Shown one piece after another: positions 1 to 58,727 of a stretch of DNA of 58,727 bases; position 1 is the stretch's first letter; each line of letters starts with the position of its first letter. Under the pieces are notes generated by a model that was not told the origin of the DNA, did no database searches, and was given only the letters and a program-made list of their open reading frames with translations. The translations under genes were made by a program, and so were the position numbers. Source of the DNA: Acidobacteriota bacterium (GTDB lineage: Bacteria; Acidobacteriota; Polarisedimenticolia; Polarisedimenticolales; DASRJG01); contig JANMVW010000334.1 of NCBI GenBank assembly GCA_031393555.1, forward strand, positions 1-58,727. The letters are read 5' to 3'.

Positions 1-418
1 GGTCTCGGTTGGTCAGAATGCCGACGAGCTTGCCCGCCTTGTCGACGACCGGAAGGCCTGAAATCCGGTATCGGCTCATGGCCTCCAAGGCCTCGTAGAC
101 CTTCTGATCCGGCGTCATCGTCACCGGGTCGACGATCATCCCCGACTCGGAGCGCTTGACCTTGTCGATTTCGCTGGCCTGCTCGGCGATGGGCAGGTTC
201 TTGTGGATGATCCCGATCCCGCCCTCTTGCGCCAGCGCGACGGCAAGCCTCGACTCGGTGACGGTGTCCATCGCGGAAGACACGAGAGGGACGTTGAGGG
301 TGATCTTCCTCGTCAGGCGGGTTTTCGTGTCGACGTGGCCAGGAAGAATGCGCGAGTGCGCCGGAACGAGCAGGACATCGTCGAAGGTAAGGGCCTCTGG
401 GACCGGGAATTCCAGCAT
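1..418 (-). CDS. guaB: IMP dehydrogenase, N-terminal part (gene runs off the window start)
   Basis: Reverse translation from ATG 418..416 reads [78 protein letters not shown]-type segment follows ([32 protein letters not shown]). This is a canonical IMPDH N-terminus, with GGAGG just upstream of the ATG. It is missing from the ORF track because there is no stop inside the window. Confidence 0.9.
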
Positions 419-471
419 CGGACCTCCGCGTTCCCAACTCATTCTAGCAGGGCGCAAAAAGGCGACGGCGA

Positions 472-1428
472 TCAGGCTCGCTTCGCCCCGCAACCCGGGC
501 AGAATTTGGCTCCGTCCGGGACCTTACCGCCACAGTTCGTGCAGAACGTCCCGGTGCCGCCTACCGCGGCCCCTCCCGAGGCCGAGGGCGCCATCGCGTC
601 CTTGATCATCCCGGCGACGGTCATGCCGATCCCAGCTCCCACGCCGAGGCCGATCCCCGCGGAGGCACCGCCGTCCCCCGACTGGTTTTTCGCGGCATCG
701 CCCATCGCTTGCGCTGCCTTGAACTTGAGATACGTGTTCTGGTCGCCGACGGCCGCCATCCCGGTGCGCTCGTCGATGACTTTTTGGACCTCGTCCGGAG
801 GCGTGATCGCTCCAACGAAAAAATCGGTCATCTCGAGGCCGTACTTGGCAAAATCACCGGAGACACGTCCTTTCAGAGCTTCCGCCATTTCGTCGTAGTG
901 CTGTGGGAGATCGAAAATCGTCTTGAGCGTCGTACCCAGGACGTCATTGAGCCGCGCGACGATGACGTCCCTGAGGTACCCCTCGATGGCGTCGGTCGTG
1001 TACCGGCCCTGGCTCCCGACGATCTGATTGACGAAAAGCTGCGGGTCGGTCACGCGGACTGCGAAATTCCCGTTGGCTCGAAGACGAACCATAGAGAGTT
1101 CGGCATCGCGAAACACGACGGGCTCGCGCGTTCCCCACTTCATCCCGGTGAAGACCTTCTTGGCCACGTAGTACACGTCGGCGCGAAACGGCGAGGTCCC
1201 GCCGAACGGGAGACCGATGAGGCGGGTCAGCAGGGGAATGTTCCCCGTCGTCAGGGTATGGCGCCCCGCGGCAAAGGTGTCCAGCGCCTTTCCGTCGCGA
1301 AAAAACACTGCCCACTGATTTTCGGAAACAACAAGTTGCGCGCCGAGCTTGAGCTCTCCGCCGGCGGAGAAGCGCCACACCATTTCCCGCCCGGAATTGT
1401 CCTTCCACTCGATGACTTCGATCGCCAT
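472..1428 (-). CDS. SPFH/band-7 domain protein with C-terminal zinc ribbon (YdjI/COG4260-like)
   Basis: 318-aa ORF starting at ATG. The SPFH-like core is followed by a Gly/Ala-rich linker and a CxxC...CxxC ribbon ([20 protein letters not shown]). Confidence 0.8.
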
Positions 1429-1451
1429 GGGCTGTCCTCCCGAGAGTCGTT

Positions 1452-1952
1452 TTAGGTCGTGGGCGTTTCGAACATTTCGCGACGGCGCGCGATCTTCTGA
1501 TCGAGTTGCTCCGCGGTATTCGTGAATGCAACGAGCGTGGACCCGTCCGGGGCCACGGCCGAGATCGAGCGAAGGGCGTCGGACAACGCGACGACGTCGG
1601 TCATGAGAGCGGCATCGTAGGCGCAGATCTGATCGAGCTCCACCTCGCGGATCTTCAGTTGATCGAACAGGCCGCTGAAGCCGTAGTCCGCATAGCGGAG
1701 CGAAGACACCGATTTCTGGAGGATGCGGTCGAGGCGCCCGATCGCGTCGAGGGTCTTCAGTTGCCCGGCATCTGTCGCCACGTTCCGCAGGGCCGACAAT
1801 CCCGCCCGCCCCTCGTCGAGCCGTCCGGCGAGGAAGTCGCGAACGCGACGGTCGGTCTCACGCCGCCCCTCGCGCTCGCGATAGCCGGCGACTCCGGGGA
1901 TGTAATTCGCGATTTTCTCGAGGAAGTTCTTCTCGGATACCGGCACTGTCAC
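1452..1952 (-). CDS. hypothetical protein (helical, Arg/Glu-rich), 23 nt upstream of the SPFH gene
   Basis: 166-aa ORF with a GTG start, fitting between the secA stop and the SPFH gene. Composition looks coding, but I recognise no family. Confidence 0.5.
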   Translation of the reverse strand: MTVPVSEKNFLEKIANYIPGVAGYREREGRRETDRRVRDFLAGRLDEGRAGLSALRNVATDAGQLKTLDAIGRLDRILQKSVSSLRYADYGFSGLFDQLKIREVELDQICAYDAALMTDVVALSDALRSISAVAPDGSTLVAFTNTAEQLDQKIARRREMFETPTT

Positions 1953-2002
1953 GACATCCCCTTCCTGGCCGAGGCGGCCTTACCGTGGAGTACGCACGCC
2001 CA

Positions 2003-4738
<2,736 letters not shown>

Positions 4739-4752
4739 GGGAACTCACTCTA

Positions 4753-5337
4753 TCAGACGGCCGCGTCAGACCCGGGGACGGCCGGACTCGCGATCCGTCG
4801 GTGGAAAAGGGGAAACGCAAGAGGCACCGACAGGCGCAGGACGAGATAGTCGGACGCAGCAACCGCTCGGCCGAGTCCGGACTTCCGTGCGACGACGCCG
4901 GCCGCCGCCCAGAACAGGTCGTGCCACGCCAAGAGTTGCGCGTAGGCGCGCGCCGGAGGACTTTCCAGCGAACGCCAGACTCCCCCGCGCCGCAACGCGC
5001 TGACACGGGCAAGAACGTCCTCGGTTGCGAGAAGCGGATCCAGGGCGTTGCGGCCGTCGCCACGCGTCCGCAAACCGGCCCGTCCATCGCGCGTGACCAC
5101 CGACCCCAGACAACGGTGAACCACCCAGTAGTCCTGTTGCCTGTACAAGAGAAGATCACCACGCCCCGGCGGCGTCGCGAGAGGAACCGCCAAAACCGCA
5201 TCTCCACCCCTGAGGTGCGGCGCCATGCTCGTGTCACCCGGCGTGACGACGACGATCGCCGACCCGCTGGCGGCCAGCATCATCTGGAGAGCTTGGTCGC
5301 GTAGCACGCCACTCGGTTGGGACGGGAGATGAGGCAT
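4753..5337 (-). CDS. S26/S24-type (signal-peptidase-I-like) serine peptidase, putative
   Basis: 194 aa. The motif order resembles S26: GDTSMAPHLRGGD (Ser box), RGDLLLY, VVHRC, TRGDGRNALDP. It lies 14 nt upstream of secA. No SD is visible before the ATG at 5337, so the start is uncertain. Confidence 0.5.
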   Translation of the reverse strand: MPHLPSQPSGVLRDQALQMMLAASGSAIVVVTPGDTSMAPHLRGGDAVLAVPLATPPGRGDLLLYRQQDYWVVHRCLGSVVTRDGRAGLRTRGDGRNALDPLLATEDVLARVSALRRGGVWRSLESPPARAYAQLLAWHDLFWAAAGVVARKSGLGRAVAASDYLVLRLSVPLAFPLFHRRIASPAVPGSDAAV

Positions 5338-5353
5338 GTCGAGGTGGGTCTAG

Positions 5354-5414
5354 AAAAAACTTGACCTCTCCCGGGCCTGTGGGGGGGGCGTTTCCAGCAG
5401 GCCCGGAAGAGGTC
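5354..5414 (-). terminator. Rho-independent terminator (minus strand)
   Basis: The 17-nt arms GACCTCTCCCGGGCCTG (5363-5379) and CAGGCCCGGAAGAGGTC (5398-5414) are inverted repeats with one mismatch. On the minus strand the stem is followed by AAG + TTTTTT (plus-strand A6 at 5354-5359). Confidence 0.6.
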
Positions 5415-5621
5415 GAACACTGACCAGGAGGAGGTCATGTGACGTAAGACAGCTAAAGCAACCAGGATGCCAACTACTCGCGTTGAAAAAATAGTCGTTT
5501 TTTTCGAGTTTTTTTTGAAACGCTGCCGCGAGACGAGGCTCGTTGGGCCGGTTCTCAAGCGTCAGGCTGACGTGGGATGACCCTCGGGACGCCGTAATGG
5601 CATCACTCGTCACCTCGAAGT

Positions 5622-6785
5622 TCAATCTTGGCCGCTCGCGGCCTCCCGCAGGATGCTCCTCGCGATGACCAACCGCTGGATTTGGTTCGTCCCTTCGTAG
5701 ATCTGGGTGATCTTCGCATCGCGCATGTACTTCTCGATCGGGTAGTCCTTGCAGTAGCCGTACCCGCCGAACAACTGGACCGCGTTCGTTGTGACCATCA
5801 TCGCGACATCCGTCGCGAAGAGCTTGCACATCGCCGAGAGCTTCGAGATGTTCTTGGCCTTGGCGTCGGCCGCGCGCGCCGCCGTGTGAACTAGCGTCCG
5901 CGCGGCCTCGAGTTGCGTCCCCATGTCCGCGAGCATCCATTGAATGCCTTGGAACGAGTTGATCGACTGACCGAATTGCTTGCGCTTCCCCGTGTACTCG
6001 ACCGCAAGTTCGAAAGCCCCCTGCGCGAGCCCGAGCGCCTGAGCCGCGACACCGGGCCGTGCGAGATCGAGGGTCATCATCGCATGGCGGAACCCCTGCC
6101 CCTCGGCACCAAGCATCTGGTCTTTCGACACTCGGCAATTCTCGAGGTGGATCTCATTCACGGGGACGCATCGGATCCCCATCTTGTCTTCATGCTTGCC
6201 AACTCGATATCCCGGGGTGCCCGCCTCGACGACGAAAGCGGAAATGCCGCGTGCACCACGTCCGGGCTGAGTGACGGCGAAAATCGTGTTGTACGAAGCG
6301 ACGGCTCCGCCGGTATTCCACTTCTTCTCGCCGTTGATGACGAAGTAGTCCCCGTCTTTTTCGGCTTTCGTGACCATGGAGCCGGCATCCGAGCCCGCGT
6401 CCTTTTCCGACAATCCGAACGAGATCAGCTTGTCGCCCGAAGCGATGCCGGGGAGCCAACGACTCTTCTGCTCCTCCGTGCCCCCGAGCAGGATCGGAAA
6501 CGATCCGAGGGCGTTGACGGCGTAGGCGACGCCCATTCCGCCGCACGCACGTGAGAATTGCTCGACGACGAGGCAAAGGTCGAGCACGGTGCCTCCCGCG
6601 CCTCCGAACTCTTTCGGGATCCACACGCCGGACAACCCGGCTTCCTTGATGGCCTTTTGAACCGACCAGGGGTAGGTCTGCTCGACGTCGTGCTGCGCTG
6701 CGACGGGACGGATGTGCTTTTCTGCCACCTCGCGCGCGCGCTCCATGAAATCGATGTTCTGCTTGCTCAAAAGCTCGCGAATCAT
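5622..6785 (-). CDS. acyl-CoA dehydrogenase
   Basis: An ACAD fold is evident (GLSEKDAGSDAGSM, WNTGG, QLFGGYGYCKDYPIEKYMRDAKITQIYEGTNQIQR). I prefer the internal ATG at 6785 (MIRELLSKQNIDFMERAREVAEKH) over the GTG at 6824 listed in the track. Confidence 0.9.
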   Translation of the reverse strand: MIRELLSKQNIDFMERAREVAEKHIRPVAAQHDVEQTYPWSVQKAIKEAGLSGVWIPKEFGGAGGTVLDLCLVVEQFSRACGGMGVAYAVNALGSFPILLGGTEEQKSRWLPGIASGDKLISFGLSEKDAGSDAGSMVTKAEKDGDYFVINGEKKWNTGGAVASYNTIFAVTQPGRGARGISAFVVEAGTPGYRVGKHEDKMGIRCVPVNEIHLENCRVSKDQMLGAEGQGFRHAMMTLDLARPGVAAQALGLAQGAFELAVEYTGKRKQFGQSINSFQGIQWMLADMGTQLEAARTLVHTAARAADAKAKNISKLSAMCKLFATDVAMMVTTNAVQLFGGYGYCKDYPIEKYMRDAKITQIYEGTNQIQRLVIARSILREAASGQD

Positions 6786-6881
6786 GGGCCGCCCCCCGTG
6801 AGAAATGGAGTCGCACTCTACCACGCGGGGGGGGGGCCGCTCCCCGTTTGATAGGATGTCCCCGTGATCTGAATCTCACCT

Positions 6882-8102
6882 ATGGACTACAAGAACCTCT
6901 TCCGCAAGATCGAGCGCAACCTTCGTACGATCGAGAGATCGAATGATCTCCTGGCGACGTTGGCCGAGATCCTCCGGCGCCTCGTCGACGACTTCCAGGA
7001 CGACCTCGGTTTGGTCGGCGGTCGGATCTACGACAAGAAAGGTCCGCATTACCTCTTGAAGCGCGAGTATCCGAAGCCTCGCGCGCCGAAGGACTACAAG
7101 ATTTCCGCGACCTACCCGCCGATCCGCGAACTGGTGGAGCGTGGGTACGTTTACAGCCGTCTCGGCGACGCGGGCGTGGACTCGCGGATCGAGGCCACCT
7201 TGGGTGTGAAACGGTTCGCCGCGATCGGCATCGGGGAATCGTGCCGGCAGATCGTCGCCTTCACACTGAGGGAAAACAGCGACCCGGAACAGGTCGGTCA
7301 CACGTTGAACACGATTCGGCACGCGATCAACCTGAAGCTCCGCAGCGAGAAGTTCGCTGACCGCTTTGCGGAGGCACGCGCGATCCAATTGTCCCTGCTG
7401 CCTGCCTCGGCCCCCTCGTTCGGAGACTACGACATCTTCGCGGCTTCCATACCCGCGGAGGAAGTCGGCGGCGATCTCTACGACTTCATCCGAGTGTCCC
7501 AGAGGAGCCTCGGCATAGCCGTGGCGGACGCTTCCGGGCACGGCCTGCCGGCCGCGCTTCAGGCGCGGGACGCGATTATCGGCTTGCGCATGGGCGTCGA
7601 AGAGAACCTGCGCATCTCGGCGACGCTCGAGAAGCTCAACCGTGTGGTCAACCACTCGGCTCTCGCGTCGAAGTTCATCTCGCTCTTCTACGCCGAGCTC
7701 GAATCCGGGGGGACCATCGTGTACTGCAACGCCGGGCACAATCCGCCCTTACTCTGGGACGGTCTCGCCTTTCGAGAACTCGCGCGTGGCGGCATGATCC
7801 TCGGCCCGAGCCCCGGATCGCAATACGAGCGGGGATACGAGACGCTGGCCGAAGGCTCCATCCTCCTCGCCTACACCGATGGCATCGTCGAAGCGGTCAA
7901 CGCGTCCGACGAAGCCTTCGGGATGGACAGGCTTCGGGCGGTCATCCGAGATCGCGTCTGGGCCTCGGCTCGCGAGCTCGTCGATGCGGTCTTCGCCGAC
8001 GTGCGCCGACACGTCGGAGGGGACACGCGAGACGACGACCAGACCGTCGTTGCCGTGCTCCGAAAGACCAAGCCGGCCCGGGGACGGGCCAAGCAGGCCT
8101 AG
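6882..8102 (+). CDS. PP2C-family (SpoIIE/RsbU-like) serine phosphatase with N-terminal GAF-like sensor region
   Basis: 406 aa. PP2C motifs present: GGDLYDF, VADASGHGLPAAL, LFYAEL, YTDGIVEA, DDQTVVAV. Confidence 0.85.
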   Translation: MDYKNLFRKIERNLRTIERSNDLLATLAEILRRLVDDFQDDLGLVGGRIYDKKGPHYLLKREYPKPRAPKDYKISATYPPIRELVERGYVYSRLGDAGVDSRIEATLGVKRFAAIGIGESCRQIVAFTLRENSDPEQVGHTLNTIRHAINLKLRSEKFADRFAEARAIQLSLLPASAPSFGDYDIFAASIPAEEVGGDLYDFIRVSQRSLGIAVADASGHGLPAALQARDAIIGLRMGVEENLRISATLEKLNRVVNHSALASKFISLFYAELESGGTIVYCNAGHNPPLLWDGLAFRELARGGMILGPSPGSQYERGYETLAEGSILLAYTDGIVEAVNASDEAFGMDRLRAVIRDRVWASARELVDAVFADVRRHVGGDTRDDDQTVVAVLRKTKPARGRAKQA

Positions 8103-8821
8103 CGCTCGATGAGCAGGAACAGCGCTCCGCAAAGCGCAATGAGGATACCGCTCGCCGTCTCCATGTGACGAGCGACGGCGGGCACGTGGAGGCGCCGGGT
8201 CCCCACGACGCCGGCCACCGACAGGCCCACCATCAGCGCGATCGTCGTGACGGAGTAGGCCAGGGTCACGAGCGCGACGGCGCCGGCCCCCTGCTCGGCC
8301 GTCGCCACCATGATTGGAAGCAGGAGGACGCACGGGTTGAGGCCGACGATCATCGCGAGAGAAATCGCTCCCTTCCCCGCGTCCGTGCGGATCCAGGCGT
8401 CGTCGGCGTGGTAGTGAAGGTGCTCGCTATCGGCGAAGGCCTCGTGCCCATCGCAACGGTCCTGCTCGCTTCGGGCGTGGAGCAGGGCGCCCCCCGGATG
8501 GAAGTGGCCGCCCTTGCGCCATGCCCACAGCGCATAGGCCACGCCGAAGATGACGAGCAACAAGCCGCTTGCGCGTTCGAGCCGCTCGCCGACGGCACGT
8601 GCGGCGGTCTTCCCGAGTCCCAGCGCCAGGAGGCCCAAAGCGATGGACAAGAGCGTGTGGACGAAGGCTGAAAAGCCGGACACCGCCGCGGTCGTTCGTG
8701 CGGACCAACCCCGAGCCCGTCCCACGAGAACGAAGGGAAGCCAATGATCGGGGATGAGCGTGTGGAAGGCCGCGGTCGCCGCGGCCGTCAGGAGCAGAAG
8801 CGACGGAACGGCACCAGGCAC
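8099..8821 (-). CDS. integral membrane protein, putative metal (Ni/Co-type) transporter with His-rich loop
   Basis: About 6 TM segments, an HTLIPDHW motif in TM1 and a His-rich loop (GGHFHPGG...HEAFADSEHLHYHADD). The track ORF (to 9208) overlaps rny. I use the GTG at 8821, which overlaps the rny stop (TAGTG). Family assignment is tentative. Confidence 0.55.
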   Translation of the reverse strand: MPGAVPSLLLLTAAATAAFHTLIPDHWLPFVLVGRARGWSARTTAAVSGFSAFVHTLLSIALGLLALGLGKTAARAVGERLERASGLLLVIFGVAYALWAWRKGGHFHPGGALLHARSEQDRCDGHEAFADSEHLHYHADDAWIRTDAGKGAISLAMIVGLNPCVLLLPIMVATAEQGAGAVALVTLAYSVTTIALMVGLSVAGVVGTRRLHVPAVARHMETASGILIALCGALFLLIER

Positions 8822-10386
8822 TACCGCGCGACTTCCTGCGCCCGGATCTCGCGTATGACGGTCACCTTGATCTTGCCCGGGTAGTCCATTTCGGTCTCGA
8901 TGCGGCGAGCCAGATCGGAGGCCAGCAGGTCGATCCGCGCATCGTCGACAAGATCGGTGTTCGCGATGACGCGGATCTCCCGTCCCGCCTGGAGCGCGTA
9001 GGACTGTTCTACGCCGTCCATGCCATTCGCGAGCCCTTCGAGTTGCTCGATGCGTCGGACGTACTCCGCAGCGCTCTTGCGTCGCGCCCCAGGGCGAGCG
9101 CCCGACAACGCGTCGGCCGCTGCGACCAGGATCGTGATCGGCGTCGTCACCTCGATGTCTTCGTGATGGGCGGCGACGGCGTTGACGACTTCCCAGTTCT
9201 CTCCACACCGGGTCGCGACCTCGGCGCCGATCTCCGGGTGTGTCCCCTCCCGCTCGTAGTCGACCGCTTTGCCAATGTCGTGGAACAAGCCGGCGCGGCG
9301 CGCGATCTTCTCGTCGAGGCCCAGTTCGGCGGCCATGATTCCCGTGAGGTAGGCGACTTCCTTGGAGTGCATGAGGACGTTTTGGCCATAGGAGGTCCGA
9401 AAGAGCAGCCGTCCGAGAAGTTTGACCATCTCGGGCTGAACGTCCTTGATCCCCATCTCCTTGAGGGTCTGCTCACCCGCCTTCTTCATCTCGTCGTCGA
9501 GCCTTCGCTGATGGCGGCGCGTCAACTCCTCGATGCGACGCGGGTGGATATTGCCGTCCTTCAACAACATTTCGAGCACACGCCGCGCGATCTCGCGCTT
9601 CACCGGGTTGAATCCTGAAAGCTGCAACGACTCCCCTGACTCGTCGAGGAGGATCTGAATGCCGGTCAACTGCTCGAACGCCTTGATGTTCTTTCCTTCG
9701 TGCCCGATGATCCGGCCTCGCATCTGCCCGCCTGACGGCAAGGCGAAACGCGTTACCGTCCGCTCCGCGGAAAGGTCTGACGCAATGCGTTCCATCGCGA
9801 GCGCGATGATCTTCTGGGCTTCGGCCTCGGCACCCCGCTGCGCCTCGTCCTTGATCTCTTTGACCAGGCCGGCAGCCTCGAAGCGAGCCTCCGCCTTGAG
9901 ATTCGCCAGCAATTGCCTACGCGCCTCGTCACGCGTCAAACCTGACGCATATTCGAGTCGGGAGTTTTCCTCTTGGACGAGCTTCTCCAAGACCTCCCGA
10001 TCGCGAGCGAGAGCGGCCTCGCGCGCGGCGAGATTACTCTCCGCTTCGGAAACGGCCTCTCGCTGCCTCTGATTCTCGGCTTCGATCTCGGCGAGACCGT
10101 CCTGCAATTGCTTCAGATCGCGCTCGCGCTTGGCCACCTGCCCCTTGCGCGAGCGGAGGTCCGAATCGGCCTTCGACTTCTCGGCAAGGATCTGATCCCG
10201 CGCCTCGAGGATCTGATGACGTTTCAGGTTCTCCGCCTCGCGCAAGGCGGCTCTCTGGAACTCCTCGGACTTGAGCCGGGCAGCCGTTAGGCTGCTCGCC
10301 CCAAGTCGGTTATTCAGGAACCAACCGAGCACCGCGCAGAGCGCTCCGACCACGGCGCCGACGAGAACGAGGTTGAAGGAACTCAT
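8821..10386 (-). CDS. rny: ribonuclease Y
   Basis: N-terminal TM segment (MSSFNLVLVGAVVGALCAVLGWFL), a long coiled coil, a KH domain (GRIIGHEGKNIKAFEQLTG) and an HD domain (GLFHDIGKA...AAHHED). The ATG at 10386 overlaps the stop of the upstream gene (ATGA). Confidence 0.93.
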   Translation of the reverse strand: MSSFNLVLVGAVVGALCAVLGWFLNNRLGASSLTAARLKSEEFQRAALREAENLKRHQILEARDQILAEKSKADSDLRSRKGQVAKRERDLKQLQDGLAEIEAENQRQREAVSEAESNLAAREAALARDREVLEKLVQEENSRLEYASGLTRDEARRQLLANLKAEARFEAAGLVKEIKDEAQRGAEAEAQKIIALAMERIASDLSAERTVTRFALPSGGQMRGRIIGHEGKNIKAFEQLTGIQILLDESGESLQLSGFNPVKREIARRVLEMLLKDGNIHPRRIEELTRRHQRRLDDEMKKAGEQTLKEMGIKDVQPEMVKLLGRLLFRTSYGQNVLMHSKEVAYLTGIMAAELGLDEKIARRAGLFHDIGKAVDYEREGTHPEIGAEVATRCGENWEVVNAVAAHHEDIEVTTPITILVAAADALSGARPGARRKSAAEYVRRIEQLEGLANGMDGVEQSYALQAGREIRVIANTDLVDDARIDLLASDLARRIETEMDYPGKIKVTVIREIRAQEVAR

Positions 10387-11036
10387 CGGGCGATCCCCAG
10401 GGCCACATCGCCGACGAATGGATTCGTCCTGCGCTCGCGGCCAATCGTGGTCTCCCCTTCGTGCCCAGGGAGGCATCGCACGTCGTCGGGGAGCATGAAG
10501 AGTTTCTCTCGGATCGAAGCGATCAACGCGTCCCAGTCGCCTCCGGGAAGATCGGTCCGTCCCACGGAGCCTGCAAAAAGCGTGTCTCCGACGAGCATCT
10601 GGTCGCCCCGGCGCAGACAGACTCCGCCTGGGGTATGACCCGGCGTGTGGATCACGTCAAACATAGCGCCGTCGAACTCCAGACCCACCCCATCGACCAG
10701 GTCGCAATCGGCGGGCGGCGAGTCCTCGACGGACAAGCCGAACATCGACCCCTGCTCGCTCACGTTGTCGAGGAACGGCCGGTCGGCCGCGTGGATCGCG
10801 ATCGGAGCGCCGGTTTCCCTCTTGAAAAAGGCGTTTCCGGCTACGTGATCCAGATGACCGTGGGTGTTAACGATCAGCTCGACCGACAGCCCGCGATCGC
10901 GGACGACTTCCCAGACCGGCTCGCTTCCGATTCCGGGGTCCACGATCATCGCGCGCCGCCCGGACGGACCCACGACGACGTAGGTGTTTTCGGCGAACGG
11001 ACCGTAGGTGAAGCGGATGATCTCGAGGGGCTGCAT
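10383..11036 (-). CDS. MBL-fold metallo-hydrolase (glyoxalase II-like)
   Basis: Motifs HTHGHLDHVAGN, HTPGHTPG and the C-terminal GHEGETTIGRER. The ATG at 11036 is preceded by GGAG (GGACGGAGCGGCGAGATG). The TTG at 11075 is an alternative start. Confidence 0.85.
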   Translation of the reverse strand: MQPLEIIRFTYGPFAENTYVVVGPSGRRAMIVDPGIGSEPVWEVVRDRGLSVELIVNTHGHLDHVAGNAFFKRETGAPIAIHAADRPFLDNVSEQGSMFGLSVEDSPPADCDLVDGVGLEFDGAMFDVIHTPGHTPGGVCLRRGDQMLVGDTLFAGSVGRTDLPGGDWDALIASIREKLFMLPDDVRCLPGHEGETTIGRERRTNPFVGDVALGIAR

Positions 11037-11087
11037 CTCGCCGCTCCGTCCCGGAAAGGGGTTACGGAGCTCCAAAATAACACACGA

Positions 11088-12902
<1,815 letters not shown>

Positions 12903-12911
12903 CGTCTTCGC

Positions 12912-13754
12912 ATGGTAGCATGCATCGATCCTATGACCGCGAAACGCCCCGATGACGACGACCGGCTCGTCGAGAAAATTTATGACTCACTCGACGAAGG
13001 AGCGCCCGATCGCGCGCTCGCCTCGGCACGCATCGCGCTCCACGACGCGCCGGACGATCCCGTGCTTCATTTTCTGGCGGGGGTCGCGCTAGGCGAACTC
13101 GACCTGCCGGGGGAAGCGGTCCTGGAATTCGGCCGCGCCATCGCCCTAGACCCCGACGACCCTGAATTTCGCGCCGCGCGGGCCCAAGCTCTCTTTTCGA
13201 CGTGTCGATTCTCTGAGGCGAGAGCCGACGCCGAATCCGCCTTGGCGACCGAAAAGGCTCACGCCGACGCGCTTTGGGTCCTCGGTCTGGTGTTAGAACG
13301 AGATGGCCGTTTCGACGACGCGGACGACAAGTTTCTCGCGGCCGCTCGCATCGATCCGGAGCGATTCCAGACGCCCGTCCGGCTGTCTCACGAGGCGATG
13401 GCGGGGGTGGTCACACGCGCCGGGACGATGCTCCCGGAAGAGTTCCGGAGGTGCCTCGCGGAGGTGCCGGTCGTGGTCGAGGACCTCCCGTCCGAACTCA
13501 TGCTGACCGACGAGACGCCACCGCTCGATCCCGAGTTGCTCGGCCTATTCGTTGGCACCGCCCGGACCGAACGCTCCTTCGCGGCCGCCGGCGTCGAGGC
13601 GCCCCCCCGCATCCTGCTTTTCCAGCGCAACCTAGAGCGATTCGCGCGGGATGAGTCCGAACTCAAGCGAGAGATCGCGAGAACGTTGCACCACGAACTG
13701 GCTCACTACCTCGGCTTTGCCGAAGAGGATATGGCCGACCTCGACCTGGATTAG
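12912..13754 (+). CDS. TPR-repeat protein with C-terminal zincin-like metallopeptidase domain (HExxH)
   Basis: Only the last ~281 codons of the 1097-aa track ORF are credible. They have TPR-like helices and a C-terminal [11 protein letters not shown] motif, which resembles the minimal zincin (DUF1025-like) family. Candidate starts are ATG 12912 or ATG 12933. Confidence 0.7.
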
Positions 13755-13777
13755 ACTGGGAACGGTCTCCCCTTCTT

Positions 13778-14179
13778 TCACTCGATCCAGACCGCGCCAC
13801 CCTCGAAGTGTTCACTCTTCCAAATGGGCACGCTAGCCTTGAGCGTGTCGATGACGAAACGGCATGCGTCCATGGCCGCGGATCGATGCGGCGCCGCAAC
13901 CGCGATGGCGACCGAGGCCTCTCCGATTTCGACGCGGCCGACGCGATGGATCATCGCCACCTTCGTCACTCCGAACCGGGCAATCGCCTCTTCCGCGATC
14001 CCTTCCATCTCTCGCTCCGCCATGCTGGCGTACGCCTCGTATTCGAGAAAGAGAACGCGCCGCCCCGAGCTGACGTCTCGCACGGTCCCGAGAAACACGG
14101 AAACAGCGCCGTCGCCGTCGCCGCGCGCATCCGCCGCGACCGCGGCCGGGTCGATCGGAGCGACCTGAAGTCGGATCAT
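13778..14179 (-). CDS. moaE: molybdopterin synthase catalytic subunit MoaE
   Basis: 133 aa from ATG 14179: MIRLQVAPID...GAVSVFLGTVRD...LEYEAYASMAEREM...VAAPHRSAAMDACRFVIDTLKASVPIWKSEHF. Confidence 0.9.
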   Translation of the reverse strand: MIRLQVAPIDPAAVAADARGDGDGAVSVFLGTVRDVSSGRRVLFLEYEAYASMAEREMEGIAEEAIARFGVTKVAMIHRVGRVEIGEASVAIAVAAPHRSAAMDACRFVIDTLKASVPIWKSEHFEGGAVWIE

Positions 14180-14181
14180 GC

Positions 14182-14427
14182 CTATCCGCCGCTGACGGGC
14201 GGCAAGAACGCAACGTCCTGGACCCCGACGACGAGACGATCCCACGGCGCATAGATCATATCGCACGCGACGAGCGGGCGAATGGTCACCTCGCGAAGGC
14301 GCGGATGCCGCTCTTGCACGATGGTCCACAGCACGGCGACATCGCAAGTTTCCGGGACCTCGAGAGTCTCCTCGGAGACTCCTGCGCGGTCCTTCAGCGA
14401 GGCGAAATAGAGGATGCGGATGATCAC
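14182..14427 (-). CDS. moaD: molybdopterin synthase sulfur-carrier subunit MoaD (ThiS/MoaD family)
   Basis: 81 aa from GTG 14427: VIIRILYFASLKDRAG...AFLPPVSGG, ending in the C-terminal Gly-Gly. The GTGA overlaps the upstream stop, and the stop lies 2 nt before moaE. Confidence 0.8.
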   Translation of the reverse strand: MIIRILYFASLKDRAGVSEETLEVPETCDVAVLWTIVQERHPRLREVTIRPLVACDMIYAPWDRLVVGVQDVAFLPPVSGG

Positions 14428-15425
14428 CGGCCGTTCGCTGCAAGCGCCACTGCTCGCGCGGTGACCGTATCGACGATTTCCTCGAAACGGCCCGGCCTGA
14501 CGATCCCCGACGCGTTGCGGTGCCCGCCGCCGCCGAACTCCGCGGCCATAAGCGAAACGTCGAGCTCTCCCTTGGAGCGAAGCGAGACCTTGACCTTGCC
14601 GCCGGGCAACTCCCGGAAGAGGATCGCGACGCGCACGCCATCGATGGCGAGAAGCGGCGTCGTGAATTCCGAAGTGTCCACACCTGCGGCCCCGCAAGCG
14701 TCAATCATCCCCATCGTTATGCCCGCGGTAGCGACGGCGCCCCCTTCGCCCAAGGATACGGACGAGAGCGCGCGCCCGAGAAGGCGCGTATACGCCAGCG
14801 TGTTGCGCTCGTAAACTTCGCGGTAACAGCGAGTCGGATCGGCACCGGCCAGCAAAAGTTCCCCCGCGACGCGAAACGCCCGAGGCGAAGTCGAATTGAA
14901 GCGAAAAAAACCGGTGTCGGTTGCCAGCCCGGCGTAGAGGGCCTCGGCCGCCGCGCGGTCGGGGGTTCCGCCTCGTTCCCGGACCAACTCGTAAACGAGC
15001 ACCGCCGTTGCGCTTGCGGAGGTATCGATCACGTTGCGCGCCCAGGGGGTTGCGCGCGTGGGATGATGGTCGATGCACAACGTCTTCGCGGTGCGCGCAC
15101 GAACCGGCGCTTCCATACGACCGAGGCGGTCCGGCGCCGAGTTGTCGACGAGCACGATGGCGTCGGCGGCGTCCAGGAGGCCGTCGTGACGGGCCGGGTC
15201 GTAGCTTTCCGCGAACGGTCCGTCGAATTCCAGGAAACGGAGATCGCGGGGCGTCTCGTCCTGGTTGACGATGCGAACTTCAAATCCCAGCGACATTAGG
15301 TAGCGGCCCAAACCCACCTGAGACCCGATCGCATCGCCGTCGGGGTTCACGTGGGTCACCAGAACGTACAGCTTGGCCCGGTCGAGAACCGATTGAAATG
15401 CCGCGAAGTCCTCCGGGGAGATCAT
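14424..15425 (-). CDS. nrnA: DHH/DHHA1 phosphoesterase (NrnA-type oligoribonuclease/pAp phosphatase)
   Basis: Motifs THVNPDGDAIGS, CIDHHP and GGGGHRNASG. There is an ATGA overlap with the upstream gene. Confidence 0.85.
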   Translation of the reverse strand: MISPEDFAAFQSVLDRAKLYVLVTHVNPDGDAIGSQVGLGRYLMSLGFEVRIVNQDETPRDLRFLEFDGPFAESYDPARHDGLLDAADAIVLVDNSAPDRLGRMEAPVRARTAKTLCIDHHPTRATPWARNVIDTSASATAVLVYELVRERGGTPDRAAAEALYAGLATDTGFFRFNSTSPRAFRVAGELLLAGADPTRCYREVYERNTLAYTRLLGRALSSVSLGEGGAVATAGITMGMIDACGAAGVDTSEFTTPLLAIDGVRVAILFRELPGGKVKVSLRSKGELDVSLMAAEFGGGGHRNASGIVRPGRFEEIVDTVTARAVALAANGR

Positions 15426-15952
15426 GCGCCGCTCCGATACCGCTTCGCGAGGCGAAGGTAATTCTCCACTCCGTCCTGGAATCGTTGCCTCAACTCCGGG
15501 CCGACCTCTCCGCGGACCACTGCAGGGACGCCGGCGGCAATCGTGCCCGGAGGTACTTCGAACCTTTCGCGCAGAACCGCCCCCGCGGCCACAAGCGCTC
15601 CGCGGCCCACGCGGCTGCCGGACAGGAGTACGGCACCCATGCCGATCACCGCGTCGTCACCAACGTCACAGCCGTGGATCACCGCGCGGTGCCCTATCGT
15701 GACCCGATTCCCGACGCGTACCGGGCAACCCCGGTCCACGTGCACAACCGTCAGATCCTGGACGTTTGTTTCGTCGCCGATCGCGATCGGCTCGAGATCG
15801 CCGCGAACCACGCAACCGAACCAGACCGAGGCGCGAGCACCTAGAATTACCCGCCCCGTCAGCGTCGCATTCGGAGCGACCCAGGCCTCGCGACCGAACT
15901 CGACTTTGGTGGCGTAAGTTACAAAGTCGTCGGACTGGCTCCCCGACGTCAT
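15422..15952 (-). CDS. gamma-carbonic-anhydrase-like / hexapeptide-repeat (LbH) protein
   Basis: 176 aa with left-handed beta-helix hexapeptide repeats and the YrdA/PaaY-like signature (ASVWFGCVVRGD, IGHRAVIHGC). Confidence 0.85.
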   Translation of the reverse strand: MTSGSQSDDFVTYATKVEFGREAWVAPNATLTGRVILGARASVWFGCVVRGDLEPIAIGDETNVQDLTVVHVDRGCPVRVGNRVTIGHRAVIHGCDVGDDAVIGMGAVLLSGSRVGRGALVAAGAVLRERFEVPPGTIAAGVPAVVRGEVGPELRQRFQDGVENYLRLAKRYRSGA

Positions 15953-16013
15953 CGAGGCTCTCTCCGGGCGGTAGGGAAGAAGCCGGTCAGCCTAAGCTGC
16001 ACCTGCGGCGATG

Positions 16014-16574
16014 TCAAGCTCTCCGATCGAGGAGTTCTTTGAGAATGAGCGCCTGGTACCGCGCATCGTAATCCGCCCGATGGATCTGCGCCGGATCCTG
16101 CGGGGGAAGCGCCAGCAGCGACTCGAGATTCTCTTTGGACGTGTCGCGCCACGAGATCCCGAGACGCCCCATGGCGAGGCTCTTGGTGTCCAGTCCTTTG
16201 TAACCGAACGGGTTCGCCATGCCGAAGTGTGCGTAGTAGTAGGCGATGTGAGACCAGTCGAACACGGCATTGTGGCCCACGAAACAGGGGTTGTCGGAGG
16301 AGCCTGCGTTTTGATCTACGACAAACCGCGCCAGCCTGTCGAGCGCATCACGCGGCTCGGTCCCTTCCCTCCGCAGGCGTTCCGCGTCGAGACCGCAAAC
16401 CGCCATGGCTCCTGGGTCGAAACCCGGGAAGATCGGCATGAGCTCGACGTAAAACGACTCGCCGAGCACGTGACGGTCGCCCATCTCGCGCACGACGGTG
16501 ACGCCGATGGAGAGCAGGTTGAACAGCGGGGGCACGGGCCCTGACGCTTCGCAGTCCACGCAGAAGTAGGTCAA
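16014..16574 (-). CDS. DEDDh-type 3'-5' exonuclease (DnaQ-like)
   Basis: ExoI motif FCVDCEASG, ExoII GHNAVFDWSHI, ExoIII HRADYDA. I place the start at TTG 16574 (MTYFCVDCE), which has AGGAG 8 nt upstream. The 316-aa track ORF has a non-coding-looking N-terminus. Confidence 0.7.
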   Translation of the reverse strand: MTYFCVDCEASGPVPPLFNLLSIGVTVVREMGDRHVLGESFYVELMPIFPGFDPGAMAVCGLDAERLRREGTEPRDALDRLARFVVDQNAGSSDNPCFVGHNAVFDWSHIAYYYAHFGMANPFGYKGLDTKSLAMGRLGISWRDTSKENLESLLALPPQDPAQIHRADYDARYQALILKELLDRRA

Positions 16575-16662
16575 GTTGCAAGCTCCTGGCGCATTGTACC
16601 CGGTCTCGGCCACCCTCGAGATCGACGTCTCGCTGTTACGATGGCCCCGTACGGAGAATACG

Positions 16663-17868
16663 ATGAGTCGCGTTCGCACCGGTCTCGAGTCGTTCCTGGA
16701 TCCCGCCTCCGACGCCGCGGGCCTCGCGAGGGGCGCGAGACTAGGAGTCGTTGCGCATCCGGCGTCGGTCGATGCCGGAGGACGCCATCTCGTTGACCGG
16801 CTCGCGCAGGACAGCCGATTCCGGGTCACGCGCTTGTTCGGCCCTGAGCACGGGGTGCGGGGCGAGGCCCAGGACATGGAGGCCGTCGCCGAGCCCGCCG
16901 ATCGAGCCACCGGGCTTCCCGTAGTCAGCCTGTATGGGGACACCGAGATCTCACTCCGACCCACGCACGAGCAATTGTTGGGGCTCGACGCGATCGTCTA
17001 CGACCTGCAGGACGTGGGATCTCGGTTCTACACGTTCGTCTACACCCTGTCCTACGTGATGGAAGCCGCTCGCGAAGCTGACATTCCAGTCATCGTCCTC
17101 GATCGACCGAATCCGATAGGCGGCCTCGCGGTCGAAGGCCCCGTTCTCGACCCGGCCCAGGCGTCGTTCGTCGGTCGTTTTCCGCTGCCGGTCCGGCACG
17201 GGATGACCACAGGAGAGCTGGCTCAACTTTTTCGCGATGCGTATTCCATCGGTGGAGACCTTCGCGTGGTGCCGCTGTCGGGCTGGACACGTGACATGCA
17301 CTACGAGGACACGGGGCTGCCTTGGGTGCTGCCGTCGCCGAATATGCCGACCCCCGAAACCGCGCGCATCTATCCCGGCGGCTGCCTCGTCGAGGGCACC
17401 AACCTGTCCGAGGGACGCGGGACCACGCGGCCCTTCGAGTTCGTAGGCGCCCCCTGGATCGACGCCGCCGCGTTCGCCGACGCGCTCGCCCACGCGGGGG
17501 ACGCGGAAGGATTGGATGGAGTCCTCTTCCGGGCGGCCTGGTTCCGTCCGACTTTTCAGAAGCACGCCGGCCGCAGTTGCGGGGGGGTGCAGGTCCATGT
17601 GGTCGATCGCGGAACCGCGCGGCCGTTCGCGACGTTTCTCGTGCTCCTCCGGGAGGCGCGACGGCTTGCTCCGGATCTGTTCGACTGGCGGCGCGAGAGG
17701 TACGAGTTCGTGGACGATCGGCTCGCGATCGATTTATTGCTCGGGCGGTCCGATCTGCGCCCCATGCTCGAGGCGGGTGCCACCCTCGCCGAGATGGAGG
17801 CCGTCTGGACCCCAGGACTGTCTCGTTTTCTGGTCGACCGCGCGCGCGCGCTGATGTATCCGACTTAG
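16663..17868 (+). CDS. DUF1343 family protein (NamZ-like exo-beta-N-acetylmuramidase family)
   Basis: The sequence from MSRVRTGLESFLD...LGVVAHPASV...LFGPEHGVRGEAQD...DLQDVGSRFYTFVYT is typical of DUF1343. The ATG at 16663 is preceded by GGAG. Confidence 0.85.
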   Translation: MSRVRTGLESFLDPASDAAGLARGARLGVVAHPASVDAGGRHLVDRLAQDSRFRVTRLFGPEHGVRGEAQDMEAVAEPADRATGLPVVSLYGDTEISLRPTHEQLLGLDAIVYDLQDVGSRFYTFVYTLSYVMEAAREADIPVIVLDRPNPIGGLAVEGPVLDPAQASFVGRFPLPVRHGMTTGELAQLFRDAYSIGGDLRVVPLSGWTRDMHYEDTGLPWVLPSPNMPTPETARIYPGGCLVEGTNLSEGRGTTRPFEFVGAPWIDAAAFADALAHAGDAEGLDGVLFRAAWFRPTFQKHAGRSCGGVQVHVVDRGTARPFATFLVLLREARRLAPDLFDWRRERYEFVDDRLAIDLLLGRSDLRPMLEAGATLAEMEAVWTPGLSRFLVDRARALMYPT

Positions 17869-17880
17869 ATCCCCGCGCGC

Positions 17881-19650
17881 TCAGTTCCCCGCGCGCACCG
17901 GAGGCATTGTGAGGACGCCCTTCGCGTCGTGCGCCAACCCCAAATCTCGGAGCATGACCAGGGCGGGCCGCAACTCGCTCGAGAGCTCGACCGCGACTTT
18001 CGCCCAGGCGTCCCGCTCACTGTTGTCCGGCAGCTTCCGGGTCAATGACTCGAAGAAGCTCTTCTTTCGCGGGAAGACGACCAGGTTCACATCATCGCCG
18101 GCGGGGATCTTTGCTGCTGCTTTCGCCAGCTTCAACGCGACATCGAACCCGCCCAACGCATCGACAAGTCCCAACCCCAGGGCATCCTCGCCTGTCCAGA
18201 TCCGGCCCTTGGCGATCTCCAGGACCTTGGCCTTGTCGAGCTTCCGCCCCGCCGCGACCTTGGATGTGAAATCGACGTAGACGCGGTCGAGCCACTGCTG
18301 GAACTTGTCCCATTCCTTGGGAGTGTAATCCTGCGCTCCGGTGAACATCGTCCCGTTGTCGCTCGTATGGACCTCGTCGTAAGTGACACCGATCTTGTCC
18401 CAAAATCCTTTCGTGAGCAGCTTCCCGCCGAGCACTCCGATCGACGCCGTTATTGTGCCGGGCTGGGCGACGATTTTGTCCGCCCCCATTGCGACAAAGT
18501 AGCCGCCGGATCCGGCCACGTTGCCCATCGTGACGATGACGGGCTTCCCCGCCTTTCGTGCCAATTGCGTTTCGCGCCAGATCGTATCCGATGCGACGTA
18601 AGATCCTCCCGGACTGTCGACGCGGAAGACGATCGCCTTGACGTCGTCGTCTTCGCGCGCGGCACGAAACGCGCCAGCCACGGTGTCTGACCCCATCGCG
18701 GTGCCGGAAATCGGGCTGAACCCGCCGGCGCCCCGCTGCACTGCGCCCACCCCGTAGATCAGCGCAACCTTCTCGCCCTTCGCATGGGGACGTCCGGCGC
18801 GCTCCAGGTATTTTTGAAGGTAGAGCAGTTCAGCGACGTCGCCGGCTTTCTCGCGCGCCTTGGCGTAGACCTCGTCGCGATAGAGAAGTCCGTCGACAAG
18901 CTTCACGTCAACCGCTTGCTGCCCGAGATACGGCCCGTCATTGAACGTCGCCCGGACTTGGTCTTCCGACAATCCGCGCCCGTTGGCAATCCCCTGCACC
19001 ATCTGGCTGAACTGCGAGTCCATGAGTTTCTTCATGGCCTCCCGGTGCGCATCGGTGAACTTGTCCTCGGTGTAGAAGTTCATCGCGTTTTTGTATTCGT
19101 AGCGGTGGTCCATCCGAGGAACGACGTCCAACTTGCCGAAGAGCCCTTTGATGAAGGGCGATTCGTAGATAAGACCGGTGAGCCCGACGTCCCCCGACGG
19201 CTGCAAATAGATCCGGTCGAAGGCCGTCGCCAAATAGTAGGAGCCATTGCCGGCGCCGAACTCGCCGAACGTCTCTGCCCAGGCGATCGTGGGTTTGCCG
19301 GCGGCACGAAATCGGCCGATCGCATCACGGATCTCTTGAATCTGAGCCATTCCCATCGGCACCGCACCCAGACGAGCGACGAGCCCAACCACCCGTTCGT
19401 CGCTCGCCGCGCGGTCCAGGGTGTCGATCACGTCACGCGTCGTCGGCTCTTCGCCGCCGAAAGCTCTCGTGATCGGCTGGTCGGGCATGTACTCCTCGAT
19501 CGGTCGCTCAAAGTCGGCCTCGAGGAGGATCTTCCCGGGGAGACTTCCCTTCGGATAGCCGCCGAAGAACGAGATCGCAACGCCTGCGCAAATGGCCAGG
19601 AATCCGAGAGCACCCAGGATCGCGAGAAAGGCGACGAGTCTCTTGTTCAT
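17881..19650 (-). CDS. sppA: signal peptide peptidase SppA, 67K type
   Basis: 589 aa with an N-terminal TM segment and two tandem S49 (ClpP-fold) halves (GNVAGSGGYFVAMGADKIVAQPGTITASIGV). GGAGGA lies before the ATG. Confidence 0.9.
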   Translation of the reverse strand: MNKRLVAFLAILGALGFLAICAGVAISFFGGYPKGSLPGKILLEADFERPIEEYMPDQPITRAFGGEEPTTRDVIDTLDRAASDERVVGLVARLGAVPMGMAQIQEIRDAIGRFRAAGKPTIAWAETFGEFGAGNGSYYLATAFDRIYLQPSGDVGLTGLIYESPFIKGLFGKLDVVPRMDHRYEYKNAMNFYTEDKFTDAHREAMKKLMDSQFSQMVQGIANGRGLSEDQVRATFNDGPYLGQQAVDVKLVDGLLYRDEVYAKAREKAGDVAELLYLQKYLERAGRPHAKGEKVALIYGVGAVQRGAGGFSPISGTAMGSDTVAGAFRAAREDDDVKAIVFRVDSPGGSYVASDTIWRETQLARKAGKPVIVTMGNVAGSGGYFVAMGADKIVAQPGTITASIGVLGGKLLTKGFWDKIGVTYDEVHTSDNGTMFTGAQDYTPKEWDKFQQWLDRVYVDFTSKVAAGRKLDKAKVLEIAKGRIWTGEDALGLGLVDALGGFDVALKLAKAAAKIPAGDDVNLVVFPRKKSFFESLTRKLPDNSERDAWAKVAVELSSELRPALVMLRDLGLAHDAKGVLTMPPVRAGN

Positions 19651-19750
19651 TCGAATCCTCCGAGGCGGCGTGTGCCGCCCGGTATACGGCGTGACGCAGC
19701 CAGGAGTTTTGCCACGGGAGCGCGACGGTCCGAAAGGTCACGTCAGAGGA

Positions 19751-19826
19751 TGGTGGAGCTGAAGGGGATCGAACCCTCGACCTCATGACTGCCAGTCATG
19801 CGCTCTCCCAGCTGAGCTACAGCCCC
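19751..19826 (-). tRNA. tRNA-Ala (anticodon GGC)
   Basis: The reverse complement is GGGGCTGTAGCTCAGCTGGGAGAGCGCATGACTGGCAGTCATGAGGTCGAGGGTTCGATCCCCTTCAGCTCCACCA. It forms a cloverleaf with the G3:U70 Ala identity pair, anticodon loop CTGGCAG and an encoded CCA. Confidence 0.93.
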
Positions 19827-19840
19827 GACGCGACCGCGGC

Positions 19841-19869
19841 ATTCTTACATTCGGAGTGGGGAGCGTCAA
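19841..19869 (-). promoter_or_regulatory. sigma70-like promoter candidate for tRNA-Ala
   Basis: The minus strand reads TTGACG (19869..19864), a 17-nt spacer, then AAGAAT (19846..19841). The element ends 14 nt upstream of the mature tRNA 5' end. Confidence 0.4.
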
Positions 19870-19895
19870 GAAACGGACCCGAGCAACCGCGGACG

Positions 19896-19925
19896 TTGAC
19901 TCCCTTCGGGGCGCGGCGATAGTGT
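19896..19925 (+). promoter_or_regulatory. sigma70-like promoter candidate for tRNA-Sec
   Basis: TTGACT (19896-19901), an 18-nt spacer, then TAGTGT (19920-19925), about 50 nt upstream of the tRNA-Sec 5' end. Confidence 0.35.
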
Positions 19926-19975
19926 ACGGCGTCGTCTCCGAGCGATCCGCGCGGCGACGGCGAACGGCATCGAAC

Positions 19976-20073
19976 GGAAGCGCATGGGGCCCGGTGGCCC
20001 TCCCGGTCTTCAAAACCGCGTGTCGGGCGGCTAAGCCGTCCGGGGTGGGTTCGACTCCCACACGCTTCCGCCA
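19976..20073 (+). tRNA. selC: tRNA-Sec (selenocysteine, anticodon UCA), candidate
   Basis: 98 nt: GGAAGCGCATGGGGCCCGGTGGCCCTCCCGGTCTTCAAAACCGCGTGTCGGGCGGCTAAGCCGTCCGGGGTGGGTTCGACTCCCACACGCTTCCGCCA. Sec hallmarks are present: a long acceptor stem, a 6-bp D-stem with a 4-nt CGGT loop as in E. coli selC, anticodon loop CTTCAAA, an ~8-bp variable arm, T-loop TTCGACT and discriminator G + CCA. Two mismatches remain, at the 8th acceptor pair (C/A) and in the anticodon stem (C/C). Confidence 0.78.
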
Positions 20074-20083
20074 TGGGGACACA

Positions 20084-21004
20084 TTGACCTTCGCTCTCGC
20101 CATCCACGGTGGCGCCTGGAACATCCCCGATGGCGCCGTGGATGCGCATCGTCGGGGGCTCGTCAAGCCGTTGACAGAAGGCTTCGACGCGCTTCGCAAG
20201 GGTGCGTCGGCGCTCGACGTCGTGGAATTCGCGGTGCGCCTGCTCGAGAACGACTCCGCCTTCAACGCGGGGCGCGGTGCCCACCTCAACAGCGCGGGCG
20301 CACTGGAGATGGACGCTTCGATCATGGAGGGAACGACGCGACGCGCCGGGGCCGTCGCGGCCATCAGCGGCGTTCGCCATCCCGTCTCGGTCGCACGACG
20401 CGTGATGGAGGCCTCACCTCATGTCCTCCTCGTCGGCGCCGGGGCAAAGCGCTTCGCGAAACACGCCGGGGCCGAAATGTGCACGACGCGTTCCCTTCTC
20501 GTTGGGCGGGAACTCGAGCGATGGACACGCATTCGCGCTGGCGAGCAGGGCCTGGTCACGACGGAGTTTTCCCCCCGCGCACAGCCGCACGGAACGGTCG
20601 GCGCGGTGGCGCTCGATCGGAAAGGGAGGGTCGCGGCGGCCACTTCGACCGGTGGAACCCAGGACAAGGCGCCTGGGCGCGTCGGCGACAGCGCGATTGT
20701 CGGGAGCGGCACCTACGCGGACGATCGGCGAGGAGCGGCATCCTGCACAGGTTGGGGTGAGCCGATCCTGCGCGCGGTTCTCGCCAAAACCGCCGTCGAT
20801 GCACTCGCGTCCCACCCCGGCCCTGACGCCGCGTCAAGGGCAGCGCTTCGGGAGTTGGCGCGCCTTTCTGGGTTCGGCGGCGTCATCCTCGTCGATCGGA
20901 GCGGGCGCGCGGGCGCTTCATTCAACACGCCGCGCATGGCGCGGGGCTTGGCGGACTTCCGGGGCCTCGCGGTTATGGTCGAGCGCAAGGAGCGTCGGCG
21001 TTGA
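20084..21004 (+). CDS. isoaspartyl peptidase / L-asparaginase (Ntn-hydrolase, plant-type asparaginase family)
   Basis: Motifs: IHGGAW, NDSAFNAGRGAHLN, the autoprocessing site HGTVGAVALD and GDSAIVGSGTYAD. The start is set at TTG 20084 (MTFALAIHGG) because the track ORF N-terminus overlaps the tRNA-Sec gene. Confidence 0.85.
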   Translation: MTFALAIHGGAWNIPDGAVDAHRRGLVKPLTEGFDALRKGASALDVVEFAVRLLENDSAFNAGRGAHLNSAGALEMDASIMEGTTRRAGAVAAISGVRHPVSVARRVMEASPHVLLVGAGAKRFAKHAGAEMCTTRSLLVGRELERWTRIRAGEQGLVTTEFSPRAQPHGTVGAVALDRKGRVAAATSTGGTQDKAPGRVGDSAIVGSGTYADDRRGAASCTGWGEPILRAVLAKTAVDALASHPGPDAASRAALRELARLSGFGGVILVDRSGRAGASFNTPRMARGLADFRGLAVMVERKERRR

Positions 21005-22008
21005 GGGTCCCGCGCGCGCTCGCGTGGATGCTCATCGCGATGGGCATGTTCACCGCCGGCTTGTTGCGGCAGTTTAACGACCTCACGCCGACATCGCCGT
21101 TTCTGGCCCCGGCGGTGGGAAGCCTTCTGTTCGCCTGCGTGCTCTTCCTCATGCTGGTCGCGGCGCGCGAGCGCCAGATCGGTGCGGCGCCGGGCCCCGG
21201 CATCCGTCTCGGCAGCTTGACCCCCATCCTCTTGATCCTGCTCGTCGAGAAGTGGATTTCGTCCAGTTTCTACCCGCCGCTTTTCGCGCTGGCCGCTCCG
21301 GCTGACTTGCCGGACGCCGCCGCTGACGCATGGTTTCGATTGATGTGCGGAGCCGGACTACTTGCCGTCGTCCTGCTGACGTCGCGTTTTTCGCGCCCTG
21401 CGGCGTCGTGGGTGAGAACCCGAATCTTCGGGTTCAACGCGGTTGTGGGAATCGGAACCGCCGCAATCGCGATCGGCGGTGCCGGTGGCATCCTCGCGGT
21501 CATCGCGATGGCGGCGGGATCCGCGATCAGCGTGCTACCTCCCCATCCGCAGGGCCCGTTTCTCGTCGTCCTTCTGGGGCAAGCGGCGATCGCGCTGGGA
21601 GAAGAGACCTACTACCGAGGCCTCCTCCTCGGCGAATTGCTGCGCCTGGGCCCTCGGCTCGGCCTCCATGCGCCCGCCGGTCGCCGCTGGGTCGCGCTCT
21701 CGGTGTCGTCGTTGCTCTTCGGGATGGAGCACGTCGGCAGTTCGTCGGGGTGGGGCGACGGCGCCCGCCAGATGGTCTTCGCGCTCGCGCTCGGCACCCT
21801 GTTGGGGATGATCGTGCTCGTGACCGACAATCTCTGGTTCGCGGCATCGCTGCACGCTTGGATCAACTGGTTGCTCCTGGGCGCTGCGCCGCGATTGGCT
21901 TACGGCCCCGCGCAAGCCGATCTGCCGCCAGGGGCCTCGGTCAGCCTGACACTGATCGCGGCGTTTCTGGCGGCGTTCGTCCTGCAGCGGCGGTCGGCGT
22001 CGCGTTGA
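21001..22008 (+). CDS. CPBP-family intramembrane glutamic endopeptidase (CAAX protease/Abi-like)
   Basis: Multi-TM protein with motif 1 EETYYRGLL, motif 2 FGMEH and motif 3 HAWINW. The start is TTG 21001 (TTGA overlap with the upstream stop) or ATG 21028. Confidence 0.8.
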   Translation: MRVPRALAWMLIAMGMFTAGLLRQFNDLTPTSPFLAPAVGSLLFACVLFLMLVAARERQIGAAPGPGIRLGSLTPILLILLVEKWISSSFYPPLFALAAPADLPDAAADAWFRLMCGAGLLAVVLLTSRFSRPAASWVRTRIFGFNAVVGIGTAAIAIGGAGGILAVIAMAAGSAISVLPPHPQGPFLVVLLGQAAIALGEETYYRGLLLGELLRLGPRLGLHAPAGRRWVALSVSSLLFGMEHVGSSSGWGDGARQMVFALALGTLLGMIVLVTDNLWFAASLHAWINWLLLGAAPRLAYGPAQADLPPGASVSLTLIAAFLAAFVLQRRSASR

Positions 22009-22015
22009 TTGTGTT

Positions 22016-22348
22016 TCACGAACGAGTCGCCGTTTCGAGGTCGTCGTAGATCTCAAAAATCCGGTCCAACTGGATCAGTTCGAGAACCGAGCGAACGCCC
22101 GCTGTCAAGCCGCAGAATCGCGCGCGCCCGCCATGCAAGCGCGAGTGCTTGAACAGGCCCACGAGCACGCCAACCCCGGCGGAGTCGATGAACTCAACAC
22201 CCGAAAGGTCCACTACGATGTCAGATGCGTCGCCAAGGAGCCTCAGCGCCTCAGCCCTGATCTCGCCGGCGTTTGCGCTGTCGATCGCATCGCCGCCGCG
22301 GACGGACAGCCGCACAAGGCTCCCTTCACGAACGACCTGGAGCTTCAT
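22016..22348 (-). CDS. STAS-domain anti-sigma-factor antagonist (SpoIIAA/RsbV-like)
   Basis: 110 aa. DLSGVEFIDSAGVGVLV carries the conserved phosphorylatable Ser. There is an ATGA overlap with the upstream gene. Confidence 0.85.
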   Translation of the reverse strand: MKLQVVREGSLVRLSVRGGDAIDSANAGEIRAEALRLLGDASDIVVDLSGVEFIDSAGVGVLVGLFKHSRLHGGRARFCGLTAGVRSVLELIQLDRIFEIYDDLETATRS

Positions 22349-23319
22349 GATCGTTTCCCGGGAACGGGCGTCGCCGCGCCCATGTCGAGCAACTCGTCGA
22401 CCGCGTCCTGGCGTCCGTCTTTGACGACCTGCGCCAGTTCGCGTATCAGGTCGGCGATGCGAATCGAGGAATCTTCGATGACGGCGGCCGCCTTGGCGAC
22501 GCTCGGATCGTCGAACTTCCGCGTTTGGAGGATCTGAGCCCGCCCGAGGAGGGCGGTCAATGGGTTATTGATCTTGTGGCTCAGGACGGACAGTGTTTTG
22601 AGCACTTCCGCCAGCTTCTCCAACCGAACGCGCTCCTCGACCGCCCGATTGCGCTGCGTCACGTCGGTGACCAAGACGACCTCACTTTCCGGGTCGCCGG
22701 GCATCGTACGCCGCGCGACGAGCAGCGTGCGGCGGGCCCCGTCCGCCATCGGAAGATCAATCTCCCCCTCGCTTTCGCGCGGAACGCCTTGGGCGATCAA
22801 CCTCGCGAACGCGGTGTCGTCCTTGGCGCCAGCCAAGCCGCGAGCCGCCGCGTTGGCGGTGAGAAACACACCGTCCGCTCCGAGGAGCATGATGCCGGAA
22901 GACAACGCAGCCAGAACGCCGTCCAATCGAGCGCGCGATCTTTGCGCTTCATCGAGAGCGGCGACGAGTCGCTCGTTAGTGTCCGCGAGTGCGGCCGCGC
23001 GCATCTTCAACTCACCCGCGACAACGGCTTTCTCCTTCAGGGCCGCCGCCTGCGTCGCGAACATGACAAGCCCGCGGAGCTTGCCCGCACTGTCGGGATG
23101 GGCGACTCCGCTGCGTGCGTCCAGTGCGTCGGACGGAAGCGCCGCAAGCCGCGACTCATACTCGTCAAGCACGCGGTCGAGCAACTCATCGACATCGTGG
23201 CTCCTGCCGATCAGGTCGAGACCGACCTCGTGGATCCGGCACAACTCGACGAGGTCGGGGAGAGCGCTTTCCGCCGGTTCCTTCGCCGCTCGATTCCGTC
23301 CGTTCTCCGACATGGCCAC
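22345..23319 (-). CDS. coiled-coil/PAS protein ending in a HisKA (DHp) domain, with no ATPase domain
   Basis: 324 aa. A PAS-like segment (LSSGIMLLGADGVFLTANAAARGL...VLVTDVTQRN) is followed by the H-box LSVLSHKINNPLTALLGRAQIL. The ORF ends about 60 aa later, with no N, G1 or G2 boxes. Confidence 0.7.
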   Translation of the reverse strand: MAMSENGRNRAAKEPAESALPDLVELCRIHEVGLDLIGRSHDVDELLDRVLDEYESRLAALPSDALDARSGVAHPDSAGKLRGLVMFATQAAALKEKAVVAGELKMRAAALADTNERLVAALDEAQRSRARLDGVLAALSSGIMLLGADGVFLTANAAARGLAGAKDDTAFARLIAQGVPRESEGEIDLPMADGARRTLLVARRTMPGDPESEVVLVTDVTQRNRAVEERVRLEKLAEVLKTLSVLSHKINNPLTALLGRAQILQTRKFDDPSVAKAAAVIEDSSIRIADLIRELAQVVKDGRQDAVDELLDMGAATPVPGKRS

Positions 23320-23333
23320 CCCTTGTCCTTCGT

Positions 23334-23765
23334 CTAGATTCGAACTTTCGTGTTGCTTTTCCGCTTGACCAGCACGACCCGTCCTCCCGAACCGGTGTCT
23401 TCGAAGGACACCTCGTCGACGAGCGCCGTGATGAGGTACAGCCCGTAACCGTTCTCCGACGGCCTTCGCAGATCAGGTGGCACGTATCCGGCTGGATCGA
23501 ACGGCTCACCCTCATGGGCGATGACGACCACAACTCGTTCGTCCTCGATCGCGACGCGAAGGTCGACACGCCCACCGCAGCGCCCCCCATACGCGTGAAG
23601 ATGCACATTCGCACACGCCTCGCTGAAGGCCACCCCCAGATCCTGAGCGTCCCGAACCGTAAACCCGGCTTCGAGGACGAGGCGTGTAATCATGCGTCGC
23701 GCTTTCCTCAATTCCAGCGGATCACTCGACAGGGTGGCGCACTTCTCGAGGGCGAGTTCACGCAC
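23334..23765 (-). CDS. RsbW/SpoIIAB-like anti-sigma serine kinase (stand-alone GHKL ATPase)
   Basis: HATPase_c_2-like sequence: AFSEACANVHLHAY, HEGEPFDP, ENGYGLYLITALVDEVSF. I place the start at GTG 23765 (VRELALEKCATLSSDPLELRKARRMI), 8 nt inside the end of the upstream gene. The longer track ORF overlaps that gene by about 150 nt. Confidence 0.75.
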   Translation of the reverse strand: MRELALEKCATLSSDPLELRKARRMITRLVLEAGFTVRDAQDLGVAFSEACANVHLHAYGGRCGGRVDLRVAIEDERVVVVIAHEGEPFDPAGYVPPDLRRPSENGYGLYLITALVDEVSFEDTGSGGRVVLVKRKSNTKVRI

Positions 23766-25866
23766 GGCGCGCCTCTTGCACGATCGGCGGTGCCGCAGCT
23801 TGCGCAGGGATCGAAAGTCGGAACTCGCTCCCGCCCCCAGGGCGCGGAAGATAGAGGACCGTTCCACCGTGGCGTCGCGCGATCGCGCGCGCTTCGTAAA
23901 GTCCGAGCCCAACACCGGACGGCTTGCCGGTCAACGGATCGCCGCCTTGCTCAAACGGCGCAAACGCCCGCTCGGCGTCCTCTTCCGCGATCCCGGGGCC
24001 TCGGTCGAAGACCGCGAAGGCCACCCCGGCAACGGCTCCGCCCGGACGACCCAGCAGGCAAGGCGAGACGTGAAGTTCGATCGGTACCTCTGCGACGCCG
24101 AACTTCTTCGCGTTGTCCAGGAGGTTGGCGAGCGCCCGCACCAATCGCGACGGAACGGCTGGGAAGGGCTCGAGGAGGGGGTCGAGCAGGACGCTCGTGC
24201 TCTCCAGGACTCCTGCGGCGCTCAACGCGCCAGCGACGATATCCGCGGGCGCGACCTGCTCGAGTGCGGCCTCGTCGCCGTCATCGAGGCGTGCGACGCG
24301 CAGAAGGCCGTCGACCAACCCGTCGAGCGCCCGGGACGCTCGCAAGATACCTGCGGCCATTTCCGCTCGCTCGGACCGGTCGCCTTCGTAGTCCCGCAGA
24401 AACGTCGCGGCGCTGATGATCCCCGTGAGAGGCGAGCGCATCTCGTGCGAGACGTTGGCGAGGAACCGATCCTTCATCCCATCGACCGACTTGAGCTCGT
24501 CATAGGCCTTGCGAAGCGAACGCGTGCGCGCGCTCACGACGTCTTCGAGCCGGTCTCGATGGGCCCGCAGCTCTTCGTAGATGCGCACCTTTTCCAGTCC
24601 GACCGCAAGGTGGCCGGCCAGCGTCGCGAGGAACCGCACATCCACATCGGCAAACCCCCCGTCGGGGCCGGACATCGCCACGACGATCGATGCGCGTTCG
24701 TCGGGCTCCACGGGGACGACGGCCAGGGCGCGCAGGCCGGAAGTAACGCCCACCGCCTCGGGAACCTCGAGCTCGAGGTCGTCCGCGACGGTGCAGCCGG
24801 GACCCAGGAGCATCCGCTTAAGGAGCGAGGCCATGCCTGCATCCTGAGCGAGCGGCGCGAGATCGCGGCCCACGGAACGCTCCAGTTGCACCTGGCCGGC
24901 CGCGTCCAACGTGCAAAATGCAGCGCCGGCCGCGCCGAGAGTTGCCACGACCGCGCTCAAGGCCGCTTCCAACACGGCATCCCGCTCGAAACTGGCCCCG
25001 GTCGAGCGGAGGGCATCGGAGAGGTTGCGCAGCGATTCCGCCTCGCGCGTCAGCCGTGACGCTCGTACGTGTTCGTCCACAAGCTGGGCGCCCAGGGCGA
25101 CGCTCGAAGCTACGGCGCTCTCCAACAGATCGGACGATTCGAGTAGGATCGGCGCTGACTCCACCAGCGAGACGGCTGCGCTGCCTGCGGTTTTGGCGCC
25201 GCGCGCCATGTAGGGAGCAAACGACGCTTGAAGCTGCGCGGCGAGATCGCCGGCATCGAGTGATCGTCGTGTTTGGGGCGCGGCGAAAGCGACGAGCCGC
25301 TCGAGCATCAAACGAGAGGCGGCAAGGAAGGTTTCGAGGACTCCGGTGCCTTTGCAGGCAACCGCCGGGACGCCCATCCCAGGGGCGAGACCGAACCAGT
25401 CTCCCATCGCCTCCTCGGAAAGGGCGCTCTGGAGGTCGCGCTTGTTGAACTGGACCAGGATAGGAACGATGGCGGGATCCAGGTGCGTTGAGCGCATCGT
25501 TCGCATCAGGTTGTCCCAGGCTTGCCGATTGTCGCGCTCGCGGGCGGAATCGGAATCGGCCACAAACACGACGGCGTCGGCCCCTGCTAAGACGACGCGA
25601 CGAGTCGCGTCATAGCGAACTTGACCCGGGACGGTGTAGAGCTTGAGAGCGACCTTGTACCCGAGCACATGTCCAAGGTCGAAAGGAAGCAGATCGAAAA
25701 ATAGCGTGCGATCGTCCGCGGTGTTGACCGAAACGAGCCTCTCCCTGTCGTTGGGATCGGTGATGTTGTGAAGGACGCGCAGATTGGTGGTTTTGCCGCC
25801 GAGGGCGGGCCCGTAGTACACGAGTTTCGCGTACAACCTGCGATCGGTGAGGCTCCACTGCGCCAC
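23758..25866 (-). CDS. MglA-type small GTPase domain fused to a GAF - HisKA - HATPase_c sensor histidine kinase
   Basis: 702 aa, GTG start with GAGGAG 6 nt upstream. N-terminal G-motifs: KLVYYGPALGGKTTN, DDRTLFFD, LYTVPGQ, FNKRD, ACKGTGV. These are colinear with Myxococcus MglA. A GAF-like region follows, then the H-box SHEMRSPLT, N-box LLDNAKKF, G1 DRGPGI and G2 GVGLGL. Confidence 0.85.
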   Translation of the reverse strand: MAQWSLTDRRLYAKLVYYGPALGGKTTNLRVLHNITDPNDRERLVSVNTADDRTLFFDLLPFDLGHVLGYKVALKLYTVPGQVRYDATRRVVLAGADAVVFVADSDSARERDNRQAWDNLMRTMRSTHLDPAIVPILVQFNKRDLQSALSEEAMGDWFGLAPGMGVPAVACKGTGVLETFLAASRLMLERLVAFAAPQTRRSLDAGDLAAQLQASFAPYMARGAKTAGSAAVSLVESAPILLESSDLLESAVASSVALGAQLVDEHVRASRLTREAESLRNLSDALRSTGASFERDAVLEAALSAVVATLGAAGAAFCTLDAAGQVQLERSVGRDLAPLAQDAGMASLLKRMLLGPGCTVADDLELEVPEAVGVTSGLRALAVVPVEPDERASIVVAMSGPDGGFADVDVRFLATLAGHLAVGLEKVRIYEELRAHRDRLEDVVSARTRSLRKAYDELKSVDGMKDRFLANVSHEMRSPLTGIISAATFLRDYEGDRSERAEMAAGILRASRALDGLVDGLLRVARLDDGDEAALEQVAPADIVAGALSAAGVLESTSVLLDPLLEPFPAVPSRLVRALANLLDNAKKFGVAEVPIELHVSPCLLGRPGGAVAGVAFAVFDRGPGIAEEDAERAFAPFEQGGDPLTGKPSGVGLGLYEARAIARRHGGTVLYLPRPGGGSEFRLSIPAQAAAPPIVQEARRA

Positions 25867-25869
25867 GGA

Positions 25870-26256
25870 TCACTCCTCGGAAGCGCGGCCGATGAGTTCA
25901 CGGACCCGCTGCTTGAGCTCGTTTGGCGAGTAGGGCTTCGTCAGAAAATCTGCGGCGCCAAGCGCGAGCGCTCGCTCACGATCGCGATCCTGTCCGCGTG
26001 CCGACAGCAACACGATCGGGATCTCGGCATAGCGCGGATCGCTCTTCAGTTCGGCGCACCACGTCAGGCCGTCCTTACCGGGCATCATCACGTCGAGGAA
26101 GATCAGGTCCGGTCGACAGGACTCGACCGCACGCAAGCCTTCTTCGGCGTCGGCCACGGTCGCCGGTTGGTACCCCTCCTCCCGAAGAATGAACTCGAGG
26201 GGCCGTCGTATGAAGGCGTCGTCGTCGACGATGAGAATCCGTTTTGGCGCCGTCAC
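25870..26256 (-). CDS. single-domain response regulator (CheY-like receiver)
   Basis: 128 aa. Motifs: ILIVDDD, the phospho-acceptor context DLIFLDVMMPGKDG, LLSARG and FLTKP. The GTG start has a GTGA overlap with the upstream stop. Confidence 0.9.
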   Translation of the reverse strand: MTAPKRILIVDDDAFIRRPLEFILREEGYQPATVADAEEGLRAVESCRPDLIFLDVMMPGKDGLTWCAELKSDPRYAEIPIVLLSARGQDRDRERALALGAADFLTKPYSPNELKQRVRELIGRASEE

Positions 26257-27593
26257 GACCCCTCCTCGATCGCAACGCCCCGCGCGACGACCAACGTCAC
26301 GTCGTCACAAAAAGGCGTCGTGCCGGCGTGGAGGGAGAGCGCATTCAACACGTTTTCTCGAATCTCGGCGGCACGCCGCGCCGGACATCGCGCCGCCTCG
26401 ATCAGCCGATCCATTCCGAACGGTCGCCTCGCGGCATCTCGGGCCTCGATCAGGCCGTCCGTATAGAGAAGCAGCACATCACCGGGCGCGAAGCGCTGAT
26501 CGACGTCGCGCCATCGCGCTCCCGCTAGGATTCCGAGCGCCGGGCCGCACGCTTTGAGCTTTTCGACGTCACCGTTTCGGCGCAGGAGGAGCGGCGGATT
26601 GTGTCCGGCATTGGACCAAACGATCCGGCGTCCATCGGGGAGGAAGCGTGCGAAGACGACAGTCGCAAACATGTCGGTGGCGGAGAAATCCGATTCAAGG
26701 ACCTCGTTGACACGCCCCAAGACATCGCCCGCAGACAGAGTGTCGCGGGCCTCGGACTGCAGGGCCCCTTTGGCGATCGCCATGTAGAGCGCGGCCCCAA
26801 CCCCGTGCCCCGCCACGTCGGCGATGGCGATACCCAGGCTGCCGTCGGCCATCGCGACATACCCGTAGTAGTCCCCACCCACTCCTTCCGCTGCCCGGAA
26901 TCCGCCAGACACGTCGAGACCGGCGAACAGTGGATCGTGGCGGGGAAGCAGCCCTCGGTGAATCTCGCGTGCGATCTCCCCCTCTCGAATCCGCGCCTCG
27001 GCGTCCCGAATGGTCTCGGCCAGGCGCTCGTTGCGAATAAACGCTGCGGCGAGCGCGGCGATTGCCGTCATGAGTTTGATCTCGCCGGTCATGTAACCCC
27101 GGCCTTCGGGCCTTCCGTTGAGAACCAACGCACCGAGGGCCGACCCCTGACACTCCGGTAGGGCTACGACCGCCGATGCCGCCGCGGTGGAGGACGCTTC
27201 CCTCGCCGAAGGCCGCCCCGTCGCGACGGCGTCTTGAACGGCGCGCGCAGGCGTCGATGCCGGCGAGTCAGGATGAGACGCAGCGCAAACGAGTGTCGTG
27301 CCGCTTGTGAGCCACAATTCTCCAGCGACTGCCCCGAGCACGCTCATCGCCTCACGCACGACGAGTCCGGCAATGGCGCGCTCCCCTCGGACGGAACCGA
27401 TCTGCTCGGTCAATCGATAGACAAAGGTCGCTTCTTCGTACCGCTCGAGCACTTCCGCGCACAGGCTCGCGATCTCCGATTCCTGCCGGACGAGGCGGGA
27501 GTGCAGACCGTCCTTGTCGACCGGGTCGGCAGTGGCCGTAGACCGCAGGGGGCCATCGGCGAGGACATCGTTTTTTGCCGGATGCACCGCCAC
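26253..27593 (-). CDS. GAF-domain PP2C (SpoIIE/RsbU-like) serine phosphatase
   Basis: 446 aa. An N-terminal GAF-like region is followed by GGDYYGY, IADVAGHGVGAAL, YTDGLIEA and DDVTLVV. The start is GTG at 27593 or GTG at 27587. Confidence 0.85.
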   Translation of the reverse strand: MAVHPAKNDVLADGPLRSTATADPVDKDGLHSRLVRQESEIASLCAEVLERYEEATFVYRLTEQIGSVRGERAIAGLVVREAMSVLGAVAGELWLTSGTTLVCAASHPDSPASTPARAVQDAVATGRPSAREASSTAAASAVVALPECQGSALGALVLNGRPEGRGYMTGEIKLMTAIAALAAAFIRNERLAETIRDAEARIREGEIAREIHRGLLPRHDPLFAGLDVSGGFRAAEGVGGDYYGYVAMADGSLGIAIADVAGHGVGAALYMAIAKGALQSEARDTLSAGDVLGRVNEVLESDFSATDMFATVVFARFLPDGRRIVWSNAGHNPPLLLRRNGDVEKLKACGPALGILAGARWRDVDQRFAPGDVLLLYTDGLIEARDAARRPFGMDRLIEAARCPARRAAEIRENVLNALSLHAGTTPFCDDVTLVVARGVAIEEGS

Positions 27594-27633
27594 AACTCCC
27601 CACCAAGGAATGAAGCTGACCCTGCAGTTGGGG

Positions 27634-27661
27634 AATATAAGTACGGAACTCTAAAGATCAA
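27634..27661 (-). promoter_or_regulatory. sigma70-like promoter candidate for the PP2C...STAS operon
   Basis: The minus strand reads TTGATC (27661..27656), a 16-nt spacer, then TATATT (27639..27634), about 40 nt upstream of the GTG at 27593. Confidence 0.35.
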
Positions 27662-27763
27662 ATTTTGCGCGGGAAACAGAGGCGTCGATAGCCCGGGCGG
27701 CAGTTGCCCCCCCTTGTTGCGATAAAGTCGTCCAATTCGTCGACTGGGGCGTACTACCCGAAC

Positions 27764-28369
27764 ATGGCGATGGGAGAGTGCGCAGCCGTGACCGTTCCGA
27801 CCGATGAAGACCTGCTTCTCGCGCTCCGGAAAGGACATCCCGCCTCGCTCGGCCTCCTTTTCGCACGCTGGGAAGGCCCGCTGTTCCGCTTCGTTTCTCG
27901 ATTGGTCGACCGGCCTGACGACGCTCGGGACGTCTGCCAGGAAACTTTTCTTAGGATCCTGGACAAGGCCGAGGCTTTTCGCGACGGCGCTCGCTTTTCG
28001 ACCTGGATGTACCAGATCGCTCTCAACCTCTGCCGCGATCAGACACGAAAGAAACGCCGGTGGGGCCGATTGTTGCTGGTGGAGCCCTCCGCCGGCGTCG
28101 AGACGCCTCGCGAACACGCGGCGCCCGTAACCACCGCTACGAGTCCCTCCGCGGCGTACGAGCACACCGAAAGGCAATGCGCGGTCCGTAGGGCCTTGTC
28201 CGCCCTTCCGCGCGAACAGCGCGAGGTCCTTTTGCTCAAGGAATACGAAGGTCTGAAGTTTCGGGAAATCGCCGACGTCTTGGGAGTCGCGGAAAGCACG
28301 GTGAAATCCCGGATGTACGCGGGCTTGGACGCGATGAGGATGTCCTTGGCCAGCCTCGGAATCCAGTAG
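27764..28369 (+). CDS. ECF-type RNA polymerase sigma factor (sigma-70 family, regions 2 and 4)
   Basis: Region 2: DARDVCQETFLRILDKAEAFRDGARFSTWMYQIALNLCRD. Region 4: LPREQREVLLLKEYEGLKFREIADVLGVAESTVKSRMYAG. The ATG is at 27764. Confidence 0.9.
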   Translation: MAMGECAAVTVPTDEDLLLALRKGHPASLGLLFARWEGPLFRFVSRLVDRPDDARDVCQETFLRILDKAEAFRDGARFSTWMYQIALNLCRDQTRKKRRWGRLLLVEPSAGVETPREHAAPVTTATSPSAAYEHTERQCAVRRALSALPREQREVLLLKEYEGLKFREIADVLGVAESTVKSRMYAGLDAMRMSLASLGIQ

Positions 28370-28378
28370 GAGTCAGCG

Positions 28379-29029
28379 ATGACCTGCACAAACTGGCACG
28401 AAAGTCTCACCGGACGGGTGTACGGCGAAATCGGGCCCGAAGACGATGCGGCGCTCGCCGTGCACCTCGAATCCTGCGCGAGTTGCAGAGACACTCTCGA
28501 CGAATTCCAGAACGTACGGGCCCTTCTTCGGGAAGATGGGGACGATGCGGCCCGTGTCCCACGAGTCATCGTCCTGAACGAGCGAGCCAGATTCAAGCCG
28601 GCCCTGTTAGCCGCATCGATCCTGGGAGCCGCGGTTTTGGCCGGAGCAGGGGCCGGAGCAGGGTACGCTCTAGGTTTGGGCCACTCGCCCGCCCCTGTAG
28701 CGGTTGCGGCCTCGACCCCCGTGACGCCGAGCGTCTCAACGGAAGAACTCGTGCGACGGGAAGTAGACCGCCGCTTGGCGGCGCGGAAAGAGTCCAGCAC
28801 GATCGCGACCGCCGATCCGTCTGGAGAGCGGCCCATCAAAGCGTCGGACCTTCGTGCCGAGTTCGCAAAATTCGAGCGTCGGTTGAACGGCGCGCGCGCA
28901 ACGGACCTCGACTACGTTCTCGATCAGATCGCCGCTTCGGAGTTCCGCGTCGGCACGCGGCTCGGCAAGACGAATCAAGCTTTGCGCACCGTCGCGCTCG
29001 CAAACACGCCTTACGTGAACGAGCAGTAG
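28379..29029 (+). CDS. anti-sigma factor (zf-HC2 type), single-pass membrane protein
   Basis: N-terminal H-x3-C-x2-C (HLESCASCRD) and a TM segment ALLAASILGAAVLAGAGAGAGYALG. It lies 9 nt after the sigma gene and has TAGGAG before its ATG. Confidence 0.75.
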   Translation: MTCTNWHESLTGRVYGEIGPEDDAALAVHLESCASCRDTLDEFQNVRALLREDGDDAARVPRVIVLNERARFKPALLAASILGAAVLAGAGAGAGYALGLGHSPAPVAVAASTPVTPSVSTEELVRREVDRRLAARKESSTIATADPSGERPIKASDLRAEFAKFERRLNGARATDLDYVLDQIAASEFRVGTRLGKTNQALRTVALANTPYVNEQ

Positions 29030-29032
29030 GCC

Positions 29033-30994
29033 TCAGCGCGGCGCGACGCCAAGATCGGCGAGCCGGTCTGACGCCGCAGCGGCGAGCGCCGCATCTCCGT
29101 TGAGCGAAGCCTCAGTTCGCGCTTGACCAAACGCGTCGATGGCCTCGGCGCGCTTTCCGTCCGCTTGGAGCCCGGCGCCCAACGCGTAGGACGCTCGAGC
29201 CGCCAGGGCGCTGCCACCGATCGCCCGAACACCGCGCCAGGCCTCCAGTGCGGACGCCGCCCGCCCCGAGCCCTCGAACAGTATCGCAAGCGTTGCGAGC
29301 GCCTGCGCAGCGTTTGACCGTCCTGCGCCGGCTTCCACCGAGGCCCAAGCGGCAAGTACGACCCGGCTCGTGTCCTCCGCAGAAATCGGCACGAGTCGAG
29401 ATTCGGGCGCCGTCACGCATTCGACTGTGCGCACCGGTCCCGAAGGCGGCGCGATGTCCAGAGCGAGCGCCAAGCCAATTCCCGAAGCAGCGATTGCGTC
29501 TTGGGCCAGAGCCGCGCTCGCGACCACACGACCCCCGACAGCGACGAGACGGTCTCCGGGAAGAAGGCCAGCCCGCGCGGCCGGACCCGAAGTCGTGATC
29601 GAGGCCAAAACGATGGAGCCCTCGCGGGAGTCCACGATGCTTGCCCCGAGCGTCGCTACGTTCCAGCGAGGAGCTGACGGACTCGGTGGCGAGCTCCGAT
29701 CCTCGACCTCGTGGAGCGCCGGGCTGTAAAGCATGGTGCGCTCCGCACCCGCAATGCCCGCGCCAGCGATCATCGCGACCGCCAGATCGGTGCCGGGTGG
29801 CAGGGACACCGCCCCCCACCCCTCCCGGGTCGTGAGATCCGCCTCGGTGGGCGGATCGACCGAGCCGCGCAGGCTCCACGCCTCGGCCGCAGCGGTCCAG
29901 GACTTCGGCCAGCTGACTCCGACGAGGACCGCGCTCGGCCGGGGAGTGAGATCGAGTGTGAGGTCGGACTCCTCGGCAGCCACTTCAGCTGACCAAACAA
30001 CTCGACCGGACGCGATGATTTCGAGCTTTCTCCGGCCAGGACACATGGCGAACGATGTCAGTGGTAACGAGCCCATGCGCGCATCGTCGACGCGAAGTTC
30101 GCCCTCGTAGACCGCCCCCGTCGCGATCACCCTCGTCCGCGCCGGACGCATCGCAACGACCCGCAACAGCTTGCGGGACCGGTCGACCAGGTCGACGCTG
30201 ACGTTTTCTTGGAGGCTCTCGGTCGCGAAGCACGGCTTCGACAGGCGGAGATCGTGCTCGCCGATCGCGACGTTCTCGATCACGAGAGCGGCAGGCACGC
30301 TCGCATCGGAACCGAACTCGCCGCCTCGCGTGGTCACCCCGGCGTCGATCCCGTCCAACCTGACCGCGACCCCATCTATGTCCGTGCGCACCACGAGACT
30401 CCTCGCGTTCGGAACGAGACGAACATTCAAGAGGGTCTCCTGCCTCGCCACCGCCTGGATGTCCAAGTCTTGCGTGTCGAAGCCTTTGCGCATGAAACGC
30501 AACTTCCGTCCTCCGGAGACCAGCGAGAAGACCCCCCCAGTCGAGGGGGAAACCGCGCGGCCATCGACAGTGACCGTGGCGTCTTTGGGGTCAACGTCGA
30601 GGCGAACGGTCCCGATCATCGACGCCTGGAGCTTGAAAAAACGGTCCATCGCCGTTTTCGACGTCACCTCGCGTCCCGGCGCGTAGTCGGCGCGCAGATC
30701 GAGTATCGCGCGGTAGTCCTTCTCGGCCGCGTCGAGATCATCGCTGGAGACGTGCGCTTGGGCCCGCAAGTCCAGCGCCTCGACGCGTGTCGCCTCCCGG
30801 AGATCGGAACGATCGAGAATCACGCTCAGCGCAGCTTGCGCCTTCTCGATGTCCAAGGCGATAAGCTGATCGCGAATCGTGGAAAGCTCTTGCTCCACCG
30901 ACACCGGTGCGCCAAGCGAAGGCGGAGGATCGGCCGACCGGGCGCCGGAAAACACAAGGAATCCAAGAACCGCGAGCGCGCCGCGGCGGGTCAC
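29033..30994 (-). CDS. secreted multidomain protein: PEGA-like repeats + PDZ + C-terminal TPR-like region
   Basis: Start set at GTG 30994 (VTRRGALAVLGFLVFSGARSA, a signal peptide), which has a GTGA overlap with the upstream stop. PEGA-like strands are present (VRLDVDPKDATVTVDGRAV). The PDZ-like segment is GSIVLASITTSGPAARAGLLPGDRLVAVGG. Confidence 0.65.
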   Translation of the reverse strand: MTRRGALAVLGFLVFSGARSADPPPSLGAPVSVEQELSTIRDQLIALDIEKAQAALSVILDRSDLREATRVEALDLRAQAHVSSDDLDAAEKDYRAILDLRADYAPGREVTSKTAMDRFFKLQASMIGTVRLDVDPKDATVTVDGRAVSPSTGGVFSLVSGGRKLRFMRKGFDTQDLDIQAVARQETLLNVRLVPNARSLVVRTDIDGVAVRLDGIDAGVTTRGGEFGSDASVPAALVIENVAIGEHDLRLSKPCFATESLQENVSVDLVDRSRKLLRVVAMRPARTRVIATGAVYEGELRVDDARMGSLPLTSFAMCPGRRKLEIIASGRVVWSAEVAAEESDLTLDLTPRPSAVLVGVSWPKSWTAAAEAWSLRGSVDPPTEADLTTREGWGAVSLPPGTDLAVAMIAGAGIAGAERTMLYSPALHEVEDRSSPPSPSAPRWNVATLGASIVDSREGSIVLASITTSGPAARAGLLPGDRLVAVGGRVVASAALAQDAIAASGIGLALALDIAPPSGPVRTVECVTAPESRLVPISAEDTSRVVLAAWASVEAGAGRSNAAQALATLAILFEGSGRAASALEAWRGVRAIGGSALAARASYALGAGLQADGKRAEAIDAFGQARTEASLNGDAALAAAASDRLADLGVAPR

Positions 30995-32481
30995 GGAACC
31001 ACCGCAACCGCGCCGGTCGACCCGTCGAGAATTCGCAAAGCGCCGTCCGGCGCCGCGGCGAGACAGATCGGTCGAGACACGCCGCATGCGCCAAGCGGTA
31101 GCGTATCGCTCACCTCCCCAGAAGGGGTGAGCCGCGTCACCGTTTCCGCTTTTTCGTCGAGCACCGAAACCCTCCCCGCCGCATCGACAGCCAGCGCGAT
31201 GGGACGTCGAAACGTCATCGTCCCGAACCCCGATCCAGCTCCTGGGCCCGAGAGGATGACGATCCGTCCCGACTTCTCTTCGGCGGCGAGCACCCGCCCG
31301 CCAGCGACCACGAGCGCGGAAACACCTGAGCCCTTGCTTTCCCGAACGACGATCGAGGCGGGTGCTCCGGGAATCCAGCGCTCCACGCGGTCCCCCCTCC
31401 TATCGGCTATCCAAATGGCTCCTGAGGCGTCGACCGCGATCGCCACGGGGGCGGCCAGACGTCCCAAGGCCAGGACCGCCTTGAATCCGGCGGCGTCCCA
31501 GCGGAGGAGCGTATCCTTCGTGGCGACGAAAACCCGACCGTAAGGGTCCGTCGTAACCGCCGTGGCATCAGCGACCGCCACGGGTGGAGCACCGATCCCC
31601 TTGGCATCGAACGGCTTAAGGAGGTCGCTCTTGCGATCGAACACAAGAATTCCCGCGCCGGCCGCCGTCGCGAGGAGGCTCGCCCCTCGCGTCGTCGGGA
31701 TGACGGCTAGCGGCGAGGCCCTTGCAGCCCACCGGCGCTCCGGAACCCTCTGGCGCAGCACTTCGCGAAGAGCGAGTTCGCGCAATGCCTCCACTTGGAT
31801 GCCGGGGGGGGCGCCGGTTTCAGCCGCCTCCTGGAACCAACCCGCGGCGACGCCGAACTCCCCCATGGCGAGCAGGGCCCGCCCGAAACCGGCGCGCGCG
31901 CGCGGCGCCACATCGCTTTCCGGCCGCTCCACGACGATGCGCGCGAACGCTGCGCCCGCTCGTTCCGTTGCGCCCGCCTGTTCGTCGAGGACGCCCAGGG
32001 CGTAACGCGCCGCGACGACCCAGCGTTCGCGCGACGGAATGGCGGCGAGCGCGATCAGATCCTGCCTGGCTCGAGCCGCATCGCGTCCGGGAATCGGCGC
32101 TATGCGAATCAGAGCTAGTCGATAGCGCGCTTCTAGCTGGCGATCGCCGTCTGCGTAGTACGCAACGACCTTCTGGAGAGGGACAACCGCCGCGGCGGCT
32201 CGCGCGCCCTCCAGAGTTGCGACGTCTTCGGGCCACTCGGGCAGTCCCGAAATACACGCAAGATCGACAAGCGCATCGTCCGCATAAGGCCCAGTGGGAG
32301 CGAGCGCCACAACCCTCAAAAAGGCTGAAGCGGCGTCCGGCGACCGCTCGGCGGAAAGACGCTGAGCGAGACGGTACTCCCGCTCGGCTGCTGCGGCGTC
32401 GGGGACGTCCTGCGCCACGACCGCCGAACCGAACGCGAGCGCCGCAGCGAACCACGCGGCGCCATGCACGGAAGCTCTCAT
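30991..32481 (-). CDS. secreted TPR-like + NHL/beta-propeller repeat protein
   Basis: ATG 32481 (MRASVHGAAWFAAALAFGSAVVAQ, a signal peptide) has an ATGA overlap with the kinase stop. C-terminal NHL-like repeats: PVAIAVDASGAIWIADRRGDRVERW, PIALAVDAAGRVSVLDEKAETVTRL. Confidence 0.6.
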   Translation of the reverse strand: MRASVHGAAWFAAALAFGSAVVAQDVPDAAAAEREYRLAQRLSAERSPDAASAFLRVVALAPTGPYADDALVDLACISGLPEWPEDVATLEGARAAAAVVPLQKVVAYYADGDRQLEARYRLALIRIAPIPGRDAARARQDLIALAAIPSRERWVVAARYALGVLDEQAGATERAGAAFARIVVERPESDVAPRARAGFGRALLAMGEFGVAAGWFQEAAETGAPPGIQVEALRELALREVLRQRVPERRWAARASPLAVIPTTRGASLLATAAGAGILVFDRKSDLLKPFDAKGIGAPPVAVADATAVTTDPYGRVFVATKDTLLRWDAAGFKAVLALGRLAAPVAIAVDASGAIWIADRRGDRVERWIPGAPASIVVRESKGSGVSALVVAGGRVLAAEEKSGRIVILSGPGAGSGFGTMTFRRPIALAVDAAGRVSVLDEKAETVTRLTPSGEVSDTLPLGACGVSRPICLAAAPDGALRILDGSTGAVAVVP

Positions 32482-34355
32482 CTGCCGGACCGGCCAAACG
32501 AAACGCGAACCGGGGCGTTCGTTCCCGGCGCCAAGTTGATGTCCTGCTCGCGAGATTCGCCCGAAACAGACGATTCGACGCGAAGGACGTACCGACCGGC
32601 AGCTACTTCGTGACGAAGGGGTGCCTCGCCAACCTGCCGCCACGCCGCTCCTGGGCGTTTCAACGAGACGCGGCAATTGGGAGGAAACGTCTGCACGACA
32701 AGACTCGCGAGGGCCGGGATGACGATCACTGGGGTCGTGGAGCCGCCCGCCGGCACATCCAGCGTGAACGCGACGTCGACGAACCGCTCCTCGTTCGTAG
32801 CGCGGAGTTCATGCGATCCCGCCGGGACCTCGAGGCCTTCGGGTCGACGTTCCACGAGCTTGCCATCAACGAAGAACTGGGTGGGCAGGCGCGTTGCTGG
32901 GAGGAGGATCCGGCCGGTCGGGATCGCCTCGAGCTTGAGCGCACCGGCGGCTCTGCGCGCATCGAAAGGCGTCGCTTTCGCGCGGATCGTGACGCTCGAG
33001 GTACGGAAGCCCTCGGCCCGGACCTCAATCGTGTTGTCGCGACAAAGGTCCAACTCGGTCGTCGCCGGCGCTGGCCCCGCGTCCTGGCCGTTGACGGTGA
33101 CGCGCGCCCCGGGAACGTCTGGATCGACCGTGACCGCCGCCCTCGCAGGATCGACGACCATAACGATTTCAGCCCCAGCGTCGGCGGCTTCAACGCGGTG
33201 CTTCGCCTCTCGGCAGCCATCGTTCACCGTGAGAACTTCGAACGGACCCCCTGCGGGAAACTGGATCACGTCGCTCGCAAGAGGCGCTCCGTTGACTTGC
33301 ACCGGTAGTCCTGCCGGTTCCGTCCGGACGCGTGTCGTCAGCATGGCGACCTTCGGTGGCGCGAATGGACCCGCGTGCAAGAGGAAAGCCGTGACGATGC
33401 CTCCGAGGGCCAGGGCGATCACGACGATCCACGGAACGAGAACTCGCCTGCCTTGCGCCATCGGGATGCGCTGCGGAGGTGGCGCCAACTGTCGCGCCGC
33501 CGACGCGCTCGCCCGCACGGTTGCGGGACGGGCAGCGGCACCGGCCCGCCGCAGCCCTTCCGCAAACTCCGCTCCGTTCCGAAACCGGTCCTCGGGAGAC
33601 TTCGCCAGCGCGCGCTCGAGAAACGTCGCGAGCGAGTGGGGAATCCGCTCGAGCCGAAGCGGATCCGCCTTCGGAGCCTCGTGCACGATGCGGTAGAGAA
33701 CTGAGGACATTGAGTCGCCACCGAACGGCTTAACCCCCGTCAGCATTTCGTAGCAGACGACGCCCAGAGAGAAAAGGTCAGTGCGCCCATCCAGCGGATC
33801 GCCTCTCACCTGCTCCGGCGACATGTAGTTCGGCGTGCCGAAAAGCGCGCCGTCGTGGGTCATCGAGGTCGCCGGGTTCTTGGCGAGACCAAAGTCCATG
33901 ATCTTCACGGCGCGATCGCCCACGCGCATGAGATTCGCCGGCTTGATGTCGCGGTGAACAATGCCATGCTCATGGGCAAAACCGAGCGCTTCGGCCGCCG
34001 CTGCCACAAGTTCGACGACGGCGGGCACCGGGAGGAGCGCCTCTTCCCGGCAAACTGCGTCCAACGTTTGACCTTCGACGAACTCCATCGCGAGGTAAGG
34101 CACGCCGTCCGCCTCGCCGACGTCGAAAATCGTCACGATCCCCGGGTGGAGCAGTTTTCCAGCCGATCTCGCTTCGCGGAGGAAACGCTCGCGAGACTGG
34201 GCGCGCTCCGCCTCGGGGAGCGAGGCGAAGATCTGAATGGTCTTGATCGCAACGCGCCTCTCGATCGTCGGATCGAAGGCCAGGAAGACGCGGCCCATCG
34301 CACCACGCCCCAGCTCTTTATCGATGCGGTAACGTCCGAGGCTATCGACCTGCAT
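32478..34355 (-). CDS. Hanks-type Ser/Thr protein kinase with TM segment and extracytoplasmic PEGA-like repeats
   Basis: Kinase motifs: GRGAMGRVFLA, VAIK, HRDIKPANLM, DFGLA, GTPNYMSPE. A TM segment follows (VLVPWIVVIALALGGIVTAFLL), then PEGA-like modules (VRTEPAGLPVQVNG). Confidence 0.9.
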   Translation of the reverse strand: MQVDSLGRYRIDKELGRGAMGRVFLAFDPTIERRVAIKTIQIFASLPEAERAQSRERFLREARSAGKLLHPGIVTIFDVGEADGVPYLAMEFVEGQTLDAVCREEALLPVPAVVELVAAAAEALGFAHEHGIVHRDIKPANLMRVGDRAVKIMDFGLAKNPATSMTHDGALFGTPNYMSPEQVRGDPLDGRTDLFSLGVVCYEMLTGVKPFGGDSMSSVLYRIVHEAPKADPLRLERIPHSLATFLERALAKSPEDRFRNGAEFAEGLRRAGAAARPATVRASASAARQLAPPPQRIPMAQGRRVLVPWIVVIALALGGIVTAFLLHAGPFAPPKVAMLTTRVRTEPAGLPVQVNGAPLASDVIQFPAGGPFEVLTVNDGCREAKHRVEAADAGAEIVMVVDPARAAVTVDPDVPGARVTVNGQDAGPAPATTELDLCRDNTIEVRAEGFRTSSVTIRAKATPFDARRAAGALKLEAIPTGRILLPATRLPTQFFVDGKLVERRPEGLEVPAGSHELRATNEERFVDVAFTLDVPAGGSTTPVIVIPALASLVVQTFPPNCRVSLKRPGAAWRQVGEAPLRHEVAAGRYVLRVESSVSGESREQDINLAPGTNAPVRVSFGRSGR

Positions 34356-34422
34356 CGGCGAGCGGCACCTTGGCGTCGTGGTTGAGCAGCCGATCTAACT
34401 TAGTTCGACCACCCTGGCGAAG

Positions 34423-35469
34423 TCAATTCCGGAGAAGTAATGGCAACAGATCCATTCTTGGGTCAACCGGAATGGTGGGGTCGTCACCCGCGGGCATGAC
34501 ACCGATCTTCTGGGGAAGCGCGCAGCGGACGATCCCTGCTCGCGTTTTCTTGTCGCGGCTCATGGCTCGGACCAGTCGCCCCGGATCGATCCCTCTGGGC
34601 GGGCGCACCGGGAGGCCCAAGGCCGCAAGGAGCGCTTCGATCCGATCGGCGTGCGCACGCGGCATTCCCGTGACGCGCACAGCCAGCCGCGCCTCCGCGA
34701 CGACACCGATCGCCACCGCTTCCCCATGCGAAACATGGTAGTCGGTCGCCGCCTCGATCGCGTGAGCGACGGTGTGACCAAAATTCAAGACCGTGCGGCG
34801 GCCCGCCTCTCGCTCGTCGGAAACGACCACCCGCCCCTTCAGTATGAGGCACCTCCGGACGATCCGCTCAATGGATCGCTCGTCGCGCGCCACGAGGCGC
34901 GAGACGTCCGCTTCCAGTTCACGGAAGAGGCCCGCATCGAGCGCGGCGGCCGTTTTGACGGCTTCGGCAAGCCCCGCGCGGTAGGTGCGTGCCGGGAGAG
35001 TCCGCAACGCCCTCACGTCGGCCCACAGCGAGACCGGCTGGTGAAAGGCGCCGACGAGGTTCTTTCCGGCGGGAAGATCGACAGCGGTCTTGCCCCCGAG
35101 CGCGGCATCCACCATGGCGAGCAAACTCGTAGGTATGGCGATGAGGGGAACGCCGCGATGCCAGGTGGCGGCCAGGAACCCGGCCAGATCTCCGGTCACG
35201 CCGCCGCCGAGCGCCACAACCACCGTGTCCCGTCCGGCGCCACGGTTCAGGAGCCGGTCCTCGAGCAAAGCCTTGGTCTCTCTCGTTTTGAAGCGTTCGC
35301 CGGCGGGGAAAGTGAGGAGCGTCGCCCGCACACCCCGCATCGTGAGCAGGCGAACGAAACTCCGACCATGGAGGCGAGCCACGCGGGCGTCCGACACGAC
35401 CACCTGGAGATACTCGGGAAACGTCCTCACGAGACAAGCGGCAGCAAGGGCCATTGCGCCGGAGGCCAC
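34423..35469 (-). CDS. aroB: 3-dehydroquinate synthase
   Basis: Motifs: GGGVTGDLAGFLAATWHRGVPLIAIPTSLLAMVDAALGGKTAVD, NLVGAFHQP and NFGHTVAHAIE. The start is GTG 35469 or ATG 35454. Confidence 0.9.
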   Translation of the reverse strand: MASGAMALAAACLVRTFPEYLQVVVSDARVARLHGRSFVRLLTMRGVRATLLTFPAGERFKTRETKALLEDRLLNRGAGRDTVVVALGGGVTGDLAGFLAATWHRGVPLIAIPTSLLAMVDAALGGKTAVDLPAGKNLVGAFHQPVSLWADVRALRTLPARTYRAGLAEAVKTAAALDAGLFRELEADVSRLVARDERSIERIVRRCLILKGRVVVSDEREAGRRTVLNFGHTVAHAIEAATDYHVSHGEAVAIGVVAEARLAVRVTGMPRAHADRIEALLAALGLPVRPPRGIDPGRLVRAMSRDKKTRAGIVRCALPQKIGVMPAGDDPTIPVDPRMDLLPLLLRN

Positions 35470-35543
35470 GACAACGGACGTCGACCACGCGGGAGCGGAC
35501 CGCGCCTCAACGCGAAAGCGATACGCCCGCTCGTGGGGAGGGA

Positions 35544-36143
35544 TCAGTTCGGTGGCGTTTCCGAACTCGAGCCCAGGCGCTCGAGGTCGGCCAGGTAGTC
35601 CTCGACGAGCCGGCGCTGCGTGGCGTCGTCGAGGTTTCTTCCCATGAGCTTGCCGGCCGCCTGGATCGCGAGGTCGGCGGCCTCTCCCTTCAGCCCCGCC
35701 CGGGCCTGACGGAGCCCTGCGTCGATCTGCGCCTCGCCCTGCTTGATCAAAAGCTCTCGCTGCTTGCGGGCGTCGTCGAGGATTTCGGCCTTGAGCCGTT
35801 CGGCATCTCGACGCCCCGCCTCGACCGCCTCGGCCCGTTCCTTGCGAGCGAGGATCAGCATCGCTCGATTCTCTTCGAGGATCCGCTGGGCTTCCTCACG
35901 CTCGCGTTGCGCGCCCTCGATGGCGTCTCGGATCCCGGTCTCTCGCGCCTCGACCGCCCCAAGCAGCGGCTTCCAGGCAAAGCGTCCGAGCAAGAACGAG
36001 AGAATGAGAAACGTCACGACCGTCCAGAAAATCGTTCCGAACTGGGGCTGAATGAGCAGGCTACTGCTGTTCCCACCCTCGGCCGCTTGCGCGGACGTCG
36101 AGGCCAGGAGAAACGAAGCCACAGGAAAAACCAGTCGGCGCAT
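35544..36143 (-). CDS. atpF: F0F1 ATP synthase subunit b
   Basis: 199 aa from ATG 36143. A signal/TM segment (IFWTVVTFLILSFLLGRFAWKPL) is followed by a long charged helix. Its position after atpE supports the call. Confidence 0.85.
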   Translation of the reverse strand: MRRLVFPVASFLLASTSAQAAEGGNSSSLLIQPQFGTIFWTVVTFLILSFLLGRFAWKPLLGAVEARETGIRDAIEGAQREREEAQRILEENRAMLILARKERAEAVEAGRRDAERLKAEILDDARKQRELLIKQGEAQIDAGLRQARAGLKGEAADLAIQAAGKLMGRNLDDATQRRLVEDYLADLERLGSSSETPPN

Positions 36144-36157
36144 GGCGCCCTCCCGCG

Positions 36158-36394
36158 CTACTTGAACGCCATGATGATGCAGATGACGAGTGCGAACAGT
36201 CCCGCGCCCTCGATAAACCCGGCGGCAATCAACATGGCGAGCTGAATCGTTCCCGCCGCTTGCGGCTGGCGCGCCATGCCTTCGAGAGCGGCGGCCGCGA
36301 GACGGCCGATGCCCAAACCCACGCCGATCAAAGCGAGCCCTGCGCCAAGACCCGCCCCGAGGTACGCCAGTCCCGTTCCAGAAATTGCTTCCAT
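36158..36394 (-). CDS. atpE: F0F1 ATP synthase subunit c
   Basis: 78 aa: MEAISGTGLAYLGAGLGAGLALIGVGLGIGRLAAAALEGMARQPQAAG...AAGFIEGAGLFALV. It has the ARQP loop and a carboxylate-bearing second helix. Confidence 0.93.
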   Translation of the reverse strand: MEAISGTGLAYLGAGLGAGLALIGVGLGIGRLAAAALEGMARQPQAAGTIQLAMLIAAGFIEGAGLFALVICIIMAFK

Positions 36395-36426
36395 GATCCC
36401 GATCCTCCTTTTCGTTCTCGTCGGAC

Positions 36427-37281
36427 TCAGTGCGAAGGGTGCACGGCCAGACCGATGAACAACGACGACAGTACCGTGAAGATGAATGCCTGGAGAAAAC
36501 AAACGAGGATCTCCAGGACGTAGACGAACAACGCAAATGGAATCGACATGCCCGCAACGAACACCGATTTGAGTACGAAGATCAACGAAATGAGGCTCAA
36601 GATGACGACGTGACCGGCGGTCATGTTCGCGAAAAGACGGATGGCGAGCGCGAAGGGTCGCGAGAGCATGCTGATGATCTCGACAACGAGGATCACGGGG
36701 ACAATCGCGATCGGCAGGCCGTGGGGGACCAGGTTCTTATAGTGGCCAACGACTCCGAAGTTGCGGATTCCGCCAGCCTGGCTGACGACGAATGTAAAGA
36801 CCGCGAGAGTGGCGGTCACGCTGATGCTGCTCGTCGGAGTTGAAAATCCAGGAACGAGGCCAAGCAGATTGCAGGCCAAAATGAAAAAAAAGACCGTCAG
36901 GAGATAGCTCACGTAACGGTCGGCGTACTTGCGGTCGATCGTCTTTCGAGCGATGTCGTCTCGGACGAAAAGCATCATGGCTTCGAGCGCACCCCGCAAC
37001 CCCGTGGGTACCGGGCGCTTCGCCCGTCGCGCTGCGGAGATAAAGAGCGTGAGGAGGATGGCCGACGCGATCCACATCATGACGACGTTTCGCGTGATCG
37101 ACAGGTCCTGCTCGACGACCTTCAACCGCGGGAGCGGGATCTCGATCGAGGTGAACGGGACCTCGACGACGTTGGAGTCGAGGATGTGATGCATGATGTG
37201 CTCGCCGGGGTTGAATGCCCCGGATCCATCGTGCGCGGCGGCGACGGCTCCCTCTGCCGGGTCGGTCGCTGGAGCGTTCAT
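36427..37281 (-). CDS. atpB: F0F1 ATP synthase subunit a
   Basis: Multi-TM protein with the conserved RLFANMTAGH (essential Arg). ATG 37281 has an ATGA overlap with the upstream stop. GTG 37290 is an alternative start. Confidence 0.9.
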   Translation of the reverse strand: MNAPATDPAEGAVAAAHDGSGAFNPGEHIMHHILDSNVVEVPFTSIEIPLPRLKVVEQDLSITRNVVMMWIASAILLTLFISAARRAKRPVPTGLRGALEAMMLFVRDDIARKTIDRKYADRYVSYLLTVFFFILACNLLGLVPGFSTPTSSISVTATLAVFTFVVSQAGGIRNFGVVGHYKNLVPHGLPIAIVPVILVVEIISMLSRPFALAIRLFANMTAGHVVILSLISLIFVLKSVFVAGMSIPFALFVYVLEILVCFLQAFIFTVLSSLFIGLAVHPSH

Positions 37282-37685
37282 CTCAGCCACTCGGCGTGGG
37301 GCCTCACGGCCTGCGCGCGCCGCGCGAACCAGATCATCTCAAAAACCGTCACGGGAACGAATCCGACCGCCAACCCGGCGAGCGCGCCCTTCAGAGTTCC
37401 CGAACCCTGGCTCGCGGCACCCACGACGATGAGGATCAAGAGGACCGTGCGCATGAGCAGCCCCAGCCCGAGCCCGAGCACGAACGAGACGCCGGCCCTC
37501 CCGTGCTCGTGCGCCAGCCAAGCTCCCGTCGCGATGAGCGGTAGGGCCATCGCCGCGAATCCCCCCATCGCCCAACTTGAGGTGACGCTCGCTGCGCCCC
37601 TCAACCCCAGGATCAGAGCGGCAGCCGCGAACATCGCGGAGATCGTTGCTCCGCTCGCAAAGTCCAACGTCGCCGACCGTCTCAC
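37278..37685 (-). CDS. atpI: ATP synthase protein I-like small membrane protein
   Basis: About 135 aa with 4 hydrophobic segments, directly upstream of atpB. GTG 37685 has a GTGA overlap with the AtpZ stop. Assigned by position and topology only. Confidence 0.55.
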   Translation of the reverse strand: MRRSATLDFASGATISAMFAAAALILGLRGAASVTSSWAMGGFAAMALPLIATGAWLAHEHGRAGVSFVLGLGLGLLMRTVLLILIVVGAASQGSGTLKGALAGLAVGFVPVTVFEMIWFARRAQAVRPHAEWLR

Positions 37686-37927
37686 GACTTCCTGTCCCCC
37701 GAAGCGCCGGGCGGCAGGCCGCGCCGGAAAAGGTTCATCATTCCCGCGACCGCACCCAAGACAGCCCCCACCAGCAACAGCCAAGGCTCAGTCCCGAATC
37801 GCCGATCCAGCCAACGCCCCCCAAATACGCCAACGAGCAACGGCGCCACGAGCTCAACGCCTACCCCCACAAACCGAATTGGCGCGGGTCCCTCGGGGCG
37901 CGGCCCACCGTCATACTGCCCGGTCAC
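37682..37927 (-). CDS. AtpZ/AtpI-family small membrane protein
   Basis: 81 aa with two TM helices (VGVGVELVAPLLVGVFGGRWLD...PWLLLVGAVLGAVAGMMNLF), typical of the AtpZ family that leads atp operons. Confidence 0.65.
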   Translation of the reverse strand: MTGQYDGGPRPEGPAPIRFVGVGVELVAPLLVGVFGGRWLDRRFGTEPWLLLVGAVLGAVAGMMNLFRRGLPPGASGDRKS

Positions 37928-37973
37928 GGTCCAAGCACAGGGCGGTTGACTCTAGCAGACCGGCACGTTTTCA

Positions 37974-39587
37974 TCACCGCGAATCGGACCCCATCGTCGG
38001 CCCGGGCTGCAGAGTCCGGGCGACGGCGGGACGTGGCATCAGGCCTGCAACACCGGACGGATACTCGTAGCTCTTCTCGACCTGTTGCACGAGCCGAGTC
38101 ACGGGCTCGTCCAGGATACGAAAAAACGGCCCGGGGTGAATCCCGATCCAAAACGAGAGCACGACCAGCGGAACCAGATATGCAAACTCACGAGCACCGA
38201 GGTCGGTCAGTTGACGGTTCTCGTCCCTGTCGAGCACGCCGAACATCGTTCTCTGATAGAGCCAGAGCATGTATGTCGCGCCGAGGACGAGGCCTGTTGC
38301 CCCCAGGACTGCCCAGAACTTGGACTTAAGGCCGAACACGCCGACGAGGATCATCCACTCCCCCGTGAATCCGTTGCCCGGAATGAGCGGCATGCCGATC
38401 GAGGAAAGGGTCATTACCATGAAGATCACGGCAAACCACGGCATGACTTTGGCCAGGCCCCCGTACTCCTCCAGCTGACGGGTGTGGCGGCGTTCGTAAA
38501 CCACGCCGACCAAGAGGAACAGTGCCCCCGTCGAGAGGCCGTGATTGAGCATCTGGAGCACGCCGCCCGTCAACCCCTGGAAGTTCAGCGCGAAGACCCC
38601 GAGCATGCAGAAGCCGAGGTGGCTGATCGACGAATACGCGACGAGTTTCTTCCAGTCCTTCTGCACCAAAGCCACCGCGGCGCCATAGATCACGCCGATA
38701 ACGCATAGCGTGAGGACGTACGGCGCGAAGCGACGCGTGGCGTCCGGAAGCATCGGAAGGCTGAACCGCAAGAAGCCATAGATCCCCATCTTGAGGAGCA
38801 CGCCCGCGAGAATGACGGATCCGGCCGTGGGCGCCTCGACGTGCGCGTCAGGGAGCCAGGTGTGGAACGGGAACATCGGAACCTTGATCGCAAACCCGAT
38901 AAAAAACGCCAGCCAGACCCAAACCTGCAACGCCATCCAATCAGGCCACGTACCCATAGCCTGCAGGACGCGAATATCGAAGGTCGAGACGCCCGTGAGC
39001 GCCGCATGGTGTGAGTAAAGGGCGATGATCCCGATGAGCATCAGTACGGAACCCAGAAGCGTAAAGAGAAAAAACTTGACGGAGGCGTAGATACGGCGCG
39101 GACCACCCCAAATTCCGATCAGGAAGTACATCGGGATCAGCATGACCTCCCAGAAGACGTAGAACAGAAACGTGTCGAGGCTGACGAAAACGCCGACCAT
39201 CCCGGATTGGAGGATCAAGAGGTAGGCGTAGTACTGGTTCTCGCGCTGATGAACCGCAGACCACGAAGACAGAATCGCGAGAAAGCCGAGCACCGTGGTC
39301 AGAAGCACGAGCAGCATCGAGATACCGTCGACCCCGACGATGTAGCGCACGCCGAGCGTCGCAATCCAGGGCACGTCGACGACGAATCGGAAACCGTAGG
39401 GATCCGAGGGAGCTGCCGCCCAACCGAACCAGAGCGGGAGACTCGCGAGCAGGTCGAGTCCGGCGATCAGCGTCGCCGTTTTCGCGACGCGCCCAGGTCG
39501 GTTTCTCGGAAGCAGCAAACAGATGATCGCGCCGACGAGCGGAAGGTAGGCGATCACGTTGAGAAGCTGACTACCGAACGGGTTCAT
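37974..39587 (-). CDS. nuoM: NADH-quinone oxidoreductase subunit M-like (complex I subunit 4 / Mrp antiporter-like family), stand-alone
   Basis: 537 aa with about 14 TM segments. NuoM-type motifs: FVFWEVMLIPMYFLIGIWGG, FHTWLPDAHVEAPTAGSVILAGVLLKMG, VAYSSISHLGF. No other nuo genes are in the window. Confidence 0.85.
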   Translation of the reverse strand: MNPFGSQLLNVIAYLPLVGAIICLLLPRNRPGRVAKTATLIAGLDLLASLPLWFGWAAAPSDPYGFRFVVDVPWIATLGVRYIVGVDGISMLLVLLTTVLGFLAILSSWSAVHQRENQYYAYLLILQSGMVGVFVSLDTFLFYVFWEVMLIPMYFLIGIWGGPRRIYASVKFFLFTLLGSVLMLIGIIALYSHHAALTGVSTFDIRVLQAMGTWPDWMALQVWVWLAFFIGFAIKVPMFPFHTWLPDAHVEAPTAGSVILAGVLLKMGIYGFLRFSLPMLPDATRRFAPYVLTLCVIGVIYGAAVALVQKDWKKLVAYSSISHLGFCMLGVFALNFQGLTGGVLQMLNHGLSTGALFLLVGVVYERRHTRQLEEYGGLAKVMPWFAVIFMVMTLSSIGMPLIPGNGFTGEWMILVGVFGLKSKFWAVLGATGLVLGATYMLWLYQRTMFGVLDRDENRQLTDLGAREFAYLVPLVVLSFWIGIHPGPFFRILDEPVTRLVQQVEKSYEYPSGVAGLMPRPAVARTLQPGPTMGSDSR

Positions 39588-39679
39588 CCCGCTTCATACT
39601 CCACTCCGAAAACGCGGCTTGCGCTCGAAGCGAGTGAACCTATCACAGCGTCTGTCCCGCGGTAAAGGCGAGTGGAGGA

Positions 39680-40345
39680 CTAGGCGGAGACCTTCTCTTG
39701 GAGGGCGGTCAACACATCCCAAACCCGATCGCTGTAGGCGAGCGGGATACGACCGTTCGCGTCGCGCCGGGCCTCGACCAACGTCGGACCCGAGCAGTAC
39801 GCGGCCAGGGCAGCGTCTTGATCTCCGAATCGATCGATCAAGCGGCGGAGGTAAGCACAGCCAAGCAGCACGTTGAGGTCCGGGTCGAACAGGAGGTCGT
39901 CTCCGGTCCACTCCAGGCCAAGAGCCATCGCGAGATCGCGAGCGGTCGGGCCCTGGAGCTGCATGAGGCCGATCGCACCCTGCGCCGACACGGCGGTCGG
40001 GTCGAAACGGCTCTCGACCTGGATGACAGCGAGCACCAGCAACGGATCCAGGTGGAAACGCCGCGCGTAGCGGTCCACGATCGGGACCACAGATTCCGCC
40101 TGGAGCGGGCTGACCCCCGGGAAAAAGCGTTGCGATCCGTCAACCACCCGGCGGGACCAGTCGAGCGGAAGGCTCTTCGTGGTCACGGGGGTCTCCCGCG
40201 TCTGAAGGACCGGCGTTTCCGGGGAGACCACCGGGCGGGCGAACAGCCCCGCAACGACGATCCAACTCACCACGGAGAGCACGGCCACGGTTCGAATGAT
40301 CCAGCGCATGTCGGGAGGGTACGAGCTAGCTTCGGCGGGAGTCAA
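39680..40345 (-). CDS. lytic transglycosylase (SLT domain)
   Basis: N-terminal TM segment, then VIQVESRFDPTAVSAQGAIGLMQL...AYLRRLIDRFGDQDAALAAYCSGP (catalytic Glu in the ES motif). Confidence 0.85.
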   Translation of the reverse strand: MTPAEASSYPPDMRWIIRTVAVLSVVSWIVVAGLFARPVVSPETPVLQTRETPVTTKSLPLDWSRRVVDGSQRFFPGVSPLQAESVVPIVDRYARRFHLDPLLVLAVIQVESRFDPTAVSAQGAIGLMQLQGPTARDLAMALGLEWTGDDLLFDPDLNVLLGCAYLRRLIDRFGDQDAALAAYCSGPTLVEARRDANGRIPLAYSDRVWDVLTALQEKVSA

Positions 40346-40376
40346 CTAGCGAAGACGGAGAATTCATACATTACTT

Positions 40377-41759
40377 CTATTTTTTGGTCGGCATGTGAGG
40401 CCGCGACGACTCTTTTTTCTTCCTGTCCGTGCTGATTTTTGAATCGATTGACGGCGTGAGCACCTGGAATACGACCTGGGCCCCTCTTTGATCAATCCGG
40501 TAGACCCGGTCGGCATGGCGCATCACCTGACCCACTCGTAGCGGATCTCGAACTAAGCTCTCGCTGGGAAAACGGGCCTCGAGGCAACGCCCCATCCCGT
40601 ACGAAAAGTCGGCCGCGTCCTCTTCGCTCTTCCAGCGCGTCACCCAGATCGTCGCCCCTTCTCCGGCTTTCGCGGGAGAGCCCGGGGTCGGCTCGAAACG
40701 CCAGAGTCCGTCCGCCACCCAACCGTCCCCCGCGATCAGCCCGAGGTTGTCCTTCCCAGTAAGCAGGGACACCAGAACGACGATCCCCTGCTCTCCGAGG
40801 GAGTCCCGATCGACGGGGACCAGCGCCACGGAGCTGGGCAGCGCAGGCTCCAGGATTGCGACCGGCGCTGCCGGCGGGCGGTCCAAATGCATGACATCAG
40901 AGCTCGTCCGGCGGACTCTGCGCTCCTGCATCAACCGGGAGAACCCGCCTTTCCTCGCGACTTCGGCGGCCTGTGCGAACCCGTCCAGATAGACAAACTC
41001 GAGCAAGCGAGCAACGACGGGGGTCAAAGCGCGCATCGTTTCGGGAATCAGACGCCCCCCCAACGCCTCTTCGGGGCGCAAAGCACCCGACACGACGTCC
41101 GATTCGAGGCCGAGGCCCTCGAACAGGAGAACGAGCGCGGCAAGATTGGCGGTCCCTTCCGCCATCGCCTGGCGGGCGAGTAGGGCGTCGGTGGTCACTG
41201 GGTCTTCGAGGTGGGGGCCGTCCAGGAAGGCGTGAGCCAGGTAATGCCCGGCGAGGGGCTCATCGGGGGCAACCCCCGTCGCCAGCAAGATCGCGGCGTC
41301 CGGATCCGCGTCCGGATCTCCGCGGCCCGCATCGGGCATCAAACGCTGCGGGTCGACGAGCAAACGCTCGCGCGCCGCATCGAAGGCCATCCCAGGCACA
41401 TCGCGTTCAATCGCGACCATCAGATCCATGGGCTCGGTTCCCGATCCAAATCCGAGATCACTCCACGCTCGTCCGCGCGCTGCCGCACGCATCGACGGTA
41501 GAAGCCGCACCGCTCTCACCTCGGCTTCGGCGATCCGCTCCGCTTCTTCGGCGCGGACGGCCTCAACGTTTGGTGCCCGATCGAGCCGGACGATGGCGGC
41601 GATTCGTGCTCCCACCGCGCTAACCTCTCGCGCGAGGTACGTGTCCCCACCCTTGGTCGTTGGTTCGGTGTCCGTATTGACGGCTAGCGGCGTGGTCGCT
41701 TGCGCCAGGATGCACGTGACCGCCAGCACCGCGGAGGCGAGCACCCTTCGAAACGTCAT
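40377..41759 (-). CDS. hypothetical secreted protein (460 aa)
   Basis: ATG 41759 (MTFRRVLASAVLAVTCILAQA, a signal peptide) has an ATGA overlap with the DUF192 stop. The longer 627-aa track ORF has a junk-like Arg-rich N-terminus. I recognise no family. Confidence 0.55.
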   Translation of the reverse strand: MTFRRVLASAVLAVTCILAQATTPLAVNTDTEPTTKGGDTYLAREVSAVGARIAAIVRLDRAPNVEAVRAEEAERIAEAEVRAVRLLPSMRAAARGRAWSDLGFGSGTEPMDLMVAIERDVPGMAFDAARERLLVDPQRLMPDAGRGDPDADPDAAILLATGVAPDEPLAGHYLAHAFLDGPHLEDPVTTDALLARQAMAEGTANLAALVLLFEGLGLESDVVSGALRPEEALGGRLIPETMRALTPVVARLLEFVYLDGFAQAAEVARKGGFSRLMQERRVRRTSSDVMHLDRPPAAPVAILEPALPSSVALVPVDRDSLGEQGIVVLVSLLTGKDNLGLIAGDGWVADGLWRFEPTPGSPAKAGEGATIWVTRWKSEEDAADFSYGMGRCLEARFPSESLVRDPLRVGQVMRHADRVYRIDQRGAQVVFQVLTPSIDSKISTDRKKKESSRPHMPTKK

Positions 41760-42217
41760 TGCAGCGAAGGATCGGAAAGGACGACGACGACATCGCCCGG
41801 AATCAAGGACTCGGCGGCGACCGTACCCGCCGCGAATTCGACCACGAAACGCGCGGAGATCGGTGGCGCGATCGAGGGGCAATCGCCCTTCGCGGGGCAT
41901 GGCGTGCGGTTGACCGCCGTCCAAACCACGCGCCCGTTTGCGGCAAGCCACACCATGTCGAGCGCCACCTTGCAATCCTTCATCCAGAACGAGTGCCGGC
42001 TGTCGTCGTCGAACACGAAGATCATCCCCTCGCGAGGCCCGATTTTTTCCCGGCCCATGTACCCGCGCTGCCGGGAGCTGTCGTCCGCGGCGACCTCGAG
42101 CGCAAATTCGTGCCCCGACGGGAGGACGGCAACGGCCCACCGCGGTGCCGGAGCGGCGTCCACCGCGCTCCAACCAGCAATCAGGATGAACGAGGCGATA
42201 CGGCGCGCGTTGTTCAT
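41756..42217 (-). CDS. DUF192 domain protein
   Basis: 153 aa with a signal peptide, then GYMGREKIGPREGMIFVF...FWMKDCKVALDMVW, typical of DUF192 (COG1430). Confidence 0.8.
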   Translation of the reverse strand: MNNARRIASFILIAGWSAVDAAPAPRWAVAVLPSGHEFALEVAADDSSRQRGYMGREKIGPREGMIFVFDDDSRHSFWMKDCKVALDMVWLAANGRVVWTAVNRTPCPAKGDCPSIAPPISARFVVEFAAGTVAAESLIPGDVVVVLSDPSLQ

Positions 42218-42801
42218 GGCAACACCGACTGGAACTCGCCATCAACCACGCAAAGCCCACCGGGGGAAACGCCCGCCGCCGTCTTCTCCTTCGCGCCTAG
42301 GCACGTCAAGCGATAGCCACGGGCCGTCGGTTCATAGCCGAAAGGCCTGTCCCAGGGGTCTTTCGGGACGCTCGGCATCAGGGCGGGGACGAGTTCGTCG
42401 AGCGTGGAGGGAACGTGTCCCGTCTCGCGCCGAAAGGTCTCGATCGATCGTGAAAGTTGAACCATGAGTTCACGAGCGCGTCGCAAAGGATAGTTCTCGA
42501 CTGCCGTGGCGAGTCCTTGATAGACCACGATCTGCGCGCGCGCCTTCGTCGCGGCACTGGAGTCGGGAAACGTGTCGATGAGCTTCTGAAGGCGATCAAC
42601 CGCACCTTGCGTATCACCTTTCTCCACACGTTCGATCGCTTGGCGCCACAAGCGCTGCGCGCGACGCTCGTCCCCACCACACGACGACACCGTTATCACG
42701 AGAAGCACCGCAAACACGACACTGAAAAACAACCTCGCGCGGACGGTTCGCGTGTTGACTTCGCTGTGCCGTCGTTTCATAATTCGCGCGATTTCGATCA
42801 C
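42214..42801 (-). CDS. lipoprotein with C-terminal GspG-like (type II secretion pseudopilin globular) domain
   Basis: GTG 42801 has GAGGA 7 nt upstream. It carries a lipobox VSSC and a C-terminal ETFRRETGHVPSTLDELVP...PKDPWDRPFGYEP...YRLTCLGAKE, resembling the GspG core. Confidence 0.6.
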   Translation of the reverse strand: MIEIARIMKRRHSEVNTRTVRARLFFSVVFAVLLVITVSSCGGDERRAQRLWRQAIERVEKGDTQGAVDRLQKLIDTFPDSSAATKARAQIVVYQGLATAVENYPLRRARELMVQLSRSIETFRRETGHVPSTLDELVPALMPSVPKDPWDRPFGYEPTARGYRLTCLGAKEKTAAGVSPGGLCVVDGEFQSVLP

Positions 42802-42875
42802 GGGTGGTCCTCGGCACTAACGATTTTCGCGTCCGGACATCGCGCGTCGGCGTCCGACCGGTGGGCTCACTTTAG

Positions 42876-44207
42876 ATGACGCTTCGGCCCAGGGCAACCG
42901 AGGTTCCCGAACTCGTGAGGCGACTCGGGAGCCGTCAGCCGAAACAGGTTGACCGCGCACGCGCGCGTCTTTCGATCATCGGATCTCACTCCGTCGTGGC
43001 CCTCGTCGAAGCACTCGAGGGCGACAACAATCGAGTCCGTTCCCACGCGATGCCGCTCTTGGCGCTCATCCAAGATCCTCGAGGACGAGAACCGCTCGTC
43101 GCCATGCTCCTCGATCGAGATCCGCGCATGAGGCAAATTGCCGCGCGATGCCTAGCTCGCTTCTCCTCGCTCGATGCCGTCGCCGCGCTCGAAAGACTGT
43201 TGAAGCGCGACAAGGTCCGCGACGTTCGCGTCTCCGCGGTGCACGGACTCCTCGAGCTCTACGAGGCAGGACAGGACGCAGCGATCCGGCGCATCCTTGA
43301 AGTACTCCTCGACGCGAAGGAAGACCCGAGGATCCGGGTAGCGAGCATGGCGCTGTTGCCCCTACTCCGACCGACGGCGCGGCGCGGCCTGCTGCGCCGT
43401 CTCCGCCAGGACGGAGTCGAGGAAATCGCACGGAGAGCGGAGGAAATCACCGAAGAAGACGACGCCCCGGCGCCGAGAGATAGATCCAGGATTGATACGC
43501 TCGTCCGCGAGCTCGCCTCACCCGATTACGCCGTCTGGAACGAAGCGCTCCACCGGCTTGCCGCCGCAGGGCCGGCCGTGTCAGAAGCCATCGTGGCCGA
43601 GATGCGCCGCCGCGCCGGCGACCCCGAGTACTGCACGCGTGCGGGGATGGCGCTGAAGGCGCTTGGTCCCCGCCGTGTCAGGGGACTCGCCGACGCGCTC
43701 GACGTCGTAGACGAGCCGCTGCCGCTCCAAATCCTGGTCGAGGTCGCGGGAACTATAGGCGAGAAGCCCCTCATCTACCGGCTGAAAAGCGTCATCGAAC
43801 GGGTGGCGCCGCGGCCGGATACCGCGGGCACGTCTCGATTCGACACAATGCAGCGGGTGCGGGCGAAGGCGCACTTCGAGCTCGCCCGTATCGGAAGCCG
43901 AGTGGCCATCCAAGATCTTCAGTCGATGTTGGCGGATTCGGACCGCCGCCTTCCGCTTGAAGCGTTGGCCGCCGTAGAGCAGATTGGAAAGAAAGACGAG
44001 ATCCCTCTTTTGCTGTGGGCCTATCTCCGTGAAGACCCGTTCACTCGTGGGCGCATCGCGGGCGTGGTGCGGACGATTCTGAAGCGGGAGCGCATTCGCC
44101 GGAACAGCGTCGCGTTGCGGTCTCTGCCGGCCGAGTTACGGCGCGCACTCGAAGGCATCCTTGGGCGCTCGGCGCGACGCTCCGCGCGCGGCAGACGTTC
44201 CCGCTAA
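42876..44207 (+). CDS. HEAT-repeat protein
   Basis: 443 aa with repeated HEAT/PBS-lyase-like units (ALVEALEGDNNRVRSHAMPLLALI, DPRMRQIAARCLARF, DVRVSAVHGLLEL). Confidence 0.75.
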   Translation: MTLRPRATEVPELVRRLGSRQPKQVDRARARLSIIGSHSVVALVEALEGDNNRVRSHAMPLLALIQDPRGREPLVAMLLDRDPRMRQIAARCLARFSSLDAVAALERLLKRDKVRDVRVSAVHGLLELYEAGQDAAIRRILEVLLDAKEDPRIRVASMALLPLLRPTARRGLLRRLRQDGVEEIARRAEEITEEDDAPAPRDRSRIDTLVRELASPDYAVWNEALHRLAAAGPAVSEAIVAEMRRRAGDPEYCTRAGMALKALGPRRVRGLADALDVVDEPLPLQILVEVAGTIGEKPLIYRLKSVIERVAPRPDTAGTSRFDTMQRVRAKAHFELARIGSRVAIQDLQSMLADSDRRLPLEALAAVEQIGKKDEIPLLLWAYLREDPFTRGRIAGVVRTILKRERIRRNSVALRSLPAELRRALEGILGRSARRSARGRRSR

Positions 44208-44226
44208 CTCCCGTTCGGAGGACACC

Positions 44227-45417
44227 ATGGCCCGCAAGCTCAGCGTGCGCGATCTCAGTGATCTTTCCGGGAAACGTGTTTTCTGCCGCGTAGATTTCAA
44301 CGTTCCCATCGCATCCGGCCGCGTCGTCGACGACTCGCGCATCTCCGCGTCGCTACCAACGATCAATTTACTTTGCGCGCGCGGGGCCCGCGTGGTCCTG
44401 GCTTCGCACCTCGGGCGCCCGAAAGGCAAGCCGCGACCCGAATTCTCGCTCGCGCCGGTTGCGGCCCATCTGGCAACGATTCTCGGCCGACCGGTGGCGT
44501 TCGCGGTCGACTGCATCGGCGAGCCCGCCGTCAACGGCGCGGCCCGACTCGGCCCCGGCGAAGTTCTCCTGCTCGAGAACCTACGCTTCCACCCGGACGA
44601 AGAGACCAACGACGAGGGGTTTTCGGATGCGTTGGCTCGCCTTGGCGACCTCTACGTCAACGACGCGTTCGGGAGCGCGCACCGCGCGCACGCGTCCACG
44701 GTCGGGGTTCCGCTTCGCCTCAAGCCGGCGGCGGCCGGCCTCCTGATGCTGGCGGAACTCGATCATCTCGGGCGCCTCCTCGAATCGCCGATCCATCCAT
44801 TTTTTGCAATTCTCGGGGGCGCGAAGGTTTCGGACAAGATCGATTTGATTGACAATCTGCTGCCGCACGTCGACGGCTTCCTTGTCGGCGGCGCAATGGC
44901 GTACACGTTCTTGCAGGCGCAGGGTCATCCGGTCGGGCGCTCACTCGTCGAGGTCGAGAAGCTCGATCTCGCTCGCGCGCTCCTGTCGCGCGTCCAGTCC
45001 ACCGGGAAGCGTTTTGTTTTACCAGTCGACCACGTAGCGGCCGTCGGCGGCGACGACGCCAATATCCGCACGACGGCCAGCGTCGCCCTGACTCCCGACG
45101 AGGCTGGCATGGACATTGGGCCTGGCACGACGGCGGCGTTCGCGACAGAGATCAGCCGCGCCGAGACGATCTTGTGGAACGGCCCGCTGGGACGATTCGA
45201 GATCGAAGCGTTCTCGATGGGAAGCCGACGCATCGCTGAGGCGATCGCCGACTCGCACGCAATATCGGTCGTCGGCGGCGGCGATACCGGCTCCGCGGTG
45301 CATCGTTTCGGCCTCACGTCCAAGATGACGCATGTTTCCACCGGAGGCGGGGCGTCGCTCGAATTTCTTTCCGGGCTGCCGCTTCCGGGCGTCGCCGCTC
45401 TGGACGACGCGCCGTGA
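44227..45417 (+). CDS. pgk: phosphoglycerate kinase
   Basis: ATG 44227 is preceded by GGAGGA. Motifs: MARKLSVRDLSDLSGKRVFCRVDFNVP, SHLGRPKG, FENLRFH-like LENLRFH and GGGDT. Confidence 0.95.
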   Translation: MARKLSVRDLSDLSGKRVFCRVDFNVPIASGRVVDDSRISASLPTINLLCARGARVVLASHLGRPKGKPRPEFSLAPVAAHLATILGRPVAFAVDCIGEPAVNGAARLGPGEVLLLENLRFHPDEETNDEGFSDALARLGDLYVNDAFGSAHRAHASTVGVPLRLKPAAAGLLMLAELDHLGRLLESPIHPFFAILGGAKVSDKIDLIDNLLPHVDGFLVGGAMAYTFLQAQGHPVGRSLVEVEKLDLARALLSRVQSTGKRFVLPVDHVAAVGGDDANIRTTASVALTPDEAGMDIGPGTTAAFATEISRAETILWNGPLGRFEIEAFSMGSRRIAEAIADSHAISVVGGGDTGSAVHRFGLTSKMTHVSTGGGASLEFLSGLPLPGVAALDDAP

Positions 45418-46181
45418 CGGATCAGCGACCGCGCTTACTCCTGGTCGGGAACTGGAAGATGAATCTCGGCGAGTCCGCGGCCAGAAATCTCGTCGACGGC
45501 CTGCTGGCAACCCTTCCTTTCGATCGAATCACCGCTGCCGTCGCCCCCTCCTTCCCGTGTTTGCGCGCCGTGCTAGACGCCGTAGCAGGGACGCCGCTCG
45601 CCGTTTGCGCCCAAAACCTGCATTGGGAGGCGAACGGCGCGTTCACTGGAGAAGTCGCGCCGCCGGTGCTCTTCGACATGGGCGTTCGCTTCGTGATCGT
45701 CGGCCACTCCGAGCGACGGACGCTTTTCGGCGAAAACGACGCGATGGTCGCGCGAAAAGTGGTCGCCGCTCGACGCCATGGCCTCACGCCGATTGTCTGC
45801 GTGGGCGAGGACGAAACCCAGCGCGACGCAGGGAAGACGTGCGACGTGGTCGTAGCGCAGATTCGACGGGCGTTCGACGACGACGCGCTGGAGTCCCCCC
45901 GCGATTTGGTGGTGGCCTATGAGCCCGTGTGGGCGATCGGAACCGGGCGGACGCCCGAGCCGGCCGAGGTCACCGACGCCCATGGTGCGATACGCGCGGT
46001 GTTCACGGAGCGCTTCGGCGCGTCGGCCGACGCGGTCCGCATCCTTTACGGGGGCTCGGTGACGGCGGCCAACGCATCACTGCTGCTGCGGGCTCCGGAG
46101 GTGGACGGCGCGCTCGTGGGCGGGGCTTCTCTCGAGCCGGGGTCGTTTGCGTCGATTGCCGCCACCGCGGCGGCGTGCTAG
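45414..46181 (+). CDS. tpiA: triosephosphate isomerase
   Basis: The GTG start overlaps the pgk stop (GTGA). Motifs: VGNWKMN, VIVGHSERR, AYEPVWAIGTG and YGGS. Confidence 0.95.
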   Translation: MTDQRPRLLLVGNWKMNLGESAARNLVDGLLATLPFDRITAAVAPSFPCLRAVLDAVAGTPLAVCAQNLHWEANGAFTGEVAPPVLFDMGVRFVIVGHSERRTLFGENDAMVARKVVAARRHGLTPIVCVGEDETQRDAGKTCDVVVAQIRRAFDDDALESPRDLVVAYEPVWAIGTGRTPEPAEVTDAHGAIRAVFTERFGASADAVRILYGGSVTAANASLLLRAPEVDGALVGGASLEPGSFASIAATAAAC

Positions 46182-46222
46182 CCTCACTCGGTTTTTCGGG
46201 TCCGAATCGGAAGGGAACGGCG

Positions 46223-46567
46223 ATGGTGATCTTGCTGACGATCCTCCACGTGATCGTTGCGGTATTCCTGATTCTCGTGGTGCTCCTGCAAACAGGGAAG
46301 CGAGCCGATCTCGCGGGCGCTTTTGGAGGGGGCGGTTCTCAGACCGCGTTCGGCGCGCGCGGAGCCGCGACGCTGCTCTCTCGCCTGACAGCTTGGTCGG
46401 CTGGTATCTTCATGGCGACTTCTCTCATGCTCGCACTGATGTCCTCGACCAGCACAGGCGGCGGATCCGTTCTCGATTCTGTGCCGGCTACCGCTCCGGC
46501 GTCCGCACCGGCAGCCCCGATACCTACGCCCACGGTTCCGACGCCCGCCCCGGCACCCACGAAGTGA
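46223..46567 (+). CDS. secG: preprotein translocase subunit SecG
   Basis: MVILLTILHVIVAVFLILVVLLQTGKRADLAGAFGGGGSQTAFG is a canonical SecG sequence. It has a Pro/Ala-rich C-terminal tail and sits after tpiA. Confidence 0.88.
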   Translation: MVILLTILHVIVAVFLILVVLLQTGKRADLAGAFGGGGSQTAFGARGAATLLSRLTAWSAGIFMATSLMLALMSSTSTGGGSVLDSVPATAPASAPAAPIPTPTVPTPAPAPTK

Positions 46568-46599
46568 GCGAGTTTCTATCGAGGCATCCTCACGATTTT

Positions 46600-46608
46600 T
46601 GTTATGAT
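46600..46608 (+). promoter_or_regulatory. extended -10 promoter candidate for tRNA-Leu
   Basis: TGtTATGAT at 46600-46608, ending about 25 nt upstream of the tRNA 5' end. There is no good -35 element. Confidence 0.3.
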
Positions 46609-46633
46609 CGCGCGTTGTCACGACGTCCCCCGC

Positions 46634-46720
46634 GCCGAAGTGGTGGAACTGGCAGACACACCATCTTGAGGGGGTGGCGCTCGCAAGGGCGTGGGGGTTC
46701 GAATCCCCCCTTCGGCACCA
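46634..46720 (+). tRNA. tRNA-Leu (anticodon GAG)
   Basis: GCCGAAGTGGTGGAACTGGCAGACACACCATCTTGAGGGGGTGGCGCTCGCAAGGGCGTGGGGGTTCGAATCCCCCCTTCGGCACCA. This is a class II tRNA with a long variable arm, anticodon stem CCATC/GGTGG, loop TTGAGGG and an encoded CCA. Confidence 0.93.
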
Positions 46721-46747
46721 TTCTTGAAGACGTCTCGTGACGAGCGA

Positions 46748-47242
46748 TCACCAGTCCTTGTAGTACGTACCGTCGAGGGCCTTCCCAGGAGAAAGGCAGT
46801 AGACGTCGTAGACGTTTTCTCCACCCCACGAGTCCGCGTCCCAGTCGTCCTGGTACGAGCGCTTGCCCCACTCCGCCTCTTGCGTGAAGGGATCGACCGG
46901 GATGTACTGCAGGAAGCGCACCTTGTGGGTCAGCCCCGTGACCGGATCGGCGACGTCAACACCTTCAACGAGTTCGTCGAGGTCGGTCGGGAAGAAGCCG
47001 GGGTCGCTCGGGACCCCTCGCTGCTCAACATCTTGGGACTTGATGCGGCCCTGGTCAGCGGCCTTCTTATACTGGTCGATGGCCTCGCGCATCATGCGCA
47101 AATCCACGCGTAACTCGTCTTCCCGGCGACGCTTCTCGTCCCACCTCTTGAGCGGGACGGCCATCGCCATCAGCGCCATCATGATCCCGAGCGCGGCGAG
47201 AAGCTCAATGGTCGTCAGACCGGACTGCCCATGACGTCTCAA
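46748..47242 (-). CDS. prepilin-type N-terminal cleavage/methylation protein (GspG-like pseudopilin)
   Basis: MRRHGQSG/LTTIELLAALGIMMALMAMAV is a class III signal with Glu at +5. The C-terminal part is GspG-like (LDELVEG...VDPFTQEAEWGKRSY). Confidence 0.7.
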   Translation of the reverse strand: MRRHGQSGLTTIELLAALGIMMALMAMAVPLKRWDEKRRREDELRVDLRMMREAIDQYKKAADQGRIKSQDVEQRGVPSDPGFFPTDLDELVEGVDVADPVTGLTHKVRFLQYIPVDPFTQEAEWGKRSYQDDWDADSWGGENVYDVYCLSPGKALDGTYYKDW

Positions 47243-47333
47243 TAGCGAACCCTCGATGCCATTGTAGTTACGGTGAATACACCGACGCCGTCTAGATTAG
47301 ACTCGGCCGTCGTATTTTCCGGAGGACGCACCC

Positions 47334-49310
47334 ATGCCCGACCCGAAGGACAGCAAGGCCCCGCCCCCGGCAGCCGGGGATCTCGAGGACCTCCTCGCGG
47401 AGACTCGCCGTTTCGACCCCAGCACAGCCTTTCGCGACGAGGCGCGAGTGGCCGATCCTTCGGTGTACGGTCGGGCAGAGCGAGACCCGCAGGCGTTTTG
47501 GGCGTCGTTTGCGCTGGAACTCCAGTGGCAGAAACCTTGGGACACCGTGCTCGAAGGGCGCGGTCCGGATGCTCGCTGGTTCGTCGGCGGAAAGATCAAC
47601 GCTTCGATCAACTGCCTTGACCGCCACGTGCGGGGGCCGCGGCGGAACAAAGCCGCGCTGATCTGGGAGGGTGAGCCGGGCGATCGGCGAACGTGGACCT
47701 ATTTCGACCTGTGGCGCGAAGTGAACAAATTCGGGAATGTCTTGCGAGGCCTCGGCGTGACCAAGGGCGACCGGGTTGCGATCTACATGCCCCTAATCCC
47801 CGAGGCCGTGGTCGCAATGCTCGCCTGCGCTCGCATTGGCGCCATCCACAGCGTCATTTTTGGAGGATTCTCGGCGGAGTCGCTGCGCGATCGCATCCTC
47901 GACGCCCAAGCCAAAGTTCTTGTCACTGCGGACGGCGGCTATCGGCGTGGCGGCCTGCTCCCCCTCAAACACGACGCCGATTACGCGCTTCGGGAGACGC
48001 CTTGCATCCGGCATGTCGTTGTGGTCAAGCGCGGCGATTTTCCGCTTCGCGTAAAAGAGGGGCGCGACCATTGGTACCACCGGCTCATGCAGGACGCGCC
48101 GGCCTGGTGCGAGCCTGAACTGATGGATTCCAACGACCCGCTCTACATTCTCTACACGTCCGGCACGACGGGGAAACCCAAAGGGATCACCCATGGAACG
48201 GGCGGCTACTTGACGGGAGTGTACGCTTCGACGAAATGGGTCTTCGACCTGAAAGACGAAGACGTCTTCTGGTGCACGGCGGATATCGGCTGGGTGACCG
48301 GGCACTCCTACGTCGTTTACGGGCCGCTTGCGGCGGGTGCGACCGTGGTTCTATACGAAGGCGCGCCCGACTGGCCCGACCGGGATCGCTTCTGGGAGAT
48401 TTGCGCGCGGTACGGCGTTACCGTGTTCTACACGGCCCCCACCGCGATTCGTGCGTTCATGAAATGGGGAGACGAGTGGCCTCGCAAGCACGACTTGTCG
48501 CGTCTGCGACTTCTCGGATCGGTAGGCGAACCGATTAATCCCGAAGCTTGGATGTGGTACCGCGAGGTGATCGGCGAAGGACGCTGTCCGATCGTCGACA
48601 CGTGGTGGCAGACCGAAACGGGTCAGATCTTGATAACGCCGCTCCCCGGAATCACATCGACCAAACCGGGCTCCGCGAGCCTCGCGTTCCCAGGCGTTCA
48701 CGCCGAGGTTCTCAATGAGCAGGGCGAGGTTGTTCCTGTCGGGGGGGGCTATCTTGCTCTCACGGAGCCCTGGCCCGCGATGACCCTTGGCATCTGGGGC
48801 GATCGCGAGAGGTTCATTGCAACCTACTGGAGTCGCTGGGATGGCACCTACTTCACCGGGGACGGAGCGAAGCGGGATGCCGACGGCCACTTCTGGCTCC
48901 TGGGTCGCGTCGACGATGTGATGAACGTCGCAGGACACCGCATCGGAACGATGGAAGTGGAATCAGCACTGGTCGATCACCACGCCGTCGCTGAGGCTGC
49001 GGTCGTGGGAATACCGCATGAGCTCAAGGGTACGGCCATCGTTGCATTCGTCTCAGTGCGCGATGGACGCGAACCGGGACTCGCGCTTGCCGCCGAACTG
49101 AAGGATCACGTCGCGGCGAAGATCGGGGCGCTCGCTCGCCCAGAGGAGGTACTCTTTACTGCCGATCTGCCCAAAACACGTTCGGGGAAGATCATGCGGC
49201 GCTTGCTGCGCGACATTGCGGAAGGAAAGACGCTCGGCGACACGACAACGCTGGCGGATCCTTCGGTTGTCGAGGCCCTGAAGAAGAAGTACGAAGAGAA
49301 GGATGGCTAG
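47334..49310 (+). CDS. acs: acetyl-CoA synthetase (AMP-forming)
   Basis: 658 aa. Motifs: [42 protein letters not shown] and [17 protein letters not shown] lies before the ATG. Confidence 0.96.
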
Positions 49311-51685
49311 CCTGGGGATTGCCGCCCCCGACCATGGAACAACTTGTTCCACCATCGTTTGAACGCGCTCTGGTGTAACTGGCATGGGCCAGGTTCCGTC
49401 CCTGCAGCGAAGACCTCCTCGACACGTTGGGGGCAACTCGGCACCGCCAACTCGCCACTTTCCGGATCGACCTCGACGCGGAGAATTCCCGGCGGCTCCG
49501 GGAAGGTCGATCCCGCCCAACGATGCTGCGCGTGCATCATGAGATCGACCCAGATCGGTAGGGCCCCGGCGGCTCCGGTCAAACCGGTCTTCGCGTTGTC
49601 GTCGTATCCCACCCAGACGAGCGCCAGAATCTCAGGAGTAAAGCCGACGAACCATGCATCGCGGGTATCGTCAGTTGTTCCTGTTTTCCCAGCCGCGTCC
49701 CCTCGAAACCCCAAGGCGTAGGCCGACGCCGCCGTGCCGCGGGTCAAGACACCGCGCAAAACATCAACAACGAGATAAGCAGCAGCCGGGGCCACGGCCT
49801 CGCGCGCTTCTCGAACTCGCTGGTCGAGTTTTCTGCCGTCGCGAACCTCGACGTCCTCGAGGATGCGCGCAGGCACGTGGATACCGAGCGTTGCGAGCGT
49901 CCCAAACGCGCTCGCGAGTTCAAAAGGAGAAACCTCTTGGGCGCCCAAGGCGAGCGACGGCAACGGCAGGAAGCGTTCCGTGAAGCCACAAGCCTTGGCA
50001 GTTTCTATGACTCGGGTGATTCCGACAGCCTGCGCGGCGCGCGCCGTGGGAACATTGCGCGACTCCTCGAGGGCCGCGCGGGCGGAAAGCGACCCCTGAA
50101 AGGTCCCGTCGTAGTTAGCGGGGCGCCACGTCCGGCCTCCGCTGACGACCTCGAACGGGCTGTCCTCGAGCATCGATGCCGGAGTCAGCCCACCGGCTTT
50201 TCCGGACATCGCCGCCTGGAAGGCCGCGAGGTAGACGAACGGCTTGAAACACGAACCCGGCTGGCGCCGGGCCTGGGTCACGCGATTGAACTGGCTGTCC
50301 TGGTAGTCGCGCCCACCCACCAGCGCCAGAATCGCGCCGGTGCGGGGATCGGTCACGATGACGCATCCCTGTAGTCGGTGATGGCCTTTCTGCCGACGGA
50401 CGAGCGGAACGTCCGCATCGAGTCGGGCGAGTCCACGCTCAAGCGCCAATTCGGCGCTCGCTTGGACGAGCGTGTCGATGGTCGTATAGACCTCGAGCCC
50501 GTTCTCGGCCACGACCTGATCGGAGTACAAATCCGCGAGCTGCGCTCGCACGAAGTCGACGACATAAGGCGCTTGCGCGTAACCCGCGCCACCGCTGGCA
50601 ACCCGCAGGGACTCGGATTTCGCCCGAACCACTGCCGCCTTGTCCGCGAATCCGAGCTCGAGCATCGCATCCAGCACGGCGTTGCGCCGCTCCACCGCCC
50701 GGTCGGCGTGCGTGAACGGATTGTATCCTCCGGGATTCCGGATGAGACCGGCAAGGGTCGCCGCCTCTGAGAGAGACAAGTCGGAGACATTGCGCCCGAA
50801 GAAGTAGCGTGACGCCGCCTGGACGCCGCAGATCGAAACCGGTCCTCGTTGTCCGAGATACACCGCGTTCAAATACACCTCGAGGATGCGGTCTTTCGAA
50901 TAGCGGGAATCGAGAATCACCGACATTAACGATTCGCGGATCTTGCGCCACCAAGTCCGCTCTTGGCTGAGAAAAAGATTCTTCACCGTCTGCTGCGTGA
51001 CCGTGCTCCCGCCTTGAACGATGCGCCCGCTCTTCACGTTCGTGAACGCCGCCCGCAGCACGGCCAGCGGGTCGATTCCCGCATGTCGATAAAACCGCGC
51101 GTCCTCCGCAGCGAGCACGGCGTTGACGAGAACCTTCGGCACCTCGGTGAGCGGGGTGACCATCCGCTCCTCCTGCTGCCTTCCAAAAACCAGCGACAGA
51201 AGTTCGGGCTCGAGATCGATCGAGGGGACAGGGCGCCCTCGTTCGTCGCGAATCGACGTGATCGAATCGCGTTCGAAGTTCAGCACGACACGTCGCGGCG
51301 CCACGGGGCGCTTGCCTCCCGTGAAACCCCTAGCGAACAGTTCGACGGCGGAGGGTCGCGTCCGGTACTGGCCGGGAGAATACGGCGACGTTTCAACCCG
51401 CGCGTATCCGGATCGTTCGAGGCGAGAAACGAGCGCATCGGAGCCCACCGCCCGACCTGGCGCAAGCCGGAGAGGCGCCGAGTACACACGCGTAGGAAGC
51501 GTCCACAGACGGCCTTCGAAGGTCAGCGTGATCTGAGTGTAGACCGTCAGCAGGAGGATCAACGCCGCGACCACGAGCGGAATCGCCAGTCCGAACATCC
51601 AGGACCGCCAGCGTCCGCCGGGTCTAGTGCGCCGACCTAGAGAACCCTTCCCGGGAGCAGACGCAACCCTGCGCAGTGCGGTCAT
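49307..51685 (-). CDS. mrcA: class A penicillin-binding protein (PBP1A-type transglycosylase/transpeptidase)
   Basis: N-terminal TM segment. GT51 motifs: [31 protein letters not shown]. Transpeptidase motifs: SCFKP, SRN, KTGTT. Confidence 0.93.
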
Positions 51686-51722
51686 GAGTGTTCGCGCGAT
51701 CGCCCGCTACCATGGGCGGGTT

Positions 51723-52016
51723 TCAGCCTTTTAGAGTTTCCTTCAGAGGCTTTCCGGCCTTGAATGCCGGGGCCCGCGTCGCAGGAATGTCGAGCGTCTC
51801 CCCCGTGTGGGGATTGCGTCCCGCGCGAGCCTTGCGCCCCCTGGCTTCGAAGGTCCCGAAGCCGCTGATCGCGATCTTCTCTCCCGCAACCAGCGACGCC
51901 GCGATCAGCCCGATCGCGGGGTCGGGGTCGAAGATGGCATCGATCGCCGCCCGGGCGTCGCGCGCAGATAGCCCTGTCCGTTCGATCAACTTGTCGGTGA
52001 GTTCGGCCTTGTTCAA
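51723..52016 (-). CDS. hup: HU-family DNA-binding protein
   Basis: NKAELTDKLIERTGLSARDARAAIDAIF...GFGTFEARGRKARAGRNPHTGETLDIPATRAPAFKAGKPLKE. I place the start at TTG 52016, which has GGAGG 5 nt upstream, so the track ORF N-terminus is trimmed. Confidence 0.88.
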   Translation of the reverse strand: MNKAELTDKLIERTGLSARDARAAIDAIFDPDPAIGLIAASLVAGEKIAISGFGTFEARGRKARAGRNPHTGETLDIPATRAPAFKAGKPLKETLKG

Positions 52017-52035
52017 CACGTCCTCCTTGCCGCTC

Positions 52036-52434
52036 TCATGGCACAAACCGCAGTTCTTTCAGCCCTTTACGTACGACGAAAATCTTCACGTTGTTGTCCC
52101 GCTCGTCGGAGGGGACGAAGAAGAACCCCGGAGCCGAAGGATCGTCTTCGGTAACCGCGCCCCACATGGTCTCGCCATCATGAAACGTAACGATCGCTCG
52201 CCGACCTTCAGTCGCGCGGCCGGGATCGAAATCACGCCGGGCGATGAAATCTCGATTCCCGAGATAGTCTTTGACCCAGAACATCGCTTTCATGTCGCTC
52301 AAGTGGACCCGAATCGGTACGCCGCCGCCCTCCCCTGGAAGGACGTGAAAGGCCTCCTGCTTCGGCGAAAAATCGTGGGTGACTCCCTTGTGCACGACTC
52401 CGCTTCGCATATTAACGACGATTTTCTGCTCCAT
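52036..52434 (-). CDS. hypothetical protein (132 aa) with an internal two-fold repeat
   Basis: ATG 52434 is preceded by GGAG. Two similar modules are present: IVVNMRSGVVHKGVTHDFSPKQEAFHVLP and IVTFHDGETMWGAVTEDDPSAPGFFFVP. I recognise no family. Confidence 0.55.
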   Translation of the reverse strand: MEQKIVVNMRSGVVHKGVTHDFSPKQEAFHVLPGEGGGVPIRVHLSDMKAMFWVKDYLGNRDFIARRDFDPGRATEGRRAIVTFHDGETMWGAVTEDDPSAPGFFFVPSDERDNNVKIFVVRKGLKELRFVP

Positions 52435-52581
52435 GCCGGTCTCCGTTGGGCGAGGACGAACGTCCCGCCACCGCCGAATCCTAACAGGTCGCCGGGAATA
52501 TCCGAAAGGGGCCAAAGCAAACGGCGTCGAGCCTTGACCCCCCGTGACTCCGGCCCCTATGTTCTGGGTGGAGGATTCCAC

Positions 52582-53079
52582 TTGCTCGAACCAGGAGCGG
52601 ATAACCCGATCTCCGCCAGACAAGTTCGGGGCGGCGGGCCCTTTGGTTGGCGACGCCGCCAGTTCGTGGTGGACGCCCGCTACCAACTCCGCTCAGGCAT
52701 GCTTGTTGGGGCGGTGGCGATCGTACTCCTCGTCCTGCTCAACGCCTCTCTTATCCTCCCGCAACGGGCGGCTTCGGCAACGGTGGCGACCGCCGTGGCA
52801 CCGGGACGGGCCCCGTTTGGGGCCCCAGATCGCTCGTCCTTTGCGCTTCTGCTCATGGGATCAGCCGTCTTTCTCGGTGGCGTGGTCGTCGTGGGCCTCC
52901 TGGAATCCCACCGGACCGCCGGCGCCGCATTTGCTATCCGGCGGGTCGTCGACGGAATTCGCGACGGCCAGTCGCAGGTCCGCGTGCAACTTCGTCGAGG
53001 CGACCACCTCCAGGATCTCGCGCGCTCGATCAACCAACTCGCCGAGACGATCGACATGGAACGATTGCGGCGCGGTTGA
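52582..53079 (+). CDS. small membrane protein: two TM segments + HAMP-like domain, no output domain
   Basis: TTG 52582 has GGAGGA 6 nt upstream. TM1 is LVGAVAIVLLVLLNASLIL and TM2 is ALLLMGSAVFLGGVVVVGLL. A HAMP-like segment follows (AFAIRRVVDGIRDGQSQVRVQLRRGDHLQDLARSINQLAETI). Only the C-terminal third of the 463-aa track ORF is credible. Confidence 0.55.
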   Translation: MLEPGADNPISARQVRGGGPFGWRRRQFVVDARYQLRSGMLVGAVAIVLLVLLNASLILPQRAASATVATAVAPGRAPFGAPDRSSFALLLMGSAVFLGGVVVVGLLESHRTAGAAFAIRRVVDGIRDGQSQVRVQLRRGDHLQDLARSINQLAETIDMERLRRG

Positions 53080-53087
53080 GCGTCAAG

Positions 53088-53771
53088 TCAAGGTTTTCGC
53101 TCCCTGTCCTCGACCCCGGCCTCGCGAAATCCGCGCGCGCGGATCTGACATGCGTCGCAGGCGCCGCACGGTGCCCCTGACAACCCGGGGTCGTAACACG
53201 AGATCGTCGCCGAGTACGGTACCCCCCAAGCCACGGCGCGGAGAACAATCTCGGCTTTCGAGAGTTCGAGGAGAGGGGCGTGGATGCGCCAGGCCTCGCC
53301 GTCAAGTCCGGTCTTTGTGGCGCAGCCGGCGAGCGACTCGAAGGCGCGGAGGAAGGCCGGGCGACAGTCGGGATACCCGCTGTAGTCCACCGCGTTGACT
53401 CCGATCACCAGGTCGCTCGCCCCGAGCGACTCGCTCCAGGCCAGAGCCAGTGCGAGCAGCACGGTATTGCGGGCCGGCACATAGGTCGTTGGGACGCCCG
53501 CTCCTATGTCAACGGGACTGCGGGTTTTGGGAACGGACACGCTCCGATCGGTCAATGCGGACCCGGCGAGGAACGACAAATCGACAGCGACGACACGATG
53601 CGAGGTCGCGCCGAGGTCTCGCGCCACCAGGGCGGCACGCTCGATTTCTATCGCGTGACGCTGGCCATAGTCCACTGTAAGCGCGTGGGCCGAATACCCC
53701 TCTCGAAGCGCCCAAGCGAGGCACGTCGCGGAGTCGAGCCCGCCCGACAAGAGCACGACTGCGGAACGCAT
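53088..53771 (-). CDS. queC: 7-cyano-7-deazaguanine synthase
   Basis: 227 aa from ATG 53771. Motifs: AVVLLSGGLDSATC, DYGQRH, and the C-terminal zinc cluster SCYDP...CGACDAC. Confidence 0.93.
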   Translation of the reverse strand: MRSAVVLLSGGLDSATCLAWALREGYSAHALTVDYGQRHAIEIERAALVARDLGATSHRVVAVDLSFLAGSALTDRSVSVPKTRSPVDIGAGVPTTYVPARNTVLLALALAWSESLGASDLVIGVNAVDYSGYPDCRPAFLRAFESLAGCATKTGLDGEAWRIHAPLLELSKAEIVLRAVAWGVPYSATISCYDPGLSGAPCGACDACQIRARGFREAGVEDRERKP

Positions 53772-54409
53772 CACACGCCACGCACCGCCGCAGGCCAGAG
53801 AATCTTGTGGATCTGAATCTGGAGCCGAACGTCGAGACCGTCGTCGAGGACCCAGCGCGCCAACTCGGCGGCCGGCAAGAGATCGTGGACCGCGGAAAAC
53901 AGCACCGTAGACCTCTCGTGCAGCGCGCGTGCGCGTAATACTGCGGCCGCCCAGTCGTAGTCCGCGCGAGTCGCGATCACGAACTTCAACTCGTCCCCCG
54001 GCCGCAGAGCATCGAGGTTCTCCCATCGGTTTCGTTCGCTCTCCCCGCTCCCCGGACATTTGACGTCGACGATGCGGCGTACGCCTTCCGGCACGTGCTC
54101 GATCGGTAAACTGCCTCCAGTTTCGAGCAACACCTCGTGACCGCACACGAGCAGCGCGCGCATCAGTTCGATCGCATCAGATTGCAGGAGGGGCTCGCCT
54201 CCGGTCACTTCAACCAAAGTGCAGTCGAAGACCCTCACGCGCTCGACGACTTCCTCGACCGTCATAGCGACCCCCTCGTGGAACGCATAGGCCGTGTCGC
54301 ACCAGTCGCAACGGAGATTGCAACCGGTCAGGCGGACAAAGACACACGGGCGGCCAACATGAGTGGATTCTCCCTGGATCGAGTGGAAAATCTCATTGAT
54401 TCGGAGCAC
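53771..54409 (-). CDS. queE: 7-carboxy-7-deazaguanine synthase (radical SAM)
   Basis: The sequence (M)LRINEIFHSIQGESTHVGRPCVFVRLTGCNLRCDWCDT contains the CxxxCxxC-type radical SAM cluster. GTG start at 54409. The stop overlaps the queC ATG by 1 nt. Confidence 0.92.
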   Translation of the reverse strand: MLRINEIFHSIQGESTHVGRPCVFVRLTGCNLRCDWCDTAYAFHEGVAMTVEEVVERVRVFDCTLVEVTGGEPLLQSDAIELMRALLVCGHEVLLETGGSLPIEHVPEGVRRIVDVKCPGSGESERNRWENLDALRPGDELKFVIATRADYDWAAAVLRARALHERSTVLFSAVHDLLPAAELARWVLDDGLDVRLQIQIHKILWPAAVRGV

Positions 54410-54560
54410 AGCGGCATTCTAGCGGACGGGCCTCCCGCCGGGCCCCTTGCGTCCGTCCCATCGGGAACCCACATTGCACCGCGGACGAGGCGCCGCAGTT
54501 CGGCGTGCCGTAGCCGCCGGAAGGGAGTCCGCACATGTTTTGGGGGGCCTCTTGCAGCCA

Positions 54561-55856
54561 ATGAGCGCACTCGCACCGGTCCTGGCCGGGGTCTTGGGTG
54601 TCGCCTTCGGGACCCTCCTCGGCCGCATCGGGCGATCTCGCCTGACTGGAGAGCTGAGCCGCTTGGAAGGAGAGGTTGCGCGGCTGGAAAGCCAGTCCCG
54701 TGACCAATCGCGACAGGTCGCCAAGCTCCGGGGCGAGCAACGAGCTCTGTCGAGCTTTACACGCCTACTGCCGTCCCTCGCCCGCGAACTCAACCGCTCC
54801 GATCTCGATGAACGCCAGATTCCGAGGCTCGTCTTCGCGCTCGTGGATTCGATCTTCGAACCCGAGCAAAAACTGCTTTACCTCGCGCAGGGGAACGGGA
54901 CTCGTGGCGAACGGGGTCAGGTTCTCCATCTCGTCGAACGCTCGGGCATCACGGACATCCCTGCCGCAGCCACAAAGATCACGGTCGGGGAAGGGAAGAT
55001 TGGGTGGGTCGCTAGCGCCAAGGTCGAGATGCTCGCCGAGGATTGGCTGAACATGACTCGCACAGAGGGGCGGGCGATTGCGGACAACCATCCGTCATTG
55101 CGGCTCGACCTGATCGGGCCGCTCCTCCATCACGACGACGGGAAGGACCGGCTGCTCGGCGTTTTGTGCATAGGCAACCCCGTTTCGCGCCCCCGTGACG
55201 AGAAGGCCATGTTGCAAATGGTGACGAATCTGGCCTCTATCGCCTACACAAATTCCCGGAACCTTAGGCAACTCAGCGATCTCGCCAACCACGATGGCCT
55301 CACTGCACTTCTCAACAAGCGCTATTTCATGGGCCATCGATTGGGGCTGCTGATCAACGACGCGGAGCGCGAGGCCGCGGCCCTGTCGGTGTTCATCTTC
55401 GACATCGATTACTTCAAGAAGTACAACGATACGAACGGTCACCTCGCCGGAGACGAGATCTTGAAAGGCGTCTCTCAGGTGCTTCGCGACAATCTGAGGC
55501 CTGGAGACATGGCTTGCCGTTACGGCGGTGAGGAGTTCATCGTGGCCATGCCGGGAGCCCGCGGGCCCGAAGGATTCGCGGCGGCTGAGCGCATTCGAGC
55601 CGCGATCGAGTCGACGAAGTTTCCTCGGGCCGAATCGCAGCCCGGCGGGCGGATCACGATCAGCGGCGGCGTCGCTCAATTTCCAATAGACGGCACCATT
55701 GGAAACGACCTGATCCTCCACGCCGACCAGGCGCTCTACCAGGCGAAGGCCGCCGGAAGAAACCGGACGGTGCAGTTCAAGGGTGTCAACATCGGTGACG
55801 ATAGTGTGAGCGAGCCAGCGGTGGTCCCGCACGCCGACAGCTTGGGTGAAAGATGA
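54561..55856 (+). CDS. diguanylate cyclase (TM/coiled-coil + GAF-like + GGDEF)
   Basis: ATG 54561 (MSALAPVLAGVLGVAFGTLLG, a TM segment). The GGDEF domain carries the active-site RYGGEEF and an I-site-like RPGD upstream. Confidence 0.88.
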   Translation: MSALAPVLAGVLGVAFGTLLGRIGRSRLTGELSRLEGEVARLESQSRDQSRQVAKLRGEQRALSSFTRLLPSLARELNRSDLDERQIPRLVFALVDSIFEPEQKLLYLAQGNGTRGERGQVLHLVERSGITDIPAAATKITVGEGKIGWVASAKVEMLAEDWLNMTRTEGRAIADNHPSLRLDLIGPLLHHDDGKDRLLGVLCIGNPVSRPRDEKAMLQMVTNLASIAYTNSRNLRQLSDLANHDGLTALLNKRYFMGHRLGLLINDAEREAAALSVFIFDIDYFKKYNDTNGHLAGDEILKGVSQVLRDNLRPGDMACRYGGEEFIVAMPGARGPEGFAAAERIRAAIESTKFPRAESQPGGRITISGGVAQFPIDGTIGNDLILHADQALYQAKAAGRNRTVQFKGVNIGDDSVSEPAVVPHADSLGER

Positions 55857-55936
55857 CGCGCTGAGCGTTCTCCGAGTGGCCTTGGTGCCCACCAGTGCAT
55901 GTGTCAACGGGCCCCGTTGCGTGTTAGGCTTCGGCA

Positions 55937-56281
55937 ATGCTGGCTCGTGCCGCCCCCCCTTCCCCGCGCGGGACGTTTCGCGCCACGATCACCGGGGTCG
56001 GACGACCGGGACCTATAGAGGAGAGACTCGGGCGGCGCCTGGTGAGAATCGTTGACCCGGGATCGAGAGAGGGTGCGACGCTCCTCCGCGAACACCAGGT
56101 AACATTTATCGGACCCGAAGGCACGGCGCTCGGACGACTTGACCTGAATCAGGCCCGAAGGTTGCTGCGGCTTCGCCTCGAAAGCGTCCTGTCGGTTGTC
56201 CGCGGGGACGAGGGTGCTGAAGCGATTCGCGACGGTCTCGTTCGGCTGCGTCGAGCGCGTGCGGGGAGCGGTCGCGCCTAG
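55937..56281 (+). CDS. hypothetical protein (114 aa), doubtful
   Basis: This is the only ORF with plausible composition in the 421-nt gap after the cyclase gene. It has no clear SD and only moderate third-position GC by eye. Its stop overlaps the convergent gene stop at CTAG. Confidence 0.25.
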   Translation: MLARAAPPSPRGTFRATITGVGRPGPIEERLGRRLVRIVDPGSREGATLLREHQVTFIGPEGTALGRLDLNQARRLLRLRLESVLSVVRGDEGAEAIRDGLVRLRRARAGSGRA

Positions 56282-56757
56282 TCTAGCCCAGTCTTGAGGG
56301 CTTTCTTGATCGCCTCCACGATGAAATTTTGCATCGACGGAGTCTGACTCCTGACGGCGGAATAAACCAGGCACGGTAACTTGAGGGAGATCTGAACACC
56401 GTTCTCGTCAAGCGTCTCGAGCCAGCGCTCGAACTCGCTCCACGATCTGAAGGACTGCGCCTCGATTGCCCCCTTGCGGTAAAGCTCGACAAGTAGGATC
56501 TCATCCTTCAGCTTGAAGAGGACGTCGGCCTCGCTGTACTCGGAGAAATCGCTGTAGGCGAAGAACTTCACTTCGCCGGCTGTCTGGTCCTTCCCCTTGA
56601 TCGACAACTCCGGCGTTTTGTTGCACCGGAGCATGATGTAGTCCTCTTTACCCTTAAAGTGGAACGCGAGTATGGGATCAGTGCGCGGAGAGTTGTCGGT
56701 CGGTGTCTTGAGAGCCCGGTAAACCCGTCGCGCAACGTCTTCATTCGATCTATACAT
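56278..56757 (-). CDS. hypothetical protein (159 aa), compositionally atypical orphan
   Basis: ATG start. The product is rich in Lys, Glu, Phe and Tyr (MYRSNEDVARRVYRALKTPTDNSP...KFFAYSDFSEYSEADVLFKLKDEILLVELYRKG). GC is visibly lower than in neighbouring genes. I recognise no family. Confidence 0.55.
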   Translation of the reverse strand: MYRSNEDVARRVYRALKTPTDNSPRTDPILAFHFKGKEDYIMLRCNKTPELSIKGKDQTAGEVKFFAYSDFSEYSEADVLFKLKDEILLVELYRKGAIEAQSFRSWSEFERWLETLDENGVQISLKLPCLVYSAVRSQTPSMQNFIVEAIKKALKTGLD

Positions 56758-57150
56758 CCAGACGCTCCTACACCATTCGGATTCCAGTAGGCGAATAGGT
56801 CAAGTGTACGGCGAGGCATAGAGAACCTCAACGGACATTTCCTGAGATCTCTCATTGACTTGGCGGAGCTTTGGATCTCACCGTGAGACCCAAGTATCTG
56901 TGGCACTTGCGTGGGGAAAAGGGGCACCGATCGTGACTTTTGAATCGGAGACGAGTGATGACAGTCTCATTTTAAGATGATCAGCGATGGCCTTGTGACC
57001 GATCTTCCGGCACTCCAATATCGATTTAAATATCAGCAAATAAATAACTTACCTATGCCGATCCCGAGTCGCGAGACTGAACGGCCCACGGGTTGCTCCT
57101 GGTATGGCCGGAACGCGCAAGGGGCGCGAGCCACTCAGGGGGATGAAACG

Positions 57151-58727
57151 ATGAACACCTTGCGACTGATCCTCGGATCCGCGGTACTGGCGGCGCTGAC
57201 GCAGTCTTCGCCCTTGGCGGCGGGATCGAACCGCATCGACAAACTCGCTCCCGACCTTCGCGACTCCCTGACGATCTCGCGTGATCAGCGTGTCATTGTC
57301 ACCTACGCTCCGGGGCTCGATGAGGCGGGAGTTCAGGCCCTCGTCTCGAAGAGCGGCCGAGTCTCTAGGAGGCTCTCTGGCTCGACGTTGATCACGTCGT
57401 CGCTCTCCCGTCGGGAGATCGAAGTGCTCGAAAGGGACGGCCGCGTGATCAGTATCTCCCCCGATCGCAAGGTCGTCGCGACGATGGACATCGCGGTCCC
57501 GACGATCGGCGCCGACCGCCTGGGACGGTACTTGGGGTATTCAGGAAAAGGAGTTACCGTCGCGGTGATCGACTCCGGGCTCACAACGAGCGCGGCCGTT
57601 CCGCAGTCGCGCGTTCTCGCCAGCGTCGATTTCACCGGCGCGCGCCCCAGCACCGACGCATTTGGCCATGGCACACACGTGGCTGGGACCATCGGCGGCT
57701 CGGGCGCCAAAGGCTCCGTCCGAGGCGTCGCGCCGGAGGCGGCCCTGGTCTCGTTACGGGTTCTCGACGCCAACGGCCAAGGATACGTGAGTAACGTCAT
57801 AGAAGCGATCGACTGGACGATCGCCCACCGCAGAGACTATCGAATTCGCGTCGTGAACCTCTCGTTTGGCCACCCCCCCGCTGAGTCGTACCGCACCGAC
57901 CCGCTCGCCCATGCCGTGGAGCGCGCTTGGGCCGCCGGCCTCGTCGTCGTCGCCTCCGCCGGTAATCGCGGTCGCGACGGACACTTCACGGTGAACGCCC
58001 CCGGCAGCGACCCGTACGTATTGACCGTTGGGGCGATGAACGACTTGAACACCGCCGAGCGTGCGGACGACATCACGACGACCTACAGCAGCAAAGGACC
58101 GACCTTCGGCGACCACATCCTCAAGCCTGACCTCGTGGCACCAGGGAATCGCATCGTATCCTCGCTCGCGCCGGGAGCGACCCTTGCACGCCTCTATCCG
58201 GACCGGGTCGTCTCGAAGGACCGAATTGAATTGTCCGGCAGCAGTATGTCGACCGCGGTCGTTTCCGGAGCTGTGGCAATTCTTCTTCAGAGGAACCCAA
58301 ACCTTACCCCCGACCAGGTCAAGGCGATCCTGCTCTACTCCGCCGACCGTTTGCGTAACGCCGACCGATTCACTGTTGGAGCGGGCTACCTCAACCTAAT
58401 TCACGCGGTGGCGATGACGGGTCACTTCCGTTCGGTCCGGTTCAACAGCGCGTCGCCTGTCGTTCACCCGAATGCCGTCGGAGGTTTCTCGCTCTCGCCA
58501 ACGGCTTCGATCCTCCAGTCGAGCACCGCAACCTGGGGTGACACCGCAACCTGGGGCGACACCGCAACCTGGGGCGACACCGCAACCTGGGGCGACACCG
58601 CAATCTGGGGCGACACCGCAACCTGGGGCGACACCGCAACCTGGGGTGATACGGCCGTCTGGGGCGACACCGCAACCTGGGGCGACACTGCCATCAACGG
58701 CGACACCGCAACCTGGGGCGACACCGC
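57151..58727 (+). CDS. subtilisin-like (S8) serine peptidase with C-terminal TATWGD hexapeptide repeats (runs off the window end)
   Basis: My translation from ATG 57151 gives a signal peptide ([25 protein letters not shown]), an I9-like propeptide, and the catalytic Asp (VAVIDSGL), His (HGTHVAG) and Ser (SGSSMST). At least 11 TATWGD repeats follow. It is missing from the ORF track because there is no stop inside the window. Confidence 0.9.
58525..58727. repeat. 18-bp tandem repeat (ACCGCAACCTGGGGCGAC), at least 11 units, truncated by the window end
   Basis: Units start at 58525, 58543, 58561 and so on. Most are identical or differ by 1-2 nt. The units at 58651 and 58687 are more diverged. 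The array is in frame within the S8 peptidase gene. Confidence 0.92.

Follow-up and report, generated by a model that had tools for sequence, protein, structure and literature searches.

An MglA-type G domain joined covalently to a GAF-histidine kinase in a partner-switching operon of Acidobacteriota

Sequence, profiles, predicted structures and comparison with relatives all confirm that a 702-aa protein of an Acidobacteriota bacterium from soil or sediment consists of an MglA-type G domain covalently joined to a GAF-HisKA-HATPase_c kinase. Eukaryotes and bacteria have two archetypal switch systems, small Ras-like GTPases and two-component phosphorelays. To our knowledge, their meeting in bacteria is known only in trans, from the Frz/RomR system with MglA and from the poorly understood conservons. 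The gene lies on contig JANMVW010000334.1, of which 58,727 nucleotides were analysed (the window).

Results

The G domain and the kinase share one reading frame

The initial annotation had described a single reading frame at 23758-25866 that runs without a stop from a GTPase into a GAF-like domain and on through HisKA and HATPase_c. The frame is present as described, and Pfam together with fold searches of the predicted models yielded the following layout.

23758..25866, minus strand: MglA-GAF-histidine kinase open reading frame, 702 aa, GTG start
25288..25866, minus strand: MglA-type (Group-1-like) G domain, aa 1-193 (phmmer, Foldseek, conservation in 93 sequences)
25789..25812, minus strand: P-loop codons, aa 19-26, with the family-invariant Ala21 (conservation; PMC3983030)
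24985..25287, minus strand: linker, aa 194-294, matching no Pfam or NCBIfam family (AF2 models, conservation)
24652..24984, minus strand: GAF domain, aa 295-405 (Pfam GAF_2, 22-26 bits; Foldseek)
24277..24651, minus strand: signalling helix (aa 407-475) into DHp/HisKA, with His474 in SHEMRSPLT (Pfam, conservation, AF2)
23758..24276, minus strand: HATPase_c, aa 531-702, with N-box N585, G1 box D621-x-G623-x-G625 and G2 box G651-x-G653-x-G655 (Pfam, conservation)

The junction between GTPase and kinase is contiguous. Three independent assemblies (L005, L006, L007) carry the 2109-nt gene at 99.67% identity and without a gap, and a database search for the same architecture returned more than 90 homologs spanning the full length, drawn from NCBI, JGI, ENA and Logan. 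These are 693-726 aa long, cover 98-100% of the protein, reach down to 48% identity, keep the N-terminus MAQW and include the chromosome record CP011806.1 of Acidobacteria bacterium Mor1. In Myxococcota the homologous G protein and kinase are distinct adjoining genes in different frames, which might suggest that an assembly, frameshift or annotation error has merged two genes here. The gap-free assemblies and the full-length homologs already refute this, and the linker between G domain and GAF is itself conserved; we give such an artefact practically no chance.

The N-terminus belongs to the MglA family

The proposed placement of the N-terminus in the MglA/Ras superfamily was borne out by searches of the PDB (phmmer, E=1e-43; Foldseek, TM 0.87). 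Residues 7-191 align without gaps with MglA of M. xanthus (5ymx/6h17, E=1.3e-43) and of T. thermophilus (3t12, E=6e-43). Among the other PDB families the best, Arl8, reaches only 1e-4. The predicted model has the MglA fold, superimposing on 6izw_A with an rmsd of 2.5 A over 191 columns, and the domain is about 44% identical to MglA over its whole length.

All five G-motifs that had been listed are present: GPALGGKTT at aa 19-27, DDRTLFFD at 51-58, LYTVPGQ at 76-82, FNKRD at 140-144 and ACKGTGV at 170-176. The claim that each is in its MglA-specific form does not extend to the P-loop, in which Ala21 replaces Gly21. The P-loop follows GxxxxGK[T/S] as G19-PALG-G24-K25-T26, an Arg finger stands beside the G2 Thr (D52-R53-T54, colinear with R53/T54 of MglA), and the G3 motif T78-V-P-G-Q82 has Thr for Ras Asp57 and retains the catalytic Gln. 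The TVPGQ motif and an intrinsic Arg adjoining the G2 Thr are signatures of Group 1 MglA (PMC4316618). The protein departs from this group in size, having 702 aa with GAF, HisKA and HATPase_c where Group 1 proteins are single domains of 150-240 aa.

Across 93 homologs of 48-85% identity, G19, P20, A21, G23, G24, K25, D52, R53, T54, T78-Q82, N141, K142 and D144 are invariant, and T26 is at least 90% conserved (invariant in a set of 20 sequences). In the kinase half of the same 93 sequences, the H-box S473-H474-E475-M476-x-x-P479 and the residues N585, D621, G651, G653 and G655 are invariant, with G623 and G625 at least 90% conserved (again invariant in the 20-sequence set). Invariance of the catalytic residues in both halves indicates that purifying selection acts on both nucleotide-binding machineries, and the G domain is predicted to bind and hydrolyse guanine nucleotides.

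Curated models miss this domain. From NCBIfam only TIGR00231 matched, at 22 bits against a cutoff of 42.5; Pfam gave only a marginal Arf match, with Roc at 17.9 bits, under its cutoff of 27, and no match to COR. Such proteins therefore carry the annotation 'ATP-binding protein', 'hypothetical' or generic histidine kinase.

The remainder of the protein is a soluble histidine kinase

In the AF2 models the linker has conserved helices (197-226, TRRxLDxGDLxxQLxxAFAPxLAR), then a variable disordered segment (228-245) and then a long helix (247-288). Pfam GAF_2 matches aa 296-425 below threshold here and above threshold in the relative L017; the isolated model of aa 240-440 has a pLDDT of 91.7 and its top 50 Foldseek matches are all GAF. 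No recognisable ligand-binding signature was found in this GAF domain. The alpha-beta-beta-alpha-beta-beta-beta-alpha order of the middle domain would fit a Roadblock fold as well as GAF, and a Roadblock/MglB-like domain hidden in cis within aa 240-440 was considered; it was rejected with 50 of the 50 top Foldseek matches being GAF and none Roadblock.

An unbroken helix (aa 407-475) links GAF to DHp. Modelling, as suggested in the initial annotation, recovered an MglA fold, a GAF domain and this continuous helix. The full monomer model has a pTM of 0.50, at which the domain arrangement and contacts between switch regions and linker are not readable. The kinase domains exceed the Pfam thresholds (HisKA at 464-530, E=8e-14; HATPase_c at 571-689, E=4e-19), the H-box supplies the phospho-acceptor His474, and the N, G1 and G2 boxes are accompanied by a structural match to HK853. 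The protein is a class-I (HisKA) sensor histidine kinase, soluble and cytoplasmic, with the G domain at the N-terminus, where kinase sensor domains sit.

Position 21 is Ala and no MglB gene lies nearby

The residue corresponding to MglA Gly21 (Ras Gly12) is Ala in 93 of 93 family members. Ala, Ser or Pro occupies this position in 39 of the 42 kinase-fused cluster representatives, and Gly in 66 of the 107 others. Ala is the mildest non-Gly substitution at position 21; extrapolating from Ras G12A/S/V and MglA G21V, it would be expected to blunt GAP-type hydrolysis. An MglA with Ala or Ser at this position and no MglB has precedent: non-Gly21 co-occurs with absence of MglB, and for the S21 MglA of Bdellovibrio a permanently GTP-bound state is inferred (PMC3983030).

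The window had been reported to lack a Roadblock/LC7 gene, and tblastn, jackhmmer and Pfam agree. With M. xanthus MglB as query (identical to PDB 6h5b_B), tblastn and three jackhmmer rounds found no MglB among the six-frame ORFs of the window and of 87 related loci with flanks of +/-8-10 kb (1.28 Mb), the single query having limited sensitivity for very divergent Roadblock proteins. Pfam found no Robl_LC7 match in ten small or unassigned ORFs of the window. No MglB gene is thus seen within four genes of the fusion in the window or the 87 loci; 390 of 449 small MglA genes (87%) are coupled to MglB within that distance (PMC4316618). Because Ala21 is invariant and no MglB lies nearby, the nucleotide cycle of this G domain is probably independent of MglB. 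RomRX, which the initial annotation had named with MglB as governing MglA, is described in a recent report as an effector and not a GEF (PMC13408092).

Fusions and gene pairs recur across lineages

That MglA proteins are normally stand-alone, as had been stated, matches the literature but not nature: in an exhaustive search, the best 150 cluster representatives (50% identity) matching the G domain are almost all multidomain proteins of 250-805 aa. N-terminal MglA-domain fusions are a large unannotated class. They are invisible in databases because the models miss the G domain and because anything above 240 aa was left out of the main survey of Ras-like GTPases in prokaryotes (PMC4316618). Many of the other N-terminal MglA-domain proteins have coiled-coil or tail-anchor-like C-termini. 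Some divergent kinase-fused relatives (e.g. P0139, P0187, P0155, P0209) have lost Arg53 or Gln82, which shows hydrolysis to be dispensable in some lineages.

Independent classes of MglA-kinase fusion occur in Holophagae, Vicinamibacteria and other Acidobacteriota; in four loci of a related 748-aa class the fusion gene is followed by one for a TPR-PATAN (DUF4388) protein. Adjoining genes for a G protein and a histidine kinase are conserved in about 45 Myxococcota genomes, the myxobacterial G protein being 233-243 aa long. Matches in Myxococcus and Corallococcus that tblastn returned as "full-length" proved on frame analysis to be two adjoining genes, split homologs rather than fusions. Given these pairs and the independent fusion classes, the link from G domain to kinase recurs whatever the downstream context. 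No description of an MglA-kinase fusion was found in the open-access literature (including PMC4316618, PMC3983030, PMC3441718 and PMC4085708), in line with the earlier remark that no characterised example was known, and this widespread architecture is apparently unstudied.

The fusion is encoded within a partner-switching operon

Six genes form the operon, in the order PP2C, receiver, fusion, RsbW-like kinase, PAS-HisKA and STAS. The genes around the fusion, with the adjoining features, are as follows.

26253..27593, minus strand: SpoIIE/PP2C-type phosphatase, 446 aa, first gene of the operon (Pfam SpoIIE, E=2e-49; synteny)
25870..26256, minus strand: single-domain response regulator with D11/D12, D55, S85 and K107 (Pfam Response_reg, E=9e-30)
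23334..23765, minus strand: RsbW-like serine kinase/anti-sigma factor (HATPase_c_2, E=6e-24), 143 aa
22345..23319, minus strand: PAS-HisKA protein with the H-box SHKINNPLT but no catalytic ATPase domain (Pfam, synteny)
22016..22348, minus strand: STAS anti-sigma-factor antagonist with the phospho-serine motif FIDS56AG (STAS, E=2e-19; TIGR00377 above cutoff)
27634..27661, minus strand: sigma-70-like promoter match upstream of the PP2C gene, the sole match in 21.8-27.9 kb
27704..29029, plus strand: divergent pair of ECF sigma factor and zf-HC2 anti-sigma factor, syntenic in orthologous loci

The initial annotation had pointed to a partner-switching operon with a receiver gene 3 nt upstream of the kinase, and both are borne out by Pfam, gene junctions and synteny in orthologs. 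A PP2C phosphatase, whose N-terminal half is uncharacterised, is combined with a STAS protein carrying a phosphorylatable Ser and an RsbW-like HATPase_c_2 kinase. The operon is translationally coupled: the receiver start overlaps the PP2C stop (GTGA), the GTG start of the RsbW-like gene overlaps the kinase stop by 8 nt, and the STAS gene has an ATGA overlap with the gene before it. The six-gene operon, with its 4-nt and 8-nt overlaps here, is kept in orthologs down to 36% identity. The receiver, a putative partner of the fusion kinase, likewise keeps its position in orthologs. The promoter match at 27634..27661 may be the one promoter of the operon. The neighbouring ECF sigma factor has its own zf-HC2 anti-sigma factor. 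Pseudopilin-like genes are also found in the window. Partner switching as a universal context of MglA-kinase fusions was considered and rejected, since it is limited to the orthologous family (gp22 included, Mor1 in part); the fusions of Holophagae, of Vicinamibacteria and of the 748-aa class lack it, as do the Myxococcota pairs.

Discussion

Proposed mechanism and its alternatives

We lean towards a mechanism in which the nucleotide state of the GTPase gates the kinase/phosphatase balance and, through the receiver, the partner switch, in a cycle that does not depend on MglB. The N-terminal G domain would bind guanine nucleotide, and its GTP or GDP (or empty) conformation would be relayed through the helical linker, the GAF domain and the signalling helix of about 70 residues to DHp. 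This would set the balance of autokinase and phosphatase activity towards the receiver encoded 3 nt upstream, which in turn would bias the partner switch formed by PP2C, STAS protein and RsbW-like kinase. Slow intrinsic hydrolysis with the retained Arg53 and Gln82 could make the domain a timer or a sensor of guanine-nucleotide availability, not a GAP-driven polarity oscillator. Interaction of GTPase and kinase in trans has precedent in conservons (PMC4316618).

The direction of signalling might also be reversed, the G domain serving output or localisation, with its GTP form recruiting the kinase to a landmark or effector, or with the kinase regulating the G domain. We regard this as unlikely. 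TPR proteins are known MglA effectors, and MglA-GTP binds RomR/RomX, SgmX or TPR proteins; the TPR-PATAN gene beside the 748-aa class and the scaffolding suggested by coiled-coil or tail-anchor-like C-termini in many relatives would fit such a role. So would the nucleotide-dependent effector binding and polar localisation by which canonical MglA works (PMC4085708, PMC13408092) and the conservon model, which places the GTPase downstream of the kinase CvnA (PMC4316618). In the operon, however, an output is already provided by the cognate-looking receiver and a full partner switch, the 702-aa family has no conserved neighbour that could be an effector or landmark gene, and an N-terminal G domain connected through GAF and a signalling helix to DHp is the canonical topology of an input.

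Two further readings concern the cycle itself. Sensing could in fact fall to the GAF domain, leaving the G domain another role, for instance as a structural or dimerisation module that is GTP-locked by Ala21 or does not cycle. The invariance of Ala21 with no MglB nearby, the permanently GTP-bound state inferred for Bdellovibrio S21 MglA (PMC3983030) and the loss of Arg53 or Gln82 in the divergent relatives named above speak for a locked module. Its absence of hydrolysis is hard to square with Arg53 and Gln82 being invariant over 48-85% identity, Ala is a mild change, and the GAF domain is sub-threshold in Pfam and without a recognisable ligand-binding signature; this reading is quite unlikely. 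Very unlikely, in our judgement, is a conventional MglA/MglB-type module that ties motility or polarity to the kinase, with MglB or a RomR/RomX-like regulator encoded elsewhere and acting in trans. The G domain does retain every Group 1 catalytic residue that MglB repositions, the window contains pseudopilin-like genes, and Group 1 MglA has been reported from Acidobacteria, with 328 orphan MglB genes in genomes (PMC4316618). Yet no MglB was found within +/-8-10 kb at any of the 87 loci, the fusion gene being uncoupled where most small MglA genes are coupled (PMC4316618), Ala21 belongs to the substitution class linked to loss of MglB (PMC3983030), and the surrounding operon belongs to stress-type partner switching rather than to motility.

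Significance

The fusion offers a tractable one-polypeptide system for studying how a kinase reads conformational change in a G domain. The exchange of Gly21 for Ala with no MglB nearby makes it a natural experiment on GAP-independent bacterial GTPases. Taken as a Rosetta stone, it predicts that an uncharacterised MglA paralogue binds the neighbouring PocR kinase in the tractable Myxococcus and Corallococcus. A wider proposal, which is tentative and on balance doubtful, is that MglA-type G domains are widespread, hitherto unrecognised intramolecular regulators of bacterial histidine kinases, and that an MglB-independent, Ala21-type GTPase senses or times guanine-nucleotide state (GTP/GDP, possibly (p)ppGpp-linked supply) and turns it into a phosphorelay output controlling a general-stress partner switch. 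If true, prokaryotes would have their own version of Roc-kinase (LRRK2-like) logic, and the Myxococcota pairs would reveal an unstudied third MglA-like pathway of model myxobacteria, acting via a kinase and not via polarity proteins.

Comparison with known systems

MglA of Group 1 (M. xanthus MXAN_1925, T. thermophilus) shares its fold, TVPGQ, R53 finger, Q82 and NKxD with the G domain. It is a stand-alone protein of about 195 aa with Gly21, coupled to MglB and acting in motility and polarity, whereas here the domain is the N-terminus of a 702-aa kinase, has Ala21 and no coupled MglB, and belongs to a partner-switch/two-component operon. Bdellovibrio bacteriovorus MglA (S21, no MglB) is likewise naturally non-Gly21 with GAP independence inferred, but it is a single-domain protein whose partners at the predatory pole are RomR and a TPR protein; the present domain is kinase-fused and has Ala, not Ser.

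Actinobacterial conservons (CvnA kinase, CvnB Roadblock, CvnC, CvnD GTPase; MfpA-E) also tie an MglA-family GTPase to a histidine kinase. There the proteins are separate, the GTPase is of Group 2 (GTPGQ, no Arg finger), the Roadblock GAP is always present, and the kinase is a membrane protein with HAMP for which no response regulator is encoded. The fusion kinase is soluble and has a receiver, and with TVPGQ, R53 and no Roadblock it does not match the conservon set of membrane kinase, Roadblock, DUF742 and Group 2 GTPase.

Roco/LRRK2 proteins (Roc-COR-kinase) are an analogy only; they are dimeric and likewise unite a Ras-like G domain and a kinase covalently on one chain. Nucleotide state is thought to gate their kinase output, and no classical GAP or GEF is needed. 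Roco proteins have COR, a Ser/Thr kinase and a Roc/Rup-type G domain; the fusion has a His kinase and no COR following a Roc domain, and its best sequence and structure matches are MglA.

B. cereus RsbK-RsbY-RsbV-RsbW and P. aeruginosa HptB-HsbR-HsbA resemble the circuit proposed for the operon in relaying His-Asp signals to a PP2C-associated receiver and a STAS/RsbW-like partner switch. The present operon differs in that receiver and PP2C are separate, translationally coupled genes, in its extra PAS-HisKA protein without a catalytic domain and in the putative small-GTPase sensor on the kinase.

The Myxococcota pair of MglA-like protein and PocR-HisKA-HATPase_c kinase (e.g. Corallococcus coralloides, L044, 7998-8723 and 8732-10216) is, as far as found, uncharacterised too. 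Its two genes are in different frames, the sensor is PocR and not GAF, there is no partner-switch context, and the Myxococcaceae G protein has Gly at position 21, unlike Ala21 of the fusion. With a G domain 46-53% identical and the kinase gene directly after it, the pair is the split, Rosetta-stone counterpart of the fusion.

Domain organization of the fusion protein

The minus-strand open reading frame at 23758-25866, with a GTG start, encodes 702 residues in one unbroken GTPase-kinase frame, as the initial annotation had proposed. Its assignment of the N-terminus to MglA was likewise upheld: in a search of all PDB sequences, the best matches were solved MglA structures, with residues 7-191 aligning gap-free to Myxococcus xanthus MglA (5ymx, 6h17, 6hjh; E=1.3e-43). 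Thermus thermophilus MglA (3t12) gave E=6e-43, and Arl8, the next family, reached only 1e-4. Pfam returned nothing more than a marginal Arf-family match for this region, and no NCBIfam model recognized it (TIGR00231, 22 bits, cutoff 42.5). All G-motifs quoted earlier lie at colinear MglA positions; what did not stand was their full identity with the MglA form, as residue 21 of the P-loop is Ala where MglA has Gly. The kinase is evident from Pfam matches to HisKA (residues 464-530, E=7.6e-14) and HATPase_c (571-689, E=3.9e-19). For the region between, Pfam GAF_2 gave a sub-threshold match (296-425), and a model of the isolated domain (pLDDT 91.7) matched GAF domains only, in agreement with the GAF-like domain proposed before. 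On the same model, a middle domain acting in cis as a Roadblock-fold GAP was rejected.

An AlphaFold2 model of the whole protein, built on 93 homologs (mean pLDDT 81), resolved the following segments.

Segments of the fusion protein in the AlphaFold2 model
Residues 1-193, G domain
Residues 197-226, helices
Residues 228-245, disordered stretch
Residues 247-288, long helix
Residues 295-405, alpha/beta domain (GAF)
Residues 407-475, continuous helix into DHp
Residues 536-687, catalytic domain

The top structural match in the PDB was M. xanthus MglA (6izw_A; target-normalised TM 0.87, rmsd 2.5 Å, 41% identity), and the rest of the model resembled HK853-type DHp-CA cores and GAF/PHY-kinase bacteriophytochromes.

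Conservation of the fusion

The 2109-nt gene is contiguous, with 99.67% identity and zero gaps, in three near-identical copies (L005-L007), one from an NCBI MAG and two from Logan assemblies that derive from separate sequencing runs. The fusion is not an artefact. Searches of NCBI, JGI, ENA and Logan data yielded >115 clusters of homologs of 685-726 aa (98-100% query coverage, 48-100% identity) and a few shorter fragments. In the species-representative genome set, single-frame full-length copies were found in Polarisedimenticolaceae, other Acidobacteriota MAGs and the chromosome of Acidobacteria bacterium Mor1 (record CP011806.1).

In the alignment of 93 sequences, the invariant G-domain residues are G19, P20, A21, G23, G24, K25, D52, R53, T54, T78, V79, P80, G81, Q82, N141, K142 and D144. 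On the kinase side these are S473, H474, E475, M476 and P479 of the H-box, N585 of the N-box, D621 as first residue of the G1 box, and G651, G653 and G655 of G2; linker positions L258, R271, E275 and R280 are also invariant. T26, G623 and G625 are at least 90% conserved in this alignment and invariant in one of 20 sequences. The conservation of G-domain and kinase residues therefore indicates purifying selection on both nucleotide-handling halves. The fusion is real and conserved, and apparently uncharacterised. Searches of open-access literature gave no description of an MglA-kinase architecture, in line with the earlier remark that no characterised example was known, and source databases name the homologs 'ATP-binding protein', 'hypothetical protein' or 'signal transduction histidine kinase/signal recognition particle receptor subunit beta'.

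Ala21 and the absence of MglB

Residue 21, equivalent to Gly12 of Ras, is Ala throughout the fusion family (GPALGGKT, versus GPGLCGKT in MglA). The exchange G21V in MglA lowers hydrolysis, and Bdellovibrio MglA, which carries a natural Ser21 and has no MglB partner, was inferred to be permanently GTP-bound (PMC3983030). As cited in that paper, a survey of 70 species found MglA with A/S21 and without MglB in five. With M. xanthus MglB (identical to PDB 6h5b_B) as query, neither tblastn nor iterated jackhmmer found MglB in the window or the 87 related loci (1.28 Mb, flanks of +/-8-10 kb), and no Pfam Robl_LC7 match occurred among small or unassigned ORFs of the window, so that the reported absence of a roadblock/LC7 gene there holds by all three methods.

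Group 1 is defined by an intrinsic Arg beside the G2 Thr and by TVPGQ (PMC4316618). By these criteria the sequence is a Group-1-type G domain and an MglB 'orphan'. The domain has all sequence and structure features of Group 1 MglA and departs from the group in two organisational ones, single-domain size and MglB coupling; we therefore use the name 'MglA-type domain' and not MglA.

Multidomain MglA-type proteins

A phmmer search with residues 1-194 against 1.84 billion cluster representatives gave 5439 matches, 1477 of them at E<1e-30. The view that MglA proteins are normally stand-alone does not agree with this set: among the best 150 of the 5439, nearly every protein is 250-805 aa long and begins with the G domain (residues 1-190). 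When C-termini were classified with HMMs built from the fusion family, 42 of 149 among these best 150 carried a histidine kinase. Position 21 in these 42 is Ala in 35, Ser in 2, Pro in 2 and Gly in 3; in the other 107, which include long coiled-coil proteins, it is Gly in 66 and Ala in 35. A rough neighbour-joining tree, which carries no support values, groups the fusion family and related kinase fusions in a clade of 44 (A21 in 40), contains a second kinase-rich clade, and places canonical MglA in a mostly Gly21 clade.

The 107 also include a large class of 400-600 aa in which an MglA domain with Gly21 stands at the N-terminus and is followed by a long disordered linker, acidic or rich in proline. 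The C-terminus of these proteins is a coiled coil whose conserved basic-hydrophobic tail reads ...KKSWFRF (e.g. P0162, P0175, P0183, P0185, P0196, P0204 and P0207 among the best G-domain matches). From its sequence, this class resembles an MglA that is tethered or anchored, and it appears to be undescribed. The survey of prokaryotic Ras-like GTPases in PMC4316618 left out 39 MglA-clade sequences >240 aa, and multidomain proteins are for that reason not described there.

Pairing of G domain and kinase in other lineages

In a scan of species-level genomes, orthologous fusions of 693-708 aa occurred in Polarisedimenticolia-type and other Acidobacteriota, and more divergent ones in gp22 (791 aa) and Holophagae (~740 aa). 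A further MglA-GAF-HATPase_c class has 748 aa, and Pfam finds no HisKA in its four loci (L031, L058, L059, L072; e.g. L072 8001-11797). The next gene in all four encodes a TPR + DUF4388 (PATAN) protein; PATAN and TPR proteins have been tied earlier to MglA/MglB systems. Vicinamibacteria have a class of 503-557 aa with the P-loop GPAQSGKTT and a degenerate kinase-like C-terminus (L020-L029, L061). RelA/SpoT (p)ppGpp synthetase/hydrolase and RidA genes lie upstream of this MglA-domain gene in 8-9 loci (e.g. L025 4466-9674). The RelA/SpoT adjacency is suggestive of a guanine-nucleotide-sensing role, and may be lineage synteny only.

Myxococcota tblastn matches that looked full-length were rejected as fusions, since they are two adjacent genes in different frames: a gene for a 233-243-aa MglA-like protein is followed immediately by one for a PocR-HisKA-HATPase_c kinase. 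This apparently uncharacterised pair is kept in ~45 loci. Among the lineages that carry it are cultured Myxococcus, Corallococcus and Pyxidicoccus, as well as Archangium, Anaeromyxobacter and related MAGs.

Myxococcota loci with the gene pair
L036, L041-L057, L060, L063, L065-L066, L069-L071, L073-L077, L079-L083, L086-L087
Example, L044 (Corallococcus coralloides), 7998-10216

A T2SSE-type ATPase gene lies upstream of the pair in the Myxococcus, Corallococcus and Pyxidicoccus loci. The acidobacterial protein is a Rosetta-stone fusion of a pairing conserved independently elsewhere, and this independent conservation is the strongest comparative argument that G domain and kinase cooperate.

Operon and genomic neighbourhood

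The receiver-fusion pair is flanked on the same strand by SpoIIE/PP2C, RsbW-like and STAS genes, as expected from the partner-switching operon recognized in the initial annotation; the fusion gene starts 3 nt downstream of the single-domain receiver gene, also as noted there.

Operon genes around the fusion, in order
26253-27593, minus strand, SpoIIE/PP2C phosphatase, first gene
25870-26256, minus strand, single-domain receiver, GTGA overlap with the PP2C stop
23334-23765, minus strand, RsbW-like HATPase_c_2 kinase, 8-nt overlap with the fusion
22345-23319, minus strand, PAS-HisKA protein without catalytic domain, directly after the RsbW-like gene
22016-22348, minus strand, STAS antagonist, ATGA overlap with the preceding gene

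The region has a single sigma-70-like promoter match, ahead of the PP2C gene, and an ECF sigma/zf-HC2 anti-sigma pair is divergent from the operon. The PAS-HisKA protein has an intact H-box His (SHKINNPLT) and no catalytic ATPase domain. Orthologous loci keep its order with the gene for the RsbW-like protein, a stand-alone HATPase_c_2 domain, and the arrangement may represent a phosphatase or phosphotransfer module, or a split kinase. The cassette is kept around orthologs of 59% (L001) and 51% (L003) identity and largely kept around a 36%-identical gp22 protein (L017). Neither the distant fusion classes nor the Myxococcota pairs have the cassette around them, and the partner switch is therefore an output particular to the fusion family and not intrinsic to MglA-kinase coupling. 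Three orthologous loci have a small ORF of 73-81 aa between the receiver and fusion genes (L003 9767-9988, L004 46-267, L017 7731-7976), which is lacking in the window with its 3-nt gap; no Pfam match is on record for it, and that of L017 has none at E<=0.001.

The window has many signalling genes besides these. Inspection of the translation by eye showed another SpoIIE-like phosphatase and a GGDEF protein whose N-terminus is GAF-like. Pfam identified a PEGA-domain Ser/Thr protein kinase, which related loci keep in synteny with the operon.

Additional signalling genes (SpoIIE-like, GGDEF, PEGA kinase)
6882-8102 (+), 32478-34355 (-), 54447-55856 (+)

A tRNA-Sec at 19976-20069 (+) (Rfam RF01852, 70 bits, and ARAGORN), back-to-back with tRNA-Ala at 19754-19826 (-), implies that the organism uses selenoproteins. 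It overlaps the 5' end of an ORF for asparaginase (19856-21004). Since Pfam matches this protein from residue 80 onwards only, its true start probably lies beyond the tRNA, on the downstream side. A subtilisin-like protease ORF at 56962-58725 (+) runs off the window, and at its C-terminus (58480-58725) heptad-like units, (T/A)(A/T)TWGDT, follow one another in tandem about 10 times or more.

Proposed mechanism and comparison with known systems

The best-supported reading is a path from G domain to kinase, receiver and partner switch, the functional steps of which we infer. The G domain would serve as input module at the N-terminus of a kinase that is soluble and dimeric, and its nucleotide state would pass through the linker helices to the GAF domain, the signalling helix and the DHp. 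The DHp state would set kinase versus phosphatase activity on the adjacent receiver, which, together with the translationally coupled PP2C, would drive the STAS/RsbW-like switch. RsbK-RsbY and HptB-HsbR are known paradigms of receiver/PP2C-driven partner switching.

Ala21 and the absence of MglB point to a GAP-independent, slowly cycling G domain, which would act as a timer or would sense the supply of guanine nucleotides. A rival reading keeps MglB as a partner in trans, encoded elsewhere in the genome; the MglB searches bear on the window and the flanks of related loci. Another takes the G domain as a locked structural element with GAF as the true sensor. Residue 21 is the site at which locked forms have been proposed in MglA, and Arg53 and Gln82, being invariant, speak for a continued importance of hydrolysis in the fusion family. 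The G domain could also have an output or localisation role; its N-terminal position ahead of the GAF domain and kinase is that assigned to an input module in the favoured path from G domain to partner switch.

For the field of bacterial small GTPases and two-component signalling, four points are noteworthy: the covalent fusion, Ala21 without exception, how large the hidden class of multidomain MglA proteins is, and the myxobacterial split pair. All four are directly testable, and the split pair occurs in model myxobacteria. We rate as new an MglA-type G domain as histidine-kinase input domain, and also a branch of the MglA family that is multidomain and probably independent of MglB. The components are familiar, the C-terminus being an ordinary HisKA kinase, and GTPase-kinase cross-talk has precedent. 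Roco/LRRK2 proteins are a precedent for fusion by analogy only. Among the closest functional precedents is the actinobacterial conservon, which also combines GTPase and kinase but in trans and, unlike the fusion, always with a Roadblock protein, with a Group 2 GTPase and without a receiver.
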